DNA of 64,000 nt from Candidatus Limnocylindrales bacterium. GTDB taxonomy: Bacteria; Chloroflexota; Limnocylindria; Limnocylindrales; CSP1-4. Position numbers and translations under genes: made by a program. Location of the stretch: positions 53,398-117,397 of the forward strand of contig DATFHO010000045.1 in assembly GCA_035248345.1 (NCBI GenBank). Reading direction: 5' to 3'. Numbering within the stretch: the first letter of the stretch is position 1; every line of letters starts with the position of its first letter. A model generated the notes under the pieces. It made no database searches, was not told the origin of the DNA, and saw only the letters and a program-made list of their open reading frames with translations. Positions 1 through 64,000 of this stretch are shown here, one piece after another.

Positions 1-690
1 CGTTTCGTGGCGGGTGTTCGGGTCAGCGATCCCGATGTACGGCTGGTAGTCGTCGGTGTAGATCGCCTCGGCCTCGTCGGCCATCACGGACTTCAGGAAC
101 TCGTGGAGCGCCTTCCGGTTGACGCGATCCGACACCTTCAGCCGGACCCGCCCGCCGCGCTCGACCGCACCAATGATCGCGGTCTTGTTGCTCCCGTAGC
201 CGACGCCACCGCGTCCGGGGATGCGCCGGCCAAACCGCATCGGCGGGTTGCCGTGGTACGTCTCGTCAGCCTCGATGATGCCCGTAAGCGGCTCCGGGTC
301 GACTTCGATCATCGCGGCGCGGATGCGATGGCACAGGTACCAAGCGGTCTTGTACGAGACGCCAAGCATCCGCTTCATTTGGTTGGCGCTGATCCCCTTC
401 TTGGACTCGCCCATCACGTACACGGCGAGGAACCACTTCCACAGGGGAAGGTGGGAGTCGTGGAAGATCGTGCCAGCGGTGACGCTGAACTGATAGCGGC
501 AGGAGTCGCAGTCGAACTGCGCTCGAGCCTTGATCCGGCTGATCTTGTCGCTACCGCAGCGGGTGCAGCGGACGCCTTCGGGCCAGCGAAGCTGCTCCAG
601 GTACGTCCGGCACTTGTCTTCCGAACCGAACTGCACGATCAAGTCAACGAGGTTCAGTTCCTGAGCAAAGGTAGGGCGGCGTGATGCCAT
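1..690 (-). mobile_element. IS1595-family (ISXO2-like) DDE transposase gene, N-terminal 230 codons; ORF continues past the left window edge
   Basis: Missing from the ORF track because no stop lies in the window. My reverse-complement translation from ATG (complement of 688-690) gives MASRRPTFAQELNLVDLIVQFGSEDKCRTYLEQLRWPEGVRCTRCGSDKISRIKARAQFDCDSCRYQFSVTAGTIFHDSHLPLWKWFLAVYVMGESKKGISANQMKRMLGVSYKTAWYLCHRIRAAM...IIEADETYHG. This shows a CxxC..CxxC zinc ribbon, an HTH and the 'EADETY' entry into the DDE domain, which is the IS1595 layout. The frame stays open to base 1. Confidence 0.8.
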
Positions 691-973
691 CAGAGAAGCC
701 TCAGAACCCCAAGAAGGCCGGGGAGATGACGACGGACGAAGCGATCCGGCACTTGTTCCACCCGGAGGTCATCGAGCACGCCAAGCGGCACGCCGCGGCG
801 GTTCCTAGGAAGAAGCGGGAGCCGGTTCCAAAGTCCATGAACGAAGACTAGTGGAAGATCGGCCTTGTGTCAAGTATACAACCCATTGGGACGAAAGTAC
901 CGGTCGTTCACGGGGCAGGCGCGGGAACGTTGCGTCCTGGCATCGCACGGGGATCAGCGTGCTGCTGGCGGGT

Positions 974-1951
974 TCAGCGTCCCTCGGGCGGCTTCGTGAT
1001 GCGGATCCAGGCAAGGCTGCCGGCCACGCTGAGGACGGCCACGGCGGCGACGATCAGGATCGCGAACAGCGGGTCACCGACGAGCCCGGGACCACCGCCG
1101 CTCGTTCGCGTGTCGCTTCCGGGGCGCAGTGTCGGGTCGGGGCTCGCGGCGAGGGCCGCCGTGGCGCCGCCACCGATGACGGCGTCGAGCAGCCACCAGC
1201 CGACGGCGATCGCGAAGCAGATCCCCGCCGTGATGAGCGCCGCGACGGCGATCCGCGAGCGATTCGTCGCGCCACCCGTGAGGACGCGCATCGCCTCCTC
1301 GTCCTCGAGGATCGAGATGATCAGCGGGCGGCCGAGTCCCGGGCCGATCTCGAGCTGGTCATCCTTGCCGCGTCGCGGCACCCCGAGGACGGCAGCATGG
1401 TCGACCGTCGAGACGTAGCCCGTCTCCATTCGCGCCTCGGCTGCCGGATCGATGCCCGCCGCGGTCATCGCCTCGAGGTCGGCTGCCGTCCCGACCCGCT
1501 GGCGCGGCACGGTCACGAGCCCCTCGGTGATCTGGGAGGCGTCGACCGCGATCTCGTCCAGTCCTTCCCGAACGACGAAGGGGACGACTTCGAGCTTCGC
1601 ATCGAACGGGCGCCAGCGGCCGCCCGCCGCGGGTCGCCACGCATATGCCGTCCGACGCAGCACGAGGGGCCGGTGGTCGTCGTCCTCCCAGTCGTCCTCG
1701 CTGTCGATGCGGCCGTCGATTCGGACGTAGCGCTGCGTGCCCTGCTCCGCCAGGGCCCGGGCCTCCGCGACCGACACGTGGGGAGCGACCGCCAACAGCC
1801 GGCCGATCCGGTACCGCGGCCCGAAGCTGCGCAGGATCACCGTCGCCACGATGAGCGCGGCGAAGCCGACGGTCGAGAGGAGGAGGGGACCCACGCCCGG
1901 AATCATAGGTGGCGTGGCCGCGAGGGCACCGCCGCCGGCCCGGGGAATCAA
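974..1951 (-). CDS. membrane protein of unknown function: N-terminal TM helix, soluble middle domain, two C-terminal TM helices (GIDE-like architecture)
   Basis: 325-aa ORF. Hydrophobic segments are VGPLLLSTVGFAALIVATVIL (N-terminal), then IAVAALITAGICFAIAVGWWLL and LFAILIVAAVAVLSVAGSLAWI (C-terminal). The composition is protein-like, unlike the overlapping Arg-rich antisense ORFs. An alternative ATG lies at 1906. Confidence 0.55.
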   Translation of the reverse strand: MIPRAGGGALAATPPMIPGVGPLLLSTVGFAALIVATVILRSFGPRYRIGRLLAVAPHVSVAEARALAEQGTQRYVRIDGRIDSEDDWEDDDHRPLVLRRTAYAWRPAAGGRWRPFDAKLEVVPFVVREGLDEIAVDASQITEGLVTVPRQRVGTAADLEAMTAAGIDPAAEARMETGYVSTVDHAAVLGVPRRGKDDQLEIGPGLGRPLIISILEDEEAMRVLTGGATNRSRIAVAALITAGICFAIAVGWWLLDAVIGGGATAALAASPDPTLRPGSDTRTSGGGPGLVGDPLFAILIVAAVAVLSVAGSLAWIRITKPPEGR

Positions 1952-2136
1952 AGGGCCCGGAGGAACCTACCCAACACGTGGACCTTGATGCGATCGCGGT
2001 CGTTAGTGTCGCTCGGCCCCTCCGGGCTGGTGACAACACTAGGTGCCGCGCCGCGGCGGATCAATCCCACTTACCCACGAGATTCCGTGGACATCGCTGG
2101 CTTGTCCACGGCGTATCCACGACGCACACCCGCCGG

Positions 2137-2706
2137 CTAGGCGCTCCGGCCGGTCGCGGGATCGAGTGCCTGCACGCCGCCGCCGTACGCGGTGAGGACG
2201 AGCCGGCCGCCGACCATCGATGCTTCCGTGACGACGTCCGTGTGCGCGATCCGCCACGCGACCGTGCCGTCGGCTTCGATCGCGAACGTCTCCAGCTCCG
2301 CCTGCAGCACGACATGCCGGAGTCGCGAGGAGGTGAATACGGCGAGCAGCGGTGTCGCGGAGCGGTGGATCCACTCGCGCGCGCCCGTGCGCGCAGCGAG
2401 CCCGTACGCGTGGAACCCGTACTTGACCACCAGCTGGCCTGCGGTGTCCCAGAGCTGCGCGGAGGGCTCGTCGTTGATGCGCGACGCAAGGCGGACGGAC
2501 CAGCCCCCGGCGGGCCCGTCGACCCGGAGCTCGGCGCGGCACAGCTCATCCGGCGACGGCGATACCTCCGGACCGAGGTCGACCAGCGACCCTTCCGCCT
2601 CGGACAGCGCGAACACCGCGGCCGCCTGGCCGGAGCCGCCCCAGCGCCAGCGCGCGCGCAGGCCACCGGGATAGGAAACGGTGGCGTCGCGAGGTTCGGC
2701 GGCCAT
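2137..2706 (-). CDS. hypothetical protein with beta-propeller (PQQ/BamB-like) repeat character
   Basis: Internal ATG (complement of 2704-2706) of ORF 2137..2850 gives MAAEPRDATVSYPGG...TVAWRIAHTDVVTEASMVGGRLVLTAYGGGVQALDPATGRSA. It lies 23 nt downstream of the ybaK-like stop on the same strand. The upstream 48 codons of the ORF are Arg/Pro-rich and unlikely to be coding. Confidence 0.45.
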   Translation of the reverse strand: MAAEPRDATVSYPGGLRARWRWGGSGQAAAVFALSEAEGSLVDLGPEVSPSPDELCRAELRVDGPAGGWSVRLASRINDEPSAQLWDTAGQLVVKYGFHAYGLAARTGAREWIHRSATPLLAVFTSSRLRHVVLQAELETFAIEADGTVAWRIAHTDVVTEASMVGGRLVLTAYGGGVQALDPATGRSA

Positions 2707-2729
2707 GTCGGAGCTGCGCGCGCGGAGGC

Positions 2730-3251
2730 CTACGAGGCCTGGGCTGCCGGCGGCTCCTCGGCAATCGGGGCGACGTGGGCGTCGGCGAGCATCCGGAGCA
2801 CTGCGGGCGCGACCGGGAACACCGCGGTCGGCAGTCCCGCGGCGGCCCACACCGTCTCGTAGAGACTGAGATCGGGATCCATGATCACGCGCGTCTTCTG
2901 CTGGTGCCCGAACGGCGGGATGCCCCCGATCGTGTAGCCGGTCAGCTCGTCGGCTTCCTTCGCCGTCGATCTCCGGACGTCACGCCGGCCGACGACCGCC
3001 GCGAGCCTTTCGAGGTCCACGCGGTTCGACCCGGACACGAGGCACACGATCGGTTCGAGCGAGCCGTCCTCGTTCGTCGTCACGAACACGAGCGACTTGA
3101 CGATCTGGGCGATCTCGGCGCCCACCACACGGGCGGCGTCGGCTGCGGTGTGCGTGCTGTCGGGAAAGGTCATGACCTCGAGGGTCACGCCTTTGCGAGC
3201 GGCGACGTCCAGCACCCGCTGGACGGCCGGGTGCACGAGGGTGATCGGCAC
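2730..3251 (-). CDS. YbaK/EbsC-type aminoacyl-tRNA deacylase (prolyl-tRNA editing domain family)
   Basis: 173 aa. Contains VKSLVF, the CLVSGSNRVDL block and the GYTIGGIPPFGH glycine-rich motif typical of YbaK/ProX editing domains. Confidence 0.8.
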   Translation of the reverse strand: MPITLVHPAVQRVLDVAARKGVTLEVMTFPDSTHTAADAARVVGAEIAQIVKSLVFVTTNEDGSLEPIVCLVSGSNRVDLERLAAVVGRRDVRRSTAKEADELTGYTIGGIPPFGHQQKTRVIMDPDLSLYETVWAAAGLPTAVFPVAPAVLRMLADAHVAPIAEEPPAAQAS

Positions 3252-3317
3252 GGACGGGAGGATAGCAGCGGGCCGTGCGGCCGGGATCGCAACTCGGAGC
3301 GGCTACGATTCGATCGC

Positions 3318-3989
3318 ATGGACGCCATCGTCTTCGACTGGGACGGCACGCTCATCGACACCCTGCCCGCGATCTACGAGGCCAACCGGCTCGTGCTCGC
3401 GGAGCACGGCCTGCCGTTCGATCCCGACCTGTACCGCGCCGCCTACGTGCCCGACTGGCGGCTCATGTACCACCGCCTCGGCGTCCCCGACGACAAGCTC
3501 GAGCACGTTGGCCTTCGATGGCTCGAGCTGTACCGACTCGCGGGCGAGGCCAGCCTGCTGCCCCGATCCGCCGAGTCGCTGCGGCGTCTCTCGGAAGCCG
3601 GGTACGTGCTCGGCCTCGTGACCGCCGGCGACCGTGACGTCGTGACCGAGCAGATCCAGCGGCTTGGTGTCGATGCCTACCTGACGGTCCGGGTCTTCGG
3701 CAACGACGAGTTCTCGCCGAAGCCCCACCCGGACCCGCTGCTCCACGTCCTGGAGCGCCTGGAGCGGCGGGATCGCGTCGCGACCGCGCGGTACATCGGC
3801 GACGTGCCCGACGATATGCGCATGGCCAGGGCGGTGGGTGCGATCGGCGTGGGCATCGAGTCGGTCAACTGGCGACCGGACGACCTTCGCGACGCGGGTG
3901 CGTCGGCGATCTTCCCGAGCGTCGCCGCGTTCGTCGACGACCTCCTCGGCCAGGCCGCCGAGACGCCGGCGGCCGCCGGGCGCGCCTGA
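3318..3989 (+). CDS. HAD-superfamily hydrolase (phosphoglycolate phosphatase-like)
   Basis: Internal ATG at 3318 of ORF 2775..3989. HAD motif I is VFDWDGTLID (DxDGT), motif II LVTAG, and motif IV YIGDVPDDMRMARAVG. Divergent from the ybaK-like gene. Confidence 0.85.
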   Translation: MDAIVFDWDGTLIDTLPAIYEANRLVLAEHGLPFDPDLYRAAYVPDWRLMYHRLGVPDDKLEHVGLRWLELYRLAGEASLLPRSAESLRRLSEAGYVLGLVTAGDRDVVTEQIQRLGVDAYLTVRVFGNDEFSPKPHPDPLLHVLERLERRDRVATARYIGDVPDDMRMARAVGAIGVGIESVNWRPDDLRDAGASAIFPSVAAFVDDLLGQAAETPAAAGRA

Positions 3990-4006
3990 CGCTCCGAGCC
4001 GAGCAC

Positions 4007-4690
4007 ATGGCAGCGTCGCGTGGCGCGATCGTCCTCGCCGACGGCGACGTGCCGAGCCGCGACCTCCTCGACACGACGTGGCCGGGGTGGCTCGACGGCA
4101 TCGAGCTCGTCGTCGCCGCCGATGGCGGCGCGCGCCACGCAACTGCCCTCCGGCTTCCCATCGATATCTGGGTCGGTGACGGCGATTCGGTCGATGCCGA
4201 GCTGCTCGCCCGGCTCGAGGCGGATGGCGTGGACATTCGGCGGGTCCCCGCCGAGAAGGACGAGACGGATGCGGAGCTTGCCGTCGCGACGGCGGCTGCC
4301 GCGGGCGCCGGCCAGGTGATCGTCCTCGGTGGGCTCGGCGGCCCGCGACTGGACCATGCGCTCGCGAATCTCGGGCTCGTGCAGCACCCTGCGCTGGCGT
4401 GGGACGGAGCGGTGCTGTACGACGCCGGGTGCGCGCGGATCTCGATCCTGACCGGCCCCGCCACACGCAACCTCCATGGTCGCGAGGGCGACGTCGTGAC
4501 GCTGCTGCCGGTCGGGGCAACCGCCCGCGGCGTGCGGACGACGAACCTGCGATACCCGCTCGTCGCGGAGGACCTCGAGCTCGGGCGGACACGCGGCGTG
4601 TCGAACGTCCGGAGCGCGCCGGAGGCGACCGTGAGCCTCGAATCGGGCCGGCTTCTCGTGATCGAAACCCCTGTTACAGTCGGCCGATGA
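4007..4690 (+). CDS. thiamine pyrophosphokinase
   Basis: 227 aa. Contains VVAADGGARHA, IWVGDGDSVD and EKDETDAELAV, plus a C-terminal thiamine-binding beta domain (VTLLPVG...TTNLRYPL). The stop overlaps the bcp start (ATGA at 4687-4690). Confidence 0.75.
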   Translation: MAASRGAIVLADGDVPSRDLLDTTWPGWLDGIELVVAADGGARHATALRLPIDIWVGDGDSVDAELLARLEADGVDIRRVPAEKDETDAELAVATAAAAGAGQVIVLGGLGGPRLDHALANLGLVQHPALAWDGAVLYDAGCARISILTGPATRNLHGREGDVVTLLPVGATARGVRTTNLRYPLVAEDLELGRTRGVSNVRSAPEATVSLESGRLLVIETPVTVGR

Positions 4691-5172
4691 GCGTTCCCCA
4701 GGCTGGCCAGCAGGCCCCAGACGTCGTCCTTCCCGATGAGACCGGCAAGGTCCACCGGCTCGCCGACCAGAAGGGTCGCTGGACCGTCCTGTACTTCTAC
4801 CCCAAGGACGACACGCCGGGCTGCAACACTGAGGCGTGCCAGTTCCGCGACCTGAACGAGGACTACGTCGCGACGGACGCCGATGTCTGGGGCGTCAGCA
4901 AGGACAGCGCCGCGAGCCACCAGCGGTTCCGCGAGAAGTTCGACCTCCCCTTCACACTCCTCTCCGACCCCGAGCGGGACGTGATCGACCGATACGGCGC
5001 GTGGGGCGAGAAGACGATGGTCGGGCGGAAGTACATGGGCATCATCCGATCGACCTTCCTCATCGATCCCGACGGCAAGGTCGTGCGCACATGGCCCAAG
5101 GTCAAGGCCGACGGCCACCCCGCCGAGGTGCTGCAGGCACTCGGCGAGGAGCGCGCGAAGCGGGCCTCGTGA
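4687..5172 (+). CDS. bcp: thiol peroxidase Bcp (atypical 2-Cys peroxiredoxin)
   Basis: Internal ATG at 4687 of ORF 4399..5172. Carries the peroxiredoxin signature FYPKDDTPGCNTEAC (peroxidatic Cys with a second Cys 5 residues later) and RSTFLIDPDGKV. Confidence 0.9.
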   Translation: MSVPQAGQQAPDVVLPDETGKVHRLADQKGRWTVLYFYPKDDTPGCNTEACQFRDLNEDYVATDADVWGVSKDSAASHQRFREKFDLPFTLLSDPERDVIDRYGAWGEKTMVGRKYMGIIRSTFLIDPDGKVVRTWPKVKADGHPAEVLQALGEERAKRAS

Positions 5173-6020
5173 GCGACGAGGGAACCAAGCCGGACGAGAC
5201 CGGGGCCAGCGCCGAAGCCGCTCCACCGGCGAAGGCTCCGACGCAGGAGCCGCATGCCTGGCGTCCAAACCGGTTCATGGTCATCGCGGCGCACCCGGAT
5301 GACGCCGATTTCGGTCCTGCGGCGACCGCCGCGTCGTGGATCGACCAGGGCTCCGTCGGCTGGCTCGTCTGCTGCACCAGCGGCGACCAGGGCGGCGAGG
5401 ACCCGAACATGGATCCGATGGAGCTCGCGCAGATCCGCGAGCGCGAGCAGCGCGCGGCTGCCAAGGTCGTCGGCTACGAGGGCGTGACGTTCCTGCACGT
5501 GCCCGATGGCGCGCTCGTGAACGATCTCGCCCTTCGCGAGCACCTCGTGCGCGAGATCCGGACCTTCCGCCCGGATGCCGTGCTCGCCACGGACCCGGAG
5601 AACACGTTCCCGCGCGGCGCCGGGGTCAACCACACGGATCACCGAGCGGCGGGTTGGGCCGCCGCGGATGCCGTCTATCCCGCGGCGCGCAACCCGATGG
5701 CGTTCCCGTGGCTCGCCAAGAGCGGGCTCGAGAAGCAGGTCGTGCGCCGCCTGTACTTCTTCTGGACGCATCGCGCGAACGCCTATGTCGACACGACGAA
5801 CACCATCGATCGCAAGCTGGGCGCCCTGCGCTGCCACGAGAGCCAGATCCAGGATTTCGAGGGCCTCGAGACGCGGATGCGCGAGTGGGGCGCCGAGGTC
5901 GGCAAGGAGATCGGGACCGCGGCCGCAGACGGGTTCTTCCACGTCGTGATCGACGACGACGAGGACGAGGGGCCGGACCCGGTGCCCGCCGGGGCCGCAA
6001 CCGGCGCCACGAGCGAGTAG
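5169..6020 (+). CDS. PIG-L/LmbE-family N-acetylglucosaminyl deacetylase
   Basis: GTG at 5169 overlaps the bcp stop (GTGA). Contains the VIAAHPDDADFG zinc motif (AHPDD), a later HTDH, and CHESQ near the C-terminus. The acidic tail is low complexity. Confidence 0.8.
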   Translation: MSDEGTKPDETGASAEAAPPAKAPTQEPHAWRPNRFMVIAAHPDDADFGPAATAASWIDQGSVGWLVCCTSGDQGGEDPNMDPMELAQIREREQRAAAKVVGYEGVTFLHVPDGALVNDLALREHLVREIRTFRPDAVLATDPENTFPRGAGVNHTDHRAAGWAAADAVYPAARNPMAFPWLAKSGLEKQVVRRLYFFWTHRANAYVDTTNTIDRKLGALRCHESQIQDFEGLETRMREWGAEVGKEIGTAAADGFFHVVIDDDEDEGPDPVPAGAATGATSE

Positions 6021-6053
6021 CCAGGACGCATCTGCCCCGGCCCCTGGGGCTTC

Positions 6054-6241
6054 GATGTTCGCCTATTGATCATTCTTGGGCGAAGCAGCGTCTCAACGAC
6101 TCCGAAATTCCGTCAGCCTCGGCCCGTAGGCGGGGATTCGTGCTCAGTGAAGGTCGCCGCTCGGTGATCCTGAGGCTCGCGGGCTCACCTTCCGGTCCGT
6201 AGCGCTTCGCTAACCCGCGAAATGATCAATGAGCGAACATT
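6054..6241. repeat. inverted-repeat-bounded element of about 188 bp (copy A; MITE-like or structured RNA)
   Basis: Left arm GATGTTCGCCTATTGATC (6054-6071). The reverse complement of the right arm (6224-6241) is AATGTTCGCTCATTGATC, matching 15/18. The interior is lower in GC than the flanks and holds a nested GCGAAGC/GCTTCGC stem. It lies between convergent gene ends. A second copy with the same termini is at 63011-63185. Confidence 0.55.
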
Positions 6242-6280
6242 CTTGGCGGCAAGGCGGCTGCGGCAGCGATGGGGGAGAGG

Positions 6281-7300
6281 CTAGAGGGCTGAGGAAGGCT
6301 CCCGGACCAGCTCCTCGCGGAACAGCACCGGGCGAACCGCGTCCCACGCGATCCACAGGTCCTCGAGGCCCGCGGCGTGCTCGCCGAGCAGCGTCTGCAT
6401 GGACGGCGCGGAGTATTCCGGCCCCGCTGCGGCGAGCAGCTCCTCGGGCGCGGGTCGGGCACCGACGAACAGGAAGGCGATCTCGGCCTGGTTGGGCCAC
6501 GAGCGGAGCCGGCGCGGCTCGACACCGACGTCGGCCAGCGCGCGGGTCACGTCGCGGTAGACCGGCACGCGCGAATCCGCCCAGCCGTCGGCGCCGTCGT
6601 AGCGGTAGCCCATCGAGGCGAGGGAGCCGGCGATCCGGCGGCACTGCTCCACGGTGAACTGGTCCCAGAAGGGCGTGCCCATCGGGAAGTCGATGACGGA
6701 TTCGCGAATGGCGACCGCGGCCATGCCGTCGACGAGCCCGCCGAGCAGCACCTCCCAGTCGCGGCGGCCCGTGCCGGTGCCCGCCACCTCGTCGACCACC
6801 TCGATCAGGGCGAGATGCTCGCCGCGCAGCATCCGCTCGATGGGTGTGCCGTGGACGACGCGGCGCCGGATGCCCTCGAGCTCGCGCGCCGGCTCGGGCT
6901 GGATCTCGACGGCAACCGCTGGACGAGATGGAACGATCGTTCGATCCGCGACCGCTGCCGCGGCGGGAGCCGGAGCCGCAACGGGCGGAGAAACCGGGAC
7001 CTCGATCGGGATGCCGACGGGCGCGCGGCGGGTCGCGCCGTCCCCGCCGTCGGAGGCCCCATCGCCGGTGCGATCGGCCGTCCGTCGGTCGCCCGGACCG
7101 CCCGGCGCTGGGCCGGTCGACGGCGGCATGAACGCGTCCTGGGACAGCGTTTTCGAACGTGAGGGAACTGCCTCACGGGTCACCGTGACGCGGACGTCGC
7201 GCCGCCCCGTGCCCCTGCCAACGACCAGCAGCAGCGCGGAACCGACGGCAACACCGAGGCAGAGGCCGAGGGCCAGGAAGGCCAGCTCGCTCGCGGTCAC
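6281..7300 (-). CDS. membrane-anchored hypothetical protein (N-terminal TM, Pro/Ala-rich linker, conserved-looking C-terminal domain)
   Basis: ORF 6281..7468. I prefer the GTG at 7300, giving (M)TASELAFLALGLCLGVAVGSALLLVVGRG. The upstream 56 codons are Arg/Pro-rich and contain a good promoter-like motif. The C-terminal 200 aa (ERMLRGEHLALIEVVDE...FWDQFTVEQCRRIAGSLASMGYRYDG) look like a folded domain. Confidence 0.55.
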   Translation of the reverse strand: MTASELAFLALGLCLGVAVGSALLLVVGRGTGRRDVRVTVTREAVPSRSKTLSQDAFMPPSTGPAPGGPGDRRTADRTGDGASDGGDGATRRAPVGIPIEVPVSPPVAAPAPAAAAVADRTIVPSRPAVAVEIQPEPARELEGIRRRVVHGTPIERMLRGEHLALIEVVDEVAGTGTGRRDWEVLLGGLVDGMAAVAIRESVIDFPMGTPFWDQFTVEQCRRIAGSLASMGYRYDGADGWADSRVPVYRDVTRALADVGVEPRRLRSWPNQAEIAFLFVGARPAPEELLAAAGPEYSAPSMQTLLGEHAAGLEDLWIAWDAVRPVLFREELVREPSSAL

Positions 7301-7357
7301 GCTGGGGTCGGAAACCTCGAAGTCCAGCGCCGCCCGGGGGCGCCGTCGCCGCGGCCG

Positions 7358-7386
7358 AGGGTAGCTGCGCGCATATGCCGCGTCAA
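7358..7386 (-). promoter_or_regulatory. candidate sigma-A type promoter for the 6281-7300 gene
   Basis: On the minus strand: TTGACG (complement of 7381-7386), a 17-nt spacer, then TACCCT (complement of 7358-7363, TAnnnT). It lies about 55 nt upstream of the GTG at 7300. Confidence 0.35.
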
Positions 7387-7481
7387 CTTGATGACGAGCA
7401 CGCCCGGTCTCGGGTGCAATGCCCGGAATCCGGCGGTAGACTGACCGGGCCGGCCCCGATCGGGACACCGGTTATCGCAGT

Positions 7482-9338
7482 GTGAGGTTCAGCTTCGCCT
7501 TGACCCTCGATGTCCGCCAGGAGTTCCTCGTCCAGCCGGTCGATGCTTCCTGGCTCCAGTGCAACATCGAGTGCCAGGAGGCATGCCCTGTCGGCACGAA
7601 CTGCCGCGGCTACCTGAACCTCGCGGCCGAAGGCCGCTTCGAAGAGGGCTACATCCTCTCCCGCGAGCCAAACCCGGTCGCGGCGATGTGCTCCTACGTC
7701 TGCTCCGCCCCATGCGAGCGCGCCTGCCGGCGCGGTGACATCGATCGCCCGCTCGCCATCCGCGCCATGAAGCGGTTCCTCGTCGAGTGGCACGAGGCGT
7801 CCGGCATCCCCGACGTCATGCCCCACATCGAGGCGCGCGCCGAGAAGGTCGCCGTCGTCGGTGCCGGACCCGCCGGGATCGCCGTCGCCCGTGAGCTCGC
7901 GATGAAGGGCTACGGCGTCGACGTCTACGACAGCCTCCCGTTCGCCGGCGGCACGATGCTCATCGGCGTCCCGGCGTTCCGCCTCCCGCGCGAGGCGATC
8001 GAGATGGACGTCAAGCTCGTCGAACGGCTCGGCGTCACGTTCCACTACAACACCAACATCGGCGTCGACATCGCGTTCGACGATCTTCAGAGCCGCTTCG
8101 ACGCCGTGGCGATCACCGCCGGCGCCATGAACGCGGTTGCGCTCGACGTGCCCGGTGGCGACCTGGAAGGCGTCCAGTACGGCGTCGACTTCATGAAGAA
8201 GGCGAACCTCGGCGAGGAGCTCTACGTCGGCAAGGACGTGGTGGTCATCGGCGGTGGGTACACGGCGATGGACTGTTCCCGCACGTCCCTCCGCCACGGC
8301 GCCGAGAATGTCGCGATCGTGTACCGCCGCACGCGCTCCGAGCTGGTCGTGGACGAGGAAGAGCTCGGCGAGACCGAGCGCGAAGGCGTGCGCATGGAGT
8401 TCCTCGCGAGCCCGGTTGAGGTGCTCGGCGAGGACGGCCACGTGGTCGGCGTGAAGTTCATCCGCAACCGCCTCGGCGAGCCCGATGCGTCCGGCCGCCG
8501 CTCGCCGGTGCCGATCGAGGGCTCCGAGTTCGTGATCAAGGCGGACGTCGTGATCCCGGCCGTGTCCCAGGCCGCGGACCTGACCTTCCTCCCGGTCGAG
8601 GCGGACTTCGAGGTCAACCGCGGCCGCGTGAAGGTCGATCCCGCGACGTACGCGACCAACGTCCGCGGCGTCTTCGCCTGCGGTGACTTCGTGACCGGCC
8701 CGACGACGCTCATCGAGGCTGCCGGCCATGGCAAGAAGTGCGCGTACGCGATCGATCGCTACCTCGCTGGCCGAACGGACGTCACGGTCGCGGCGAACGT
8801 GAAGATGTCCAGCCAGTGGACCTTCGAGATGCCCGAGTTCTACGACGTCCTGCCGCGCCAGCACATCCCGATGACCGCGCTCGCCGAGCGGATGCCGTCC
8901 ACGGATCCGGACGTCAACTTCACGACGCAGGTCGAGCGGGGCTACGACGCGACCGCGGCCGTCGCCGAGTCGACGCGCTGCCTGATGTGCAACTACAACA
9001 TCTGGTTCGACCCGTTCCGGTGCACGCTGTGCGGCGCGTGCGCAGATGTGTGCCCCGAGGGCATCATCCACATGGTCGACATCAACACGCTGAAGTCCGA
9101 GGGCCTCCTGACGGAGCTGGACGAGGCGTACGGCTGGCGCGACGGCGCCGCCATGGTGCTCGACGAGGAGCGGTGCATCCGCTGCGCCCTGTGCGTCAAG
9201 CGTTGCCCGTTCGACGCCATTACGATGGAGCGGTTCGAGCTCCAGGAGATCTCGACCGACGGCCGGCTCTACAAGGAGTCGTACCGGGACGCGCAGCTCG
9301 CCGGGACGCCCGGCGTCGCAGGAGGATCGGTTCGTTGA
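7482..9338 (+). CDS. GltD-like NAD(P)H-dependent FAD/FeS oxidoreductase fused to a C-terminal 2x[4Fe-4S] ferredoxin domain; first gene of the Rieske/cyt b operon
   Basis: 618 aa.
- N-terminal Cys clusters: CNIECQEACPVGTNC...CSYVCSAPCERAC, as in the glutamate synthase small subunit.
- Dinucleotide folds: KVAVVGAGPAGIAVA and KDVVVIGGGYTAMD, plus GVFACGD.
- C-terminal ferredoxin motifs: CTLCGACADVCP and CIRCALCVKRCP (CxxCxxCxxxCP, twice).
- No TM segment.
The stop overlaps the TTG start of cytochrome b (TTGA at 9335-9338). Confidence 0.85.
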   Translation: MRFSFALTLDVRQEFLVQPVDASWLQCNIECQEACPVGTNCRGYLNLAAEGRFEEGYILSREPNPVAAMCSYVCSAPCERACRRGDIDRPLAIRAMKRFLVEWHEASGIPDVMPHIEARAEKVAVVGAGPAGIAVARELAMKGYGVDVYDSLPFAGGTMLIGVPAFRLPREAIEMDVKLVERLGVTFHYNTNIGVDIAFDDLQSRFDAVAITAGAMNAVALDVPGGDLEGVQYGVDFMKKANLGEELYVGKDVVVIGGGYTAMDCSRTSLRHGAENVAIVYRRTRSELVVDEEELGETEREGVRMEFLASPVEVLGEDGHVVGVKFIRNRLGEPDASGRRSPVPIEGSEFVIKADVVIPAVSQAADLTFLPVEADFEVNRGRVKVDPATYATNVRGVFACGDFVTGPTTLIEAAGHGKKCAYAIDRYLAGRTDVTVAANVKMSSQWTFEMPEFYDVLPRQHIPMTALAERMPSTDPDVNFTTQVERGYDATAAVAESTRCLMCNYNIWFDPFRCTLCGACADVCPEGIIHMVDINTLKSEGLLTELDEAYGWRDGAAMVLDEERCIRCALCVKRCPFDAITMERFELQEISTDGRLYKESYRDAQLAGTPGVAGGSVR

Positions 9339-10063
9339 GCTTCCTCGAGCGGGTGGACCAGACCATCCGCCGAAGCCCCGTCTGGCGCTCGCTGTTCCGC
9401 AACCCGTATCCGACGGACGAGCGGTCACGCGCCTACGCGGTCATGAACAATGTGTTCCTCCACCTGCACCCGGTGCGGGTCCGGCAGCACGCGGTGAAGT
9501 TCGCCTACACGTTCTGCCTGGGCGGCCTGTCGTTCTTCCTGTTCCTCGTCCTGACCGTGACGGGCGTCTACCTGATGTTCTTCTACATCCCGTCGACGAC
9601 GCACGCGTACACGGACATCCTGAACATCCAGTCGAGCGTGGCGTTCGGGCAGATCACCCGCAACGTGCACCGGTGGGGCGCCCACCTGATGGTGTTCTTC
9701 GTCTTCCTGCACATGATGCGGGTCTTCTACCACGGGGCCTACAAGCCGCCGCGCGAGTTCAACTGGGTCGTCGGCGTGCTGCTCCTGCTCATGACGATCG
9801 CCCTGAGCTTCACCGGCTACCTGCTCCCGTGGGACCAGATCAGCTACTGGGCCATCACGATCGGCCTGAACATGGCGAGCTACACGCCGGTCATCAACAC
9901 GCCGATCCAGAACTTGATCTTCGGTGGCTTGGAGGTCGGGCAGAACACGCTGCTCCGCTTCTACGTGCTCCACATCATGGTCCTGCCGCTCGTGGCAGCC
10001 ATCCTCCTCGCGGTGCACTTCTGGCGCATCCGCAAGGACGGCGGGATCTCCGGGCCGCTGTGA
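9335..10063 (+). CDS. cytochrome b6-type cytochrome b (N-terminal four-helix half; PetB/QcrB-like)
   Basis: TTG at 9335 with GGAGGA 9 nt upstream. Helix B reads HRWGAHLMVFFVFLH (His 14 residues apart). Helix D reads HIMVLPLVAAILLAVH (His 15 apart, b6-type spacing). Also carries the FCLGG motif and WDQISYWA. Confidence 0.9.
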   Translation: MSFLERVDQTIRRSPVWRSLFRNPYPTDERSRAYAVMNNVFLHLHPVRVRQHAVKFAYTFCLGGLSFFLFLVLTVTGVYLMFFYIPSTTHAYTDILNIQSSVAFGQITRNVHRWGAHLMVFFVFLHMMRVFYHGAYKPPREFNWVVGVLLLLMTIALSFTGYLLPWDQISYWAITIGLNMASYTPVINTPIQNLIFGGLEVGQNTLLRFYVLHIMVLPLVAAILLAVHFWRIRKDGGISGPL

Positions 10064-10066
10064 TCC

Positions 10067-10693
10067 ATGACTGACCAAAAGACCGAGCCGCGCGAGTCAC
10101 GCGGCGCGATCCAGCCGGTCGATCCCGCCCGTCGGACGGAGATCGACAAGCAGCGCGTGCCCATGTCCGCGCGGCCGTACCGGCTGCTCGCGATGGTCAA
10201 GCAGGACGCCGTCGTCCGTGTCCAGAAGGAACCGGACGACACGGTCATGACCTGGCCGCACCTGCTCTCGATCGAGTTCCTCGCGGCGGTCGTCATGAGC
10301 ATCTTCCTGCTGCTCATGGGCCTGTTCATCAACGCGCCGCTCGAGGAGCTGGCGAACGCGAACGTCACCCCGCCGGTCGCGAAGGCGCCGTGGTACCTGC
10401 TCGGGCTGCAGGAGATGCTGGCCTACTTCCACCCGGTCATCTCCGGCGTGCTCGTGCCGTTCCTGTACATCCTCGGCGCCGGCTTCATCCTGCCGTACCT
10501 GGACCGGGCAAACATCGAGGCGAAGAAGCCGTCGGATCGGAAAACCGCCGTCGTGCTGTTCAGCCTGCTGTGCGTGCTCGGCCTCATGGTCACGTTCGTG
10601 GGCGTGTTCTTCCGCGGCCCAGGCTACTCGCTCGTGACGCCGTTCCTGCCCTTCTTCGACAACTTCACCAACGGCCTCCACTTCGCCCTGTAA
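10067..10693 (+). CDS. cytochrome b C-terminal half / subunit IV (PetD-like)
   Basis: 208 aa with three TM helices. The Qo-loop region VTPPVAKAPWYLLGLQEMLAYF aligns with the PEWY(F) segment of PetD. Starts 4 nt after the cyt b stop. Confidence 0.85.
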   Translation: MTDQKTEPRESRGAIQPVDPARRTEIDKQRVPMSARPYRLLAMVKQDAVVRVQKEPDDTVMTWPHLLSIEFLAAVVMSIFLLLMGLFINAPLEELANANVTPPVAKAPWYLLGLQEMLAYFHPVISGVLVPFLYILGAGFILPYLDRANIEAKKPSDRKTAVVLFSLLCVLGLMVTFVGVFFRGPGYSLVTPFLPFFDNFTNGLHFAL

Positions 10694-10706
10694 GACCGAA
10701 GAGCTG

Positions 10707-11381
10707 ATGAGCAACTACCACCTCGCGCCCGCCGACAAGCCGAAGGCCCTCACGCCGCAGGCCCTCAGATCGCTCCGCCAGGATCCCGTCCAGGGCATCT
10801 CTCGCCGGACGCTGCTCCGCCGCTCGATCGGTGGTGCCGCGCTGCTCTGGCTCACCGAGGTCGCGGCCGGGTCCATCGGCTTCCTGTGGCCGAACACGAA
10901 GGGCGGCTTCGGCAGCGTCATCAAGATCGGCAAGATCGCGGACATCAAGTCCGCGAACTCGTCCATCCCGTTCGCGAACGGCTTCCCGGTGTATTACCAG
11001 GAGGCCCGCGCCTACATCATGCTGGTCGACACGGCCCGCCAGGAGTTCATCCCCGGCGAGGACAAGACCGGCGACGGCACCGCGCTGAACGTCCGTGCGC
11101 TCTACCAGCGCTGCCCGCACCTCGGCTGCAAGCCGAACCCGTGCCTCAAGAACTACTGGTTCGAGTGCCCGTGCCACGGCTCCCGCTACGACCGGCTCGG
11201 GATCAAGGCCCAGGGCGCGCAGTACGGCCCGGCGCCGCGCGGGATGGACCGCTTCTCGATCACGGTCGACGCTGACGGCAACCTGATCGTCGACACGTCG
11301 AAGATCACCCTCGGTCCCCTGCCGATTCCGGTTGGCCAGCCCGGCATCATCCCGCCGAAGAGCCCGGTCGGCTGCATCTGA
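10707..11381 (+). CDS. Rieske [2Fe-2S] protein with Tat-type signal/anchor
   Basis: 224 aa. Twin-arginine region ISRRTLLRRSIGGAALLWL. Cluster boxes CPHLGC and CPCHGSRY. Confidence 0.9.
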   Translation: MSNYHLAPADKPKALTPQALRSLRQDPVQGISRRTLLRRSIGGAALLWLTEVAAGSIGFLWPNTKGGFGSVIKIGKIADIKSANSSIPFANGFPVYYQEARAYIMLVDTARQEFIPGEDKTGDGTALNVRALYQRCPHLGCKPNPCLKNYWFECPCHGSRYDRLGIKAQGAQYGPAPRGMDRFSITVDADGNLIVDTSKITLGPLPIPVGQPGIIPPKSPVGCI

Positions 11382-12442
11382 TGACCGACGAAACGAACCG
11401 CCCGGAAGGGTCGGATCGAAGCCTTCCCGCACGACGCGACGCGGACGCCGGGGTACCGGCGCGGACCGCGGATCGGTTCACGGCGCCGCGCCAGACCCGC
11501 GCCGTCGGCGGGCTGACCTCGGAGCGCGCCGCGAAGATCGTGCGGCAGTCGGGCGACGCCCGCTGGGTGGCGTTCCTCGGGCTCGTGATCGTCGCCCTGT
11601 TCGTCATCGTCTATTACTTCTACGAGCTCGGAGTGCCGATCATCAACACGACGCCGCGCATGCAGGCCGAGGCGGACCTCCAGCAGGTCACCTCCGTCGA
11701 GCGCGGGTACAACCTCTTCGAGGCGAACTGCGCGAAGTGCCACGGCGCGAACGGCGAAGGTGGCGTCGGGCCGGTGCTGAACGACCAGAACAAGCTCTTC
11801 TCGCACCTGACCGAGGCCTACATCCGGAACGTCCTTGAGGTCGGCGGCCGGTATGTCTGCGGCAATCCGAAGAGCGTGATGCCGGTGTGGTCGAACACGA
11901 ACGGCGGGCCGCTGAACTACGTCCAGATCGAGGATCTCATCGCATTCATCCGCGCCGATTCCACGCAGGAATACGTAAAGCGGAGCGCGACGCTGAATGA
12001 GCCGATCATCGGAGATGACGGCAAGGTCGAGACGTTCAAGGGTTGGCGCGACGTGACCTTCAAGCCGGATCCGAGCGCATCGCCGGTTCCGGACTGCTAC
12101 CTCGGCGACAAGGGCTCGGCCACACCGGCACCGGCCGCCTCCCTCGGGCCGGACGCGCCGACCTTCAACGTCGTCGGCCTGAACATCGCCTTCGACAAGA
12201 AGACACTCGACGTCGCCGCCAACACGCCATTCGCGATCGACTTCGACAACCAGGATCCCGCCGGTGTCCAGCACAACGTGGAGATCCGGGACGACACGGG
12301 CCAGGTCCTGCAGGACCAGCCGCTCATCGATGGCGGGCAGAAGACCACCTACGTCTACAGCGGACTGCCGGCCGGCACCTACACGTTCATCTGCAAGGTG
12401 CACCCGATCCCCAACATGACCGGCACCTTGACGGTGAAATAG
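11381..12442 (+). CDS. membrane-anchored monohaem cytochrome c fused to a C-terminal type-1 copper (cupredoxin) domain
   Basis: 353 aa.
- TM anchor: WVAFLGLVIVALFVIVYYFY.
- Haem motif CAKCH, with a distal SVMPVW methionine.
- Pro/Ala linker.
- Cupredoxin ligand set: VQHNVEI ... FICKVHPIPNMTGTLTVK (His, Cys, His, Met).
The ATG overlaps the Rieske stop by 1 nt. Confidence 0.85.
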   Translation: MTDETNRPEGSDRSLPARRDADAGVPARTADRFTAPRQTRAVGGLTSERAAKIVRQSGDARWVAFLGLVIVALFVIVYYFYELGVPIINTTPRMQAEADLQQVTSVERGYNLFEANCAKCHGANGEGGVGPVLNDQNKLFSHLTEAYIRNVLEVGGRYVCGNPKSVMPVWSNTNGGPLNYVQIEDLIAFIRADSTQEYVKRSATLNEPIIGDDGKVETFKGWRDVTFKPDPSASPVPDCYLGDKGSATPAPAASLGPDAPTFNVVGLNIAFDKKTLDVAANTPFAIDFDNQDPAGVQHNVEIRDDTGQVLQDQPLIDGGQKTTYVYSGLPAGTYTFICKVHPIPNMTGTLTVK

Positions 12443-12444
12443 CG

Positions 12445-13983
12445 ATGGCCCGAGCGCTTTCCGCTGGTTCCGTGCGCCATCGACGGACCATGTTCGGCCT
12501 GGTCGACAGCGACGGTTGGGCATGGGCGTCGATCAAGGCGTTCATCTGGCTGATCGTGATCATCATGGTCCTCGGGTACATCCCGGACCGCGCCTACTAC
12601 TTCGTGGTCTCACGCACGATCGACCTCGGGATCATCGGCTGGTCGCCGGTGAACCTCTGCCCGCCCGAGAACACCGCCGCGATGCCGTGCCCCGTTCCGG
12701 CCGGCGCGATCCTGCCGTGGCAGGCCGCGGGTGACGCGGCCGCGCTGCCGGCCGCTCGCTACGGCGGCAACGCGATCCAGCTCGGCTCGAACCTGCTGTA
12801 CGCAGGCGGGTCGGACGCGAGCGGGGCCACCTCGACGACGTACGCAACGAAGCTCGACAAGGGCAACTTCGGACCCTGGACCGAGGGCCCGGCACTGCCC
12901 GAGGCGCGCACCGGCGCAGCCGTCACGACGCTCAGCGGCACCGCCTACATGGTGGGCGGCATCGGCCCGGACGGGAAGCCGACGAAGACCGTGTGGACGC
13001 TCGGACTCGACCCCGATACGAACGCGCTCAAGACGTGGTCGACCGTCTGCACCGTCGCGCTCAAGACGGGCGAGACCTGCGCCAACGACAAGCTCCTGAC
13101 GCTGCCGGACGCGCGGACCGGTTCCTCGATCGTCGCGGTCTCGGACGGCTTGCTCGTGATCGGCGGGCGCGGTGCCGACAACAAGCCGACCTCCACGGTC
13201 TGGAAGTCCACGCTCAACGACAAGGGCGTCCTCGGCGCGTTCGCCGAGCAGCCGGGCCTGCCGCATGCGATCACCGACGCCGCGGCCGGGCTGGAGGGCA
13301 CGTTCGTCTTCGTCTATGGCGGCACCGGCGACAGCGGCCCGGTCGGCGGGGTCATGCGCTCTGCCTACGGGAACGTCACGCCGGCCCTCGCAAGCGGCGC
13401 CCCGACCCCGGATCCGAGCGCGGCACCGGCCCAGGGGATCGTCGGCTGGGCGACGCTCGACGCGGCGAACATGCCCGTCGCTCGAACGGGTGGCGCGGGC
13501 TTCTCGGCCAACGGCGCCATGTACTACGCCGGCGGTTCCGACGGCACGAAGACCTACGGTGACGTCTACTGGGCGCTGCCGGACGCCGCAGGCAACCTCC
13601 CCGGTGGCTGGCACCACCTCGACGCGACGGACCTGCCTGGTGGCCTCGTGAACGCCGCGCCGATCGTGGCCGGGACGAACGTGATCCTCATCGGCGGCCA
13701 GGCGGACGGCGGGGCGCTCACCTCGTCGACGCACGCCTCGCTCGCACCGCAGGAGCCCTTCTTCCGGCTGGGCCTGGTCGGCGCCACGGTTCCGGGCCTC
13801 CAGATCTCGGGTGAGATCGGGCAGCAGCTCGGCTACCTCGCGGCTGCGGGTGTCGGCACCGGCAACTTCGTGATCCTCGTGATCGTCGCGTGGGCGTTCA
13901 ACCACCGACCGCAGATCATGGAGTGGCGCGAGCGCCGCAAGCGCGAGAAGGACGCCAAGGTCCCCTCCGAACCCGAAGCGTAA
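12445..13983 (+). CDS. Kelch-repeat beta-propeller protein bracketed by N- and C-terminal TM helices; last gene of the Rieske/cyt b operon
   Basis: Internal ATG at 12445 of ORF 12043..13983, 2 nt after the previous stop. N-terminal TM is IKAFIWLIVIIMVLGYI. Repeats of the type LYAGGSD.., AYMVGGIGPDGKPT.TVW, LLVIGGRGADNKPTSTVW, FVFVYGG and MYYAGGSDG (Kelch GG..W pattern). C-terminal TM is GNFVILVIVAWAF followed by a Lys/Arg/Glu tail. Confidence 0.75.
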   Translation: MARALSAGSVRHRRTMFGLVDSDGWAWASIKAFIWLIVIIMVLGYIPDRAYYFVVSRTIDLGIIGWSPVNLCPPENTAAMPCPVPAGAILPWQAAGDAAALPAARYGGNAIQLGSNLLYAGGSDASGATSTTYATKLDKGNFGPWTEGPALPEARTGAAVTTLSGTAYMVGGIGPDGKPTKTVWTLGLDPDTNALKTWSTVCTVALKTGETCANDKLLTLPDARTGSSIVAVSDGLLVIGGRGADNKPTSTVWKSTLNDKGVLGAFAEQPGLPHAITDAAAGLEGTFVFVYGGTGDSGPVGGVMRSAYGNVTPALASGAPTPDPSAAPAQGIVGWATLDAANMPVARTGGAGFSANGAMYYAGGSDGTKTYGDVYWALPDAAGNLPGGWHHLDATDLPGGLVNAAPIVAGTNVILIGGQADGGALTSSTHASLAPQEPFFRLGLVGATVPGLQISGEIGQQLGYLAAAGVGTGNFVILVIVAWAFNHRPQIMEWRERRKREKDAKVPSEPEA

Positions 13984-14213
13984 CCAGCCGCGGCTCCGCA
14001 GCGGCGCGCCTGGTCCCTGCCCCAGGGCGTCGCGGCGTCACGGCTCACAGGGGCCCGTTTCTGCCAAGGATCCGGCACGCGTATGTTCGTCCAGAAGTTG
14101 CCGCCATCTATCCACGCCGTGCGTATCTGACAAGGAGCTTGGCGCGTGCTGAGCGTCAGCGCCGCATCCGAACGTGGCCGGTTGGTGATTACCATCCAGT
14201 AGCCGAATAGTTG

Positions 14214-14654
14214 TCAGGTGTTCGGGCGGGTGATCCTCGGAATCGGCATCGGCGGGCCGACCGGCGCCGCGAACCACGCATCGATCGTCTCGAGGAGCGC
14301 GCGCGCATCGATGCCGAGCGCGGGACCGGCGGACGTGCCGGCCTCGATGCGTTCCCGTGCGCCGCGCAGGTTCTTCTCGATGCCGGCGGGATTGCCGCGC
14401 GCCTGGTGGACGAATGCGGCGGCGAGCTTGATCAGTCCCTGGATCAGCTCGCGCTCGGACAGGTCACGGGTGCCCATCCATGCGGGCTCCCAGCGCTCAT
14501 GCGCCTCGAAGAAGTCGTCGTTCGCGTAGGCCGCGAGCCCCGCTTCGAAGGCTTCGCGCCGTGCCGCCGGCGGCAGGGGCCGGTACGCCTTGGCCCGTCC
14601 GCCCTGGAGGATCCGCTCGTCTGGCGTCGGGTTGGCCGCGTTGTGCCGCGTCAC
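14214..14654 (-). CDS. DUF309-family protein
   Basis: GTG at 14654 overlaps the stop of the upstream gene (GTGA). Carries the hallmark FFEAHERWEPAW (F.EAHE.WE..W) followed by LIQGLIKLAAAFVH. Confidence 0.65.
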   Translation of the reverse strand: MTRHNAANPTPDERILQGGRAKAYRPLPPAARREAFEAGLAAYANDDFFEAHERWEPAWMGTRDLSERELIQGLIKLAAAFVHQARGNPAGIEKNLRGARERIEAGTSAGPALGIDARALLETIDAWFAAPVGPPMPIPRITRPNT

Positions 14655-15094
14655 GCCGCGGGAGTTCCGGAGCCGTGGCTCGAGCCGGCGGGCAGGTCGG
14701 TCAACGGCCTGCGCGAATCGAAGCCCTCGTCGTGCGCGTGCCACGACTCGATAGCGCCTTCCCCGAGCCGCCAGCACAGCCAGATCGGCCGGCCGGTCAC
14801 CAGCGCGGGGAAGTCGATGAGTCCCGTCGAGATGTCGCGCAACGTGACATCCAGCTCCACGAGCCGGGCGACGCCCGCCTGCATCTGGTCGATGAGCCCC
14901 TGCATGGAGAGGCGCAGCAGTCGAACCTGCTCGCCGACACCTGCGGGCAGGGAGGTGTCGTCATCGGGCGAAAGCTCGACCACCTTGTCGCGCCGGGCGA
15001 TGAGCTCCTCGCGCTGGTCGCGGAGCGCGATGAGGATGCGCTCGACCTCGGGCAGCGAGGCGTTGGCTTCGTCGATCGAGTAGTAGCGGGTCAC
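14651..15094 (-). CDS. DUF2203-family protein
   Basis: 147 aa. The N-terminus [21 protein letters not shown] and the later [18 protein letters not shown] match my recollection of DUF2203 proteins. Coupled to the DUF309 gene. Confidence 0.6.
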
Positions 15095-15115
15095 GCCCCG
15101 ATTTTACCGGCCCCT

Positions 15116-16306
15116 ATGATCTTGCCCATGAAACCAGCCCAGCGGATGGAGACAATCGGCACCGAAAACGCGTTCGAGGTGTCCGCTCGGGCCCGCGCGC
15201 TCGCGGCGACCGGCAAGGACGTCGTGTTCCTGCAGATCGGCGAGCCGGACTTCGACACCCCGAAGAACGTCCGCGAGGCCGCCAAGAAGGCCATCGACGA
15301 CGGCATCACCCACTACCCGCCGTACGCGGGGCTGCCGGACCTCCGCGCCGCGATCGCCGAAGACACCACGGCGCGACGGGGTTTCCAGGCGAAGCCCGAG
15401 AACACCTTCGTGACGGTCGGCGGCAAGGGCGTGATGGTCTACGCGATCATGGCCCTGGTGAACCCGGGGGACGAGGTCATCGTCCCCGACCCGGGCTACC
15501 CGATCTACGACTCGATCACCCGCTTCGTCGGCGGCACCTCCGTTCCGATCCCGATCCGGATGGAGAACGACTTCCGCCTCGATGTCGACGAGCTCGCGTC
15601 CCTGATCACGCCACGCACCAAGCTGATCGTGATCAACTCGCCTGCCAACCCGACCGGCGGCGTCATGACCCGAAGCGACAACGAGCGGATCGCGGAGCTG
15701 GCGCTCAAGCACGACCTCGTGGTCCTCTCCGACGAGATCTACTCGCGGATCCTCTACGACGGCGCGGAGCACGTGTCGATCGCGTCGTTGCCCGGGATGC
15801 AGGAGCGGACGATCCTCCTCGACGGCTTTTCCAAGACCTTCGCAATGACCGGCTGGCGCATGGGCTACGCGATCGTGCCCGACTGGCTCGTCTCGGCGTA
15901 CAGCCAGCTGATCATCAACACGATCTCCGGCGTCACCGCGTTCGCCCAGGTCGGCGCGATCGAGGCGCTCCGCGGGCCCCAGGACGAGGTCGAGGCGATG
16001 GTCCGCGAGTTCGATGCGCGACGGAACCTCATCGTCGACGGGCTGAACGAGATCCCGGGCTTCCGATGCGCGAAGCCGCAGGGCGCCTTCTACGTCTTCC
16101 CGGACATCTCCGAGACGGGCATGACGGGCCAGCAGCTGGCCGATCGACTCCTGTACGAGGCCGGCGTCTGCGTCCTGGCCGGCACGGCGTTCGGCGGCGT
16201 CGGGACGAACCACATCCGGATCTCGTACGCGAACTCGCAGGCGAACCTCCGCGAAGCGCTGGCTCGCATTCGAACCTTCGTCGCCAGGGCGTCGTCGCCC
16301 GCGTGA
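15116..16306 (+). CDS. class I/II pyridoxal-phosphate aminotransferase (aspartate aminotransferase-like)
   Basis: ATG at 15116 (alternatives at 15128 and 15146). Contains [12 protein letters not shown] and the PLP-lysine block [16 protein letters not shown], with IRISYA near the C-terminus. Confidence 0.9.
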
Positions 16307-17286
16307 GCAAGCCGCGGGTCTTCGTGTCCCGGGTCATCCCGGACGAGGGCCTGCGCCCGATCCTCGACGCCTGCGACGCCACCGTCTGGCAGGACGAGCT
16401 GCCGCCACCCCGCGCAGAATTGCTCCGGGCGGTCGAAGGGTGCGACGGCGTGTTGGCGCTGCTCACCGATCGAATTGACGGCGAGCTGCTGGACCGGGCC
16501 GGACCGCAGCTGAAGGTCGTCTCGAACTTTGCCGTGGGTTTCGACAACGTCGATGTCGCGGCGTGCACGGCCCGGGGCGTCGCGGTCGGCAACACGCCAG
16601 GCGTGCTCACGGAGACCACCGCGGACCTCGCGTGGGCGCTGCTCATGGCGGCGGCGCGACGGCTCCCGGAGTCGGAGCGGTACGTGAAGGACGGCCATTG
16701 GCGCACCTGGGGCCCGATGACCCTGCTCGGGCCCGATGTGCATGGGGCGACCATCGGGATCGTCGGGTTCGGTCGGATCGGCCAGGCGGTCGCGCGGCGG
16801 GCGCGCGGCTTCGGGATGCACGTGATCTACCAGAACCGGTCGGCGGTCGACCCCGCTGTCGACGCGGAGTTCGAGGCGACCGGGATGACGCTCGAGGACC
16901 TGCTGCCGCAGTCGGACTTCGTCTCGATCCACGTCAGCCTGAGCGCGGAGACGAAGGGCCTCATCGACGCCGAGCGCCTTTCGTGGATGAAGCGGTCGGC
17001 GATCCTCGTGAACACGTCACGCGGGCCGGTCGTCGACACCGATGCCCTCGTCTCGGCGCTGCGCGACGGGACCATCGCCGGTGCCGCGCTCGACGTCACC
17101 GATCCCGAGCCGTTGCCGGCCGATCACCCGCTCGTCGGCCTCGACAACTGCATCGTCGTGCCGCACATTGCGTCGGCCTCGTTCGCCACGCGGGGCAGGA
17201 TGGCGTCGATGGCCGCGGCGAACCTGCTCGCCGGTGTCCGTGGCGAGCGCCTGCCGACGCCCGTGAACCCCGAGGTGTACGGCTAG
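16303..17286 (+). CDS. D-2-hydroxyacid dehydrogenase (glyoxylate/hydroxypyruvate reductase-like)
   Basis: GTG at 16303 overlaps the previous stop (GTGA). NAD fold [18 protein letters not shown]. Catalytic blocks [20 protein letters not shown] and VPHIASAS. Confidence 0.9.
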
Positions 17287-18872
17287 GTCGTCGCGAGGAG
17301 CTCGCGAGACGCGGGCGACCCGGGCGACTCGGGTCGTTCGCCGCGCTCCTGCGCAGCGGCGTGGACGTCCGCGCGATCCCCGGGCGTGCGAAGGCCCGCG
17401 GCCTCGAACGCGGCGGCGAGCTCGCGCTCGAGCTCGTCGATCTCAGGCGCGACCACGTCCAGTTCGTCCTCGGGCATCCGCAGCCCGGCCCGCTCGACGG
17501 CGACCGCGAGTTCGGCTCCGGACAGGTGCGTCCGAGCCATCAGCGCCTGGGCGATCACCTCGATCGCGCGCCGGTTCGCAAGGACGATCGACTCGGCTTC
17601 GCGACGCGCCGCGGCGACGATGGTTGCCGCGGCGAGGTAGCGCTCGTCCTGCCCCATCGGCGACTGTTCGAAGTCATCGAACTTCAGCGGGCGGGCGTGT
17701 TCGGTGGCCCCTTCGTCGATGAGCAGCAGTGCGGTTCGGGTCGCATTCGCGACGTCGCTCGCTCCTCCGATCCCGTAGCGCCCGAGGACGATCCGTTCGG
17801 CAGCCAGCCCGGCCATCGAGATCGTGGCGCGGGCCGCGAGTGCCGTGGCTCCGAAGGGCATCGAGTCCCGCGGCTCCTCGCTCTCGTCCTCGAGATCGGT
17901 CGTCCCGCTGTCGTTCTTGCGGATGGTGAGGGCCGAAACGGCGACGCCCCTGACGATGCTCGCGACGGCGTGCCCGGCCTCGTGGACGGCGACCTCCCAG
18001 CGGCGCTCGGCCGACGGGAGCGGCTCGTCATCCACGCGCCCGCGGCGGAGCATGGCCTCGGCCACGTGCCGCCACGACACCACGGCGTCGGTCCCGAGGT
18101 CCGCGAGGGCGAGCGCGAGCGCGTCATCGAGCGCCTGGCGCAGCTGCGCAGGGCTGGTCTTCACCCCCGCGAGCGCGGCCGCACGCCGCCAGTCGATGTC
18201 CGCCGCCACGCGCCGGGTCGCCGCGTAGAAGCGAAGGATCTCGGCGCGCTCGACCAGGGTCGGCCATCCCACGCTCACCTTGAACCCAAATCGCCCGGCG
18301 CGGACGAGGGCGGCGTCGAGGAGACGCGGATGACGGTTCGAGCTGGCGAGCCACAGAACGCGGTTGCGGGATGCCGGCGCGTTGAGCCCATCGATCGCGG
18401 CGAGTGCCCCGAGGAGCGTTGCGCGCGTCGAGTCGGTGTGGCGGTAGTCGTCACGATCCCGCGCCCAGAGGTCGATCTCGTCGATGTAGAGCACCGCCAG
18501 TGGGTCGTCCGCGGCGCGGCTCCCGAGCCACGCGGCGAGCTCCTCGAACCTGGGCGCATCGACATCGGACGCCGCGATCGAATAGAAGTCGACGTTCGCC
18601 CCGTTCGTCGCGAGCGTCGCGGCCATCGCGCGCGCAAGGAGCGTCTTCCCGCACCCGGGCGCTCCCCAGAACAGGATTCCGCGCGGCAGGTCTCCCCCGG
18701 CGGCGAGCATGACCTCGGGGTGGTTGAGACGCGCGACGAGGCTTCGGACCTCGCGCTTCGCGGCGCGCAGCCCGATCACGTCGTCGAGCGAGAGCCCGAC
18801 AACGGAGACGCGGTGTCGCTCCAGCCACTCGGGCACGGCGACGGACATGGTTGGATCGGTGCGTGGATTCAT
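17283..18872 (-). CDS. soluble FtsH-like AAA+ ATPase / M41 zinc metalloprotease homologue (no TM segment)
   Basis: I prefer the ATG at 18872 (alternative 18848) of ORF 17283..19202. Walker A is GAPGCGKT and Walker B VLYIDEID. Contains RAGRFG. The zinc site is HEAGHAV, with a downstream [10 protein letters not shown] (third-ligand region). No hydrophobic helix precedes the AAA module. Confidence 0.75.
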
Positions 18873-18934
18873 GAAGCGCCGGAGACTAGCGACAACTCGC
18901 GCGCCCGGCAACTTGATCGGGGACTCCGGCCGTT

Positions 18935-19825
18935 TCAGGCGGTGACCGACTCCTCTGTCACCTCGATCGCCGCCGTTTCCAGGAGCCAGACGGGCCCGTC
19001 GGCGGCCTCGAGGCGCACTGCTCCGTCGACATCGCCCGGATCCGCGATGGTCAGCTTCCTGACCACGACGCGCTTGCCGTCGACCTCCAATGTGGGTGCC
19101 GGGAACGGGCTGCCGCCGACGAGGCTCCAGGCGCGAACTTGCCGGTCGATCTCGGCGCGCGTCCGGGTCAGGTCGATCGCCGCATAGTCCTCCTCGAACC
19201 AACCGGCGTATGGCTCATCGCCCGTCGCGTTCTGCGGGTCGCCCGGATCGCCGGCCGCGATCCGTTCGAACACCTGCGGCAGCAGCTCGACCGCCGCGCG
19301 AATCAACCGAGGCCCGACCACCCGGATGTCGCTGTCGTCCGGCTCCATCGGCACCGGCGCCTGCGCGAGGATGTGGCCGGTGTCGAACTCCGCGTCCATC
19401 CGGTGCCACGTCACGCCGTACGTGGCGTCTCCCGCACGAACCGCCCACGACGTCGGGATCGGACCGCGATGTCGCGGCAGCAGCGCCGGGTGCATGTTCA
19501 CGATGCCGAGCCGCGGAACGGCAAGCGCGTCGGCCGGGATCAACCACGGAAAGCCGAAGCAGATGATGAGATCCGGCTCGACCGCGCGGAGCAACGGGGC
19601 CATCGACCGCTTGTTGCGCGGAATGAGGATGTCGAGGCCCGCGGGCGCCGTGGCGTCCCACACGCCGATCTCGGCCGGCATCGGCTGCTTCCGGCGCGGC
19701 GTGAGGACGGCGACAGGATCGTGCCCCGCGGCGCGGATCGCCGCAGCGAAGGCGTGGGCGATCGGCCCGACGCTCGTGATGATCGCAACGCGCCACGGCC
19801 GCTCGGCCGTCGTGTCCTCGCTCAT
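18935..19825 (-). CDS. formyltransferase-family protein (methionyl-tRNA formyltransferase-like)
   Basis: 296 aa. Catalytic block IVNMHPALLPRHRGPIP (H.SLLP..RG pattern) plus a C-terminal beta-barrel-like domain. Confidence 0.75.
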   Translation of the reverse strand: MSEDTTAERPWRVAIITSVGPIAHAFAAAIRAAGHDPVAVLTPRRKQPMPAEIGVWDATAPAGLDILIPRNKRSMAPLLRAVEPDLIICFGFPWLIPADALAVPRLGIVNMHPALLPRHRGPIPTSWAVRAGDATYGVTWHRMDAEFDTGHILAQAPVPMEPDDSDIRVVGPRLIRAAVELLPQVFERIAAGDPGDPQNATGDEPYAGWFEEDYAAIDLTRTRAEIDRQVRAWSLVGGSPFPAPTLEVDGKRVVVRKLTIADPGDVDGAVRLEAADGPVWLLETAAIEVTEESVTA

Positions 19826-19890
19826 CCGGCGATTCTAGGGACCGAAACGGCGAGCGCGATCAAGTTGCGGCGCCGGGGCAGCGCCAAGAT

Positions 19891-20814
19891 ATGAGCATGA
19901 ACGCGCAGCCCGACACCTTCCTCGCCTTCATCGACGACCTGGCCGCCGACCTCGACGACCACGAATCGAGCGCGGACGATCGCGCTGCGCGGCAGTTCCT
20001 TTCTCGCTCGCAGTTCGATCGCGTGATCAGTGCGACTGCGGGCGAGCCGCCGGCGGCATTCCGCCGGCGGATCCTGATGGAGCGTGCGGCGTTCCGGTTG
20101 GCCACCGGGTACGACGGCATCCTCCGGCTCGCCGTGGAGGCGGGCTACTCGTCGCACGAGGCATTCACTCGTGCGTTCCAGCGGTCCTACGGTGTCGCGC
20201 CTTCGGCGTGGCGCACGCAGCCCGCACAGATCCAGATCGCGTCACCCAACGACGTGCACTTCCACCCACCGGGCGGCCTCAGGCTGCCCGCCACCAGTGA
20301 GGACGCAACCATGAACCTGCTCGTTCGAATGGTCGAACACCACCTGTGGCTCGTCGGCGAGATGGTCGACACGGCCGCCAAGCTCGATGACGCCACGCTC
20401 GACAAGCCGATCACGCTGTCGGTCGAGCCGCTCGACCCGGGCGCCACGACGCGCCGGCTACTCAGCCGCCTCGTCGGCCAGATGGACATGTGGCAGAACG
20501 TGATCAACGGCCGCGACTACGACATGTCGATCGAGGAGCACGAGGACGTCGCGGCGCTTCGGCGCCGTCTCGACGTCGCCGGCCCGGCGTTTCTCGCCGA
20601 GGTCAAGCGGGTCGTCGAAGGAGGCCGGCTCGACGAGACGTTCGTCGATGCCTACTGCGCTCCGGCCGAGGTCTACACGTACGGCGGCCTCATCGCCCAC
20701 GTGCTGACGTTCGCCGCGGCTCGCCGCATCCTCGTCCTTGGCGCCTTCGAATCCGCCGGGATCACGGATCTCGGCAACGGCGATCCGCGCCTCTGGGTGG
20801 CCGACGCCGCCTGA
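19891..20814 (+). CDS. AraC-family HTH regulator fused to a DinB-like four-helix domain
   Basis: 307 aa. AraC signature AVEAGYSSHEAFTRAFQRSYGVAPSAWR. The C-terminal half (LVRMVEHHLWLVGEM...YGGLIAHVLTFAAARR) has DinB/mycothiol-transferase-like helices. Confidence 0.75.
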   Translation: MSMNAQPDTFLAFIDDLAADLDDHESSADDRAARQFLSRSQFDRVISATAGEPPAAFRRRILMERAAFRLATGYDGILRLAVEAGYSSHEAFTRAFQRSYGVAPSAWRTQPAQIQIASPNDVHFHPPGGLRLPATSEDATMNLLVRMVEHHLWLVGEMVDTAAKLDDATLDKPITLSVEPLDPGATTRRLLSRLVGQMDMWQNVINGRDYDMSIEEHEDVAALRRRLDVAGPAFLAEVKRVVEGGRLDETFVDAYCAPAEVYTYGGLIAHVLTFAAARRILVLGAFESAGITDLGNGDPRLWVADAA

Positions 20815-20900
20815 CCTTCACCAGGGCGCCTGATCAGCGTCACGTCGACCGGCAATACTCCCCAGAGCGCTCTTGGGCGCTCGACGGAGGGGCTGGCGAC

Positions 20901-21071
20901 GTGACGTTGTTCTTTCTTGTCGGGCTGGTGATCGGGGTAGGTTTTGGACTCGCGATCTGGTGGCAACGCAGCCCGCACGGATCCATGTGTCGTTCCTGTG
21001 GCGGTCAGGTCTCCACCAAGATGGACGAATGCCCGCATTGCGGGTATGCGCTGAACAAGCCGTACGGGTAG
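20901..21071 (+). CDS. small membrane protein with C-terminal zinc ribbon
   Basis: GTG at 20901 with GGAGGGG 8 nt upstream. Product is (M)TLFFLVGLVIGVGFGLAIWWQRSPHGSMCRSCGGQVSTKMDECPHCGYALNKPYG: one TM helix plus CxxC..CxxC. Confidence 0.5.
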   Translation: MTLFFLVGLVIGVGFGLAIWWQRSPHGSMCRSCGGQVSTKMDECPHCGYALNKPYG

Positions 21072-21109
21072 TCGCAGCAGCGCGACGATTTCACGCACAC
21101 TACCGTTTG

Positions 21110-21181
21110 GGGCCCGTAGCTCAGTGGCAGAGCAGGGGACTTTTAATCCTCGTGTCCTGGGTTCGAATCCCAGCGGGCTCA
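21110..21181 (+). tRNA. tRNA-Lys (anticodon UUU)
   Basis: Hand-folded cloverleaf:
- Acceptor GGGCCCG/CGGGCTC (one G-U pair).
- D arm GCTC-AGTGGCA-GAGC.
- Anticodon arm GGGGA-CTTTTAA-TCCTC.
- T arm CTGGG-TTCGAAT-CCCAG.
- Discriminator A.
CCA is not encoded. Confidence 0.9.
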
Positions 21182-21203
21182 CTTCCACCGATACGCTGGT
21201 AGC

Positions 21204-21566
21204 GTGGCAACGTTCGACGATGTCCGCCGGATCGCGATGGCACTGCCCGAGGTCACCACGAACGACACGGGCACCGAGTTCCGCGTCGACGGCAAGCTGT
21301 TCGCCCACCCCTGGCTCGAGCGCGTCGACCCGAAGAAGGCGCGCGTGCCGAACCTCGACGTGACCGTCGTCAGGATCGCTTCGGAGTCCGACAAGGACGT
21401 CCTGATCTCGATGGATCCTGCGGCGTTCTTCACCGAGCCGCACTTCGACGGCTACGCCTCCATCCACGTCCGGCTCGCGGCGGTCAGCAAGCCGATGCTG
21501 GAACAGCTCCTCGCGGATGCATGGCGGACCCGCGCGCGGAAGCGGCTGTTGACGAGTCGCGGCTGA
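21204..21566 (+). CDS. MmcQ/YjbR-family protein
   Basis: 120 aa, GTG start. FDDVRRIAMALPEVTT...FRVDGKLFA...FFTEPHFDGYASIHVRL fits the MmcQ/YjbR pattern. Confidence 0.6.
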   Translation: MATFDDVRRIAMALPEVTTNDTGTEFRVDGKLFAHPWLERVDPKKARVPNLDVTVVRIASESDKDVLISMDPAAFFTEPHFDGYASIHVRLAAVSKPMLEQLLADAWRTRARKRLLTSRG

Positions 21567-21784
21567 GGCATCCAGGGTCGGTCCATGTCTCGCCCTTGAG
21601 GCCGCTAGGCGGATCGACTCGTGCCTTGGCCTCGGTTCGGCTTCGCGGCATCGCCGCTGGCGCGTTCGGCACGCATGCAGAGGTGTACCTGCGGTCGCTC
21701 CGGCGTTGAGCCAAAGGTTGGTGACGCGCAGCCAGACGTCGAAGACGGGCGACGATCTCGTCGCGCGACCCGTATCGTGAAGGG

Positions 21785-23347
21785 GTGCCCGACAACCCCG
21801 AGTTGATCCGCGGGCGGCCGCGGCGTGAGCGGCGAGCAGGTGGCGGGATTCCGCGGTTGCCGTGGCGGCGGCTGGTCAACCCGTTCACGCCGCTCGAGAT
21901 CCTGGGCGCGGACCAGCTCGAATCGATCCACGAGGCGGGGCTCCGGATCCTGCAGGAGATCGGCATGGAGGTCCTGAGCGACCGCGCGCTCACGCTCCTC
22001 GAGCGGGCGGGTGCGAGCGTGACGCGCGAAGGCGACACGGGCGGGCGAGGCGCATCGGGCCGGGTCCGGATGGAGCCGGCGCAGGTCGAATCGCTTGTCG
22101 CCAGGGCTCCGGCGTCATTCGAGCTGCACGCCCGAAACCCCGAGAAGAACATCCTGTTCGGCGGTCGAAATCTTGTTTTTGGTGCCGTCGGCGGGCCGGC
22201 TTTCGTCACCGACATCGACCGTGGTCGGCGGCCGGGCAACTTCGCTGACTTCGAGTCATACGTCCGCCTCATCGGGGCGCTCGACGTGATCCACCAGGAG
22301 GGCGGGGGCCCGCTGGAGCCGATCGACCTGCCAGTCGAGACGCGCCACCTCGACATGTATCGAACATTCGCGGTGAACCTTGACAAGACGTGGCAATGCC
22401 TGGCCTTCGGCGCGCAGGTCGTCGAGGACGCGATCAAGGTCACGTGCACCACGCGCGGGATCGACCGAGCGCAGCTCGCTCGCGAGCCATCGCTGATGAC
22501 CGTCGTGAACACGAACTCGCCGCTCCGCCTGGACGGCCCGATGTCCGACGGGCTCATCGCGATGGCGCAGGCGGGCCAGCCGGTGATTGCCACGCCGTTC
22601 ACCCTCAGCGGCGCGATGGCGCCCTCGACCCTGGCCGGCGCGCTCGCCCAGCAGCACGCCGAGGCGCTGTTCGTCGTCGCGCTCGCGCAGATCGTCAACC
22701 CGGGCACGCCGATGGTCTACGGCGGGTTCACCTCGAACGTCGACATGCGCTCGGGCTCGCCGGCGTTCGGGACGCCGGAGTACGTGCAGGCACAGATCGC
22801 GACCGGGCAGCTCGCGCGGCGGGTCGGGCTGCCGTGGCGAACGTCGAACGTCACTGGCTCGGCGGTCGTCGATGCGCAGGCGGCGTACGAGAGCTCGATG
22901 TCGGTCTGGGGCGCGGTCATGAGCGGCGCCTCGATCCTGTACCAGGGGGCAGGCTGGCTCGAGGGCGGCCTCACCGCGAGCTTCGAGAAGCTGATCCTCG
23001 ATGCGGAGATACTCCAGCAGATGGCGCAGGTGCTGCAGCCGCTCGTGGTCGATGACGAGACCCTCGGGATCGAGGCGATCGCCGAGGTCGGGCCGGGCGG
23101 CCATTTCTTCGGGTCGCCGCACACGATCGCCCGGTTCGAGACCGCGTTCTACCAGCCGATGCTCTCCGACTGGCGCAACTTCGAGGCGTGGGTCGAGGAC
23201 GGTTCCCGGACCGCGACGCAGCGCGCCAACACGATCTGGAAGCGCCTGCTCGCCCAGTTCGAGCCGCCACCCATGCCGGCCGATCGCCTCGAAGCGCTCG
23301 ACGCCTTCATCGACCGCCGTAAGCGCGAGATCGCCGCCGCCTCCTAG
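21785..23347 (+). CDS. MttB-superfamily methyltransferase, non-pyrrolysine type (quaternary amine:corrinoid methyltransferase-like)
   Basis: 520 aa with an uninterrupted frame (no in-frame TAG). Conserved MttB blocks: LESIHEAGLRILQEIGMEV, NTNSPLRLDGPM, PFTLSGAMAPSTLAGALAQQ, LILDAEILQQM and GPGGHFFGSPHT. Confidence 0.8.
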   Translation: MPDNPELIRGRPRRERRAGGGIPRLPWRRLVNPFTPLEILGADQLESIHEAGLRILQEIGMEVLSDRALTLLERAGASVTREGDTGGRGASGRVRMEPAQVESLVARAPASFELHARNPEKNILFGGRNLVFGAVGGPAFVTDIDRGRRPGNFADFESYVRLIGALDVIHQEGGGPLEPIDLPVETRHLDMYRTFAVNLDKTWQCLAFGAQVVEDAIKVTCTTRGIDRAQLAREPSLMTVVNTNSPLRLDGPMSDGLIAMAQAGQPVIATPFTLSGAMAPSTLAGALAQQHAEALFVVALAQIVNPGTPMVYGGFTSNVDMRSGSPAFGTPEYVQAQIATGQLARRVGLPWRTSNVTGSAVVDAQAAYESSMSVWGAVMSGASILYQGAGWLEGGLTASFEKLILDAEILQQMAQVLQPLVVDDETLGIEAIAEVGPGGHFFGSPHTIARFETAFYQPMLSDWRNFEAWVEDGSRTATQRANTIWKRLLAQFEPPPMPADRLEALDAFIDRRKREIAAAS

Positions 23348-23440
23348 GTGGGCCGCCCCGTCCCGGCAGAACGGAGCGCGGGTGCGCACGGAGCCGCCCG
23401 ATGGCCGGCCGTCCATCGACCCGATGGTCCCCACAGGTCC

Positions 23441-23540
23441 CCAAATTGACGGGGTTCGGTCCGTCGACGGCCACATCAGGATCATTTGGCGCGGAATCCG
23501 GCCAGTTTGGGCCCGCACGTGACCCAACTTGACGTGGTTC
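23441..23540 (+). repeat. pair of 17-nt direct repeats in a lower-GC spacer
   Basis: CCAAATTGACGGGGTTC (23441-23457) and CCAACTTGACGTGGTTC (23524-23540) match at 15/17. Both lie in the 309-bp non-coding gap between mttB-like and the GNAT gene. Confidence 0.45.
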
Positions 23541-23656
23541 ATCGGGAACCTCGTCATTTCTGGTCCCTGTGACGACCAAACCGCAAGTGGCTGATCGCAA
23601 CCGGCCAATCGATTGGAACGCCTGAGCCGTTCGACGCGCGCGGCTACCCTGCCTCG

Positions 23657-24511
23657 ATGGACGTCATCCGATACGGGTCGATCGACGAGTACCTCGCCGG
23701 CGCCGGGCCGTTCCTCGAGGCGCTCGAGGCCGAGCACAACCTGATCTTCGGGATCGCGTCGAACGTCCAGGCCGACCCGGCGCAGTTCGGAACGCCGTAC
23801 CTCGCCGCGGTCGTCGACGGCGGACGCGTGGTGGGGGCCGTGATGCGCACGCCCCCGTGGCGCATCATCCTGTCCTGCTTCGACGGTGACGCGGCCGCGG
23901 TGGCGGACGCGTTTGCCGCTGACTTGGCGGACGTGCCGCTGCCCGGCATGGTCGGGCCCACGGATTCGACCGATGCCTTCGCCGCCGCGTGGACGGCTCG
24001 GACGGGCGCGACAGCGACGCTGACAAGGCACGAGCGGTCGTTTCGGCTCCGTCATGTGATCCCTCCCCGGGCGGCGCCGGGCCACATGGTTCGTGCCTCC
24101 CAGGAGCACCGCCGCGTCCTCGCCGAGTGGTCGCAGGCGTTCGAGGAGGAGGCGCACACCGCCCCGCCCGGCCCGACCGACCATGACGCGACGGCGGATC
24201 GCTGGATCCGCGGCGTCGGTCGCACAGCCTGGCTCTGGGTCGACGAAGGCCGGCCGGTCTCGCTGACCGGCGTGGGCGGTCTGACGCCGCACGGCATCCG
24301 GGTCGGGCCCGTCTACACGCCGCCCGAGCTGCGCGGCCGCGGCTACGCGAGCAACCTGGTTGCGGAAGCGTCGCAGCTCCATCTCGACGGCGGGCGCGAG
24401 TTCGTCTTCCTCTTCACGGACCTCGCGAATCCGACCGCGAACAAGATCTACCAGTCGATCGGCTATGAGCCGGTCATCGACATCGACGAGTACGCGTTCG
24501 AGCCTGCGTGA
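23657..24511 (+). CDS. GNAT-family N-acetyltransferase with N-terminal accessory domain
   Basis: 284 aa. The C-terminal acetyl-CoA motif is VYTPPELRGRGYASNLVA, followed by FLFTDLANPTANKIYQSIGY. Confidence 0.7.
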   Translation: MDVIRYGSIDEYLAGAGPFLEALEAEHNLIFGIASNVQADPAQFGTPYLAAVVDGGRVVGAVMRTPPWRIILSCFDGDAAAVADAFAADLADVPLPGMVGPTDSTDAFAAAWTARTGATATLTRHERSFRLRHVIPPRAAPGHMVRASQEHRRVLAEWSQAFEEEAHTAPPGPTDHDATADRWIRGVGRTAWLWVDEGRPVSLTGVGGLTPHGIRVGPVYTPPELRGRGYASNLVAEASQLHLDGGREFVFLFTDLANPTANKIYQSIGYEPVIDIDEYAFEPA

Positions 24512-25008
24512 TCCTCCCGAAGGAGCGCGACCCGCGCTTCATCACCATCCGCCGCGGTGGCACGCTGACCGATCTGGACCACCAGGCGCTCGCGCTGTGG
24601 GCGGCCGATTGCGCTGAGCACGTGGTGCCGCTGTTCGCATCCGTGCGCCCGGCGGACGAGCGCGTGCGTATGGCAATCGATGGGGCTCGTGCGTGGGCGC
24701 GCGGCGAGATGTCGATGTGGGACGCACGGACGCTCGCAGGCAACGCGAACGCGGCTGCGCGCGATCTCAAGGGCGCGCCCCGCTTCGCCGCGTACGCCGC
24801 TGCGCAGGCTGCCGCGGTTGGCCACGTCGCGGCGCACGAATTGGGAGCCGCCGCGTACGCGATTCGGGCGGTCGAGGCCGCGACCGCCGGCGCCGGCCGC
24901 GCCGAGTGCGTCTGGCAGCGCGACCGGCTCCCCGCCGCCATCCGCGAACTCGTCCTCGACGATCAGCACGTGCGCAACCACCTCTGCTGGTTCGTCTTCG
25001 ACTGCTGA
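24508..25008 (+). CDS. conserved alpha-helical hypothetical protein (possibly Imm5-like immunity-type family; uncertain)
   Basis: GTG at 24508 overlaps the GNAT stop (GTGA). 166 aa, Ala-rich and helical: LALWAADCAEHVVPLF...AIDGARAWARGE...AAARDL..AAYAAAQAAAVGHVAAHELGAAAYAIRA. The family call is from memory only. Confidence 0.5.
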   Translation: MILPKERDPRFITIRRGGTLTDLDHQALALWAADCAEHVVPLFASVRPADERVRMAIDGARAWARGEMSMWDARTLAGNANAAARDLKGAPRFAAYAAAQAAAVGHVAAHELGAAAYAIRAVEAATAGAGRAECVWQRDRLPAAIRELVLDDQHVRNHLCWFVFDC

Positions 25009-25141
25009 GGTCGCCCCGCGACGCACGGCGCAACTCGATCGCAACCAAGCGGTAACCGCCCGGCCAACGACCCGTTCACGTGATCGGGAGACACTTCCAC
25101 CCGCGACCGACATCGACGCGTGGTCGCGAAGGGGGTGGCCC

Positions 25142-25372
25142 ATGGCGCTCGACATGAACGCAATCAAGCACCAGGAGCGTGGCGTTCGCGACGGTCAGAT
25201 CGCGGCGGTCACGTGTGCGGCGTGCGGTTGTCGACTCGAGGCCTCGGGGACCTCCGACGAGGCGCCGTGGTTCCACTTCGGCCGGCTCGGCGGCCGGGAC
25301 GCTCGCGGGGACCGACCGGCGTGCATCGACGCGCCCCACGACCGGAGCGGCTCGCCGATCCTTTCGGCCTAG
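25142..25372 (+). CDS. small Cys-containing hypothetical protein
   Basis: ATG at 25142. 76 aa: MALDMNAIKHQERGVRDGQIAAVTCAACGCRLEASGTSDEAPWFHFG.... The composition is protein-like but I recognise no family. Confidence 0.3.
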   Translation: MALDMNAIKHQERGVRDGQIAAVTCAACGCRLEASGTSDEAPWFHFGRLGGRDARGDRPACIDAPHDRSGSPILSA

Positions 25373-26481
25373 CCCGCGTTCGGCCCCGCCGGTCCCGCCG
25401 GCAGCTCCTCGGAAACAACCGCCGCTTCGGCGACGGACTCCGCGATCGCGACATCGCCCGTTGCGAGCGCCGTCGGCGCCGCCGTCTCCGCGAGCCAGCA
25501 CGCGGCTGCCTGCCCGCCGCCCACGTCGATGAGCGGCGGCTCCTCGACCCGGCACCGATCGAACACGAGCGGGCACCGCGTGTTGAACCGGCAACCCTGC
25601 GGGATGTTCGACGCGTCCGGCGTCTCGCCGACGAGGATCGTCCGCTTCGCGCGCTGGCCCTGCTCGGGTGGCTCCGGGGAAGGCGAAACGGACACCAACG
25701 CCGCCGTGTAGGGATGACGCGGCCGGCCGATGACATCGGCCGCCGGCCCGATCTCCACGATCCGACCCAGGTACATGACCGCGATCCGATCCGCGATGAC
25801 CCACGCGAGCGACAGGTCGTGGGTGATGAACAGGTAGGTGAGGTTGCGCGCGGCGCGAAGGTCGAGCATCAGGCGCAGGAGCTCGGTCCGGATGGAAACG
25901 TCCAGCATCGAGACCGGCTCATCCGCGACCACGAGCTCCGGCCCCACCGCCAGTGCGCCGGCGATGACCACACGCTGTCGCTGGCCGCCGGACAGCTCAT
26001 GGGGGTACCGGAATGCGTACGTCGACGCCGGTCGCAGGCCGGCTGCCTCGAGCGACGCCATGACCATTGCCTCGCGCTCCGCCCCCGACTTCCCGACGTG
26101 GTTGACCTCGAGCGGCTCCATGACGAAGTCATGGATCGTCTGCTTCGGGTCGAGCGTCTCGTACGGGTCCTGGAAGATCAGCTGGACGCGCCGCCGGTAC
26201 TCGCGCAGCCGCCCCGTTCCCCACAGGCCGGACACGTCCTGCCCGTCGAACGTTACCGTGCCCGCGGTCTGGCGGGTGAGCTTCACGATGACGCGGCCGG
26301 TCGTCGTCTTGCCCGACCCAGACTCGCCGACGAGCGCCAGCACCTCGCCCTTCCGGATCGCGAGATCGATGCCATCGACCGCCCGGACGGCTCGACGGTC
26401 CTTGCCCTGGAGGGCGTCGCCGAACCCGCGGCGGATGGGGAAGTGGACCTCGAGCCCGTCGAGTCGGAGGAGGTCGGTCAT
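25369..26481 (-). CDS. oligopeptide/dipeptide ABC transporter ATP-binding protein (OppF/DppF-type)
   Basis: ATG at 26481 overlaps the upstream stop (ATGA). Walker A GESGSGKTT, signature LSGGQRQRV, Walker B VVADEPVSMLD, and a C-terminal oligopeptide-type domain PRHPYT...GCRFNTRCP. Confidence 0.9.
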   Translation of the reverse strand: MTDLLRLDGLEVHFPIRRGFGDALQGKDRRAVRAVDGIDLAIRKGEVLALVGESGSGKTTTGRVIVKLTRQTAGTVTFDGQDVSGLWGTGRLREYRRRVQLIFQDPYETLDPKQTIHDFVMEPLEVNHVGKSGAEREAMVMASLEAAGLRPASTYAFRYPHELSGGQRQRVVIAGALAVGPELVVADEPVSMLDVSIRTELLRLMLDLRAARNLTYLFITHDLSLAWVIADRIAVMYLGRIVEIGPAADVIGRPRHPYTAALVSVSPSPEPPEQGQRAKRTILVGETPDASNIPQGCRFNTRCPLVFDRCRVEEPPLIDVGGGQAAACWLAETAAPTALATGDVAIAESVAEAAVVSEELPAGPAGPNAG

Positions 26482-27611
26482 GACGCGGCCGTCGGCGCCG
26501 ACGTCACGGTCGGGACGGGCTCGACCCCCGGGATGTCCGAGGTCGGGAACAAGTGGCACGCGACCCGCACGCCGTCCGAGAACCGCACCTCCGGCGGGAC
26601 AACCTCGCGGCACACCGGCATGACGAACTCGCAGCGGGCCGCGAACCGGCACCCGGGCGGCGGCGTCAGCAGGTCCGGCGGCTGGCCCTGGATCACGTCC
26701 AGCGTCCGCCGGTCCGCGCGGACATTCGGGAATGAGTTCACGAGCTTGCGCGTGTATGGGTGGCGCGGCGCGGTGAAGACGCGGCGGACCGGTCCTTCCT
26801 CGGCGACCTTGCCGGCATACATGATCAGCACGCGGTCGCACGTCTCCGCGAGCACGGACAGGTCGTGCGTGATGAGGATCAGGGACAGCCCGAGCTCCCG
26901 CCGCAACCGCTCGAGCAGCTCGAGGATCTGCGCCTGGACCATCACGTCGAGCGCCGTCGTCGGCTCGTCACCGATGACGATTGCCGGATCGCACGCGAGC
27001 GCCATCGCGATCATCGCCCGCTGGCGCATGCCGCCACTGAGCTCGTGGGGATACGCGTCGGATCGCTTGGACGGGATGCCGACGAGATCCAGCAGCTCGA
27101 CCGCCCGTTTGTTCGAGGCCGCCTCGGACTGGTCGAGCCGGTACTGGATGGGCTCCGCGATCTGGTCGCGGACCTTCAGGACTGGGTTCAGCGCGTTCAT
27201 CGCGCCTTGGAACACGATGCTGATCTCGCGCCAGCGATAGCGCTGCATCTGTCGGTCGGTCTTGCCGACGAGGTCGATCCCGAACAGCTCCACGTTCCCG
27301 CCGCGGATCCGGCCGTTCGACGGGAGCAGCTGGACCAGCGAGAGCGCCGTCGTCGTCTTGCCGCACGCCGACTCCCCGGCGAGACCGAGCGCCTCACCGT
27401 CCGCGAGCCCGAAGGACACGCCATCGACCGCCTTCACCCAACCCTGCCGGAGCTTGAAGTGCGTCTGGAGGTCCTTGACCTCGAGCAGCGGTGCGCCCGG
27501 CACGGCCAGCTTCGGCAGCGGCCATTGCCTGCGCCCGCGGACCTCTGCCGCGGCCGAAGCCGCGACCGTCGCGTCATCCGGCACGGCCACCATGCCGCGA
27601 TCGTCCGTCAT
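26478..27611 (-). CDS. oligopeptide/dipeptide ABC transporter ATP-binding protein (OppD/DppD-type)
   Basis: ATG at 27611 overlaps the permease stop. Contains GESACGKTT, LSGGMRQR, VIGDEPTTALD and PRHPYT...GCRFAARC. Confidence 0.9.
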   Translation of the reverse strand: MTDDRGMVAVPDDATVAASAAAEVRGRRQWPLPKLAVPGAPLLEVKDLQTHFKLRQGWVKAVDGVSFGLADGEALGLAGESACGKTTTALSLVQLLPSNGRIRGGNVELFGIDLVGKTDRQMQRYRWREISIVFQGAMNALNPVLKVRDQIAEPIQYRLDQSEAASNKRAVELLDLVGIPSKRSDAYPHELSGGMRQRAMIAMALACDPAIVIGDEPTTALDVMVQAQILELLERLRRELGLSLILITHDLSVLAETCDRVLIMYAGKVAEEGPVRRVFTAPRHPYTRKLVNSFPNVRADRRTLDVIQGQPPDLLTPPPGCRFAARCEFVMPVCREVVPPEVRFSDGVRVACHLFPTSDIPGVEPVPTVTSAPTAAS

Positions 27612-28558
27612 CGCCGGCCCGCCGACTTCGGGTTGAGCAGGTCGTCGAGCGCGTTGCCGACAAGCGTGAAGGCGAGCACGACGAGAACCACGGACGCGGC
27701 GGGCGGGGCGATGTACCACCACGCGCCGAGGCCCGGCGCACCCGTCGACTCGGCGGCGTTGAGGATCTCGCCCCACGACGGCTGGAAGGGATCGCCGAGG
27801 CCGATGAACGAGAGCGTCGTCTCCGTGAACACCGCGACCGCGAAGGTGAGCACGGCCTGCGCGACGATGAGGTTCATCACGTTCGGCAGGATGTGGTTGA
27901 CCATGATGCGGCCCGGCCCGGCGCCGATGACCCGCGCCCGGTCGACGAACATCCGGCCTTTCAGCGACAGCACCTGGGAGCGGATGATCCGGGCGGTGGT
28001 TGCCCAGCTCGTGAGCCCGATCACGATGATGATGACCATCAGCGTCGCCCGGATTCCGAAGACCTCGGACTCGACGCCGACGACCTCGATGATCACCGGC
28101 GCCAGGATGATCGCGAGGACGAACGTGGGGAGCACGAGGAAGAAGTCGGAGATGCGCATCAGCAGGCCGTCGATCCGCCCACCGACGTAGCCCGACACGA
28201 TCCCGACGAGGGTGCCGACGACCACGGTGATGAGCGTCGCCAGCAGCCCGATCGTCATCGAGATCCGGGCACCGTGGACGGTCCGGTTGAACATGTCCCG
28301 GCCGAGGTCGTCCGTTCCGAAGATGTGGGCACCCGAGGGCGGCTCGAGCGCGTGCCCGGTGGCGCGTGTTGCCGTCTCCAGCGGCCCGACGAAGAAATCC
28401 GGGAACAGCGCCAGCACAGCGAACACGACGAGCACGATCAGCCCCACCGCCCCGTCGCGACGCGACAGGAAGCGGGCCCCGAATGAGCGCGCGTTCCGCG
28501 CAAGCAGCCGGAGCCGCTCGTTCCGGACGTTCGTCACGGCGGCGGCGCCGGCGCTCAC
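27608..28558 (-). CDS. ABC peptide transporter permease (OppC/DppC-type)
   Basis: GTG at 28558 overlaps the upstream stop (GTGA). Contains GTDDLGRDMF and the EAA-like loop SLKGRMFVDRARVIGAGPGRIMVNHILPN. Confidence 0.85.
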   Translation of the reverse strand: MSAGAAAVTNVRNERLRLLARNARSFGARFLSRRDGAVGLIVLVVFAVLALFPDFFVGPLETATRATGHALEPPSGAHIFGTDDLGRDMFNRTVHGARISMTIGLLATLITVVVGTLVGIVSGYVGGRIDGLLMRISDFFLVLPTFVLAIILAPVIIEVVGVESEVFGIRATLMVIIIVIGLTSWATTARIIRSQVLSLKGRMFVDRARVIGAGPGRIMVNHILPNVMNLIVAQAVLTFAVAVFTETTLSFIGLGDPFQPSWGEILNAAESTGAPGLGAWWYIAPPAASVVLVVLAFTLVGNALDDLLNPKSAGRR

Positions 28559-29553
28559 GACCGCACCCGCGGATCGAGGAAGCCATACGCCACGTCCGCC
28601 AGCAAATTCGCGACGACGACCGAGACGGCGAGCAGCAGGAAGATGCCCTGGAGGACCGGGTAGTCGCGTGCCGAGAGCGCGGTCACGGTCAGGGTGCCCA
28701 GCCCAGGCCAGCTGAACACGATCTCGGCGGTGATCGCGCCCGCGATCACGTACCCGAGGTTGATCGCGATGAGCGTGACCATCGGCAGCAGCGCGTTCCG
28801 GAACGCATGCGCGCGCAGGATTCGCCCGTCCGCGAGTCCCTTCGCCCGGGCGGTCGTGATGTAGTCCTCGGTCCGGGTCTCGATGATCGCGGAGCGCATC
28901 AGGATCGAGTAACCACCGATCAGCCCGAGCGACACGGTCGTGAGCGGCAGCACGAGATGCCGCCCGAGGTCGATCAGCCCGTCGAGGAGCGGCTTGTTGG
29001 CGCCGCCGATCGAGCCCATGCCGGACGTCGGGAACAGGTGCAGCCCGGCCGCGAAGATGATGATCAGGGGCATGCCGATCACGAAGTACGGCATCGAATA
29101 GAGGATCAGGCTCAAACCGTTCCCAACGCGGTCCGCCATGCCGCCGCGTCGCCAGCCCGTGTACGCCCCGATCGCGAGCCCGACGATGATCGACACGATC
29201 TCCCCGAGACCCACGAGCAGGACCGTCGGCCAGACGCGGTCCGCGATGACCTCGGTCACGGGCTGGCTGCGGAACTTGAACGAGTACCCGAAGTCCAGGG
29301 TGACCGTGGACTCGATATAGGCGACGAGCTGATCCGGGATCAGCGGCTTGTCGAGGCCCCACTTCTCGCGGAGGGCCACGATCACCGCGGGATCCAGGTT
29401 CGGGTTGCGGAACAGCACGCGCTCGGGCGAGCCCGGCATGAGCCGGAACAGCACGAAGTTGAGCAGGATGATCGCGACGATCGTCACGAGGGCCTGGCCC
29501 AGCTTGCGGCCGAGGTAGCGCGCGCTCACGGTGTGTCCTGCTTCAGATGCCAT
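28555..29553 (-). CDS. ABC peptide transporter permease (OppB/DppB-type)
   Basis: 332 aa. Contains LNFVLFRLMPGSP and the EAA loop DYITTARAKGLADGRILRAHAFRNALLP. Confidence 0.9.
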   Translation of the reverse strand: MASEAGHTVSARYLGRKLGQALVTIVAIILLNFVLFRLMPGSPERVLFRNPNLDPAVIVALREKWGLDKPLIPDQLVAYIESTVTLDFGYSFKFRSQPVTEVIADRVWPTVLLVGLGEIVSIIVGLAIGAYTGWRRGGMADRVGNGLSLILYSMPYFVIGMPLIIIFAAGLHLFPTSGMGSIGGANKPLLDGLIDLGRHLVLPLTTVSLGLIGGYSILMRSAIIETRTEDYITTARAKGLADGRILRAHAFRNALLPMVTLIAINLGYVIAGAITAEIVFSWPGLGTLTVTALSARDYPVLQGIFLLLAVSVVVANLLADVAYGFLDPRVRS

Positions 29554-29615
29554 CGAGGGCCGCCGGGACGGCGGCCCTCGACAACGGTCTGTCTCCTATC
29601 GGCAATGCGCCGGGC

Positions 29616-31538
29616 CTACTCCTCTTCGGCGGGCTTTGGCCCACGCCGCCGCATCATCCACAACCCGCCGATCACCACCACGAGCACCACCGCAGCGATG
29701 ACGATCAGCGTCGTGTTGTCGCCGGTGCCCGACGTCGGTCCGCTGCTCGGCGGCGGTGTCGCCGTCGCGCCGCCGGAGGCAGCTGGGCCTGCCGTTGCCG
29801 CAACCGTCGTCGGCCCGGGGGTCGGCGTCGCGGTGGCGTCGGTGAGCAGGGTGTACTGGAGCGTGCCGTACGAGAAGATCGGCGTGCCGTTCGACGGCTG
29901 GTTGCGCCAGCCTGCGAACTTGTCCGTGCGGTACGCATCCAGGTTCGCGTCGTAGTAGAGGATGTCGTAGACGGCCTGGTCATAGACCAGGTTCTGCATC
30001 TGCGCCAGGACCTGCTTCCGGGCGTCGCCCGACAGCTTGGCCTGGTCGTCATACATCTTGTCGAAGTCGGCGTTGCACCAGTTGCTGTCCGACGAGCTGC
30101 CGATCTGGTCGCACCGGAAGATCTGGAGCAGGGCATTCGGATCCGGGTTGCCCGCCCAGCCCCACAGCTCGATGTCGTAGTCGGCCTTGTACTTGTTCGG
30201 ATGATCCGGGTCGTACTCCGGCGGGAGCAGGAGGTCGACGAGGGCGTCGCTGTCCATGATCCGTGTCTGGAGCTCGATGCCGAGCTGGCCGTACCAGTCC
30301 TTGATGAACTCGGCCGCCTTCGGATAGTTCTCGTCCGAGTCCGGCATGAACAGCCGCAGGACGATCGGCTTGCCTTCCTTGTCGAGGCGCTTGTTCGTCG
30401 CCGGGTCCAGCGGGTAGCCAGCCGCGTCGAGCTTCTGCTTCGCCATGTCGATGTTGAAGGTGCGTGGCGTGGTCGGATCGACGTGGAACGTCGTGTTGAC
30501 CGGCGGAACGATCGTCGAACCGACGTCGCCGTAGCCGCCGAGCACGGCCTCGACCAGCTTCTGCTTGTCGACCGCGTAGCCGAGGGCATCGCGGAATGCC
30601 GGGTCGAGCAGCGCCTTCGTCGACGGCCCGCCGTCCTTGATGGTCTTGCCCGTGCCCGTGCCGTAGGTGTTGAACGCGAGCTGCGTCCAGCCGTTGGCCG
30701 AGCCGACGACGGTCTGGATGTTCTCTTCCGTCTGGAGCTGCTTCAGCTGGCTCGCGTTCACGCCGTGGGCGTAATCGAGGTCGCCGGTCTTCAGCGCCTG
30801 CACCATCGTGTCGGAGCTGCTGAAGACCTGGAGCACCACCTCGTCGGCGAAGCCCTGCGTGCCCCAGTAGTTGGGGTTGCGCACGAAGCGCATGTACTGG
30901 CCGGTCTTCCACTCGGCGAGCGTGTACGGGCCCGTGCCGACGAGCGGCGCGTCGAAGCCCTTGAAGTCCTCGCTGCCGAGCTCCTTGTAGTTGAACTTGC
31001 CGTAGATGTGCTTCGGGATGATCGGCATGTAGATCTGGTAGATGCGATCCGACTGGTCCGTGGTCGAGGCGATCAGCGTCTGGGGATCGGGGCACTCCAC
31101 CTTGGTGACGCCCGCGTCGGTGACGCTCACGTCGATGTAGCCGATGCCGACGTTCGAGCCGTCCTTTGCGGCGTCGAGCGCCAGCTGCCAGCTGAAGCAC
31201 GCGTCCTCGGAGGTCGCGGGCTGTCCGTCCGACCACTTCATGTTCGGCCGGATGTGGAACGTCACGGCGTCAGCCGTGCGGTCCCACGACTCGGCGAAGC
31301 CGGGCACGGGCTCGAGGTTCGGCCCGAAGTCCGTCATCAGGTTGAAGGTCAGCTCGAACGCCTCGTAGCTCGAGACGAGGGCGGCCTGGTACGGGTTCGA
31401 GGCGTCGAAGTCCTGGGTCGTGCCCGCGCGGAAGACCACGGGATCCGCGGCCGAGGCGGGCGCGGCGATCGCCATGCCCCCCAGCAGTGCGAGGGTCGCG
31501 AGGAAGCCCGCGGCTGTGCGGATCGGACGGGATCGCAT
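29616..31538 (-). CDS. family-5 peptide/nickel ABC substrate-binding protein with signal peptide and an extra C-terminal Thr/Pro linker plus TM anchor
   Basis: ATG at 31538 with GGAGGA upstream. Signal is MRSRPIRTAAGFLATLALLGGMAIAAPASA. Family-5 blocks are SWDRTADAVTFHIRPNMKWSDG and VRNPNYWG. The C-terminus is ATATPTPGPTTVAATAGPAASGGATATPPPSSGPTSGTGDNTTLIVIAAVVLVVVIGGLWMMRRRGPK. Confidence 0.85.
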   Translation of the reverse strand: MRSRPIRTAAGFLATLALLGGMAIAAPASAADPVVFRAGTTQDFDASNPYQAALVSSYEAFELTFNLMTDFGPNLEPVPGFAESWDRTADAVTFHIRPNMKWSDGQPATSEDACFSWQLALDAAKDGSNVGIGYIDVSVTDAGVTKVECPDPQTLIASTTDQSDRIYQIYMPIIPKHIYGKFNYKELGSEDFKGFDAPLVGTGPYTLAEWKTGQYMRFVRNPNYWGTQGFADEVVLQVFSSSDTMVQALKTGDLDYAHGVNASQLKQLQTEENIQTVVGSANGWTQLAFNTYGTGTGKTIKDGGPSTKALLDPAFRDALGYAVDKQKLVEAVLGGYGDVGSTIVPPVNTTFHVDPTTPRTFNIDMAKQKLDAAGYPLDPATNKRLDKEGKPIVLRLFMPDSDENYPKAAEFIKDWYGQLGIELQTRIMDSDALVDLLLPPEYDPDHPNKYKADYDIELWGWAGNPDPNALLQIFRCDQIGSSSDSNWCNADFDKMYDDQAKLSGDARKQVLAQMQNLVYDQAVYDILYYDANLDAYRTDKFAGWRNQPSNGTPIFSYGTLQYTLLTDATATPTPGPTTVAATAGPAASGGATATPPPSSGPTSGTGDNTTLIVIAAVVLVVVIGGLWMMRRRGPKPAEEE

Positions 31539-31657
31539 GTCGTTCTCCTCCGTCGGAGCGACGGGCGCCGGTCTCTCCTCCAGGCGTCTCATCGCACGGG
31601 TGCGGGTGCTAGGTTCGCATGCGGTGCGAGCATACGCAACGCGATTCGTTGCGTCTC

Positions 31658-32839
31658 CTAGGCGGTTTCGACGAGGTTCGTCGAGTTCGAGTTCCGCAGG
31701 GCCGGTCGGTCGACGCCGAAGAGCGCCAACCGTTCGGCGCGAGGGCCTCGGCGGGCGTCGAGCGCGAGGGACGCAAGCTCCTTGCCGAACAGGGCCGCGA
31801 ACTTGTAGCTGTGGGCTGCGCCGAGTGCGACGATCACGCCCGGGTGCTCCGGCAGCCGATCGAGGACGAAGTCGCGGTCCGGCGTCAGCGTGTACAGGCA
31901 CGTCTTGGTCTTCGCCGGTGCGCCGATCGCTCCCGGCAGATACGTGCGCATGAACGTGCCCGTTCGATCGAGGCAGTCCAGGTCCGGATCGAAGGTGCGC
32001 GTGCGTGCTGTCGTCTGCCGGCCGCCGATATCCTCGCCGATCTTCGGCCCTGGTCCGCGGTAGGTCGGGAAGCCGTAGAACGACGGCTGGCCCAGCCAGA
32101 TCCAGATCGGGAAACGGTCGGGCTCGAACGCAGCCGGGTCCGTGGCCTCGTACCACGTGACCTGCTCACGGGTGACGCTGAGCGGGATCTCGTACCCAAG
32201 CGGTGCGGTCAGGTCATTGGTCCACGCGTCCGTCGCGATGACGACGCTGCCTGCGGTTTCCGCGCGCCCGTCCTCGAGCACGACCTCGTACTCGCTCCCG
32301 TGGTCGCGGATCGCCGTCACGCGGGCGTGCTCGCGGAGCTCCGCGCCGGCCTCGCGGGCAAGGTGCTGGTGCGCGGGGTTGCCGCGCTCCGGATCGGCGA
32401 TGCCCCCGCGCTCCTGGAAGATGCCCCGCGTCCCCGAGGAAAGGCGCCAGACCGGCCACCGTCGGCTGATGTCGACGTCGTCGAACCATTCGAACGAGAT
32501 GCCGGCCTCGGTCATGGCGCGGGCGTAATCGTCGATGTCCTCCGGAGCGTCGGGAGGACCGAGGTCGAGGCCGCCGGTGAACGTGATGACCTTCGTGCCC
32601 GCCGCCTGTTCGATCTCCGCCCAGGCCGCCTGTGCCTCCACCGCGAGCTCGACGTACTCGCGCCGGTGGTAGCTCACGCGGGTGATCCGCGAGACGTCCT
32701 GCGACGCGCCCTTGTCGTGGTTGAGCTCGAACTGCTCGAGGCCGAGGACGCGCCAGCTTCCGGGGGCCGTCGCGAGCCGGCACGCCGCCGCGCTCCCAAG
32801 CGCACCGAGTCCGATCACGATCGCGTCGTACGAACCCAT
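31658..32839 (-). CDS. monomeric sarcosine oxidase / N-methyl-L-tryptophan oxidase-like FAD enzyme
   Basis: Internal ATG at 32839. FAD fold YDAIVIGLGALGSAAA. The covalent-flavin Cys region is KTCLYTLTPDRDFVLD, followed by ALGAAHSYKFA. Confidence 0.85.
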   Translation of the reverse strand: MGSYDAIVIGLGALGSAAACRLATAPGSWRVLGLEQFELNHDKGASQDVSRITRVSYHRREYVELAVEAQAAWAEIEQAAGTKVITFTGGLDLGPPDAPEDIDDYARAMTEAGISFEWFDDVDISRRWPVWRLSSGTRGIFQERGGIADPERGNPAHQHLAREAGAELREHARVTAIRDHGSEYEVVLEDGRAETAGSVVIATDAWTNDLTAPLGYEIPLSVTREQVTWYEATDPAAFEPDRFPIWIWLGQPSFYGFPTYRGPGPKIGEDIGGRQTTARTRTFDPDLDCLDRTGTFMRTYLPGAIGAPAKTKTCLYTLTPDRDFVLDRLPEHPGVIVALGAAHSYKFAALFGKELASLALDARRGPRAERLALFGVDRPALRNSNSTNLVETA

Positions 32840-32873
32840 CTCCGGACGATAGCCGACCCGTATCCTCGGTCGC

Positions 32874-34925
32874 GTGAGCCCTTCGACGAGCGCCGGCGCG
32901 GCAGCGGCCCGTCCGATCGATCCAGCGAACCTTGGTGTCGAGCGTCGCGAGGACGTCCGCGTGCAAGCACGCGACGGCGTCGAGCTGTCCGTCACGTTGT
33001 ACCTACCGCTCGGCGCGAGCGCGCCGGTGCCGGCGATCCTCAACATCGACCCGTACCGCAAGGACGATTGGTCCTCGGGCTGGGACCTGTCGCTCGGCGC
33101 GTACCTCGTCGAGCATGGCTATGCCTATGCGCGGCTCGACGTCCGCGGCACGGGCTCGTCGGGTGGCATCGCCTTCGACGAATACACCGGGGCCGAAACC
33201 AACGACGGGCACGACACGGTCGAGTGGCTCGCCGCGCAGCCGTGGTGCTCCGGTGCAGTCGGGATGTGGGGCCTGTCGTACGGCGGGTTCACCTCGATCC
33301 AGGTCGCCGCCACGCGACCGCCGCACCTTCGCGCGATCGTGCCCATCCAGGCCACGGACGACCGATACACGGACGACGTCCATTACGTCGGCGGAACGAT
33401 GACGGTCTCCGAGCTCGCGCAGTACGCCGTCAGCCAGGTTGCGATGAACGCGCTGCCCGCGAAGCCCGGCGCGTGGGGCGACGCGTGGCGCGATCGATGG
33501 CGCGAGCGGCTCGATGCAACGCCCGTCTGGCTGTTCGAGTGGGCGCGGCAGCAGCGCGACGGTCCGTACTGGCGCCGGGGCTCACTGGCGCCGGACTACG
33601 GCCGCATCGAGGCGGCGATCCTCCACATCACCGGTTGGATGGACGAGTACGTGGATGCCGCGGTCCGGATGCAGGCGCGCTGCACCGGCGCGGTCTCGAA
33701 GCGAACGATCGTCGGCCCGTGGGTGCACGGCCTCCCGGACTATGCGTATCCGGGCCCGAACATCGACTGGCTGCGCGAGATGGTTCGATGGTTCGACCGG
33801 TGGTGCAAGGAGGAGCGCAACGGCGCGGAGGACGAGCCCGCGCTGACCTGGTTCCACCGCGACCCGACGCCGCCCGAGCGGTTTCCGAAGCGGCTCCAAG
33901 GGAAGTGGCGCGCCACCGACGCGTGGCCGCCCACCGGGCCGGCGACTCGAACGCTTCATCTCCGCGACGGCGTCCTCGGGGACGCCGTCGACATCGGCGC
34001 CGGCGCCGCGACGCCCGTCACGTTCCAGCACCGCCCGACCGCCGGAATCCGCGGGGGCTCGCTGTGCTGGGGCGCCGGCCATGCACCGAACGGCCTCGCC
34101 CGGGATCTCCGCCTCGAAGCGGACAGCGGGCCGGCCTGGACCGCCGAGCCGCTCGAGAGGGATCTCGATGTCCTCGGTGTTCCGATTGCGACGTTGTCCG
34201 TTTCGGCAACGCAGCCAGTCGCGCACCTCGTGGCGCGCCTCGGCTGCGAGCTGCCAGACGGCTCGATCGAACAGGTGAGCGAAGGCATCCTCAACCTGAC
34301 CCACCGGGATTCACACACGGATCCCCAACCGCTCGAGCCCGGCCGGCCCTACCTGGTCGCGCTGCCACTCCGAGTCGCCGGCTACCGATTCCCGAAGGGC
34401 CACCGCATCCATCTCAGCCTCGCGAGCTCGCACTGGCCCGTGATCTGGCCGTCGCCCGGCGCCGGCACGCTGACGATCCATTCCGGGGCGCTGCACCTCC
34501 CGCTCGCGCCGGCCCACGTGCCGCCGCCCACGTTCGCCGCGGAGTCGCCGAAGCTCGCCGACGCCGGCAGCGAGGTGAGCGAGCCGGTGCGCTGGGAGGT
34601 CGTCGAGGACGAGGCGGCCGGCACGGCGACCGTGCGAACCCATGAAGCGTCCATCGCCACGCTCCCGGACGGCGTATCGACGCTCTACGTCGGCGAGACC
34701 CTCGAGATGACTGTCTCTGATCGCGAACCCGGCGTCGGCCGGTTCGTGAACGACTGCGAGTACCGGCTCGACCGCGCGGGCCACCTGATCACCGTCATCG
34801 CCGACGGCGGCATCGAGACATCGACAACGGCCTTCGACATGAGCGCGCACCTGAGGGTTGATCTCGACGGCGAGCCCTTCTTCGAGCGCACCTGGCGCGA
34901 GGCGATCCCGCGCGACCTGCTCTAG
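32874..34925 (+). CDS. CocE/NonD-family hydrolase (X-Pro dipeptidyl-peptidase S15-like)
   Basis: 683 aa. Contains YARLDVRGTGSSGG and the nucleophile elbow GMWGLSYGG, plus a C-terminal jelly-roll domain (YRFPKGHRIHLSLASSHWP). Confidence 0.8.
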   Translation: MSPSTSAGAAAARPIDPANLGVERREDVRVQARDGVELSVTLYLPLGASAPVPAILNIDPYRKDDWSSGWDLSLGAYLVEHGYAYARLDVRGTGSSGGIAFDEYTGAETNDGHDTVEWLAAQPWCSGAVGMWGLSYGGFTSIQVAATRPPHLRAIVPIQATDDRYTDDVHYVGGTMTVSELAQYAVSQVAMNALPAKPGAWGDAWRDRWRERLDATPVWLFEWARQQRDGPYWRRGSLAPDYGRIEAAILHITGWMDEYVDAAVRMQARCTGAVSKRTIVGPWVHGLPDYAYPGPNIDWLREMVRWFDRWCKEERNGAEDEPALTWFHRDPTPPERFPKRLQGKWRATDAWPPTGPATRTLHLRDGVLGDAVDIGAGAATPVTFQHRPTAGIRGGSLCWGAGHAPNGLARDLRLEADSGPAWTAEPLERDLDVLGVPIATLSVSATQPVAHLVARLGCELPDGSIEQVSEGILNLTHRDSHTDPQPLEPGRPYLVALPLRVAGYRFPKGHRIHLSLASSHWPVIWPSPGAGTLTIHSGALHLPLAPAHVPPPTFAAESPKLADAGSEVSEPVRWEVVEDEAAGTATVRTHEASIATLPDGVSTLYVGETLEMTVSDREPGVGRFVNDCEYRLDRAGHLITVIADGGIETSTTAFDMSAHLRVDLDGEPFFERTWREAIPRDLL

Positions 34926-37006
34926 CTGGCGGCCGAGCCCTTCACGTAGCGGTCGAACCAGTCGAGCATCCGGTTCATGTGGTCGATGCGGCGGTCCGGC
35001 CGGCCCGAGGTGAAGTACACGTGGTACTCCTCGGGGTAGAGGACGAACTCGACCGTCCGCCCGAGCACGCGCAGCGCCGTGAACAGCTGGATGTTGTCGT
35101 GCATCGAGCAGCGCAGGTCCGCTTCGCCCTGGAGCATGAGGAGCGGCGTGCGCACGTTCGCCGCGTTCGACAGCGGGCTCTGCCGCCACAGCTTCGCCAC
35201 GCCGTCGGCATCGAGCGGGTTGCCGAGGAGCGAGGCCCGGTTGAACTCGACGCCGGCGTCGCCGTCGGCCCACGCCGAGACCTGGTTCGACACGCCGGCG
35301 ATCGACACGCCGGCCTTGAAGCGGTTCGTCGTGCCCATGAGCCAGTTGATCATGAACCCGCCGTACGACAGCCCAAGGGCCCCGAGCCGATCCGGGTCGG
35401 CGAGGCCGAGCTTGATCGCATGGTCGAGCGCGGCGTGGACGTCCTCCGCGTCGGGGCCGCCCCAGTTGCCCAGGTGCGGGCGGATCCAGTCCGGGCCGTA
35501 GCTGATCGAGCCGCGGATGTTCGGCAGCACCACGCGATAGCCGCGTGCGCAGAGCAGGGTCACCTCGATCGACGGCGCCGGCGCCCAGGCACCGAGCGGA
35601 CCGCCGTGGATGTCGACGATCGTCGGGAGCGGCGTGTCGGCCGCACCAGCCGGTGATGCGATCCAGGTGTGGATCGGGCCGCCCTCGCCGGGCGATTCGA
35701 GCTCGCGCATCTCCGGCCACGCGACCCGCTTCGACCACCCGCCGCCCATCGTGGTCCGGCGCCTGGCCGGCCGAGCTGCATCGAGGGGCACCGTCACCAG
35801 CTCCATCGGCCGGCTGCCCACGCACGCGACGGCGCTGACGCGCCGATCGGCGGGCACCCCGGGATTCGAGGTCGCCGCGAGGCTGTAGACGTCAATGTCG
35901 TCTGTGGTCAGCGGTTCGGGCGCGGCGGTCGATTTCCCGGTCGCCGGATCGATGCGATACCGCCACGGCTTCGCGCGCCCCCGATCGGTCACCGTCACGA
36001 CGATCGTTGCGTCGTCGATCCAGATCGGGGTCGAACGGGAGCTCGCCACCCAGCCGTGCATGTCGGTGTCGTTCCATGTCCCAACCGGGCGCTCGAGCGC
36101 CGGTGCGAGGGGCCACGCGGGCATGGACCCATCCGCGGGGGCGAGCACGAGCTCCGGCGTCGTGTCGTCGAGCTCACCGTTCGATCCGATCGCGACGATC
36201 CATCGGCCATTCGGCGAGAACGCGGGCTTGTCCGTCGGGCCGGGAAGCGAGACGACCTGGCGCGGCTCGCCATCGCTGCGCTCCGCATCGATCGTCCAGA
36301 CCGACGTGATCGGTTGCAGATCGGCGTTCGGGCGACGGTCCGCGGAGAACGCGATCGAACGCGCGTCGGGCGCCCACGCCGGCTTCGACGCGCCCCAATC
36401 ACCGCTCGTGAGCTGCCGCGGCTTCGCGCCACGCCGTGCTTCGACCACGTGGACGTGCGACCAACGGTCGATCGGCCCGGCCTCGTCCCATTGCCAATCG
36501 ATCCGCGTGATCCGCCGCGCGGTCGGTGCGTCCTCGCCCTTCGGCTCTGGTCCCACGAGGAACCGCGGCGGGTCGACGTCGATCGTCAGCGCCAGCCGCG
36601 AGCCATCCGGGGACCACTCGATGTCACCGACGCCGCGGTCCTTCTGGATCCGGAGCGGCCAGGCTCGGCCGGGGCGGCCGTCGCGACGGATCGGGAGCAC
36701 GAGGACCTGGGAATCCGGCGTCGGCTTGCCGCCACCCGGCGCGCCGTGGGAGCGCTTGAACACCACGGCCGAGCCGTCCGGCGCGATCCGCGGGCTCGTG
36801 TCGCGCACGTTGCCGTTCGTGAGCTGCACCGGACGACCCGCGCCGGCGAGTGGGCTCAGCCACAAATGGCTGCGGTATCGATCGCGAACGACGGATCGTC
36901 GGGCGACGATGGCGAACCGCCCGTCGGGCGAGTGGTCGTGCTCGTCGAGGACGACCTGTGCGCGGATGACGGTGGCGGGATCGGTCGGTCGGACAGGACG
37001 AGGCAT
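34922..37006 (-). CDS. S9-family serine peptidase (acylaminoacyl-peptidase / prolyl oligopeptidase-like) with N-terminal beta-propeller
   Basis: 694 aa. Propeller repeats such as SPDGSRLA and SPNGRWIV. Catalytic GLSYGGFM. An Asp/His region sits near the C-terminus (QGEADLRC...EEYHV). Confidence 0.85.
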   Translation of the reverse strand: MPRPVRPTDPATVIRAQVVLDEHDHSPDGRFAIVARRSVVRDRYRSHLWLSPLAGAGRPVQLTNGNVRDTSPRIAPDGSAVVFKRSHGAPGGGKPTPDSQVLVLPIRRDGRPGRAWPLRIQKDRGVGDIEWSPDGSRLALTIDVDPPRFLVGPEPKGEDAPTARRITRIDWQWDEAGPIDRWSHVHVVEARRGAKPRQLTSGDWGASKPAWAPDARSIAFSADRRPNADLQPITSVWTIDAERSDGEPRQVVSLPGPTDKPAFSPNGRWIVAIGSNGELDDTTPELVLAPADGSMPAWPLAPALERPVGTWNDTDMHGWVASSRSTPIWIDDATIVVTVTDRGRAKPWRYRIDPATGKSTAAPEPLTTDDIDVYSLAATSNPGVPADRRVSAVACVGSRPMELVTVPLDAARPARRRTTMGGGWSKRVAWPEMRELESPGEGGPIHTWIASPAGAADTPLPTIVDIHGGPLGAWAPAPSIEVTLLCARGYRVVLPNIRGSISYGPDWIRPHLGNWGGPDAEDVHAALDHAIKLGLADPDRLGALGLSYGGFMINWLMGTTNRFKAGVSIAGVSNQVSAWADGDAGVEFNRASLLGNPLDADGVAKLWRQSPLSNAANVRTPLLMLQGEADLRCSMHDNIQLFTALRVLGRTVEFVLYPEEYHVYFTSGRPDRRIDHMNRMLDWFDRYVKGSAAS

Positions 37007-37030
37007 ACCGGACAGCCTAACGATCGGGAC

Positions 37031-37059
37031 TTGCGCGATTGCGCGGCGCCACCTAGATT
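37031..37059 (+). promoter_or_regulatory. candidate promoter (and repeat operator) of the MarR-ABC exporter operon
   Basis: TTGCGC (37031-36), a 17-nt spacer, then TAGATT (37054-59). The -35 region is a tandem repeat TTGCGCG-A-TTGCGCG. The -10 ends only 3 nt before ATG 37063, with in-frame GTG at 37066 and TTG at 37072. This suggests a leaderless or near-leaderless transcript. Confidence 0.4.
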
Positions 37060-37062
37060 GTC

Positions 37063-37668
37063 ATGGTGACGTTGACTATCGATGCGGGACAGAGTGGTTC
37101 CGCGAAGCCAGGCAAGCGCTCGCTCGTCGATGAGGTCGTCGACGAGCTGACGTCGTGGGGCCCGAAGGATTTCATCGGCGCCTTCCAGCGCTGGCACGCC
37201 GGCGCGCTGAGCCTGATGCACCTGAACGTGCTGATCCTCCTCGAGAGCACCGGGCCGCTGCCGATGAACCGCCTCGCGGAGGCACTCGACATCTCAGTCG
37301 CCAGCGTGACCGGCGTCGTCGATCGCATGGAGGTTCGCGGCCTCGTTGCCCGCCGGCGCGACGACACGGACCGGCGCGTGATCCTCGTCGAGCCTGCGGA
37401 GGGCGGTCGGCAGCTCTTCGCCGAGATCGACGCAAGGCGCCGGAAAGCGCTCGGCAAGCTGCTGGCGAAGCTGTCGGACAAGGACCTCAAGGGCCTGCTC
37501 GGCGGGCACAAGGCGCTCCGGAAGGCTCGCGGGGAGTTCGCGAAGCGGCTGGCCGCGGAGGAGCTCGAACAGACCGTGTCGAAGGCGAAGGCAGCTCGGC
37601 TGGCGAAGATCGAACGCGTCCTCGGCCACGGGCGCGCTCGAGCCGCAACAGGGGAGCCCGCACAGTGA
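37063..37668 (+). CDS. MarR-family transcriptional regulator with long C-terminal coiled tail
   Basis: 201 aa. Winged-helix core LNVLILLESTGPLPMNRLAEALDISVASVTGVVDRMEVRGLVARRRDDTDRRV. Confidence 0.85.
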   Translation: MVTLTIDAGQSGSAKPGKRSLVDEVVDELTSWGPKDFIGAFQRWHAGALSLMHLNVLILLESTGPLPMNRLAEALDISVASVTGVVDRMEVRGLVARRRDDTDRRVILVEPAEGGRQLFAEIDARRRKALGKLLAKLSDKDLKGLLGGHKALRKARGEFAKRLAAEELEQTVSKAKAARLAKIERVLGHGRARAATGEPAQ

Positions 37669-39407
37669 TCCGCCTGCTGCGCACCTACCTCGCGCCGTAC
37701 CGCGGGCGGCTGATCGTGATCATGGGCCTGCTGCTCATCCAGGCGATCGGCAACCTGTACCTGCCCGACCTGAACGGCGAGATCATCAACAACGGCGTCG
37801 TGACGGGCGACATCGACTACATCTTCCGGACCGGCGGCCTGATGCTCCTGATCACGGCGTTCGTCGGCGCCGCGGCGATCGCCAGCGTCTACCTCAGCTC
37901 CGCGGTCGCGAACGGCTTCGCGCGCGACGTCCGGACCGCGGTCTTCTCGGCCGTCGAGACGTTCGGCCAGGTCGAGGTCAACCGGTTCGGACCGGCGTCG
38001 CTGATCACGCGCAACACGAACGACGTCCAGCAGGTCCAGCAGGTCGTGTTCATGGGCCTGACGATCATGGTGTCGGCCCCGATCCTCATCGTCGGCGGGG
38101 TCATCATGGCCCTCAAGACCGACGTGCCCCTCTCGGGCCTGCTGCTGATCGTCGTGCCGCTGATGGCCCTCGTCATCGGGCTGGTCATGTGGCGCGCCAT
38201 CCCGCTGTTCCGTGCGACCCAGGTGAAGATCGACCGGATCAACCAGGTCATGCGCGAGACCCTCTCGGGCGTCCGGGTCATCCGCGCGTTCGTCCGGGTC
38301 CGCCATGAGGAGGACCGGTTCCGCACGACGAGCGAGGACCTCTACGGCACCCAGCTTGCGGCGGGTCGCCTCTTCGCCCTCACGCAGCCGGTCATCTTCG
38401 GGATCTTCAACCTGTCGACGGTCGCGGCGCTGTGGTTCGGAGCCGTCCGCGTCCAGGACGGGGCGCTGTCGATCGGCAACCTGACCGCGTTCCTGCAGTA
38501 CCTCACCCAGATCCTGTTCGCGATGCTGACCGCGGTGTTCATGTTCATCCTCGTGCCGCGGGCGGCGGTGTCGTCCGAGCGGATCCGGGAGGTGCTCGGG
38601 ACCAAGCCGTCCATCCACGATCCCAAGGACCCGGTGACTCCGGACCCGAAGAGCCCGGATCGCGGCGTCGTCGAGTTCCGCAACGTCGAGTTCGGCTATC
38701 CGGGCGCGGACGAGCCGGTCCTCCACGACCTGTCGTTCCGCGCCGAGCCCGGCAAGACCACCGCGATCGTCGGCAGCACCGGCAGCGGCAAGTCGACGCT
38801 CATCAATCTCATCCCGCGCTTCTACGACGCAACGGGCGGCAGCGTCCTGCTCGACGGCGTCGACATCCGGGAGATGGACCGCGAGCTCGTCTGGTCGCGC
38901 ATCGGCGTGATCCCCCAGAAGGCGTTCCTCTTCGGCGGGACCGTGGCAAGCAACCTTCGGTTCGGCAAGGACGTCGCCACGGACGAGGAGCTGTGGCACG
39001 CGCTCGACATCGCGCAAGGCAAGGCCTTCGTGAGCGAGATGGATGGCGGGCTCGAGGCGGCGATCAGCCAGGGCGGCGCCAACGTGTCGGGTGGCCAACG
39101 CCAGCGGCTCGCGATCGCCCGGGCACTCGTGAAGGATGCCCAGGTCTACGTCTTCGACGACAGCTTCTCGGCACTCGACTTCGCGACGGACGCGCGACTG
39201 CGTGCCGCGCTGGAGCGGGAGCTCGGCGGCGCGACCGTGATCATCGTGGCGCAGCGCATCGGCACGATCCTCAACGCGGACCGGATCATCGTGCTCGACG
39301 CGGGGCGGATCGTCGGTCAGGGCACGCATCGGGAGCTCCTCGAGTCGAACGAGACGTACAGGGAGATCGTGTACTCGCAGCTGTCGGAGTCGGAGGCCGC
39401 GGCATGA
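37665..39407 (+). CDS. ABC exporter, fused permease/ATPase half-transporter (type I exporter, subunit A)
   Basis: GTG at 37665 overlaps the marR stop (GTGA). Six TM helices, then GSTGSGKST, VSGGQRQRLAIARAL and VYVFDDSFSALD. Confidence 0.9.
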   Translation: MIRLLRTYLAPYRGRLIVIMGLLLIQAIGNLYLPDLNGEIINNGVVTGDIDYIFRTGGLMLLITAFVGAAAIASVYLSSAVANGFARDVRTAVFSAVETFGQVEVNRFGPASLITRNTNDVQQVQQVVFMGLTIMVSAPILIVGGVIMALKTDVPLSGLLLIVVPLMALVIGLVMWRAIPLFRATQVKIDRINQVMRETLSGVRVIRAFVRVRHEEDRFRTTSEDLYGTQLAAGRLFALTQPVIFGIFNLSTVAALWFGAVRVQDGALSIGNLTAFLQYLTQILFAMLTAVFMFILVPRAAVSSERIREVLGTKPSIHDPKDPVTPDPKSPDRGVVEFRNVEFGYPGADEPVLHDLSFRAEPGKTTAIVGSTGSGKSTLINLIPRFYDATGGSVLLDGVDIREMDRELVWSRIGVIPQKAFLFGGTVASNLRFGKDVATDEELWHALDIAQGKAFVSEMDGGLEAAISQGGANVSGGQRQRLAIARALVKDAQVYVFDDSFSALDFATDARLRAALERELGGATVIIVAQRIGTILNADRIIVLDAGRIVGQGTHRELLESNETYREIVYSQLSESEAAA

Positions 39408-41473
39408 GCGGACCGATGGCAGCGCCTGGCGGCGCTCGACCGCCTGCGCCGAGCGGCCCCGGGGCACCCGTCTTCCGGCCCGGCGCGGGCGGGCCTCCTG
39501 GCGCCGGACCGAGCGGGCCGGGCGGTCCCGGTCGACCCGGTGGTCCGGGCGGTGGGCGCGGCCCGGGCATGATGGGCATGGGCCTGCCGCCCGCCAAGGC
39601 GAAGGACTTCGGCGCCTCGTTCCGGCGCCTGTTCGGCACGCTGCGCCCGGAGCGTCGGCTGATCCTCGGCGTCGTCGTGCTCGCGGTCATCAGCGTGTTC
39701 TTCAGCGTGATCGGCCCGAAGATCATGGGCAACGCGATCAACACGATCTTCGAGGGCGCGCTCGGCAAGCAGCTCAGCGATGCCGGCCTCACCCAGGATC
39801 AGGCGATCGCAGGCGCGCGCGCAGCCGGCAATACGCGGCTCGCCGACCTGCTGTCGGGGCTCCACCTCAACCCGGCAGGGATCGACTTCGGCGCGCTCGG
39901 CGGCGTGCTCGCCTTCCTGATCGGCGTCTACCTGCTGAGCTCGCTGTTCAGCTGGATCCAGGGCTGGATCATGGCCGGGGTCACGCAGCGGACGGTGCTC
40001 CGGCTTCGCCTCGAGGTCGACCAGAAGCTCGGACGGCTCCCGCTCAAGTACTTCGACAGCCATCCTCGTGGTGATCTGCTGAGCCGCGTCACGAACGACA
40101 TCGACAACATCGGCCAGTCGCTGCAGCAGAGCCTGACGCAGCTGATGACGTCGCTGTTCACGATCGTCGGCGTGCTGATCATGATGTTGCTGATCAGCCC
40201 GATCCTGGCCGTGATCTCGCTGCTCGCGGTGCCCGTGTCGCTGATCGTCACGGTGTTCATCGTCAAGCGATCGCAGCAGCAGTTCGTCGCGCAATGGGCG
40301 TCCACGGGCGCACTCAACGGCCACGTGGAGGAGATGCACACCGGGCACTCCATCGTGAAGGCGTTCGGGCGGCAGCGCGAGGCGATCGAGGTCTTCGACC
40401 GCGAGAACGAGAAGCTTTACGACGCCAGCCGCAAGGCGCAGTTCATCTCCGGGATCATCCAGCCGGCGATGACGTTCATCTCGAATCTCGCCTACGTGGC
40501 GATCGCGGTGATCGGCGGCCTGCGCGTCGCATCTGGCCAGATGACCCTCGGCGACGTGTCCGCGTTCATCCAGTACTCGCGCCAGTTCACATTCCCGATC
40601 ATCCAGGTCGCGAGCATCGTGAACGTGCTCCAGTCGGCCGTCGCTTCTGCGGAGCGCGTGTTCGAGCTCCTCGACGAGCCCGAGGAGTCGGCCGACCCGG
40701 TGCCCGCAACGCCCCTGCACGAGCCCAGCGGCGCCGTCGCGCTCGAGGACGTCTCATTCCGCTACCTGCCGGACCAGCCGCTGATCGACGACCTGTCGCT
40801 CGAGGTGCCGGCGGGCGCGACGATCGCGATCGTCGGGCCGACGGGCGCCGGCAAGACGACCCTGGTGAACCTGCTGATGCGGTTCTACGAGATCGATGGC
40901 GGGCGGATCACGATCGACGGCATCGACACGCGGCAGATGACCCGCGACGACCTGCGCGAGGCATTCGGGATGGTTCTCCAGGACACGTGGCTGTTCCACG
41001 GCACGATCCGCGAGAACATCGCGTACGGCCGGCTCGGCGCCACCGACGAGGAGCTGCACGCCGCAGCGGAAGCCGCGCACGTCGACCACTTCGTGCGCAC
41101 GCTGCCCGACGGCTACGACACGGTCATCGACGACGATGCGACGAACGTCTCCGCGGGCGAGAAGCAGCTCCTGACCATCGCCCGCGCGTTCCTCGCCGAC
41201 CCGGCGATCCTCATCCTCGACGAAGCGACCTCCTCGGTCGACACCCGGACCGAGGTCCTCATCCAGCGGGCGATGGCGCAGCTCATGAAGAACCGCACCT
41301 CGTTCGTGATCGCGCATCGGCTGTCGACGATCCGCGACGCCGACACGATCCTCGTGATGAACAAGGGCTCGATCGTCGAGCAGGGGACCCACGAGCAGCT
41401 GCTCGCGAAGGGCGGCTTCTATGCCGAGCTCTACAACGCCCAGTTCACCGAGGCGCTCGCCGAGGTCGCGTAG
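39404..41473 (+). CDS. ABC exporter, fused permease/ATPase half-transporter (subunit B) with Gly/Pro-rich N-terminal extension
   Basis: ATG at 39404 overlaps the previous stop (ATGA). The N-terminal extension of about 55 aa is PGGARPPAPSGPGAPVFRPGAGGPPGAGPSGPGGPGRPGGPGGGRGPGMMGMG. A TM domain follows, then GPTGAGKTT, VSAGEKQLLTIARAF and ILILDEATSSVD. Confidence 0.9.
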   Translation: MSGPMAAPGGARPPAPSGPGAPVFRPGAGGPPGAGPSGPGGPGRPGGPGGGRGPGMMGMGLPPAKAKDFGASFRRLFGTLRPERRLILGVVVLAVISVFFSVIGPKIMGNAINTIFEGALGKQLSDAGLTQDQAIAGARAAGNTRLADLLSGLHLNPAGIDFGALGGVLAFLIGVYLLSSLFSWIQGWIMAGVTQRTVLRLRLEVDQKLGRLPLKYFDSHPRGDLLSRVTNDIDNIGQSLQQSLTQLMTSLFTIVGVLIMMLLISPILAVISLLAVPVSLIVTVFIVKRSQQQFVAQWASTGALNGHVEEMHTGHSIVKAFGRQREAIEVFDRENEKLYDASRKAQFISGIIQPAMTFISNLAYVAIAVIGGLRVASGQMTLGDVSAFIQYSRQFTFPIIQVASIVNVLQSAVASAERVFELLDEPEESADPVPATPLHEPSGAVALEDVSFRYLPDQPLIDDLSLEVPAGATIAIVGPTGAGKTTLVNLLMRFYEIDGGRITIDGIDTRQMTRDDLREAFGMVLQDTWLFHGTIRENIAYGRLGATDEELHAAAEAAHVDHFVRTLPDGYDTVIDDDATNVSAGEKQLLTIARAFLADPAILILDEATSSVDTRTEVLIQRAMAQLMKNRTSFVIAHRLSTIRDADTILVMNKGSIVEQGTHEQLLAKGGFYAELYNAQFTEALAEVA

Positions 41474-41495
41474 CGCGGCCGCTTAGACTCCGCGA

Positions 41496-42854
41496 ATGCG
41501 TCCGATGGCAGGTCGGAGCGCCGGCCTCGGACCCGCGATGGTCGGTGCGGGTGTGCTGCTGGCGATCGTCGCGATCGTTGCGGCAACACAGCTCGGGCCA
41601 CGCGCGGAGCCGACGACGGCAGGCGTCGGGTCAGCCGAGGTGCCGATCACGCCGAGGGCGGCCGCGAGCCCGAGCGCCACCGCAAGCCCGGCGGCGCCAG
41701 GGGGCACGGCCGCGAGCTCCTCGACCGCCCCGACCCTGCCCGCGGCGGGCTCCGGCAACCTGCCGTTCCCCGGCTCCCCCGAGCTCGTGCTCTTCCAGCG
41801 CGATGGCGACGACCTCAACGTGCTCGGCTGGCGGACCGGTGAGACGCAGCTCCGCGTGCGGCAGGTCATCGCCGGCGCGCTGCGCGGGATCACTGAACAG
41901 CAGGGCTACGCCGTGCTCCTGTCGCCGGACGGATCGCTCGTGATGATCGAGGCGCCACCCACGACGCTCGGTGCGCCGATCACGCTGCGAGTCTTCCGGC
42001 TCGACTCGTCGACCGGATCCCTGGCGTGGGAATCGACCGACTTCCCATCAGAATTGTCGGCATCATTCGTGGGACCCGAGCAGGTGCTGGTGGGGACCAC
42101 GGGGCTCTTTCTGCAGGCACCGAGCCCGTGGACGGTTGTCGATCTCGCCGGAGCCGACCCCGTTATCCGGGAGGTCGCGGTGCCGGAGCCTCCGCGCCCG
42201 TCGCCAGGAGCGTCTCCCGGAGCCACCGTCGACATCACGAAGGTGATCTTCAACTACGGCCCCGTGGGCATGTCGCAGGACGGACGTTTCCTGTACGCCG
42301 GGGAGCTGCGTCTCGTGCCGCCGATCCTCCGGCCCGCGTTTCGGATCGAGATCGCGACCGGCAAGGCCACGCCCATCGACGCCTTTCCGTTCGAAGGACC
42401 GTCCGCCGTCATGTCGTCGAGCATCGACCCCGTTTCGGGACGCCTCGTGCTTGCCGGGCCGCGGATGACGCCCGGCGAGGGGACGATCCAGATGTGGTCG
42501 CCCGGCGCGAAGGAGCCGGATTTCGAAACCAAGCTGCACGTCGTGCTTGGCGCGTTCTGGCTCGACGACGGCAGCGTCCTCACGGCGGACTACGACAAGC
42601 TGCCAGGGCCGTTCACGTTCTCGATCGACACGATCTCGAGCACGGGCGGCTCGGTGACGACAATCTTCACCGCCAAGGGCACGAACGCCGCCATCCTTGG
42701 TGCTCGTGATGGTTTCGTGGCCGCGTACGCGACGTCGCGCGGCTCGAGCAAGCGAACGCTCGTGGTCATTCGCCTCGATGACGGCGCAATATCGACCCTG
42801 GACGTTGCGGAGCCGCCCGGCCTCCTGTCGACCTACGGCGGCATCCGACCCTGA
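41496..42854 (+). CDS. membrane-anchored hypothetical protein (signal anchor, Ala/Pro/Ser linker, beta-rich domain)
   Basis: 452 aa. Anchor is AMVGAGVLLAIVAIVAATQL. The remainder is rich in beta-strand-like repeats (SPDGSLV, SQDGRFLY). I recognise no catalytic motif. Confidence 0.5.
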   Translation: MRPMAGRSAGLGPAMVGAGVLLAIVAIVAATQLGPRAEPTTAGVGSAEVPITPRAAASPSATASPAAPGGTAASSSTAPTLPAAGSGNLPFPGSPELVLFQRDGDDLNVLGWRTGETQLRVRQVIAGALRGITEQQGYAVLLSPDGSLVMIEAPPTTLGAPITLRVFRLDSSTGSLAWESTDFPSELSASFVGPEQVLVGTTGLFLQAPSPWTVVDLAGADPVIREVAVPEPPRPSPGASPGATVDITKVIFNYGPVGMSQDGRFLYAGELRLVPPILRPAFRIEIATGKATPIDAFPFEGPSAVMSSSIDPVSGRLVLAGPRMTPGEGTIQMWSPGAKEPDFETKLHVVLGAFWLDDGSVLTADYDKLPGPFTFSIDTISSTGGSVTTIFTAKGTNAAILGARDGFVAAYATSRGSSKRTLVVIRLDDGAISTLDVAEPPGLLSTYGGIRP

Positions 42855-42862
42855 GGCCCGCG

Positions 42863-43261
42863 CTACGCGGCGCTGACCTGCTGCGCCATCTGGATGAGGT
42901 TGCCGCAGGTGTCGTCGAAGACGGCGGTGATCACCGGCCCCATCTGGGTTGGCGGCTGCGTGAAGACGACGCCGAGGGCGGCGAGGCGCTCGTATTCCGC
43001 GTGGCAGTCCTCGATGCCGAACGACGTATACGGGACGCCATCCTCGACGAGGGCCTCCTTGAACGGCTTCGCGGCGGGGTGCCCGTCGGGCTCGAGCAGC
43101 AGCTCCACGCCGTCCGGTGCATCGGGGGAGACGACGGTCAGCCACCGCGCGCCGCCGCCGAGATCCATGTCCGTCTTCGTGATGAAGCCGAGGACGTCGG
43201 TGTAGAAGCGGTGTGCCTTCGCCTGGTCGTCGACGAGCACGCTCGTGACCACGATCTTCAT
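42863..43261 (-). CDS. VOC/glyoxalase-family protein
   Basis: Internal ATG at 43261 overlaps the arsR stop (ATGA). MKIVVTSVLVDDQAKAHRFYTDVLGF...GVELLLEP...YTSFGIEDCHAEYERLAALGVVF is the typical paired beta-alpha-beta-beta-beta fold pattern. Confidence 0.75.
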   Translation of the reverse strand: MKIVVTSVLVDDQAKAHRFYTDVLGFITKTDMDLGGGARWLTVVSPDAPDGVELLLEPDGHPAAKPFKEALVEDGVPYTSFGIEDCHAEYERLAALGVVFTQPPTQMGPVITAVFDDTCGNLIQMAQQVSAA

Positions 43262-43578
43262 CTGTCGGTCTCCTTGGGTTCGGTCGTATCGGTCCGGTTC
43301 GGGAGCGGCCAGCGATCCGCGATCTCGCGGAGCGGAACCGTGTCGAGGCGGTGGAACTTGTAGCGACCCACGCGGCGCGTCCGGACGAGGCCGGCGTCCT
43401 CGAGGACGTCGAGGTGCTGCGAGATCGCCTGGCGGGTCGAGCTGGAGCCGTGGTTGGTGATCAGTCGAACGCACAGCTCGAACAGTGTCTGCCCGTCCCG
43501 ATCCCGGAGCTCATCGAGGATGGCCCGGCGCGTCGGGTCGGACAGGGCCTTGAAGACATCGCCCACTGCCTGGAGCAT
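43258..43578 (-). CDS. ArsR/SmtB-family transcriptional regulator
   Basis: I prefer the ATG at 43578 (the track uses TTG at 43584). FKALSDPTRRAILDELRDRDGQTLFELCVRL...RQAISQHLDVLEDAGLV is the ArsR winged-helix signature. Confidence 0.85.
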   Translation of the reverse strand: MLQAVGDVFKALSDPTRRAILDELRDRDGQTLFELCVRLITNHGSSSTRQAISQHLDVLEDAGLVRTRRVGRYKFHRLDTVPLREIADRWPLPNRTDTTEPKETDR

Positions 43579-43598
43579 ATGCAAGTCGCGCCTTGCAT
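43579..43598. promoter_or_regulatory. candidate ArsR operator palindrome
   Basis: ATGCAAG-TCGCGC-CTTGCAT, a perfect 7-bp inverted repeat with a 6-bp spacer. It directly abuts the arsR ATG. Confidence 0.4.
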
Positions 43599-43611
43599 GT
43601 CAACCGGCGGA

Positions 43612-44346
43612 TCAGGACTCCAGGCGATAACCGACGCCGCGGACGGCGAGGATCTTCGGGCCGCCCGCGGATTCAACCTTGCGGCGGAGGCGGGCGACGT
43701 GCGGCTTGAGCCAGAGCAGGTCGGGATCGGCCTCGGATGGCCAGCCCGCGCGGACGAGGCGGAGGTGCGGCACGAGGTCGCCGCCGGCGCGGACGAGCGC
43801 TTCGGCAAGGCGATATTCGATCGGCGTCAGGTCGAGGCGTTGCTCCCCGACGTGCGCTTCGTGTCGACCTGGATCGAGGGTGAGGGAGCCGGCGCGAAGT
43901 GACCCGTCGGCAGCGGCATCGCCGTCGGACGAGGGGCCGCCGACCGGCCCGCGATCCGCGCGCCGCATGACCGCGGCGATCCGCGCCAGCAGCTCCGCGC
44001 GCCCGAACGGCTTGACGAGGTAGTCGTCCGCGCCGATCCCGAGCGCGCGGACCTTCGCTTCCTCGGAGCTCTCGCCGGAGACGACGACGATCGGGGCGTC
44101 GCCCTCCGCGCGGATCCGGCCTGCGACGGTAAACCCATCAGGACCCGGCATCGCGAGGTCCAGGAGGACGATGTCCGGCCGCTCCTCGCGATAGCGCCGG
44201 ACCGCCGTGAGCCCGTCGTAGGCGGTGATGACCTGGTGCCCCTCGGTGCCGACGAGCGCCGTGATCGCGCCGACCATCGCCGGGTCGTCATCGACGACGA
44301 GGATCCGCAACGGTCGCGGCGGGCGGGGGATCGGGATGCGGTCCAT
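43612..44346 (-). CDS. OmpR-family response regulator
   Basis: 244 aa. Receiver domain: ILVVDDD, DIVLLDLAMPG and DDYLVKPF. Winged-helix output: LTPIEYRLAEAL...VRGVGYRLES. Confidence 0.9.
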   Translation of the reverse strand: MDRIPIPRPPRPLRILVVDDDPAMVGAITALVGTEGHQVITAYDGLTAVRRYREERPDIVLLDLAMPGPDGFTVAGRIRAEGDAPIVVVSGESSEEAKVRALGIGADDYLVKPFGRAELLARIAAVMRRADRGPVGGPSSDGDAAADGSLRAGSLTLDPGRHEAHVGEQRLDLTPIEYRLAEALVRAGGDLVPHLRLVRAGWPSEADPDLLWLKPHVARLRRKVESAGGPKILAVRGVGYRLES

Positions 44347-44361
44347 GGCGCGGGAACGCTA

Positions 44362-45639
44362 CTAGACCGCGGCCACGGCCGGCAGGGCGATCACGAATCG
44401 CGCGCCGTGGCCCTTGGCCGGCTCGCACCACAACCGTGCCCCAACGGATTCGGCGAGCTTCCGCGCCGCGTACAAACCGATGCCGGAGCCGCGCGCGGTG
44501 TGCGTCTCGCGCCGGGCGTAGGGCTCGAAGATGCGTTCGCGCCATTCCTCGGGGATGCCGGGACCCTCGTCGGATACGCCGATCCGGACGCCACCTTCGG
44601 CCATCTTCCAGTCGAGCGTGATCGCGGTCTCGGGCGGCGCGTACTTCACCGCGTTCTCGACAAGGTGCTCGAGGATCTGGCGCAGCCGGCTCGGGTCGGT
44701 GAGAGCGAACAGCCGAATGCCCTCCTTGATCTGCAGCCGATGCCGCTTCACGAGCGGCGCCATCTCGTCCGCGGCCTCGGCGACGACCTGGCCGACATCG
44801 ACCGGCGCGAGGTCCGCCGCCGGCTCCGACCCGACCCGCACGGACGCCAAGATCGAGTCGACCAGCCGATCGAGCCGCGCGACCTGCTCCATCGTCGACG
44901 CGTACCAGTTGGCGCGCCGCTCCCGGCGCTCCATGTCGCGCGACTCGCGGCCCTCGAGCTCGGGCTCCTCCGCGAGCAGCTCCGTGTAGGCCCGCACGAC
45001 CGCGAGCGGCGTGCGCAGCTCGTGTGTCACGAGCGCGATCAGCTCTGCGCGTGCTTCGTCGATCTGCTTCAGCTCCGCGGCGCGGGCCTCGGCCTCGCGC
45101 TGGATCCGGCCCTTCTCGACGATGCCGGCGAGCAGGTCCGCGATCGCCCGGAGGTGGTCGACGTCCGACGCCGCGAACTCGCGGCGATCCTCCGTCTGCA
45201 CGTTGAGGACCCCGACCGTCTGGCCGTTCCAGACGAGCGGCACGGAGAGCATCGAGGCGATGAACCGGCGCTGGTCGATGCCGCGGACCCACAGGAACCG
45301 ATCGTCCTGGCTCACGTCGGGGATCACGAGCGGCTCGCGAGTCGCGGCAACGCGGCCGGTGACGCCGCCACCGAACGGCACCTTCGCGCGACCGATCTGG
45401 TAGCGATCGAGGCCGTTCGTCGCCGCGAGCGTCAGGTTCTCGGCATCGCGATCGAGGAGGTAGAGCGAAGAAACCGATGCGCGGAGTGCGTCGCGCGTCT
45501 CGTCGACGACGGTCTCGAGCAGCTCTTCCCACGTTCCTGCGGTGGTCGCCATGCGCGCGACGCGATGCAGGAACCGCAGTTGGTCGAGCTGCTCGTCCTT
45601 GGCGGCGCGGGTGTCAGGCCGGGTGGAGGTCTCCGTCAC
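44362..45639 (-). CDS. cytoplasmic GAF-domain sensor histidine kinase
   Basis: GTG at 45639 overlaps the upstream stop (GTGA). An alternative start is the internal Met of MATTAG. Has a GAF-like region (SLYLLD...GVTGRVAATREPLVIPDV...VPLVWNGQTVGVLNV), H box LVTHELRTPL, N box LVENAVKYAP, and G boxes VSDEGPGIP and GSGIGLYAA. No TM helix. Confidence 0.85.
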   Translation of the reverse strand: MTETSTRPDTRAAKDEQLDQLRFLHRVARMATTAGTWEELLETVVDETRDALRASVSSLYLLDRDAENLTLAATNGLDRYQIGRAKVPFGGGVTGRVAATREPLVIPDVSQDDRFLWVRGIDQRRFIASMLSVPLVWNGQTVGVLNVQTEDRREFAASDVDHLRAIADLLAGIVEKGRIQREAEARAAELKQIDEARAELIALVTHELRTPLAVVRAYTELLAEEPELEGRESRDMERRERRANWYASTMEQVARLDRLVDSILASVRVGSEPAADLAPVDVGQVVAEAADEMAPLVKRHRLQIKEGIRLFALTDPSRLRQILEHLVENAVKYAPPETAITLDWKMAEGGVRIGVSDEGPGIPEEWRERIFEPYARRETHTARGSGIGLYAARKLAESVGARLWCEPAKGHGARFVIALPAVAAV

Positions 45640-46904
45640 CCCGTCACGATACCCGAGGCCGTCGCCGGCTCCCGGCGGGCGGTCGAGACCGCATTCGATG
45701 CGGCAAGGCCGCGGCGCACGAGCGCATCGGCGAGGCGCTCGTAGTCGGACGGCTCGTTGTAGCGCTGCGCGGAAATGCGGAGGAGCGCCCGGGCAGGCGG
45801 CTGGCCGGGCACGCGGCACGCCCGCACCGGGAACGGCCCGACCGGCACCTCGAACCCGTCGTCGCTCGCGAGCGACCGCGACAGCGCGTCGGTCGTCCCC
45901 TCGTCTGGTTCGATCGAGAGGGCGATCGATGCCATCGATCCGAGCATCGACTCCGGCGCGATCGGCTCGAGGCCGAGCCGGTTGTTCAGCAGCCGACGGG
46001 CGTTGACGGCCTTGTCGTGGTTCGACGCCATGTGCGCCGGCCAGCCACCCGCATCGAGCGAGCCGATGACGCGGAGCGCCTCGGGCAGCGAGAGGAATGC
46101 CGTCGGGTCGTGCGTCCCCTGCCAGTCGAACTCCTTCCAGAGCGGTGCGCGATCTGCGCGCGGATCGTTGCGGCCGTGGCTCGTCACCAGCGGCCGAAGG
46201 TCGGCGCGCTTGTCCGCCCGGACGTACAGCATCCCGGCGCCCTTCGGGCCGCACAGCCACTTGTGGCCGTTGCCGGTCCACCACGCCGCACCGAGCTCCC
46301 GGACGTTGAGCGGCAGCATCCCGGGTGCGTGCGCCGCGTCGACGAGGGTGTCGACGCCGAGGCGGTTGAGCTCGCGGACGAGGGTTTCGATCGGGAAGAC
46401 GAGGCCGCTCGGGCTCGTGACGTGGGAGATCAGGGCCACGCGGGTGTGCGGCGTGACCGCGGCGAGATGCGCCTCGACGACCTCCTCCGGATGCCGGATC
46501 GGCAGCCGGATCTCGACGATCTTCACCCTTGCCTTCGCGCGAGCCGCGACCGTCTCGAGCGCATTGACCGTGGCGTTGTACTCGTGGTCGTTCGTGAGCA
46601 GCTCGTCGCCCGGGCGGAGACGAAGGGACTCCAGCACCGTCGCGACGCCGGTCGTCGCGTTCGGGACGACGACGAGGCCCTCGGGATCCGCGTTGACGAA
46701 GGCAGCGACCTCGCGGCGCGCGGCGTCCAGGCGCCCTTCGAGCTCGCGGGTCAGGAACCGGATCGGGTTCGACTCGAGCTCGGCACGAAGCGCGCGCTGG
46801 TACTCCACGACAGGCCGCGGGCACGCGCCGTACGTGCCGTGGGTCAAGTACGTGATCGCCGGATCGAAATCCCAGGGCGAGTCGGCGCTGTACGGTCGCA
46901 CCAA
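45636..46904 (-). CDS. class V pyridoxal-phosphate aminotransferase/desulfurase-fold enzyme (isopenicillin-N epimerase-like)
   Basis: 422 aa. Contains THGTYGACP, SHVTSPSG, DAAHAPG and the PLP lysine in GNGHKWLCGPKGAG. Confidence 0.8.
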   Translation of the reverse strand: MVRPYSADSPWDFDPAITYLTHGTYGACPRPVVEYQRALRAELESNPIRFLTRELEGRLDAARREVAAFVNADPEGLVVVPNATTGVATVLESLRLRPGDELLTNDHEYNATVNALETVAARAKARVKIVEIRLPIRHPEEVVEAHLAAVTPHTRVALISHVTSPSGLVFPIETLVRELNRLGVDTLVDAAHAPGMLPLNVRELGAAWWTGNGHKWLCGPKGAGMLYVRADKRADLRPLVTSHGRNDPRADRAPLWKEFDWQGTHDPTAFLSLPEALRVIGSLDAGGWPAHMASNHDKAVNARRLLNNRLGLEPIAPESMLGSMASIALSIEPDEGTTDALSRSLASDDGFEVPVGPFPVRACRVPGQPPARALLRISAQRYNEPSDYERLADALVRRGLAASNAVSTARREPATASGIVTG

Positions 46905-46975
46905 TCGAGTCTATCGAGCCGCCCTCCCGTGTTGCTCCGCGTCACATTCCCGTCTGTGCGATGGTCTGTCGCGGC

Positions 46976-47122
46976 ATGAAAGAGAAGTCACACAAGGGCC
47001 AGCGGCACAAGGGCTGCGGGCTCTGTGATGCCGACAAGCGCGCGGGCAACGGCGGGGACCGACGTCCGCCGGCGGATCGGCGCGTCCTCGAAGGCATGGA
47101 CGCCGAGGCCCGTTCGGCGTGA
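46976..47122 (+). CDS. micro-ORF 1 (48 aa), Lys/Arg-rich with a CxxC motif
   Basis: Below the track cutoff. My translation: MKEKSHKGQRHKGCGLCDADKRAGNGGDRRPPADRRVLEGMDAEARSA. Its AAA/AAG/GAG-rich start is unusual for this GC content. The stop overlaps the GTG of micro-ORF 2 (GTGA at 47119-47122). Confidence 0.35.
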   Translation: MKEKSHKGQRHKGCGLCDADKRAGNGGDRRPPADRRVLEGMDAEARSA

Positions 47123-47250
47123 GCGCTGGCGTGCGCGGCCTGCTCTGGTACATCGCGCTGTTCGGTCTGGGCGTGCTGCCGTGGGCACTGCTGGCAATCG
47201 CGGTGATTGGCGCGGTCGCGAACGCTGAGGCCGAGGCCTTCGGCGACTAG
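47119..47250 (+). CDS. micro-ORF 2 (43 aa), single-pass or hairpin membrane peptide
   Basis: My translation: (M)SAGVRGLLWYIALFGLGVLPWALLAIAVIGAVANAEAEAFGD. A GTGA overlap couples it to micro-ORF 1. Confidence 0.35.
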   Translation: MSAGVRGLLWYIALFGLGVLPWALLAIAVIGAVANAEAEAFGD

Positions 47251-47265
47251 GGAGGCACCCCGCCT

Positions 47266-47294
47266 TTGACCGATTCGGGTCGTTCGGCTAAAGT
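47266..47294 (+). promoter_or_regulatory. candidate promoter of initiator tRNA-Met
   Basis: TTGACC (47266-71), a 17-nt spacer, then TAAAGT (47289-94). The -10 ends 10 nt before the mature tRNA 5' end at 47305. Confidence 0.55.
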
Positions 47295-47304
47295 AGACAG
47301 CCCT

Positions 47305-47379
47305 CGCGGGGTGGAGCAGCGGCAGCTCGTCGGGCTCATAACCCGAAGGTCGGAGGTTCGAATCCTTCCCCCGCAACCA
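47305..47379 (+). tRNA. initiator tRNA-fMet (anticodon CAU), CCA encoded
   Basis: Hand-folded.
- Acceptor CGCGGGG/CCCCGCA with the bacterial-initiator C1xA72 mismatch.
- D arm GAGC-AGCGGCA-GCTC.
- Anticodon arm TCGGG-CTCATAA-CCCGA, with three consecutive G:C pairs next to the loop.
- T arm GGAGG-TTCGAAT-CCTTC.
- 3' end A73-CCA. Confidence 0.9.
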
Positions 47380-47393
47380 ATCGCATCGTCCTA

Positions 47394-47430
47394 GAACCCC
47401 GGGTCCCGACCACCCGGGGTTCTTTCTTTT
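47394..47430 (+). terminator. rho-independent terminator after tRNA-fMet
   Basis: GAACCCCGGGT (47394-404), loop CCCGACC, ACCCGGGGTTC (47412-422), followed by TTTCTTTT. Confidence 0.75.
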
Positions 47431-47447
47431 CCCGCGCTGATCTCTGC

Positions 47448-48203
47448 CTAGTCCCAGCGGAACGTCTTGATCGTGAGGGCGATCGCGGCCACGGCCCAGG
47501 CGGCGAGGATGCCGAGCGGCGCCGCGGGCGTCACGAGGCCGGTCCCGCCCGAGTCGAGCGCGTACCGCAGCAGCTCCGACAGGGCGGTTGCCGGAAGAAA
47601 AGCTGCGATCGGCTGCAGGAAGCCCGGCAGGTGGTCGACCGGCAGGATGATGCCGCCGAGCATCAGGAAGGCGAGGAACAGCGCGTTCGCGAGCGCAAGG
47701 GTTGCCTCTGCGCGGAGCGTCCCCGCGAGGAGCAGGCCGAGACCCGCGAAGGCCGCGGTGCCGAGGATGAGCGCCACGACGAAGAGCAGCGGCGACCACG
47801 CGGGTCCAGGTGCCCAGCCGAGGAACAGCACCGCCACGGCCATGAGCGCGACGACCTGGACGATCTCCAGCACGCCCACCGCGATGAGCTTCGCGGCGAT
47901 GAGCCCCCACCGTGGCAAGGGCGAGCCGCCGAGGCGCTTGAGGACGCCGTACGAGCGGTCGTAGCCCGTCGCGATCCCGAGGTTCACCATGCCCGCCGCG
48001 ATGAGCCCCAACGCGATCGAGCCGGGCAGCAGGAAGTCGACCGGGTGGTTCCCCAGCGGGATGACCGAGGTTCCTGCGAAGAACAGCAGGACCGCGACCG
48101 GGATGATGATCGTCGCCAGGATGTTCTCGCCGCGGCGGGCGGTGAGCTTGAGCTCGAGCGCCGCGAGCGCACCGATCGAACGGGTCACCGGCGCGGCGCT
48201 CAT
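47448..48203 (-). CDS. ABC-2-type transporter permease
   Basis: 251 aa with six TM helices. Typical ABC-2 layout (ENILATIIIPVAVLLFF...YGVLKRLGGSPLPRW...). The start overlaps the ATPase stop. Confidence 0.8.
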   Translation of the reverse strand: MSAAPVTRSIGALAALELKLTARRGENILATIIIPVAVLLFFAGTSVIPLGNHPVDFLLPGSIALGLIAAGMVNLGIATGYDRSYGVLKRLGGSPLPRWGLIAAKLIAVGVLEIVQVVALMAVAVLFLGWAPGPAWSPLLFVVALILGTAAFAGLGLLLAGTLRAEATLALANALFLAFLMLGGIILPVDHLPGFLQPIAAFLPATALSELLRYALDSGGTGLVTPAAPLGILAAWAVAAIALTIKTFRWD

Positions 48204-49147
48204 GGCACGGCCTCGATGTCGCGATCGCCGGTGATCTCGAGGTAGCGATCCTCGAGGGATGCCGCGCCGGCTCGCAGCTCCACGACGAGCAGGCCTTCTT
48301 TCGCCGCCCAGCTCGTGATCTCGGAGGCGACGTCCGCCGAGGCAGCTCCCGGCTCGATCTCGAAGGCAACGTCGGAGCCCCGGACGGCACGGAGGCGTGA
48401 TTCGCCGTGGAGCGCGGCGATCCGCCGGGCGAGCTGCTGGATGGCCTCGGGCGGGGGCGTCGCATGGAGGCGGAACTTGACGGCGGCGGAGCCGCCCTGG
48501 CTGATCGCGTCGACCGTGTCGTCAATCACGATCCGGCCACGATGGAGGATTGCGACGCGGGTCGCGAGCGCCTCGGCGTCGCCGAGATCGTGCGTCGTCA
48601 TGAGGATCGTGCGGCCCGCGTCGCGCAGTCCTGCGACGAGCGAGCGAGTCTCGCGCCGCGCCGCGGGATCCATGCCCGCGGTGGGCTCGTCGAGGATCAG
48701 CACCTCGGGCTCGCCCGCCAGCGCGATCGCGAGCGCGAGCCGCTGGCGCTCCCCACCGGACAGGCGGCGCACGCGGGTGCCCGCCACCATTGCCAGGCCC
48801 ACCTGGTCGATCAGCTCGTCCGGTAGCGGCCCGCCGCGATGGAAGGCGGCGTACATCCGCACGAGGTCCCGTGGCGTCGCGCGCGGCTCGAGCCCGGCGC
48901 CGCCCTGCAGCATCAGCCCGACCTTCGCCTTGTGCGCCGGCCCGCCGCGGCGCGGGTCCGTCCCGAGCACGCGCACCGTCCCCGCGTCCGGCGTTCGATA
49001 GCCCTCGATCGTCTCGACCGTGGTCGTCTTGCCGGCACCGTTCGGCCCGAGCAAGGCGACCAGCTCACCGGGTCGGACGACGAGGTCGACGCCGTCGAGC
49101 ACGGCCCGATCGCCGTAGGCCATTCGGAGGCCCGAAACCTCGATCAC
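48200..49147 (-). CDS. ABC transporter ATP-binding protein (ABC-2/DrrA/NosF-like subfamily)
   Basis: 315 aa. GTG at 49147 overlaps the TlpA-like stop (GTGA). Contains GPNGAGKTT, LSGGERQRLALAIAL and LILDEPTAGMD. Confidence 0.9.
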   Translation of the reverse strand: MIEVSGLRMAYGDRAVLDGVDLVVRPGELVALLGPNGAGKTTTVETIEGYRTPDAGTVRVLGTDPRRGGPAHKAKVGLMLQGGAGLEPRATPRDLVRMYAAFHRGGPLPDELIDQVGLAMVAGTRVRRLSGGERQRLALAIALAGEPEVLILDEPTAGMDPAARRETRSLVAGLRDAGRTILMTTHDLGDAEALATRVAILHRGRIVIDDTVDAISQGGSAAVKFRLHATPPPEAIQQLARRIAALHGESRLRAVRGSDVAFEIEPGAASADVASEITSWAAKEGLLVVELRAGAASLEDRYLEITGDRDIEAVP

Positions 49148-49668
49148 GGCATCGCCGCTTCCGACGGCGTCGCGATGGGACCGGGAGCGTTGCCGCTGAT
49201 CAGCGCGTACTGCCGCTCGAACTCGTCGTCGGTCAGCTCGCCGACCTGGATCGAGCGGAGGATCCCGTCACGGTCGATGAAGTAGGTCTGTGGCCGCGCC
49301 GCGACGCGATAGGCGGTGCGGATCTGTTTGTCCGGATCGTTCACGGTGGGCCAGGTCGCCGCGTACTGGGCAATGAAGTCCTGCGCGGGCGTGACCGGGT
49401 CGTCCATCAGGACCCCGACGATCGCGATGCCGTTGCTCCCGGCGCTGTATCTGGCGAGCTTGTCCTTGAGCAGCGGAAACTCGTCGCGGCAGGGGACGCA
49501 GCTCGGTCCCCAGAAGTTGACGACGACCGGCCGACCGCGAAGGGCGGCGAGGTCGAACGCCTGACCGTCGAGCGTCGAACCGACGATCCGTGGCGCCGGC
49601 GCGCCCTTGGCGATGAACGGGGCATCGTCGGTGGGGGTCGTGGTCGCGGTCGAGGTGCCCGTCCCCAT
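49144..49668 (-). CDS. TlpA/ResA-like thiol:disulfide oxidoreductase (thioredoxin fold)
   Basis: 174 aa from ATG 49668. Active site VVNFWGPSCVPCRDEFP, plus P.TYFIDRDG. An in-frame TM-like segment lies upstream of the ATG with no canonical start codon (see findings). Confidence 0.8.
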   Translation of the reverse strand: MGTGTSTATTTPTDDAPFIAKGAPAPRIVGSTLDGQAFDLAALRGRPVVVNFWGPSCVPCRDEFPLLKDKLARYSAGSNGIAIVGVLMDDPVTPAQDFIAQYAATWPTVNDPDKQIRTAYRVAARPQTYFIDRDGILRSIQVGELTDDEFERQYALISGNAPGPIATPSEAAMP

Positions 49669-49774
49669 GCCGGCGCGGATCTGGATCAGCGCGAACGTCA
49701 GGATTGCCGCCGCCGCCAGTCCGATGAGGATCAGCTGCCGGGTTCGATCGAGCTTGAGCGCCGTGTCCCGCCGC

Positions 49775-50905
49775 CTACTTGACCGTCAGCGTCCCGGTCA
49801 TCGCCGGGATCGGGTGGATGGAGCAGATGTAGGTGTAGGTGCCCGGCTGCAGCGCGTCGTACGTGTACGCCTGCGACTTGCCGCCATCCGTCGGTGCCTG
49901 CTTCTTGAGCACGGAGCCATCGCTCGACCGGAGCTCGACGTCGTGCGGCGTCCCCGGAGCGTCCTCGTTCACGAACCAGATCGTGAAGGGCTTTCCGGCC
50001 GCCGTCTCGAGCGTTTTCTCCTTGTACTCGAGCACCTTTGCCTCGACCGTGAGCGCTCCCGGAGGGGCGCCGGCGGCGCCACCCGGAGCGCCGGAACCCG
50101 CGGGCGCGCCCGAAGCGCCGGGAGTGCCGGTGCCGCCACCTGAGGCCACGGACGCGAAGAAGCCGGCCTGGGTGAGCCCGAGGAGGACGAAGGCCAGCGC
50201 GAAGACCTGCAGCGTCCGCAGCGGGAGCGGGATCGCCGGGATGTTCTCGAGGTGGCCGGTCTTGTCGGCCTCGACCGTCTTGCGGTACTCGGCCGTGGCA
50301 TCGAACAGCCAGCCCAGGAGCGTGTAGACGAGGAAGATCACCGCGAGGATCAGGACCCAGCCGCCGACCACGAGGCCGCCGAGGAGCGCCGCGGACCCGA
50401 GCGCGCCCATGAGCGGACGGATCGACGGGCCCGGCATGTGGACGCCGGGTGGCGGACCCTCGTGGATGACCGCCGGCAGCATCGTCCGGTTCTCGAGTTG
50501 GTCGTAGTCGCGGAGCGCGTCGCGCATCCAGACGGTGAGCGTCAGGGCCATGATCACCGCGCCGATCGCGAGCCAGACGCCGCCGAGCACGAGCCCCAGG
50601 AAGAGCATTGCCCCACCGAAGGCGACGACGATCGGTGCCGCGGAGCCGCCCGGCATGTGCACCGAGGCGGGAGTGATCGGCTGGATGCGGGCGGGAGCAC
50701 GTCGGCTCGGACCGAGCGTCGCGAACTTGCGGAACGTGAATGCGAACCAGGCGATGAACAGGAGCGCCAGCAGGAACGGGAGGAGCGCGATCAGCGCTTT
50801 CCAGTCCGGCATGACGAAGATCGACAGGGTGTCGAGGACCGTCGTGACGAGGTCCTTCGCGGACGCTGCCGCCGATGCTGCTGCGGAAGGCGCTGCCGAC
50901 TCCAC
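49775..50905 (-). CDS. polytopic membrane protein with duplicated HMPGxS two-helix module and C-terminal type-1 copper (cupredoxin) domain
   Basis: 376 aa with about six TM helices.
- Internal repeat: VHMPGGSAAPIVVAFGGAMLFLGLVLGGVWLAIGAVIMALTLTVWMRDALRDY versus VHMPGPSIRPLMGALGSAALLGGLVVGGWVLILAVIFLVYTLLGWLFDATAEY.
- Gly/Ala/Pro linker.
- Cupredoxin ligand set: TPHDVEL ... YICSIHPIPAMTGTLTVK. Confidence 0.8.
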   Translation of the reverse strand: MESAAPSAAASAAASAKDLVTTVLDTLSIFVMPDWKALIALLPFLLALLFIAWFAFTFRKFATLGPSRRAPARIQPITPASVHMPGGSAAPIVVAFGGAMLFLGLVLGGVWLAIGAVIMALTLTVWMRDALRDYDQLENRTMLPAVIHEGPPPGVHMPGPSIRPLMGALGSAALLGGLVVGGWVLILAVIFLVYTLLGWLFDATAEYRKTVEADKTGHLENIPAIPLPLRTLQVFALAFVLLGLTQAGFFASVASGGGTGTPGASGAPAGSGAPGGAAGAPPGALTVEAKVLEYKEKTLETAAGKPFTIWFVNEDAPGTPHDVELRSSDGSVLKKQAPTDGGKSQAYTYDALQPGTYTYICSIHPIPAMTGTLTVK

Positions 50906-50917
50906 GAGAGGCCGGCG

Positions 50918-51103
50918 CTAGTCGCCGAGGCCGGCTTCGAGGACCGCGACGAGGAGTCCCATGGCTGCGCCGAGCGCGATCAGCATCGTGACCCCGGCCC
51001 ACTCGATGTGATAGCCGAGGACCGGCGCGAGCCCACCGTAGACGGCGGCCAGCACGACGCAGCTGATTGCGATGATGACCGCGTTGCGGTGACGTCGAAG
51101 CAT
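50918..51103 (-). CDS. small two-helix membrane protein (candidate oxidase subunit IV-like component)
   Basis: Internal ATG at 51103 of ORF 50918..51481, 15 nt after the ctaE stop. Product: MLRRHRNAVIIAISCVVLAAVYGGLAPVLGYHIEWAGVTMLIALGAAMGLLVAVLEAGLGD. The longer ORF version overlaps ctaE out of frame and is rejected. Confidence 0.5.
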   Translation of the reverse strand: MLRRHRNAVIIAISCVVLAAVYGGLAPVLGYHIEWAGVTMLIALGAAMGLLVAVLEAGLGD

Positions 51104-51117
51104 GTCGTCGATCCTCG

Positions 51118-51750
51118 CTACGGGATCAGGTACAGGATCGAGAAGAGCAGGATCCAGACCACGTCGACGAAGTGCCAGTACAGCGACACCGCCTCGACGG
51201 CGTCGTGGTGCTTCGACGAGAACTGGCCGGCCATGCCGCGGTAGAGGACCACGCCGAGCATCAGCACGCCACCGAACACGTGGGCGCCGTGGAAGCCCGT
51301 GAGCGTGAAGTACGTCGTCCCGAACGCGCCCGACCCGAGCGTCATGCCTTCGCCGAACAGCAGGCTGTAGTCGTAGACCTGCATGATCAGGAAGATGATG
51401 CCGAGCACGAACGTGATCGAAATGTTCCGGATGTAGCCCTTCCGGTCGCCCTTGCGGATCGACCAGACGGCGAACTGGCACGTGAACGAGCTCGTGATCA
51501 GCAGGATGGTGGCCAGCATGATCGGCCCGAGCGGGTCGAGGATGTGCTTGAACGCTGCGGGTGGCCAGGGCTGGTTCGCGGCGCGGGTCGCGAAGTACGC
51601 GGCGAACAGGCCGGAGAAGAACATCACCTCGGAGGTGATGAACAGGATCATCCCGAGGATCGGGTTGCTGATCCCTCGCGAGTGCCCGGCCGCGACCGGA
51701 TGCGCCTCGGCGTGTCCGGCGGCGGTCATGGCGTGTGCTTCAGCGGTCAC
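51118..51750 (-). CDS. ctaE: cytochrome c oxidase subunit III
   Basis: 210 aa with five TM helices. Contains FFSGLFAAYF, FTLTGFHGAHVFGG and the C-terminal EAVSLYWHFVDVVWILLF. Confidence 0.9.
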   Translation of the reverse strand: MTAEAHAMTAAGHAEAHPVAAGHSRGISNPILGMILFITSEVMFFSGLFAAYFATRAANQPWPPAAFKHILDPLGPIMLATILLITSSFTCQFAVWSIRKGDRKGYIRNISITFVLGIIFLIMQVYDYSLLFGEGMTLGSGAFGTTYFTLTGFHGAHVFGGVLMLGVVLYRGMAGQFSSKHHDAVEAVSLYWHFVDVVWILLFSILYLIP

Positions 51751-53456
51751 GAGGCGGAGCCTCCGGCGGGGATCGCCTTCGGCGCGTCGTCGTGGCCGGG
51801 GTCGTCATGGCCGCCGTTGCCGTGGCCGCCCGAGAGGAGGCCGTGGCGCTGGTCGAACAGCGGTCGCTCGGAGCGGATGTCCGGCAGGCGGTCGAAGTTG
51901 TAGGGCGGGGGCGGCGAGGACGTCGCCCACTCGAGCGTGTTGCCCTCCCACGGGTCGTCGCCGGCGATCTTGCCGCCGCGCAGCGACACGAGGACGTTCC
52001 AGATGAACGGCAGCATCGAGATGCCGATGATGAAGCCGCCGATGGTGGCGACGAGGTTCCAGTCGTTCCAGCCGGCGTCGCCCGCGTAGTCCGCGATGCG
52101 CCGCGGCATCCCCGCGAGGCCGAGCATGTGCATCGGGAAGAACGTCAGGTTGAACCCGACGAACATCAGCACGAAGTGGACCTTGCCGAGGGTCTCGTCC
52201 AGCATCCGGCCGGTCATCTTCGGGAACCAGTAGTAGATCCCCGCGAACACGCCGAACGCCGAGCCACCGAAGAGCACGTAGTGCAGGTGCGCGACGACCC
52301 AGTAGGTGTCGTGCAGGGCGAAGTCGACGGGCACGGCGGCGCTGAAGGCACCGTTGATGCCGCCGATCAGGAACATCGTCAGGAAGCCGATGGCGAAGAT
52401 CAGCGGCGTCGAGAACGTCAGCTGGCCCCGGAACATCGTGAAGATCCAGTTGAACATCTTCACGCCGGTCGGGACCGCGATCATGAATGTCATCAGCGCA
52501 AAGAACGGCAGGAACACGGCGCCGGTCGTGAACATGTGGTGCGCCCAGACCGAGAAGCCCAGGGCCCCGATGCCCGCCGTGGCGAAGATGAACGCCTTGT
52601 AGCCGAACAGCGGCTTGCGGCTGAAGACCGGCAGGACCTCGCTGATCACGCCCATCGCGGGCAGGACCATGACGTACACCGCGGGGTGCGAGTAGAACCA
52701 GAACACGTTCTGGTAGAGCACCGGGATGCCGCCCGTCTGGAAGTTGAAGAACGATCCGCCGTAGTTGCGGTCGATGAAGAGCATGACCAGGGCGCTGGTG
52801 ATGACCGGCGTGGCCATGACCACGAGGACGCTCGTCACGAGGACGGTCCAGACCATGATCGGCATGCGGAACAGCGTCATGCCCGGGGCGCGCATCTTGA
52901 AGATGGTGACGAGGAAGTTGATGCCGCCGAGGATGGAGCTCGTCCCGATCAGGACGAGCGACACGATCCACAGGTCCTGGCCGGGGCCTGGGGAGGCGAG
53001 CGCGCCGCGCTCCGTGAGCGGCGGGTAGCTCGTCCAGCCGGCGGCAGCAGCGCCGCCCGGCGTCAGGAAGCCCGCGAGGAGGAGGATGCCGCCGAGCGGC
53101 AGCATCCAGAAGCTCAGCGCGTTGATGCGCGGGAACGCCATGTCCGGCGCGCCGATCTGGAGCGGGACGATGTAGTTCCCGAGCCCGGCGAGCATCGGGA
53201 TGATGAACAGGAAGATCATCACCGTCGCGTGGATCGAGAACGACTCGTTGTAGACGTGCTCGTTCGTGAAGATCTGGATTCCGGGCTGCGCGAGCTCCGT
53301 CCGGACCAGCAGGGCGAAGATGCCGCCGATCAGGAAGAACACGAACGAGTTGATGACGTACATGATCCCGATCTTCTTGTGATCGGTGGTCGTCAGCCAC
53401 TCGTAGATGCCGCCTCGGTAGGCCGTGACGGCGGGGCTCAGCGCGTGGGTCGCCAT
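51747..53456 (-). CDS. ctaD: cytochrome c oxidase subunit I (haem-copper oxidase, A-type)
   Basis: 569 aa. Contains TTDHKKIGIMY, FWFYSHPAVYVMVLP, WAHHMFTTG, HDTYWVVAHLHYVLFGG and FPMHMLGLAGMPRR. Confidence 0.95.
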   Translation of the reverse strand: MATHALSPAVTAYRGGIYEWLTTTDHKKIGIMYVINSFVFFLIGGIFALLVRTELAQPGIQIFTNEHVYNESFSIHATVMIFLFIIPMLAGLGNYIVPLQIGAPDMAFPRINALSFWMLPLGGILLLAGFLTPGGAAAAGWTSYPPLTERGALASPGPGQDLWIVSLVLIGTSSILGGINFLVTIFKMRAPGMTLFRMPIMVWTVLVTSVLVVMATPVITSALVMLFIDRNYGGSFFNFQTGGIPVLYQNVFWFYSHPAVYVMVLPAMGVISEVLPVFSRKPLFGYKAFIFATAGIGALGFSVWAHHMFTTGAVFLPFFALMTFMIAVPTGVKMFNWIFTMFRGQLTFSTPLIFAIGFLTMFLIGGINGAFSAAVPVDFALHDTYWVVAHLHYVLFGGSAFGVFAGIYYWFPKMTGRMLDETLGKVHFVLMFVGFNLTFFPMHMLGLAGMPRRIADYAGDAGWNDWNLVATIGGFIIGISMLPFIWNVLVSLRGGKIAGDDPWEGNTLEWATSSPPPPYNFDRLPDIRSERPLFDQRHGLLSGGHGNGGHDDPGHDDAPKAIPAGGSAS

Positions 53457-53469
53457 GCTCGCTGGCTCC

Positions 53470-54567
53470 TTACTGGACCGTGAGAGTGCCGGTCATGTTG
53501 CTGTGGATCGAGCAGAAGAACGTGTACGTCCCGGCCGCGAGCGGCTGGTACGTGTAGTCCTTCTTCGTGCCGCCGGAGATCGTGTCCTGGTTCTCCACGA
53601 CCGTTCCGGAGCTGTCCTTGACGTCGATGTCGTGCGTGATGCTCGACGGATCCGAGTTGGTGAACTCGATGACGAACGGCGCGTTCGCCGGGGCCGTGAG
53701 CGTCTTCGTCAGGAAGTCGATGTTCTTCGCCTCTTCCTTGAGGACCGGCGCGCCCGACGGCGCCGGCGGCGGCGTCGCGTTCTCGACGGCGACGAGGTTC
53801 TGGAGCCACGCGTCGTAGTCCGCCTGGCTCATCGCGGTGACGCTGAAGAGCATCACGCGGTGGCCCGTGCCGCACAGCTCGGCGCACTGGCCGTGGAACG
53901 TCTGGCCGACCTCGTCCTCGTTCACCGTGAACTCGAACTTGTTGATCTGGCCGGGAATGACGTCGCGCTTGAAGAGGAAGCGCGGCACGTACCAGGCGTG
54001 GATGACGTCGCCGCTGGTGAGCGTGACCTGCACCTTCTTTCCGACAGGGACGGCCATGCCGCCGCCCTCGCCGATCGGCTTCGTCTGGGTGGCGACGTGC
54101 TTGCCCTGGGCGTCGAGGTACTCGAACTGCCACTGGAACTGGCCGGCGATCACGTGGATGCGGACGTCCGGGTTATCGGTCGTCGCATCGACCACGTTCA
54201 GCGTGTTCCACGAAAGCCCGAACAGCACCAGGACGATCGCGGTCGGGATGAGCGTCCACAGGACCTCGACGAAGTTGTTGCCGTGGGTCTGGGGCGGCAG
54301 CTCCGTGTCTTCCGGCCGTCGCCGGTAGCGAAGGATGCTCCAGATGATCAGGCCTTCGACCGCGAGGAAGACCGCGACGGCGATCGCGAACACGATGTCG
54401 TACAGCTCGCTCGTCCTGACCGCCTGCGCGGTCGCCGGGGCCGGCGGATAGAGCGATCGACCGGCGCCGCTCAGGAAGACGACCGCGACGATGGCGACCA
54501 GGAGGGCGACGGCACCGCCCGCGACGATTGCGCTGGAGGCGGGGCGCTTCCTCGGGCTGCTCGACAT
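53470..54567 (-). CDS. ctaC: cytochrome c oxidase subunit II with an additional C-terminal type-1 copper (cupredoxin) domain
   Basis: 365 aa.
- Two TM helices.
- CuA site: DVIHAWYVP ... GQCAELCGTGHRVM.
- Pro-rich linker.
- Second cupredoxin: ITHDIDV ... FFCSIHSNMTGTLTVQ (His, Cys, His, Met). Confidence 0.9.
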   Translation of the reverse strand: MSSSPRKRPASSAIVAGGAVALLVAIVAVVFLSGAGRSLYPPAPATAQAVRTSELYDIVFAIAVAVFLAVEGLIIWSILRYRRRPEDTELPPQTHGNNFVEVLWTLIPTAIVLVLFGLSWNTLNVVDATTDNPDVRIHVIAGQFQWQFEYLDAQGKHVATQTKPIGEGGGMAVPVGKKVQVTLTSGDVIHAWYVPRFLFKRDVIPGQINKFEFTVNEDEVGQTFHGQCAELCGTGHRVMLFSVTAMSQADYDAWLQNLVAVENATPPPAPSGAPVLKEEAKNIDFLTKTLTAPANAPFVIEFTNSDPSSITHDIDVKDSSGTVVENQDTISGGTKKDYTYQPLAAGTYTFFCSIHSNMTGTLTVQ

Positions 54568-54711
54568 GACTCCTCAGCTGGCGTCGGGGCCGGTCGCCCG
54601 ACACCCGGGACGGATGGCAATCGGACGGGGAACGCGAACGGCCGACCACGCGGTCAGCCGAGGGCCATCATAGCGCGAGGCCCGCACGGCGCGTCGTGCC
54701 ACCATGATCGG

Positions 54712-55728
54712 GTGACCTCTCGCCGATCGCTCGCCGCCACGCTCGCGTCGGCGGTGCTGGCGATCGCGGCCGCCGTCACCCTCCCGGCCGTTGCGCTCGC
54801 GCATGGCGCGGTCCCGCCCGACCCCCCGACGTTCCTCAACATCCTCTTCGACTGGAACTTCGAGCCGCTCGTCGCGGGCGGGCTGCTCGTGTCCGCGCTC
54901 GCGTGGCTCTGGATCGTCCGGCGCGTCGGACGGCTGCATCCGGGCCATGGCGTGCCGATCGGCCGGTCGGCGGCGTTCTTCGGCGGGCTGTTCGCGATCG
55001 CCGTTGCGCTGATGTCCGGCATCGAGCGCTACGACACGACGTTGTTCTCGCTGCACATGGTCCAGCACCTGCTGCTGATGCTGGTTGCTGCACCGCTGCT
55101 CGTGCTGGCGGCGCCCGTCACGCAGCTGCTGCGCGCCTCATCCGCCGAGGTGCGGCAGCGGCGGCTCATTCCCGTCCTGCACTCCGGCGTCGTCGCCGCG
55201 CTCGGGCACCCGGTCGTGACGTGGCTCACCTTCAGCCTGGTCCTGTGGCTGTCGCACTTCTCGCCGTTCTTCAACGATGCGCTCGAGGATCGCGGCGTCC
55301 ACGACGCCGAGCACGCGATCTACCTGGTCGCGTCGCTGCTCTTCTGGTGGCCGGCGATCGCCATGGATCCGGCCCGCCGGCGCATGCCGCACGCGGTCCG
55401 CGTGCTGTACGTGCTGCTGCAGCTGCCGGTGAACTCCTTCGTCGGCATGGCGATCACGTTCGCCGACTCGCCGCTCTACCCGCACTACGCGACGCTGAAC
55501 GCGCCGTACGGGATCTCGGCGCTCGCCGACCAACAGATCGCGGGCGGGACGATGTGGCTCGCCGGCGACATCGTGTTCATCGGGGCGATCCTGCTGATCG
55601 TCGGCGCGTGGATGCGCCACGAGGAGCGCGATGCGCCGGCGGCGGAACGGCGAGCCGATGCGCAGCGGGCCGCCCTGGCCGAGCGCGCCGACCAGCTCGC
55701 CCGCGCCCGCGCCGAGGGCCGCCGCTAG
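54712..55728 (+). CDS. ctaG: cytochrome c oxidase assembly factor CtaG (Bacillus caa3-CtaG type membrane protein)
   Basis: GTG at 54712 within ORF 53425..55728. Signal-like N-terminus, then seven or more TM helices with HMVQHLLLM, HPVVTW and GGTMWLAGD. Divergent from ctaC. Confidence 0.75.
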   Translation: MTSRRSLAATLASAVLAIAAAVTLPAVALAHGAVPPDPPTFLNILFDWNFEPLVAGGLLVSALAWLWIVRRVGRLHPGHGVPIGRSAAFFGGLFAIAVALMSGIERYDTTLFSLHMVQHLLLMLVAAPLLVLAAPVTQLLRASSAEVRQRRLIPVLHSGVVAALGHPVVTWLTFSLVLWLSHFSPFFNDALEDRGVHDAEHAIYLVASLLFWWPAIAMDPARRRMPHAVRVLYVLLQLPVNSFVGMAITFADSPLYPHYATLNAPYGISALADQQIAGGTMWLAGDIVFIGAILLIVGAWMRHEERDAPAAERRADAQRAALAERADQLARARAEGRR

Positions 55729-55731
55729 CCG

Positions 55732-56739
55732 TCAGCCGAGGAGCGGCGCCTCGAGGTATTCGCGGTAGCGGTCGGGGTCCACGTTGCCGCCGCTGACCAC
55801 GGCGACGACGGTGCCCTGCAACCCGGCGATGCCGGCCTCGCGGGCGCGGAAGCGGGCGGCGGCGGGAGCAACTGCGCCCGAGGGTTCGGCGACGAGGCGC
55901 GCCTCCTCGGTGAGGAGCCGGATTGTGGCCGCGATCTCGGCCTCGGAGACGGTGACCACGTCGTCCAGGAGCTGCGAGAGATGCGCGAACGGGCGCACGC
56001 CGATCTGCTGCGATCGCACGCCGTCCGCGATCGTGCGGCCGGTGCGGTCCGCATCCCAGCGGACGCGGCGACCCTCGCGAAGGGACTCCCGGGCGTCGGC
56101 GGCGACCTCGGGCTCGACGCCGATGATCCGCGCCCCCGGATGGAGCGCGCGCACCGCAACGGCGACCCCGGACGAAAGCCCGCCGCCACCGATCGGGACG
56201 AGTACCGCGGCAAGATCCGGCACGTCCTCGGCGATCTCGAGCCCGACGGTGCCCTGGCCCGCGATGACGCGGTCGTCGTCGTACGGCGGGATGAAGTGCA
56301 GGCCGCGCTCGCGGATGATCTCGTCGGCCTTCTGCTCCCGGTCGCTGCTCGCCGGCCCCACCGTCACGATCTCGGCGCCGTCCGCCTCGACCCGGCGGCG
56401 CTTCACCGCCGGTGCGTTCGACGGCATGACGATCACCGCATGGGTCCCAAGCAGTCGGGCGGCCCGCGCCACGCCCTGGGCGTGATTGCCGGACGAGTGC
56501 GTGACGACACCGCGCGCACGCTCCTCGGCGGATAGCTGCGCGATCGCGTTGTAGGCGCCGCGGATCTTGAATGCGCCGATCGGCTGGAGCGATTCGGCCT
56601 TGACCAGGACGCGCGGTCCGCCCTCGCCCGCCGTCCCGAACCCGACCAGTGGCGCCCGGATTGCGACCCCGCGCAGGCGTTCCGCGGCGGCTCGCACGTC
56701 TTCGATGGTGACGAGCGGTGCCACGACGTCGGTGGTCAT
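55732..56739 (-). CDS. PLP-dependent threonine ammonia-lyase / serine dehydratase-like enzyme (short form, no ACT domain)
   Basis: Internal ATG at 56739. PLP lysine block KAESLQPIGAFKIRGA, plus SSGNHAQG and the glycine loop PIGGGGLSSG. Confidence 0.85.
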   Translation of the reverse strand: MTTDVVAPLVTIEDVRAAAERLRGVAIRAPLVGFGTAGEGGPRVLVKAESLQPIGAFKIRGAYNAIAQLSAEERARGVVTHSSGNHAQGVARAARLLGTHAVIVMPSNAPAVKRRRVEADGAEIVTVGPASSDREQKADEIIRERGLHFIPPYDDDRVIAGQGTVGLEIAEDVPDLAAVLVPIGGGGLSSGVAVAVRALHPGARIIGVEPEVAADARESLREGRRVRWDADRTGRTIADGVRSQQIGVRPFAHLSQLLDDVVTVSEAEIAATIRLLTEEARLVAEPSGAVAPAAARFRAREAGIAGLQGTVVAVVSGGNVDPDRYREYLEAPLLG

Positions 56740-56746
56740 GAGGCGA

Positions 56747-57094
56747 TCATCGCGTCGCCGCCGCCTTGCGGGCGCAATCGATGCACTGGGCAACCCACGG
56801 GATCGCCTCGAGGCGCTCCGGCGCGATCGAGTTGCCGCACGTGACACACGTGCCGTAGGTGCCGTCGTCGAGCGCCCGAAGCGCGGATTCGACCTTGTGC
56901 AGGTCCAACCTCGAGCGATCGCGGAGCGCGAGGTCGCGCTGCTGCTCGAAGACGAAGGTTGCGGCGGCAGCCTGCGAGCCGTACGTCATCTGCCCGGGTG
57001 CCTCGATCGGCTCGCCGAGCTCCGCGAGCAGGCGCGCACGCTCGGCCTCGAGCGCCTTCCGGGCGGCCTTCAGATCGATGGCGGGCTGTGCCAT
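56747..57094 (-). CDS. DksA/TraR-family C4 zinc-finger protein
   Basis: 115 aa. Coiled-coil N-terminal half, then YGTCVTCGNSIAPERLEAIPWVAQCIDC (CxxC-17-CxxC). Confidence 0.8.
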   Translation of the reverse strand: MAQPAIDLKAARKALEAERARLLAELGEPIEAPGQMTYGSQAAAATFVFEQQRDLALRDRSRLDLHKVESALRALDDGTYGTCVTCGNSIAPERLEAIPWVAQCIDCARKAAATR

Positions 57095-57116
57095 CGGCCG
57101 ATCGTACGCCGCGGAA

Positions 57117-57983
57117 TCAGCGCGCGCTGGCGACGCTGTCCTTGCCGGCGAGCAGCGCCGAGATCCCGACCGGGATCAGGCTGAACAGGATCATGGCGAG
57201 CGCCACGACGTTCACGGTCGGGCGCTGGTTGGGCAGCTTGAAGTTGGTGAAGATCCAGATCGGCAGCGTCTGCTCCGTGCCCGCCGTGAACGTCGTGACG
57301 ATGATCTCGTCGAACGAGAGCGCGAACGCGAGCAGCCCGCCGGCCAGCAGCGCCGTGGCGAGCGCCGGCAGCGTGATCCGGCGGAACGTCTGCCACGTGT
57401 CGGCGCCGAGGTCCATCGACGCCTCCTCGAGCGACCGCCCGAGCCGCCGCAACCGTGCGACGACGTTGTTGTAGACGACGACCACGCAGAACGTGGCATG
57501 TCCGACGATGATCGTGGCGATCCCGAACTCCGGCGTCGTGATGTGCAGCGGCCCGATGTCGAAGCCGCGGATGCCGGCGTTCATCGCCGCGTTGAGCGCC
57601 ATGCCCGTGACGATGCCCGGGAGCGCGATCGGGAGCACCAGGACGAAGCTGATGCCCTCGCGACCGAAGAACCGGTGGCGGTGCACGGCGAACGCGGCCG
57701 CGGATCCGAGGATGAGCGCGAGCACCATCGCGCCGAGCGCCGCCTGCACCGACAGCCACAGCGACTCGCGAACCTGGTCGTTGTTCCACGCGGCATCGAA
57801 CCAGCGCAGGGAGAAGGTCTGCAGGAAGCCGTTCAGCCCGATGCGGTCGAGCAGTCCCGTCCAGCTCTGGTTCTTCGAGTCGTTGAAGGCGTAGACGGCG
57901 ATGATGAAGATCGGGACGTAGAGGAAGATGAGGGTCGCGGCCGCCGCCACCCGCAGCGCCACGCGACTCAATCGACCGCCCAT
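57117..57983 (-). CDS. ABC transporter permease (PotC/polyamine-type)
   Basis: 288 aa with six TM helices. EAA loop LEEASMDLGADTWQTFRRITLPAL. Confidence 0.85.
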   Translation of the reverse strand: MGGRLSRVALRVAAAATLIFLYVPIFIIAVYAFNDSKNQSWTGLLDRIGLNGFLQTFSLRWFDAAWNNDQVRESLWLSVQAALGAMVLALILGSAAAFAVHRHRFFGREGISFVLVLPIALPGIVTGMALNAAMNAGIRGFDIGPLHITTPEFGIATIIVGHATFCVVVVYNNVVARLRRLGRSLEEASMDLGADTWQTFRRITLPALATALLAGGLLAFALSFDEIIVTTFTAGTEQTLPIWIFTNFKLPNQRPTVNVVALAMILFSLIPVGISALLAGKDSVASAR

Positions 57984-57998
57984 CTCAGCGCACCACCA

Positions 57999-58901
57999 TC
58001 AGAGGGCCTCGAACGCGCCGAGCCGGCGCGCGAACACGAGGTAGATCGCGATCACCGCGACCGGCACGAGGGCATACGCGGCCGCCAGCGGCACGTTCCC
58101 GGCCACGCCGACGTTGCTGTAGATGACGTTCCCGATGAACTGCTCCCCGGAGAAGAGGGTCGGGGTGATGTAGTCGCCCAGGGTCAATGAGAAGGTGAAG
58201 ATCGAGCCGGCGACGAGCCCGGGGAACGCGAGTGGCAGCACGACCCGGCGGAACGTCGTCCATGACTTGCCGCCGAGGTCGTTCGATGCTTCGAGCAGCG
58301 ACTTCGGGATCCGCTCGAGGCCCGCGTACAGCGGCAGGACCATGTACGGCAGCCAGATGTACGTGAACACGATCGCGATCGGGACATCGCCGAGCGGCCC
58401 CGGACCCTTCACCCCGAATGCGCCGAGCGCCCAGTCGAGGAACCCGCCGTCCGCGAGGATGATCCGCCACGAGTAGACGCGGACGAGGTAGCTGATCCAG
58501 AGCGGGATCGTGGCCGCGATGAACAGCAGGCTCCGCGTGCGCGGCGAGGCGACGCGGGCCATGTAGTAGGCGAGCGGGAACGCGAGCAGCGCGTCCGCAA
58601 TCGTGACGATGACCGCGATCCCGACCGTGTGCTGCGCGACGCGCAGGTACGGCTTGTCGGGTGAGAAGACCTCCTGGAAGTTCACGAGGCTGGGGTCACG
58701 CACGATCCCGTTGACGGGGTCGAGGTGCCACAGCGACGACGCGAACAGCAGGCCCAGCGAGCCGAGGTAGATCACCACCAGCCAAAGCACGGGTGGCGTG
58801 AGCAAGGCGCCGAGCACGAGCCGCGGGCGACGGTACAGCGCCGCCGAGAGGCGGCGGAGCGGCGATTCCTGGATCGTGCCGGATGCGTTGGTCGTCGTCA
58901 T
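57999..58901 (-). CDS. ABC transporter permease (PotB/polyamine-type)
   Basis: 300 aa. EAA loop LLEASNDLGGKSWTTFRRVVLPLAFPG. Confidence 0.85.
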   Translation of the reverse strand: MTTTNASGTIQESPLRRLSAALYRRPRLVLGALLTPPVLWLVVIYLGSLGLLFASSLWHLDPVNGIVRDPSLVNFQEVFSPDKPYLRVAQHTVGIAVIVTIADALLAFPLAYYMARVASPRTRSLLFIAATIPLWISYLVRVYSWRIILADGGFLDWALGAFGVKGPGPLGDVPIAIVFTYIWLPYMVLPLYAGLERIPKSLLEASNDLGGKSWTTFRRVVLPLAFPGLVAGSIFTFSLTLGDYITPTLFSGEQFIGNVIYSNVGVAGNVPLAAAYALVPVAVIAIYLVFARRLGAFEAL

Positions 58902-58991
58902 CGGGTCCTGGTGGGCACGCGGGTCAATGGCGGGATGAAGGTGCGCCCGGGCCGCGGTGCGGCCCGGGCGCGTTCGTTCGGTTCGAGCGGG

Positions 58992-60293
58992 CTACTGCGC
59001 GGACGGGACCGCGAGGATCTCCGTCCAGGCGCTGACCCACGCCGAGAAATCGACGCACGTCGTGCCGCGGCTGTCACCGCAGTCGGCGAGCGGCGTCTTC
59101 CAGAACTTGATGTTCGCCGCGTAGGCGTCATCGGAGGCGTGGTTGAAGTCGCAGAAGCCCTTGTACCCGTACTCGCCGGGGTTGGAGTCCATCAGCGGGC
59201 AGGCGGCAAGGTTCGCCGGCGCCTCGCCGAAGTACTCGGCGACCTGCTGCTGCGTGCCGGGCTGGGACATCCAGTCCATCCACATGAGCATGCAGTTCGG
59301 GTGCTTGGCGTCCTTGGTGAGCATCCACGTGTCGGCCCAGCCGGTGGCGCCTTCGGACGGGAGCACCGCGTCGACGGGGATCGGGGGATCCTCGGCCTGC
59401 AGCGCGCCGACCTGGTAGGGCCACGTCGTGCCGATCTCGGACACGCCCTGCTCGAAGTCCGTGATGTTCTCGCCGTAGGTGCCCCAGTACTTGCCGATGA
59501 GCTTCGCCTTCTGGTCCTTCAGCAGGGCCACGGCGGCATCGAACTGTGGCTGGGTGAGCTCGTACGGATCGGTGATCCCGAGCGAGGCGTCCTTCTTCGA
59601 GAGGTACAGCGCCGCGTCGGCGATGTAGATCGCGTAGTTGTACGCGGTGACCTTCCCGGCGTAGGCCGGGGCCGGATTCGTCTCGAAGACCGCGGACCAG
59701 CTGGTCGGCGCGGTGGTGATCTTCGAGGTATTCCACATCAGCAGGTTGGCGCCCCAGCCGTGCGAGAGGCCGTAGTGGACGCCATCGATGGTGTTGTGGA
59801 CCGGGCTCTGCATCGGGCCCCAGAAGTTCTTCCACTCGGGGAAGAGCTTCTCGACGTCGACGCCGGCGATCTTGCCGTCCTTGATCAGTCGGACGGAGGC
59901 GTCACCCGAGGCCGACAGGCCGTCGTAGCCGCCGCTGTTCACGAGCTGGACCATCTCGTCCGACGAGCCGGCTTCCTTGATCGTCTTGACCTGGCAGCCG
60001 GTCTTCGTCTGGAACGGATGGACCCAGTCGTAGCTCTTCACGTTCGCGCCCGACTCGGCATAGCCCGGCCAGACGATGAGGTCGAGCTCACCCTCGCCGG
60101 TGCCGATCGTCGAGATGACATCGACCGCGGCCTGTGACGGTGCAGCCGATGCAGGTTCCGTCGTGGCCGCCGTCGTCGGCTGCGCGGCCGTCGTCGGTGC
60201 CGTGGTGGGGGCCGTCGAGGCCGTGCCCGGCCCGCAGGCAGCCGCGGCGAGCGCCGCCACGGCGATGACCCCTCCGAGTTTCCGCTGGAACAT
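58992..60293 (-). CDS. lipoprotein substrate-binding protein of the PotD/PotF (polyamine) family
   Basis: 433 aa. Lipobox VAALAAAAC, a Thr/Pro/Ala linker, then a PotD-like core (LDLIVWPGYAE...YDGLSASGD...HGWGANLLMWN...YWGTYGE). Confidence 0.8.
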   Translation of the reverse strand: MFQRKLGGVIAVAALAAAACGPGTASTAPTTAPTTAAQPTTAATTEPASAAPSQAAVDVISTIGTGEGELDLIVWPGYAESGANVKSYDWVHPFQTKTGCQVKTIKEAGSSDEMVQLVNSGGYDGLSASGDASVRLIKDGKIAGVDVEKLFPEWKNFWGPMQSPVHNTIDGVHYGLSHGWGANLLMWNTSKITTAPTSWSAVFETNPAPAYAGKVTAYNYAIYIADAALYLSKKDASLGITDPYELTQPQFDAAVALLKDQKAKLIGKYWGTYGENITDFEQGVSEIGTTWPYQVGALQAEDPPIPVDAVLPSEGATGWADTWMLTKDAKHPNCMLMWMDWMSQPGTQQQVAEYFGEAPANLAACPLMDSNPGEYGYKGFCDFNHASDDAYAANIKFWKTPLADCGDSRGTTCVDFSAWVSAWTEILAVPSAQ

Positions 60294-60326
60294 TCGCTCC
60301 TCCTCCTCAGCAGCCCGTGTGTCGCG

Positions 60327-61502
60327 TCATTCCTGGACGCGAAGCACGTGCTGCTTCTTCCACGCCAGCCGGACAGGTTGCCCCTGGGCGGCCAGCACCT
60401 CCATGGACGATGTGTTGAGGTTCTGCTGGGTGACGACGAGCTCCGAGCCCGCGTCGAGCGCCACGATGTAGCGCGTGTCGGGGCCGAGGTAGACGACGTT
60501 CCGGATGGTGCCATCCGCCCCGACCTCGTCCGTGGCGACGGCGGCGCCCGGCTCGAGGATCCGGATCTTCTCCGGGCGAACCGTGAACAGTCCCTCCTGC
60601 CCGGTAAGCGCCTTCGCAGCCTCGCCGCGGAGCAGGTTGGACATGCCCACGAACCCGGCGACGAACGCCGTCGCCGGCCGCTCGTACAGATCCGCCGGCG
60701 TCCCGAGCTGCTCGATCCGGCCGCGGTTGAACACCGCGAGGCGGTCACTCATCGTGAGGGCCTCGGCCTGGTCGTGGGTCACGTAGACGAATGTGATGCC
60801 GACCTCCTGCTGGATCGTCTTCAGCTCCAGCTGCATCTCCTCGCGCAGCTTCAGGTCCAGGGCGCCGAGCGGCTCGTCGAGGAGCAGGACGCGAGGCCGG
60901 TTCACGAGCGCGCGCGCGAGGGCGACGCGCTGGCGCTGGCCGCCCGACAGCTGCGCCGGCTTGCGCCGCTCGTAGCCGGAGAGGCGGACCATCTCGAGCG
61001 CCTCACCGACGCGTCGCTGCCGCTCCGGCTTCGGGACCTTGCGGACCGTCAGCCCGTAGGCGACGTTGTCGCCGACGGTCATATGCGGGAACAGGGCGTA
61101 GTCCTGGAACACGGTGTTCACGTCGCGCTCGAACGGCGGCTTCTTCGTGACGTCGACGCCGTGGAGCCACACGCGACCTTCCGTCGGGAGCTCGAAGCCG
61201 GCGATCAGCCGCAGCGTCGTCGTCTTGCCCGAACCCGACGGGCCGAGCATCGAGAAGAACTCGCCGTCCGCGATCTCCAGGTCGACGCCGTCGACCGCCG
61301 CCACCACGTCGCCGGCGCCCGCCTTCGCACCGCTTGCCTTGGCAACGCGCCGGCCGGCTTCGCCCGAGAAGCGCTTGACCAGGCCGTCGAGGCGGACGGC
61401 GGCGGGCGCGCTCGCGCTCGAGCCGCTCGTTGCGCTCGCGCTCGACGCGCGCGTCGAAGCGGCGGCGCCGGACGCAGGGTCGGTCTGGGTGAGGGTCGCC
61501 AC
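60327..61502 (-). CDS. ABC transporter ATP-binding protein (PotA-type) with Ser/Ala-rich N-terminal extension
   Basis: 391 aa. Contains [24 protein letters not shown] and [11 protein letters not shown]. The C-terminal TOBE-like domain includes [17 protein letters not shown]. Confidence 0.9.
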
Positions 61503-61745
61503 GTGCTCCTCGTGCGGCTCTCGTCGTTTGCTCCGCCAGTCCCGGCGTGATTCGAACCTGCCGGGACGCCCCGGCGCGAGGTTCGCAGCTCCCTGCCGGG
61601 CGGCGTGTCGTGGGAGTGTCCGGGCACGGCCGATGCCGTGTCAAGGTGGCGGGGGCGCCGCGGTGCGGAGCCCCGAACGTGCCGTGCGCCGGTGCTACCC
61701 TTCGGGCGCCAATCGGGCGTCCATGATCGAAGGAGAGCTCCCTCA

Positions 61746-62033
61746 ATGGCGTACGTGATCGCCGAGCCGTGCATTGACGTGCTGGACGTGTCGTGCGTCT
61801 CCGTCTGCCCGGTGGACTGCATCCACTACGAGGAAGGCGTCGACCGCAAGCTCTTCATCGACCCGAACGAGTGCATCGACTGCGGCGCCTGCGAGCCGGA
61901 GTGCCCGGTGAACGCGATCTTCCCCGAGGACCAGCTGCCGACCGAATGGTCGAGCTACACCGCCATCGACGCGACCTGGTTCGCGAACCGCGACGAGGCC
62001 CGCGCCGCCGTGGACGCCGCGAAACCTCGCTGA
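61746..62033 (+). CDS. fdxA: 7Fe-type ferredoxin ([3Fe-4S][4Fe-4S], FdxA-like)
   Basis: Internal ATG at 61746 with GAAGGAGAG upstream. MAYVIAEPCIDVLDVSCVSVCPVDCIH...CIDCGACEPECPVNAI. Confidence 0.9.
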   Translation: MAYVIAEPCIDVLDVSCVSVCPVDCIHYEEGVDRKLFIDPNECIDCGACEPECPVNAIFPEDQLPTEWSSYTAIDATWFANRDEARAAVDAAKPR

Positions 62034-62111
62034 CGCTCGCCTGAGGCAGGCGGCTTCGCCCGCCTGGAGGCTCGCTGGGCCGCGAACGGCCCGTGGCATA
62101 CTCCGCGCCCC

Positions 62112-62972
62112 ATGTCATCGCTTGCCGGGCGCACGATCGCAACGGTTGGCTCCGGGGTCATGGCCGAGGCGATCGTCGCCGGCCTCCTCCGGGGCAATCT
62201 CGTCGCGCCCGACCACGTCGTCGCGTCGCACCCGCGCGCCGACCGGCGCGAGGCGCTGGAGCGGGCGCACGGGATCCGGACGGTCGATTCGAATGCGGCG
62301 GCCGTCGCCGGCGCTGACATCGTCCTGCTGGGCATCAAGCCGCAGATGCTCGCGCGCGTGGGCCGCGAGCTGCGCGGTGTGCTGCGGCCGGGGCAGCTCG
62401 TGATCTCGGTGCTGGCGGGCGCCACGTCGAAGGCGCTGTCCGGGCATCTCGGGCATGGCGAGGTCGTCCGCGCGATGCCCAACACGCCCGCGCAGCTCGG
62501 CAAGGGCGTCACGGTCTGGTACGCGACGCCCGACGTCTCCGCCGAACAGCGCGAATGGGCCGCGACCATGCTGTCGGCGCTCGGAACGCAGATCGCCGTC
62601 GATGACGAGAAGCTCGTGGCGATGGCCACGGCCGTCTCCGGCACCGGCCCGACCTATGTCTTCCTGGTGATGGAGGCGCTGATCGACGCGGCGGTGCACC
62701 TCGGGTTCGCGCGCCACGTCGCGCATGACATCGTGATCGAGACCCTGGAGGGCTCGACCCTCTTCGCGAAGCAGTCCGGCATGCACCCGGCGCAGCTCCG
62801 GAACATGGTCACTTCACCTGGCGGCACCTCGGCGGCCGCGCTCCACGAACTCGAGTCCGGACGGCTCCGGACGGTGTTGAGCGAGGCGGTCTGGGCGGCA
62901 TTCCGGCGGACGGTCGAGCTGGGCGAGCAGCTCGAGGCCGGCGTCCCCGAGGCGGGCGTCCCCGAGGACTGA
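62112..62972 (+). CDS. proC: pyrroline-5-carboxylate reductase
   Basis: 286 aa. Contains TIATVGSGVMAEAI, VLLGIKPQ, MPNTPAQLGKG and SPGGTSAAAL. Confidence 0.9.
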   Translation: MSSLAGRTIATVGSGVMAEAIVAGLLRGNLVAPDHVVASHPRADRREALERAHGIRTVDSNAAAVAGADIVLLGIKPQMLARVGRELRGVLRPGQLVISVLAGATSKALSGHLGHGEVVRAMPNTPAQLGKGVTVWYATPDVSAEQREWAATMLSALGTQIAVDDEKLVAMATAVSGTGPTYVFLVMEALIDAAVHLGFARHVAHDIVIETLEGSTLFAKQSGMHPAQLRNMVTSPGGTSAAALHELESGRLRTVLSEAVWAAFRRTVELGEQLEAGVPEAGVPED

Positions 62973-63010
62973 CCCTCCGCAGTTGGGTCGGTTCCCGCGC
63001 TACGGGCCTC

Positions 63011-63185
63011 GATGTTCACCCAGTGATCTTTTCCGGGTCATCGACGGGGATAACGCACCGGCGGAGGCTCGGAATGCCGCTGCGTGCGTCATCTGGGCGT
63101 CGAGCGCGGTCAGGCCACGCGTCGCTCCTTCGGTTCAGGCCGTTGAGCGCCGCGTACGCCGCAGAACGATCAATGCGTGAACATC
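63011..63185. repeat. inverted-repeat-bounded element of about 175 bp (copy B of the element at 6054-6241)
   Basis: Left arm GATGTTCACCCAGTGATC (63011-28). The reverse complement of the right arm (63168-85) is GATGTTCACGCATTGATC, matching 16/18. The left arm matches copy A's left arm at 15/18. It also sits between convergent gene ends. Confidence 0.55.
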
Positions 63186-63216
63186 GGCCGGCCGGACCCG
63201 GCCGAGCCCCCAGCCT

Positions 63217-63723
63217 TCAGGCCGCGCCGCCCACCGAATCCCGCAGCTGCGAGACGTGGCCCTCGAGGTGGCTGACGATCAGGCGCTCGGCGATCTCCCG
63301 CACAGAAAGGTCGCCGCGCGTGACGTGGCGCCCAAGCGTGGCCGCGTCGTCCTCGTTGAGCGCTCGGAAGCGGCGCGACACCCGCCGCCCCTCTGCCTCG
63401 ACGCGACCCAGCAGCTCGCGGGCCGGGAACTGCCGGTCCCGCGTGATGATGGCCACGCGCAGGTCGTCCGCCTCGAGCCGCCCGAACGCGAGCGGCTCGC
63501 CGCCGCTGCCCGCATCGAGGATCAGCTCGATCTCGCCGAGCCAGAACGGGAACATCTCGGCAACGTGCGCGAGCACTTCGCGGGGCCCCCACGAGGATTC
63601 GGGACCGGGCGCAACCTGACCATCGATGCCCCATGGCTCGCCGGCGGCGAGCTGCGGCCCGAGCTCCAGCATGGCTTCGAGGCCCGCGTCGATTCGATCG
63701 GCAAGGTCGTTCATGGCAGTCAT
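63217..63723 (-). CDS. DinB-family protein
   Basis: Internal ATG at 63723 of ORF 63217..63978. Contains REVLAHVAEMFPFWLGE and SHLEGHVSQL (DinB-type His-containing helices). Confidence 0.6.
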   Translation of the reverse strand: MTAMNDLADRIDAGLEAMLELGPQLAAGEPWGIDGQVAPGPESSWGPREVLAHVAEMFPFWLGEIELILDAGSGGEPLAFGRLEADDLRVAIITRDRQFPARELLGRVEAEGRRVSRRFRALNEDDAATLGRHVTRGDLSVREIAERLIVSHLEGHVSQLRDSVGGAA

Positions 63724-63855
63724 GGGCCGGAGTGTGGCACGGCCGCTCGAGAGGCCACGGCGTCTGTCGCTGCTGCAACACCTCGGGACTACCATGGCCG
63801 CAATCTCTCGAACGGGGCCGATCGGTCCCGCCCGCAGCACAGGAGCGGCCGTTCG

Positions 63856-64000
63856 ATGACCGACACGATCGCCCGCGACACCGTCGCGCAGGGCGCTGCC
63901 AACCAGTCCGGGGCACACGTCAACAAGGACGCCTACAAGGAAGCCAAGGATTTCCTGCCCCTCAATGGCGTCGACCACGTCGAGTTCTGGGTCGGGAACG
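63856..64000 (+). CDS. hppD: 4-hydroxyphenylpyruvate dioxygenase, N-terminal fragment (runs off the right edge)
   Basis: My translation from ATG 63856 (AGGAGC 10 nt upstream): MTDTIARDTVAQGAANQSGAHVNKDAYKEAKDFLPLNGVDHVEFWVGN. The GVDHVEFWVGN block matches the first VOC module of HppD enzymes. Only 48 codons are visible. Confidence 0.5.
   Translation, partial: MTDTIARDTVAQGAANQSGAHVNKDAYKEAKDFLPLNGVDHVEFWVGN

What the first reader, a model, noticed from the sequence alone, without database searches (positions are those of the whole stretch)
49775..50905. Six-helix membrane protein with an internal HMPGxS duplication and a third cupredoxin, inside the oxidase operon
Seen in sequence: two tandem modules of about 55 aa each share the pattern VHMPG(G/P)S..P, two TM helices, then W/L..DA..(D/E)Y. 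They are preceded and followed by further helices. A Gly/Ala/Pro linker follows, then a cupredoxin ending YTYICSIHPIPAMTGTLTVK. That ending is nearly identical to the end of the bc-complex cytochrome c subunit (YTFICKVHPIPNMTGTLTVK).

Established knowledge (from memory, needs checking): actinobacterial oxidase subunit IV (CtaF) has a similar two-helix hairpin. It is preceded by a His/Pro/Ser/Trp-Pro motif and followed by an aromatic/acidic motif.

Inference: this looks like a duplicated CtaF-like oxidase subunit that tethers an additional blue-copper carrier. I cannot name a characterised protein with this architecture. Its position between ctaE/small subunit and tlpA argues that it is part of the oxidase or its electron-delivery path.
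Basis: partly seen in the sequence, partly recalled or inferred. Interest (0 to 1): 0.7.

Follow-up and report, generated by a model that had tools for sequence, protein, structure and literature searches.

The report
Oxidase subunit carrying tethered blue-copper domain
This gene encodes a membrane subunit of a respiratory oxidase, built from two copies of a helix pair that normally begins oxidase subunit III, with a blue-copper electron-carrier domain tethered to its outer end; it is conserved in an uncultured soil and freshwater bacterial class and suggests copper domains replace soluble cytochrome c there.

Summary
ORF 49775..50905 (-) encodes 376 aa:
- an N-terminal amphipathic helix;
- six TM helices, including two tandem two-helix modules (41% identical, E=1e-13), each opening with VHMPGxSxxP and closing with WxxDAxx(D/E)Y;
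- a Gly/Ala/Pro/Ser linker of about 30 aa;
- a type-1 cupredoxin with invariant His-Cys-His-Met ligands.

The protein passes Pfam Cyt_c_ox_IV (CtaF), and each module alone hits the same C-terminal part of that profile. One refinement: the module is the TM1-TM2 hairpin of canonical oxidase subunit III. Its profile hits almost only COX3 N-termini in the PDB, and the adjacent ctaE is the 5-TM form lacking those helices.

The order ctaC-ctaD-ctaE-small ORF-target-tlpA holds in essentially all 80 related loci. At least 216 species genomes carry the gene, nearly all Limnocylindria (Chloroflexota) MAGs.

Charge distribution and COX3 homology both place the cupredoxin outside the cell membrane. Paralogous cupredoxins (47-49% identical) are fused to CtaC and to the cytochrome c subunit of the b6c-type complex.

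Best reading: a split subunit III/CtaF equivalent that anchors a blue-copper carrier on the oxidase. I found no paper describing it. It is a new variant of known kinds, and the function is inferred.

The parts
49775..50905 (-). Whole ORF, 376 aa: duplicated subunit III/CtaF-type hairpin protein with a C-terminal cupredoxin
   Evidence: ORF list. Pfam Cyt_c_ox_IV, Cupredoxin_1 and Copper-bind. More than 1706 homologues with the same architecture.
50813..50884 (-). N-terminal amphipathic helix (aa 8-31), predicted outside; the least conserved helical part
   Evidence: AlphaFold2 helix H8-31. Below the hydropathy threshold. Mean conservation 0.37.
50732..50803 (-). TM1 (aa 35-58), followed by a basic cytoplasmic loop (aa 59-82: 5 K/R, 0 D/E)
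   Evidence: The Pfam alignment places it opposite CtaF TM2.
50504..50659 (-). Module 1 (aa 83-134): HMPGGSAAP, two TM helices, then WMRDALRDY; a COX3 TM1-TM2-like hairpin
50285..50440 (-). Module 2 (aa 156-207): HMPGPSIRP, two TM helices, then WLFDATAEY; the most conserved part. It is preceded by the invariant LPAxxHxGPPPGV.
   Evidence: 20 of 52 positions are at least 95% conserved across 80 species.
50216..50284 (-). Conserved cytoplasmic loop (aa 208-230) with the ADxTGHLENIP motif
   Evidence: Invariant columns in A1 and A5. Conservation data.
50150..50215 (-). TM6 (aa 231-252), which carries the chain from the cytoplasmic side to the outside
50057..50149 (-). Flexible Gly/Ala/Pro/Ser tether (aa 253-283)
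   Evidence: pLDDT below 50. 81% G/A/P/S, length 20-55 aa across the family.
49778..50056 (-). Type-1 (blue) copper cupredoxin domain (aa 284-376); ligands H321, C361, H364, M369
   Evidence: Pfam, PDB sequence hits, pLDDT about 97, Foldseek. Ligands are invariant.
50918..51103 (-). Conserved 61-aa two-TM ORF between ctaE and the target; possible counterpart of the N-terminal hairpin of actinobacterial CtaF
   Evidence: Found in 75 of 80 loci. 3057 homologues, the 120 listed all 61-64 aa, no Pfam domain. Best PDB hit is M. tuberculosis CtaF residues 10-52, E=0.05. hhalign probability 62%.
51118..51750 (-). ctaE, the short 5-TM subunit III lacking TM1-TM2
   Evidence: The Pfam COX3 match covers only profile positions 78-255 of 258.
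51747..53456 (-). ctaD, haem-copper oxidase subunit I
   Evidence: Pfam COX1 E=4.8e-162.
53470..54567 (-). ctaC, subunit II with a CuA motif and its own C-terminal cupredoxin
   Evidence: Pfam COX2_TM, COX2 and Cupredoxin_1. NCBIfam CoxB. The fusion is present in most related loci.
49144..49668 (-). TlpA/ResA-type thiol-disulfide oxidoreductase, conserved downstream
   Evidence: Pfam AhpC-TSA and Redoxin, NCBIfam ResA. Gene order.
11381..12442 (+). Monohaem cytochrome c subunit of the b6c-type complex, with a C-terminal paralogous cupredoxin; the proposed donor side of the relay
   Evidence: Pfam Cytochrom_C and Cupredoxin_1. At least 2432 homologues in the same lineage. 49% identical to the target's cupredoxin.

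Best explanation
**What it is.** The protein is the Limnocylindria counterpart of the CtaF half of a split subunit III in an A-family (aa3-type) haem-copper oxidase.

**Membrane part.** The neighbouring ctaE supplies only TM3-TM7 of subunit III. This protein supplies the missing TM1-TM2 hairpin, and in two tandem copies. One extra helix lies on each side of the pair.
- One hairpin probably occupies the canonical subunit III position next to CtaE and CtaD.
- The other may form an additional contact surface, possibly towards the quinol-oxidising complex. This step is inferred.

**Copper domain.** The last helix carries the chain to the outer face of the membrane. There a flexible 20-55-residue tether holds a type-1 blue-copper domain. 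That domain most likely shuttles single electrons to the CuA centre of CtaC. It would work with the paralogous cupredoxins fused to CtaC and to the cytochrome c subunit of the b6c-type complex. This would give a fully tethered route from quinol to oxygen without a soluble carrier.

**Shown.** Domain identities, the duplication, the conserved operon, the conserved copper ligands and the charge-based topology.

**Inferred.** Physical membership in the oxidase, and the direction and partners of electron transfer.
For: **Family membership.**
- Pfam Cyt_c_ox_IV scores above its cut-off, with two stretches.
- Each module alone hits profile positions 82-122/125.

**Link to COX3 TM1-TM2.**
- In a profile search of the PDB with the stacked modules, 15 of 16 hits are the N-terminal TM1-TM2 hairpin of COX3 or of the Thermus I+III fusion. 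The best is mouse COX3 residues 8-64, E=4.6e-4.
- hhalign of the module profile against four COX3 hairpins gives 96.9% probability and E=1.4e-10.
- ctaE lacks those helices.

**Conservation.**
- The order ctaC-ctaD-ctaE-small ORF-target-tlpA holds in essentially all 80 loci.
- No other module copy occurs in the loci or in the 64-kb window.
- The modules and cytoplasmic loops are more conserved than the cupredoxin. That is more than a mere anchor would need.

**Topology.** The loops carrying HMPG are basic (5 K/R, 0 D/E in loop 1). This places them inside and the cupredoxin outside.

**Copper domain.**
- The His-Cys-His-Met ligands are invariant. All 80 loci keep the C-terminal Cys-x2-His-x(2-5)-Met signature.
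- The cupredoxin fold is modelled with confidence and is closest to amicyanin, auracyanin and plastocyanin.

**Paralogous cupredoxins.**
- Cupredoxins are also fused to CtaC and to the cytochrome c subunit.
- The cytochrome c fusion is equally widespread.

**Precedents for blue-copper carriers feeding oxidases.** Auracyanin (PMC3150298); sulfocyanin in the SoxM supercomplex and halocyanin (PMC3062577).
Against: - There is no experimental evidence of any kind. All relatives come from uncultured MAGs.
- Similarity to a solved mycobacterial CtaF is weak: hhalign probability 1.3%, and no CtaF chain appears among the module's PDB hits at E<=10.
- The membrane-only AlphaFold2 model has low confidence (pLDDT 66). 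Its Foldseek search found nothing significant; a COX3 chain ranked third at E=1.8.
- CtaC already carries a cupredoxin, so the need for another on this subunit is unexplained.
- Which hairpin sits in the canonical position, and what the second one does, could not be determined.
Confidence: 0.6

Rival explanations
1. The protein is a free-standing, membrane-anchored blue-copper carrier, an auracyanin-B-like shuttle. Its multi-helix anchor descends from subunit III/CtaF but is no longer a stable part of the oxidase.
For: - With the family profile, the best PDB sequence hit is auracyanin A (E=2e-7).
- Auracyanin B is membrane-tethered and acts as a mobile carrier in Chloroflexus (PMC3150298).
- The long flexible linker would suit a diffusing shuttle.
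Against: - A simple anchor would not need six helices.
- It would not need near-invariant cytoplasmic loops such as GPPPGVHMPGPSIRP and ADxTGHLENIP.
- It would not be expected to be more conserved than the copper domain itself.
- ctaE lacks TM1-TM2, and no other gene in the locus supplies them.
- The gene order is strictly fixed inside the oxidase operon.
Confidence: 0.15
2. The cupredoxin domain is a copper-delivery or assembly factor for CuA or CuB rather than an electron carrier. It would act with the neighbouring TlpA and the divergent caa3-type CtaG.
For: - The operon contains assembly genes: TlpA/ResA directly downstream and Caa3_CtaG upstream on the other strand.
- Some cupredoxin-fold proteins are copper chaperones. 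CupA appears among the Foldseek hits at rank 32.
Against: - The full type-1 electron-transfer ligand set, His-Cys-His-Met with plastocyanin-like spacing, is invariant.
- The closest structures are electron carriers.
- Paralogous domains sit on CtaC and on a cytochrome c subunit, where a carrier role is the natural reading.
Confidence: 0.1
3. The duplication mainly serves architecture. The second hairpin, with TM1 and TM6, forms the docking surface that joins the oxidase to the b6c-type complex or to a second oxidase. The cupredoxin is then positioned at that interface. This extends the best explanation rather than excluding it.
For: - In the M. smegmatis supercomplex the III-IV contacts are made by CtaE and CtaF. 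Variation in subunit III is thought to accommodate different partners (PMC8361435).
- The b6c-type complex here carries a matching cupredoxin on its cytochrome c subunit.
Against: - No data on complex formation exist.
- The two operons lie about 37 kb apart in the window.
- The monomer model says nothing about interfaces.
Confidence: 0.25

Closest known systems
Actinobacterial CtaF (cytochrome c oxidase subunit IV, Pfam PF12270), the partner of 5-TM CtaE in a split subunit III
   Same: - Passes the Pfam model.
- Supplies a subunit III TM1-TM2-type hairpin next to a short CtaE.
- Has an H/P/S...P motif before the hairpin and an aromatic/acidic motif after it.
- Is encoded with the cta genes.
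   Different: - The hairpin is present twice.
- There are 6 TM helices and 376 aa instead of 4 TM helices and about 140 aa.
- The N-terminal CtaF hairpin is absent; it may be the separate 61-aa ORF upstream.
- It carries a C-terminal cupredoxin.
- Direct similarity to solved mycobacterial CtaF is weak.
N-terminal TM1-TM2 hairpin of canonical 7-TM subunit III (COX3) of mitochondria and proteobacteria
   Same: - HxxxPSxWP at the start and W(W)RDxxRE at the end correspond to HMPGxSxxP and WxRDAxRDY.
- Profile hits and hhalign support the match.
- The inferred orientation is the same, starting on the cytoplasmic or matrix side.
   Different: - It lies on a separate polypeptide from TM3-TM7.
- It is duplicated in tandem.
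- The tight turn between its helices is 5-7 residues shorter than in COX3 (alignments).
Auracyanins of Chloroflexus and Roseiflexus, and other small type-1 copper carriers (amicyanin, plastocyanin)
   Same: - Same fold and the same His-Cys-His-Met site.
- Same phylum as auracyanin.
- Membrane tethering, as in auracyanin B.
- Best PDB profile hit and Foldseek hits.
   Different: - It is attached at its N-terminus to a polytopic oxidase-subunit-like anchor rather than to a single helix or lipid.
- It is encoded inside the oxidase operon.
Oxidases and supercomplexes with a built-in carrier: caa3 oxidases (cytochrome c fused to subunit II) and the Sulfolobus SoxM supercomplex with sulfocyanin
   Same: The logic is the same: the electron carrier is fixed to the terminal oxidase. 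In SoxM, a blue-copper protein links a bc-analogous complex to the oxidase (PMC3062577).
   Different: - Here the carrier sits on the subunit III/IV-type subunit.
- Two further paralogous cupredoxins sit on subunit II and on the cytochrome c subunit.
- There is no sequence relationship to sulfocyanin beyond the fold.

Membership tests
Pfam Cyt_c_ox_IV (PF12270, actinobacterial CtaF) | Score above the curated gathering threshold of the family model | tested here: met
   44.8 bits against a cut-off of 26.9, E=1.6e-11, two stretches. Module 2 alone scores 28.0 bits; module 1 alone scores 21.0 bits, below the cut-off.
Pfam Cyt_c_ox_IV (PF12270, actinobacterial CtaF) | Four-TM, roughly 130-140 aa architecture with an N-terminal hairpin plus a C-terminal hairpin | tested here: not met
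   376 aa, six TM helices, C-terminal hairpin present twice, plus a cupredoxin. The N-terminal hairpin may be the separate 61-aa ORF, but only weakly supported (E=0.05; hhalign probability 62%; no Pfam hit).
Pfam Cyt_c_ox_IV (PF12270, actinobacterial CtaF) | Recognisable similarity to CtaF chains of solved supercomplexes | tested here: inconclusive
   No CtaF chain among the PDB hits of the module profile at E<=10.
Pfam Cyt_c_ox_IV (PF12270, actinobacterial CtaF) | Encoded with the oxidase genes and paired with a 5-TM CtaE | tested here: met
   Conserved ctaC-ctaD-ctaE-small ORF-target order in the 80 loci. ctaE matches only COX3 profile positions 78-255.
Pfam Cyt_c_ox_IV (PF12270, actinobacterial CtaF) | Physical subunit of the purified oxidase or supercomplex | not testable with these tools
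   All relatives are from uncultured MAGs. No proteomic or structural data were found.
Subunit III (COX3) TM1-TM2 hairpin | Sequence-profile similarity across the whole hairpin, including the HxxxPSxWP and WWRDxxRE motifs | tested here: met
   15 of 16 PDB hits are COX3 N-termini or the Thermus I+III fusion; best E=4.6e-4. hhalign gives 96.9% probability, E=1.4e-10 over 51 columns (the comparison set was taken from those hits, so the value is somewhat optimistic).
Subunit III (COX3) TM1-TM2 hairpin | Starts and ends on the cytoplasmic (N) side | tested here: met
   The loops before and after each module carry the positive charge (loop 1: 5 K/R, 0 D/E). That the COX3 N-terminus lies on the N side is established knowledge.
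Subunit III (COX3) TM1-TM2 hairpin | Structural superposition on COX3 TM1-TM2 and packing against TM3-TM7 | tested here: inconclusive
   The membrane-only model has pLDDT 66. Foldseek found no significant hit; COX3 7jro_c ranked third at E=1.8.
Type-1 blue copper proteins (cupredoxins: plastocyanin, amicyanin, auracyanin) | Cupredoxin beta-sandwich fold | tested here: met
   Pfam Cupredoxin_1 and Copper-bind. pLDDT about 97 with eight strands. Foldseek amicyanin E=3e-7, TM-score up to 0.81 on the target.
Type-1 blue copper proteins (cupredoxins: plastocyanin, amicyanin, auracyanin) | His, Cys, His, Met copper ligands with Cys-x2-His-x(2-4)-Met spacing | tested here: met
   H321, C361, H364 and M369 are invariant. 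The C-terminal signature (searched as C-x2-H-x(2-5)-M) is present in 80 of 80 loci.
Type-1 blue copper proteins (cupredoxins: plastocyanin, amicyanin, auracyanin) | Binds copper and transfers electrons at a suitable potential | not testable with these tools
   This needs expression of aa 284-376, spectroscopy and redox titration.
Auracyanin (Chloroflexota membrane-associated carrier) | Small protein attached by a single N-terminal helix or lipid, encoded away from the oxidase | tested here: not met
   Auracyanin A is the best PDB profile hit (E=2e-7). However, this protein has a six-helix subunit III-type anchor and lies inside the cta operon. auraA and auraB are distant from the respiratory operons in Chloroflexus (PMC3150298).

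The most novel reading that the evidence does not exclude
Limnocylindria may run an obligate quinol-to-oxygen supercomplex wired by three tethered blue-copper domains instead of cytochrome c domains. The domains sit on the cytochrome c subunit of the b6c-type complex, on CtaC and on this subunit. The duplicated subunit III hairpin would form the interface between the two complexes and hold the middle copper domain at that interface. In that reading, the 61-aa ORF plus this gene would also mark a gene-fission or gene-fusion relationship with the four-helix actinobacterial CtaF.
Probability: 0.25. Interest if true: 0.7.

Novelty: new variant of a known kind. Interest (0 to 1): 0.45.

Why it matters
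Limnocylindria are abundant, uncultured Chloroflexota of soils, sediments and fresh water. Genome papers treat their aerobic respiration as ordinary.

This locus suggests a different arrangement:
- their aa3-type oxidase has a subunit III split into three genes;
- the TM1-TM2 hairpin is duplicated;
- a blue-copper carrier is built into the enzyme, and paralogous copper domains sit on subunit II and on the cytochrome c subunit of the quinol-oxidising complex.

If confirmed, this would be a third way to wire complex III to complex IV without a soluble carrier. The known ways are fused or di-haem cytochrome c (caa3 oxidases, actinobacterial supercomplexes) and the archaeal SoxM/sulfocyanin system.

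It would also show how modular subunit III is. And it would link respiratory capacity to copper supply in a widespread environmental lineage.

Practically, public annotation is inconsistent. The same protein is named 'plastocyanin', 'cupredoxin domain-containing protein' or 'cytochrome c oxidase subunit 4'. The 61-aa partner is 'hypothetical'.

Tried and rejected
1. **Foldseek of a membrane-only AlphaFold2 model.** The model has low confidence (pLDDT 66) and no hit reached significance. The best E was 1.2; COX3 chains appeared only at ranks 3, 20 and 21. Structure therefore neither confirms nor denies the subunit III link.
2. **Direct comparison with M. tuberculosis CtaF.** hhalign of the family alignment gave 1.3% probability. 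No CtaF chain appeared in the module's PDB hits. I therefore rest the CtaF link on the Pfam model and on the COX3 hairpin, not on mycobacterial CtaF.
3. **Extended homology to COX3.** I considered that module 2, the TGHLENIP loop and TM6 might together correspond to COX3 TM1-TM3, because of a GH motif. HMMER and hhalign alignments stop at the end of the hairpin. Rejected.
4. **Apparent long or cupredoxin-less variants** (P0122, P0154, P0159, P0178, P0236, P0129). Their sequences turn into Arg/Pro/Ser-rich out-of-frame text, so they are frameshifted or truncated assemblies, not new architectures.
5. **The 61-aa ORF.** Pfam scans of 20 members gave only scattered chance hits. The large protein search returned only 61-64-aa stand-alone proteins in its top 120. 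The CtaF N-terminal link stays a lead.
6. **Literature.** Nine full-text searches and four papers read found no description of this architecture. A tenth attempt failed on input format.
7. **The downstream ABC pair.** NCBIfam gave only generic DrrAB-like matches.
Full report
**The observation.** ORF 49775..50905 on the minus strand (GTG start, 376 aa) is present as described. It contains VHMPGGSAAP (aa 82-91) and VHMPGPSIRP (aa 155-164). Each motif is followed by two hydrophobic helices and then by WMRDALRDY or WLFDATAEY. The two modules align without gaps at 41% identity over 66 residues, E=1e-13.

Hydropathy and an AlphaFold2 model agree on six transmembrane helices: about aa 35-62, 90-107, 110-138, 163-180, 182-216 and 229-246. 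An amphipathic helix lies at aa 8-31. A disordered Gly/Ala/Pro/Ser linker (aa 253-283) leads to a confidently modelled beta-sandwich, pLDDT about 97.

The window has exactly three ORFs ending in the same cupredoxin signature: this one, CtaC (53470..54567) and the cytochrome c subunit at 11381..12442. The three domains are 47-49% identical.

**What the membrane part is.** The whole protein passes Pfam Cyt_c_ox_IV (PF12270, actinobacterial CtaF) at 44.8 bits against a cut-off of 26.9, with two stretches. Scanned alone, each module hits the same profile positions, 82-122/125 (E=3.8e-4 and 2.6e-6). The repeated unit is therefore the C-terminal CtaF hairpin.

A profile of the stacked modules, searched against all PDB sequences, returned 16 hits at E<=10. 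Fifteen are the first two helices of subunit III (COX3) of mouse, plant, Rhodobacter, cattle and others, or of the Thermus I+III fusion. All fall at the same place, and the best is E=4.6e-4. The motifs correspond: HxxxPSxWP to HMPGxSxxP, and WWRDxxRE to WxRDAxRDY. hhalign of the module profile against four of those hairpins gives 96.9% probability and E=1.4e-10. That value is somewhat optimistic, because the comparison set came from the hits.

The neighbouring ctaE matches only positions 78-255 of the 258-position COX3 model, so it is the 5-TM form without TM1-TM2. It can be sharpened: this protein carries two copies of the subunit III TM1-TM2 hairpin that its ctaE lacks.

Direct similarity to a solved mycobacterial CtaF is weak. 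A Foldseek search with a low-confidence membrane-only model was uninformative.

**Distribution and context.** The family has more than 1706 members at 90% clustering, with the same Pfam combination. Sources name them 'plastocyanin', 'cupredoxin domain-containing protein' or 'cytochrome c oxidase subunit 4'. An exhaustive search with the membrane part found only 288 representatives at 50% clustering, so the family is narrow.

In one genome per species, 216 genomes encode a relative. Nearly all of the 80 best-matching genomes listed are named Limnocylindria, Limnocylindrales or Chloroflexota MAGs. In the 80 loci fetched, the order ctaC-ctaD-ctaE-small ORF-target-tlpA is kept wherever the contig allows. 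A divergent caa3-type ctaG lies upstream and an ABC-2 transporter pair downstream.

Every locus has exactly one ORF with exactly two modules, and no further copy occurs in the loci or the window. Intergenic gaps within ctaC-ctaD-ctaE-small ORF-target are 14 nt or less. No terminator-like site lies between the genes on the coding strand. Apparent long or truncated variants in the databases are frameshifted assemblies.

**Conservation pattern.** Across 80 species, down to 41% identity, the best-conserved parts are module 2, the segment before it (LPAxxHxGPPPGV), module 1 and the cytoplasmic loop ADxTGHLENIP. The copper domain is less conserved. The linker is the least conserved region and varies from 20 to 55 residues. 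The residues conserved in at least 95% of these species include:
- the His of each HMPG motif (H83, H156);
- the Trp and Asp of each closing motif (W126/D129, W199/D202);
- H218;
- the copper ligands H321, C361, H364 and M369.

This pattern fits a membrane part with specific protein contacts. It does not fit a passive anchor.

**Topology.** The loop after TM1 has 5 K/R and no acidic residue. The loops bearing the HMPG motifs lie on the same side. By the positive-inside rule they are cytoplasmic. That agrees with the known position of the COX3 N-terminus on the N side (established knowledge). TM6 then takes the chain outward, so the linker and cupredoxin are outside.

**The copper domain.** Sequence searches hit amicyanin, auracyanin, plastocyanin and the type-1 domains of nitrite reductases. 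Foldseek gives the same families at E down to 3e-7. The ligand set and the Cys-x2-His-x4-Met spacing are those of electron-transfer type-1 sites.

**Most likely mechanism.** The protein is the CtaF-type part of a split subunit III, and it also fixes a blue-copper carrier to the oxidase.
- The b6c-type operon at about 9338..12442 encodes cytochrome b, subunit IV, Rieske protein and a monohaem cytochrome c that ends in a paralogous cupredoxin.
- That fusion is as widespread as the target.
- CtaC keeps a CuA motif and carries the third cupredoxin.
- The natural reading is a tethered route: quinol, Rieske, haem c, one or more blue-copper domains, CuA, then the haem-copper core.

Precedents exist for blue-copper carriers feeding oxidases: auracyanin in Chloroflexus (PMC3150298), and sulfocyanin within SoxM and halocyanin (PMC3062577). 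Which hairpin fills the canonical site, what the second does, and why two oxidase-borne cupredoxins are needed remain open. I put 0.6 on this explanation as a whole. I put about 0.8 on 'oxidase subunit of the subunit III/CtaF type'.

**Rivals.**
- A free auracyanin-like shuttle with a relic anchor (0.15). The anchor's conservation and the lack of any other TM1-TM2 donor argue against it.
- A copper-assembly factor (0.1). The electron-transfer ligand set and the paralogues argue against it.
- An architectural role of the second hairpin in supercomplex formation (0.25). This is compatible with the main explanation.

**The small ORF.** The 61-aa ORF at 50918..51103 is conserved in 75 of 80 loci and has 3057 database relatives. 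The 120 listed are all 61-64 aa, without Pfam domain and mostly named 'hypothetical'. Its best PDB hit, with a single sequence or a profile, is the N-terminal hairpin of M. tuberculosis CtaF. The alignment is collinear and shares a Y...(V/I)EWAG(T/V)T motif (E=0.13 and 0.05; hhalign probability 62%). If real, the small ORF and the target lie in the same order as the two halves of actinobacterial CtaF. That would point to a gene fission or fusion. I treat this as a lead only.

**Novelty and score.** Nine literature searches found no description of this architecture. A recent comparative-genomics paper on these lineages mentions only cytochrome bd and 'microaerobic terminal oxidases'. The building blocks and the logic are all known: split subunit III, tethered blue-copper carriers and carrier-fused oxidases. 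This is therefore a new variant of known kinds, not a new category.

A respiratory-chain specialist would find the tandem hairpin and the three paralogous copper domains noteworthy, but not startling. The organisms are uncultured, so tests are not immediate. Interest 0.45.

Noticed in passing
window 50918..51103 (-): A conserved 61-aa two-TM ORF lies between ctaE and the target. It is present in 75 of 80 related loci and has 3057 database relatives; the 120 listed are all about 61-64 aa, have no Pfam domain and are mostly called 'hypothetical'. Its best PDB match is the N-terminal hairpin of M. tuberculosis CtaF (E=0.05), sharing a (V/I)EWAG(T/V)T motif. It may be the other half of a split CtaF.
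   Followed up: partly
window 53470..54567 (-): CtaC (subunit II, CuA motif intact) carries its own C-terminal type-1 cupredoxin ending TYTFFCSIHSNMTGTLTVQ. The fusion is present in most related loci: 57 ORFs have both the CuA and type-1 motifs, and 5 CtaC ORFs lack the cupredoxin.
   Followed up: partly
window 7482..9338 (+): A 618-aa GltD-like NAD(P)-binding flavoprotein with several 4Fe-4S motifs ends exactly where the cytochrome b reading frame of the b6c-type operon begins. This is an unusual neighbour for a quinol-oxidising complex, and its role is unknown.
   Followed up: no
window 12424..13983 (+): A Kelch-repeat beta-propeller protein with hydrophobic segments at both ends overlaps the end of the cytochrome c-cupredoxin gene. 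It may belong to the same operon.
   Followed up: no
window 49669..49775 (-): Upstream of the annotated ATG of the TlpA/ResA gene (49668), the same frame reads a TM-like stretch (QLILIGLAAAAILTFALIQIRAG). There is no ATG, GTG or TTG back to the stop that overlaps the end of the target gene. The membrane anchor of TlpA may start at a non-canonical codon.
   Followed up: partly
window 47448..49147 (-); related loci L001-L080: A DrrAB-like ABC-2 transporter pair (ATPase and permease) overlaps the tlpA stop codon. It is conserved downstream of tlpA in most related loci, so it may belong to the oxidase operon. A strong palindromic terminator-like hairpin lies at 47393..47423, just past it.
   Followed up: partly
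proteins P0122, P0154, P0159, P0178, P0236 (public metagenome predictions): Several 'longer' relatives in the protein collections are frameshifted translations. They switch into Arg/Pro/Ser-rich out-of-frame sequence, sometimes running through ctaE, the small ORF and the target. They could be mistaken for new fusions.
   Followed up: yes
window 54700..55728 (+): A caa3-type cytochrome oxidase assembly factor CtaG (Pfam Caa3_CtaG, E=7.5e-67) is encoded divergently from ctaC. It is conserved in that position in most related loci.
   Followed up: partly

Follow-up and report, generated by a model that had tools for sequence, protein, structure and literature searches.

A type-1 cupredoxin domain at the C-terminal end of cytochrome c oxidase subunit II in Limnocylindria (Chloroflexota): a putative tethered copper entry to CuA

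The coxB-cupredoxin gene is found at nucleotide positions 53470–54567 (minus strand) of the window, i.e. the 64-kb stretch of DNA analyzed here, which comes from a rhizosphere soil member of the Limnocylindria (Chloroflexota). The open reading frame has an ATG start and encodes a 365 amino acid oxidase subunit II that terminates in a type-1 cupredoxin. The translated sequence displays, in order, two membrane helices, a complete CuA domain, a proline-rich linker of 12 residues and the cupredoxin of ~91–93 residues. Pfam analysis shows COX2_TM at aa positions 43–115 (E-value = 1.3e-11), COX2 at positions 171–244 (4.2e-17) and Cupredoxin_1 at positions 272–364 (1.7e-13, 50.9 bits against a cut-off of 27). 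A preliminary description of this DNA had read the gene as an oxidase subunit II with a second, type-1 cupredoxin after CuA; the open reading frame, the Pfam domains, the metal ligands and the AlphaFold2 (AF2) fold all agree with that reading, and the strings it quoted (CAELCGTGHRVM, the linker PPPAPSGAP, and FVIEFTNSDPSSITHDIDV...GTYTFFCSIHSNMTGTLTVQ) are all present in CoxB. A frameshift or assembly chimera is excluded, as hundreds of genomes and independent contigs contain the same open reading frame.

The two transmembrane helices are at aa positions 43–126 (nt 54190–54441, minus strand; Pfam COX2_TM and AF2 helices at 47–80 and 98–126) and are preceded by an N-terminal hydrophobic AF2 helix at positions 10–33 (nt 54469–54540, minus strand). 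The CuA domain follows at positions 135–262 (nt 53782–54165, minus strand; Pfam COX2). Its ligand set, H...C-x-E-x-C-x3-H-x2-M, is complete (H190, C228, E230, C232, H236 and M239, all within nt 53851–54000), and the invariant W146 of the domain is at nt 54130–54132. CoxB thus has the two N-terminal transmembrane helices and the periplasmic CuA domain of cupredoxin fold that define subunit II of haem-copper oxidases. A Foldseek search with the full-length model returns ordinary subunit II chains only (1e-16).

The best solved subunit II match is that of the Thermus caa3 oxidase (2yev_B), where the alignment is limited to CoxB positions 54–268. There is no CxxCH motif in CoxB, and the C-terminal domain is a Cupredoxin_1 domain and not the cytochrome c found in caa3-type oxidases. 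Among the closest database representatives of CoxB some display a C-terminal CxxCH and others a cupredoxin, so the two alternate at this position; the proposal that the cupredoxin is located where caa3 oxidases carry cytochrome c is borne out by this and by the limits of the 2yev_B alignment. CoxB has three cysteines only, two in CuA and one in the type-1 site.

The linker, NATPPPAPSGAP, spans the 12 residues at positions 263–274 (nt 53746–53781, minus strand) and is non-regular between an AF2 helix at 248–262 and a strand at 275–280. It would permit docking of the cupredoxin on CuA and is no proof of docking. The cupredoxin is directly after CuA with no helix between them and is therefore on the periplasmic side.

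The type-1 cupredoxin module is at aa positions 275–365 (nt 53473–53745, minus strand), as seen from Pfam Cupredoxin_1, the AF2 model, matches to auracyanin profiles and the ligands in orthologs. The ligand set is that of a type-1 site, with one upstream His, a single Cys and a C-x2-H-x2-M loop, and the ligand codons are those of H312 (nt 53632–53634), C352 (53512–53514), H355 (53503–53505) and M358 (53494–53496). Modeled alone, the module is an eight-stranded Greek-key beta-sandwich with a pLDDT of 97.9, and within the full-length AF2 model its pLDDT is greater than 90. Foldseek comparison with cupredoxins gives a probability of 1.00 and TM values of up to 0.85, with auracyanins at 0.82–0.85.

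All six CuA ligands and the type-1 ligands are invariant across 29 close CoxB homologs. In 20 distant homologs H190, C228, C232, H236 and M239 of CuA and H312 of the type-1 site are invariant, while E230 and C352, H355 and M358 are each kept in at least 90%. This invariance points to purifying selection on both the CuA and the type-1 sites. A decayed or chance domain is excluded by the ligand conservation together with the confidence of the fold.

The sequence profile of the module has its best matches in auracyanins A and B and a Roseiflexus protein (E-values of 2e-13 to 3e-9), with the auracyanins aligning in two separated stretches; judged by its sequence, the module is auracyanin-like. In other Chloroflexi auracyanins serve as carriers in respiration and photosynthesis, in either tethered or soluble form; auracyanin B is anchored to the membrane and has been assigned a role in respiratory electron transfer (PMC3150298). 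Auracyanins A and B of Chloroflexus and Roseiflexus belong to the same phylum as the present organism and have the same type-1 His2CysMet site. However they are free-standing proteins of ~140 aa that function with Alternative Complex III, whereas the CoxB module is a fused and shorter domain (~91–93 aa) and the quinol oxidizer encoded nearby is of the Rieske/b6 type, so that it is not an auracyanin in the strict sense.

Immediately downstream of coxB-cupredoxin are coxA and coxC, an arrangement found in all related loci. coxA (nt 51747–53456, minus strand) encodes a 569 aa subunit I (Pfam COX1, 4.8e-162). In A2-type subunit I, Tyr-Ser replaces the Glu of helix VI. Motif comparison shows CoxA to be of this type, with FWFYSHPAVY, i.e. 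the YSHP of caa3-type enzymes, where actinobacterial A1 enzymes have FWFFGHPEVY. The best PDB match is nevertheless the actinobacterial CtaD (674 bits, against 535 bits for Thermus caa3). coxC (nt 51118–51750, minus strand) encodes a 210 aa subunit III (Pfam COX3, 3.6e-40) and is syntenic in all loci that reach it. Between coxC and the next gene of the operon is a called gene for a 61 aa open reading frame with two helices (nt 50918–51103, minus strand). It has no match to any family and is possibly a small oxidase subunit.

The next gene (nt 49775–50905, minus strand) encodes a CtaF-like subunit IV that also ends in a cupredoxin (Pfam Cyt_c_ox_IV, 1.6e-11; Cupredoxin_1, 2.3e-8). The Cyt_c_ox_IV (PF12270) score of 44.8 bits, against a cut-off of 26.9, places it in the CtaF family. 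The product has two internal repeats, about six transmembrane helices and a long Gly/Ala/Pro tether that leads to the cupredoxin module at nt 49778–50050. The gene caller puts the start of this gene at 50812. The gene is found in every Limnocylindria locus whose contig is long enough to reach the position. The operon ends with a TlpA/ResA-like thiol-disulfide oxidoreductase (nt 49144–49668, minus strand; Pfam AhpC-TSA, 2.3e-20, and Redoxin), which is also syntenic. On the other side of coxB, and divergently transcribed, is a Caa3_CtaG-type oxidase assembly factor (nt 54754–55728, plus strand; Pfam PF09678).

A third cupredoxin of the same kind is encoded 40 kb away, in a Rieske/cytochrome b6-type operon on the plus strand. 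As seen from gene calls and Pfam, the first part of this operon (nt 7482–11381) consists of an Fe-S flavoprotein (7482–9338), cytochrome b6 (9335–10063), a PetD-like subunit IV (10067–10693) and a Rieske protein (10707–11381). These are followed by a gene (nt 11381–12442, plus strand) for a membrane-anchored monohaem cytochrome c with a C-terminal cupredoxin (Pfam Cytochrom_C, 4.5e-9; Cupredoxin_1, 2.6e-10). The product has a single CxxCH (CAKCH, at residue 117), a flexible tether and a cupredoxin module at nt 12155–12439. Its haem region best matches actinobacterial QcrC (5e-7), a match that is confined to the haem-binding region; QcrC is a dihaem protein, whereas here one CxxCH is followed by a cupredoxin. 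The gene is present at 79 genome loci, and the Rieske/b6 genes upstream of it are conserved in 57 of 57 to 64 of 64 loci.

The position-by-position alignment of the CoxB module with the other two C-terminal ends that had been described before is confirmed, with 50% identity to the module of the cytochrome c and 42% to that of the CtaF-like protein. The alignment has no internal gaps except for one loop difference of two residues, and among its 33 invariant columns are those of the four ligands (His, Cys, His and Met). The shared pattern given in the preliminary description is right at all but two positions, i.e. 'H.V' is HDI, HDV and HNV in the three modules and 'IH' is IH, IH and VH. In other genomes all four type-1 ligands are kept in 47 of 47 CoxB modules, 37 of 37 CtaF-like modules and 53 of 54 modules of the cytochrome c fusion. 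On these alignments, the similarity of the three modules and the retention of their ligands is far beyond chance. A phylogeny, which had been suggested along with the alignment, does not separate the three families: a neighbor-joining tree (95 columns, 100 bootstraps) shows no clean clades, and the best F1 values of 0.78, 0.72 and 0.52 have no support.

The ligand geometry of the three modules of this genome is identical, which with the 42%–50% identity fits partners of similar potential. The tethers differ in composition. The sequence that precedes the cytochrome c-borne and CtaF-borne modules is ~80% P/A/G/S/T and that before the CoxB module 52%, which is consistent with a pair of mobile arms and a single resident acceptor.

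A function in copper handling has to be considered, with the CoxB cupredoxin as a non-redox chaperone, store or sensor for CuA/CuB assembly, similar to PCuAC or Sco. In favor of this are the assembly genes of the neighborhood, for Caa3_CtaG and the TlpA-like redoxin, with no Sco or PCuAC gene within ~10 kb. The Foldseek neighbors of the module also include FtrB and EfeO, which are cupredoxin-like proteins of copper and iron handling. However His/Cys/His/Met on a C-x2-H-x(2–5)-M loop is a redox type-1 site, and the best sequence relatives of the module are the bona fide electron carriers auracyanin, plastocyanin and amicyanin. The same module is also present in the bc-type complex, as part of its cytochrome c subunit, and this complex contains no copper centre that would need maturation. 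The motif of the PCuAC copper chaperone is H(M)x10Mx21HxM (PMC9145763). Inspection of the CoxB sequence shows that this motif is absent and that the type-1 site has Cys352, which makes a PCuAC-like chaperone unlikely. A role of the domain in copper handling is altogether highly improbable.

The CoxB cupredoxin is probably a tethered copper electron entry to CuA, comparable to the fused cytochrome c of caa3 oxidases, with the paralogous tethered cupredoxins as its donors; this reading is drawn by analogy. The gene product would be subunit II of an A2-type haem-copper oxygen reductase, and the type-1 copper of its module would accept one electron and pass it to CuA, then to haem a and to the a3-CuB site. 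The likely upstream donors would be the two cupredoxins on long flexible tethers, one arm on the monohaem cytochrome c subunit of the Rieske/cytochrome b6 complex and the other on the CtaF-like subunit IV of the same oxidase. The proposed path would run from quinol to the Rieske FeS, to haem c, to the bc-borne type-1 copper, to the oxidase-borne type-1 copper and then to CuA, and the whole may form a membrane-tethered copper relay in place of soluble cytochrome c. The copper occupancy of the sites, the partners between which electrons pass and in which direction, and any stable III–IV supercomplex are inferred. Three tethered cupredoxins exceed the needs of a simple relay, which does not account for the CtaF-borne copy.

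Instead of swinging carriers, the three cupredoxins and the monohaem c could form a fixed wire in an obligate supercomplex of the III2-IV2 type that Actinobacteria have. The closest match to CoxA is the CtaD of the obligate actinobacterial supercomplexes, a CtaF-family subunit is present, and the cytochrome c part is QcrC-like with its second haem domain replaced by a cupredoxin. No other cupredoxin and no credible c-type cytochrome was found within the 64-kb window, which thus contains no free carrier. All of these points agree with the preferred relay as well, although soluble cytochromes c or free cupredoxins may be encoded elsewhere in the genome. However the long low-complexity tethers of two of the modules suggest mobility, the two operons are far apart and not co-transcribed, and the bc part consists of a split b6/PetD and an extra flavo-FeS subunit, which is unlike QcrABC. 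A fixed wire of this type seems rather unlikely.

In several respects the present system resembles the actinobacterial bcc-aa3 supercomplex (Mycobacterium, Corynebacterium). Besides the closest solved subunit I and a subunit IV of the CtaF family, the supercomplex has a membrane-anchored cytochrome c, QcrC, that connects FeS with CuA so that no soluble carrier is needed. The differences are that QcrC has two haems in place of one haem and one cupredoxin, that subunit I is of the A1 type (Glu) there and of the A2 type (YS) here, and that in the present organism the equivalents of both CtaC and CtaF carry cupredoxins.

The preferred reading, a tethered copper entry fed by the paralogous cupredoxins, is in line with the distribution of the genes. 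The matching tethered cupredoxin on the bc-type complex that had been pointed out is present on its cytochrome c subunit. The oxidase operon with the CoxB-cupredoxin fusion and the Rieske/b6 operon are both conserved class-wide in Limnocylindria, and they co-occur even on single contigs. More than 2000 CoxB homologs display the same three domains (COX2_TM, COX2 and Cupredoxin_1). A search across phyla, as had been proposed, finds the fusion in Actinomycetota as well as in Limnocylindria, and its occurrence in Actinomycetota is new here. It is widespread there (72 of 82 loci checked), with the Caa3_CtaG gene nearby in 58 of the 72. In these searches fusions were classified by HMM plus BLAST, and the taxonomy of the divergent fusion group comes from genome scans; a profile search with diverse fusions was saturated by Limnocylindria. 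Thermomicrobiales have intermediates with both cytochrome c and cupredoxin domains. Rhizosphere metatranscriptomes contain related transcripts, including one across the junction, on short contigs that are 90%–96% identical and may include DNA carry-over.

The Actinomycetota fusion loci have no detectable CtaF-cupredoxin and no adjacent cytochrome c-cupredoxin, so that the donor partner proposed here is not universal. In these genomes coxB-cupredoxin is often preceded by a protein with two to three tandem cupredoxins, which suggests other copper wires. The CoxB cupredoxin could thus be an entry for donors other than the bc-type complex or an exit branch to another acceptor, and its likeness to the bc-borne module would then mean common ancestry only. 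An example would be a soluble or extracellular chain, comparable to the supply of electrons by rusticyanin and AcoP to the Acidithiobacillus aa3 oxidase in Fe(II) oxidation; AcoP is among the structural neighbors of the module (TM 0.71), and modules of this type also occur in non-respiratory contexts in methanogen MAGs. However the co-occurrence of the two operons throughout Limnocylindria and the close similarity of the three modules, with their shared ligand geometry, argue against this, and neither operon neighborhood shows any outer-membrane or multihaem genes of iron oxidation. Other donors or acceptors are considered unlikely.

Fusion of the carrier with the oxidase is known from caa3 enzymes, and auracyanin, halocyanin, sulfocyanin and rusticyanin are known free blue-copper carriers. 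The caa3 oxidases (Thermus thermophilus 2YEV; Bacillus CtaC) are similar to the present enzyme in that they are of the A family and have an extra one-electron carrier at the C-terminal end after CuA, on the periplasmic side. They also share the A2 YSHP in subunit I, the CuA part has its best solved match in Thermus subunit IIc, and a Caa3_CtaG gene adjoins the present locus. Unlike in caa3, where the carrier is a haem c domain, it is a mononuclear type-1 copper cupredoxin here. In addition separate genes encode subunits I and III, the overall similarity of subunit I is greater to CtaD of Actinobacteria, and there is a second cupredoxin on the CtaF-like subunit.

The nearest precedent of the CoxB-cupredoxin is an uncharacterized halocyanin-CbaD fusion of haloarchaea. 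In the haloarchaeal ba3 oxidase (e.g. Halobacterium OE_4073R) halocyanin is fused to CbaD (subunit IIa), and the cupredoxin has been read as the oxidase donor (PMC3128077, PMC8305020). In both cases a terminal haem-copper oxidase has a blue-copper carrier covalently attached to one of its membrane subunits. Compared by architecture, the two differ: the haloarchaeal enzyme is of the archaeal B family, its cupredoxin is N-terminal to an accessory subunit with a single helix, and it has no paralogous modules on complex III, whereas the cupredoxin of CoxB is C-terminal to the two-helix CuA subunit of an A-family enzyme. In the Sulfolobus SoxM/sulfocyanin and the Acidithiobacillus rus (rusticyanin, AcoP) systems blue copper links a Rieske/cytochrome b or an upstream donor to an aa3-type CuA (PMC3750248; 10.1101/2020.03.01.968255). 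However these cupredoxins are separate polypeptides of other subfamilies, in different, acidophilic lineages, and AcoP is no more than a remote structural neighbor of the CoxB module.

No description of a CoxB/CtaC-cupredoxin fusion was found in the searchable literature, a coverage that excludes subscription journals, and no solved structure with such an architecture was found. A blue-copper carrier fused to an A-family oxidase is therefore, as far as could be found, an undescribed combination. Thousands of database proteins with the CoxB-cupredoxin domain bear only the label 'cytochrome c oxidase subunit II', so that automated annotation hides variants of this kind. The fusion extends over an entire class of Chloroflexota, abundant in soils and in freshwater, and is carried by many Actinomycetota that are uncultured.

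Provided that the domain acts as the electron entry, the enzyme would be a new oxidase subtype, a 'cupredoxin-aa3', and a natural system for electron transfer from type-1 copper to CuA inside one polypeptide. It would also suggest a route by which a cytochrome c domain is swapped for a copper domain, with the Thermomicrobiales sequences that have both as intermediates. A higher copper demand, and with it copper sensitivity, would be predicted for the respiration of dominant soil bacteria. More tentatively, the final part of aerobic respiration in Limnocylindria might run through a three-domain auracyanin-like chain with covalent tethers, a 'copper wire' free of soluble carriers and possibly part of a III–IV supercomplex of a new type; many Actinomycetota of soil might have a related version. 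Should such a three-domain wire exist, the respiration of some of the most abundant soil bacteria would be unusually dependent on copper.

The oxidase subunit II gene coxB-cup (53470–54567) is a single open reading frame that runs from ATG to stop and encodes 365 aa; its coding strand is the minus strand, which corrects the preliminary description. The CoxB sequence displays the Pfam domains COX2_TM at residues 43–115, COX2 at 171–244 (E=4.2e-17) and Cupredoxin_1 at 272–364 (E=1.7e-13), with an additional weaker plastocyanin/azurin-family match in the C-terminal domain. The CuA ligand set is complete (H190, C228, E230, C232, H236 and M239) and CoxB is a true CuA subunit II family member. Past CuA, a C-terminal helix is followed by a 12-residue linker, NATPPPAPSGAP, and a 91-residue module in which a single His (H312) lies upstream of the loop C352-x2-H355-x2-M358. 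CuA accounts for two of the three cysteines in CoxB and the type-1 copper (T1) site for the third, and the 365-aa sequence has no CxxCH haem motif. All strings quoted in the preliminary description are found in CoxB. The proposed alignment with the C-termini of the 49775–50905 and 11381–12442 products also holds, at 42% and 50% identity with 33 invariant columns, all four copper ligands among them; the consensus drawn from it is correct except at two positions that are not strictly invariant. A copper-handling role of the module is disfavoured: the ligand set speaks against it, a PCuAC-type motif is absent from the 365 aa, and the same module sits on a complex without a copper centre.

The full-length AlphaFold2 model of CoxB gives the module a pLDDT >90 throughout, and the module modelled alone has eight strands at pLDDT 97.9. 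The CuA and T1 ligands are all invariant among 29 homologs (69–87% identity). Among 20 homologs with identity down to 31%, H312 and five CuA ligands are invariant, and E230, C352, H355 and M358 are each conserved in ≥90%. At loci of other genomes, His/Cys/His/Met is retained in the modules of CoxB (47/47), the CtaF-like protein (37/37) and the cytochrome c fusions (53/54). Short contigs in rhizosphere metatranscriptomes, 90–96% identical, contain the cupredoxin part, one of them extending across the CuA/linker/cupredoxin junction; this is modest evidence that the gene is expressed in close relatives. A decayed, chance or chimeric domain is dismissed. By its sequence and predicted fold the module is a true type-1 cupredoxin, and very probably a real copper-binding T1 domain.

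The top matches in a profile search with the module are auracyanin A (2aan, 2e-13), a Roseiflexus auracyanin (6kol, 6e-10) and auracyanin B (1ov8, 3e-9), with plastocyanins and amicyanins ranking behind. The best Foldseek TM-scores are to auracyanin B (0.85), azurin loop variants (0.84) and other auracyanins (0.82), and the lowest Foldseek E-values are to small Cupredoxin_1-family proteins. Module phylogeny gave no resolved grouping of the modules. Auracyanins serve other Chloroflexi as blue-copper carriers; auracyanin B has a membrane tether and an assigned respiratory role (PMC3150298). The CuA part of CoxB is closest to subunit IIc of the Thermus caa3 oxidase; no solved subunit II structure reaches beyond CoxB residue 268. 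Subunit I has its best match in CtaD of actinobacterial bcc-aa3 supercomplexes (674 bits vs 535 for Thermus caa3). Its motif is FWFYSHPAVY, whereas the actinobacterial supercomplex enzymes have FWFFGHPEVY. The YSHP type of motif is the A2 signature, and by this established rule subunit I is assigned to type A2 from its sequence.

On the 162-kb metagenome contig from which the window comes, gene calls place coxB-cup in a minus-strand operon, followed by coxA (COX1 Pfam, 4.8e-162), coxC, a 61-aa open reading frame, the CtaF-like fusion and a TlpA-like redoxin, with divergent transcription of a Caa3_CtaG assembly gene. The 61-aa open reading frame (50918–51103, minus strand) has two predicted helices and no family match, and possibly encodes a further small subunit of the oxidase. 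The CtaF-like gene (49775–50905, minus strand) encodes a membrane protein assigned to the actinobacterial subunit IV family (PF12270, 1.6e-11); a long Gly/Ala/Pro tether and a second cupredoxin form its C-terminal end. Its membrane part has an internal repeat at residues ~80–175, where two ‘HMPG...’ segments each precede a helical hairpin, and Pfam accordingly matches Cyt_c_ox_IV in two stretches. Ahead of the tether, the fold of subunit IV appears to be duplicated.

A second operon, on the plus strand and 40 kb away, encodes a 618-aa Fe-S flavoprotein, cytochrome b6, a PetD-like subunit, a Rieske protein, the cytochrome c-cupredoxin and a Kelch-like protein. The 11381–12442 product is a membrane-anchored monohaem cytochrome c with the third cupredoxin at its C-terminus; no further cupredoxins or credible c-type cytochromes were found within the 64-kb window. 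The best match of its haem region is actinobacterial QcrC, a weak and local one (5e-7, residues 85–127). The gene is present in 79 genome loci, and the six-gene operon is kept in 57/57 to 64/64 eligible loci. The flavoprotein gene (7482–9338, plus strand) overlaps the cytochrome b6 gene (start 9335) by 4 nt and heads the operon in 57/57 Limnocylindria loci; its product is GltD-like, with Fer4_20, Pyr_redox_2 and two 4Fe-4S ferredoxin motifs. Such integration of an NAD(P)-type flavoprotein into a quinol-oxidising complex recalls the unusual Rieske/cyt b complexes found in anammox bacteria, and could be a sign of electron bifurcation or reverse flow. The Kelch-like beta-propeller protein (497 aa; 12490–13983, plus strand) lies directly 3′ of the cytochrome gene in 60/60 loci and has only faint Pfam Kelch matches.

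The CoxB module is placed on the outer face because no helix intervenes after the periplasmic CuA domain. The cytochrome c-borne module comes after an exported haem domain, and the CtaF-like protein, read by the positive-inside rule, would have six helices and its C-terminus outside. In the 30 residues preceding the module the share of P/A/G/S/T is ~80% in the cytochrome c and CtaF-like fusions and 52% in CoxB, where ~34 residues, mostly helix, lie between the last CuA ligand and the module. On the simplest reading, the CoxB module would be a resident acceptor beside CuA, and the other two modules would be carriers on flexible arms. Electrons would pass from quinol through Rieske FeS, haem c, T1Cu, T1Cu, CuA and haem a to a3-CuB. 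This has the logic of caa3 oxidases and the actinobacterial dihaem QcrC with copper replacing haem, although CoxB-cupredoxin lacks the haem c domain that defines caa3. The tethered blue-copper electron entry suggested earlier is probable, with some reserve, for the CoxB T1 domain; the bc-borne module as its donor and an obligate supercomplex are less likely than this entry role, as is a fixed wire of modules within a supercomplex. The His-to-Met spacer of the copper loop is 2–5 residues long among orthologs of one same fusion (loci L001–L125). The window CoxB has a short, amicyanin-like loop, C-x2-H-x2-M, and its two paralogs have C-x2-H-x4-M. Spacer variation may serve to set the redox potentials of the sites in the proposed relay.

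The host belongs to the Limnocylindria (Chloroflexota) of rhizosphere or soil. More than 2000 database proteins match CoxB-cupredoxin, all labelled merely ‘cytochrome c oxidase subunit II’, and each of the top 120 carries all three domains. The block coxB-cup/coxA/coxC/CtaF-like-cup/TlpA is found in every sufficiently long related locus, down to 48% CoxB identity, and several MAGs have the oxidase and cytochrome c-cupredoxin systems together, even on single contigs. When 1.8 billion representatives were searched exhaustively, the fusion proved diverse, with ~23 groups at <45% mutual identity. Among the 150 closest representatives, at least 33 have CuA and the module, 11 have CuA and a C-terminal CxxCH, and 25 are plain subunit II. 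A few of the 150 carry two tandem cupredoxins (P0164, P0184), and one Thermomicrobiales family (P0253/P0278) has CuA followed by a CxxCH cytochrome c and a cupredoxin; such forms could be intermediates or elaborations of a domain swap. The same module type occurs on methanogen MAG contigs (L126–L128, labelled Methanosarcinales and Methanoregula), in secreted single- or multi-domain proteins without an oxidase part.

The fusion is also widespread in Actinomycetota. Genomes queried with two divergent members gave 318 matching stretches, and 72/82 fetched loci encode CuA plus module, then coxA and coxC, and have CtaG in the vicinity. Carriers are Acidimicrobiia and MAGs labelled Jatrophihabitans, Nocardioides, Streptosporangiaceae, Micromonosporaceae and Gaiellaceae. 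The CtaF-like cupredoxin fusion was not detectable at the fetched loci. Immediately upstream of the fused coxB, at least eight loci (L134, L135, L138, L140, L149, L151, L154, L155) have, within ~1.5 kb and near locus position 5300–6900, a gene for a protein of 440–520 aa in which the module is repeated two or three times in tandem; the protein may be a multi-copper electron wire. Electron entry through the CoxB module from donors other than the bc-borne one is a less likely alternative; the Actinomycetota gene context hints at other copper wires. Actinobacterial-type fusions (P0145, P0149, P0154, P0184, P0242) have a lipoprotein-like N-terminus (…L[ST]AC…) and a conserved Cys pair split between the linker and the end of the module's first strand, probably a disulfide staple; Limnocylindria fusion proteins have neither.

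A subunit II-cupredoxin fusion was not found described in the literature searched, which covers few subscription journals, and is not mentioned in recent Limnocylindria genomics (PMC13212565) or a review of oxidase assembly diversity (PMC9145763). The closest precedent comes from haloarchaea, whose ba3 oxidases have a halocyanin-CbaD fusion that is likewise uncharacterised (PMC3128077, PMC8305020). A separate blue-copper gene adjoins coxB in Acidithiobacillus (10.1101/2020.03.01.968255) and Ca. Angelarchaeales (PMC9038741). The fusion is widely recorded by automated pipelines, yet nobody appears to have described it. The fused-carrier principle is already familiar; a class-wide ‘cupredoxin-aa3’ with matching complex III modules would be surprising to the bioenergetics specialist and is directly testable.
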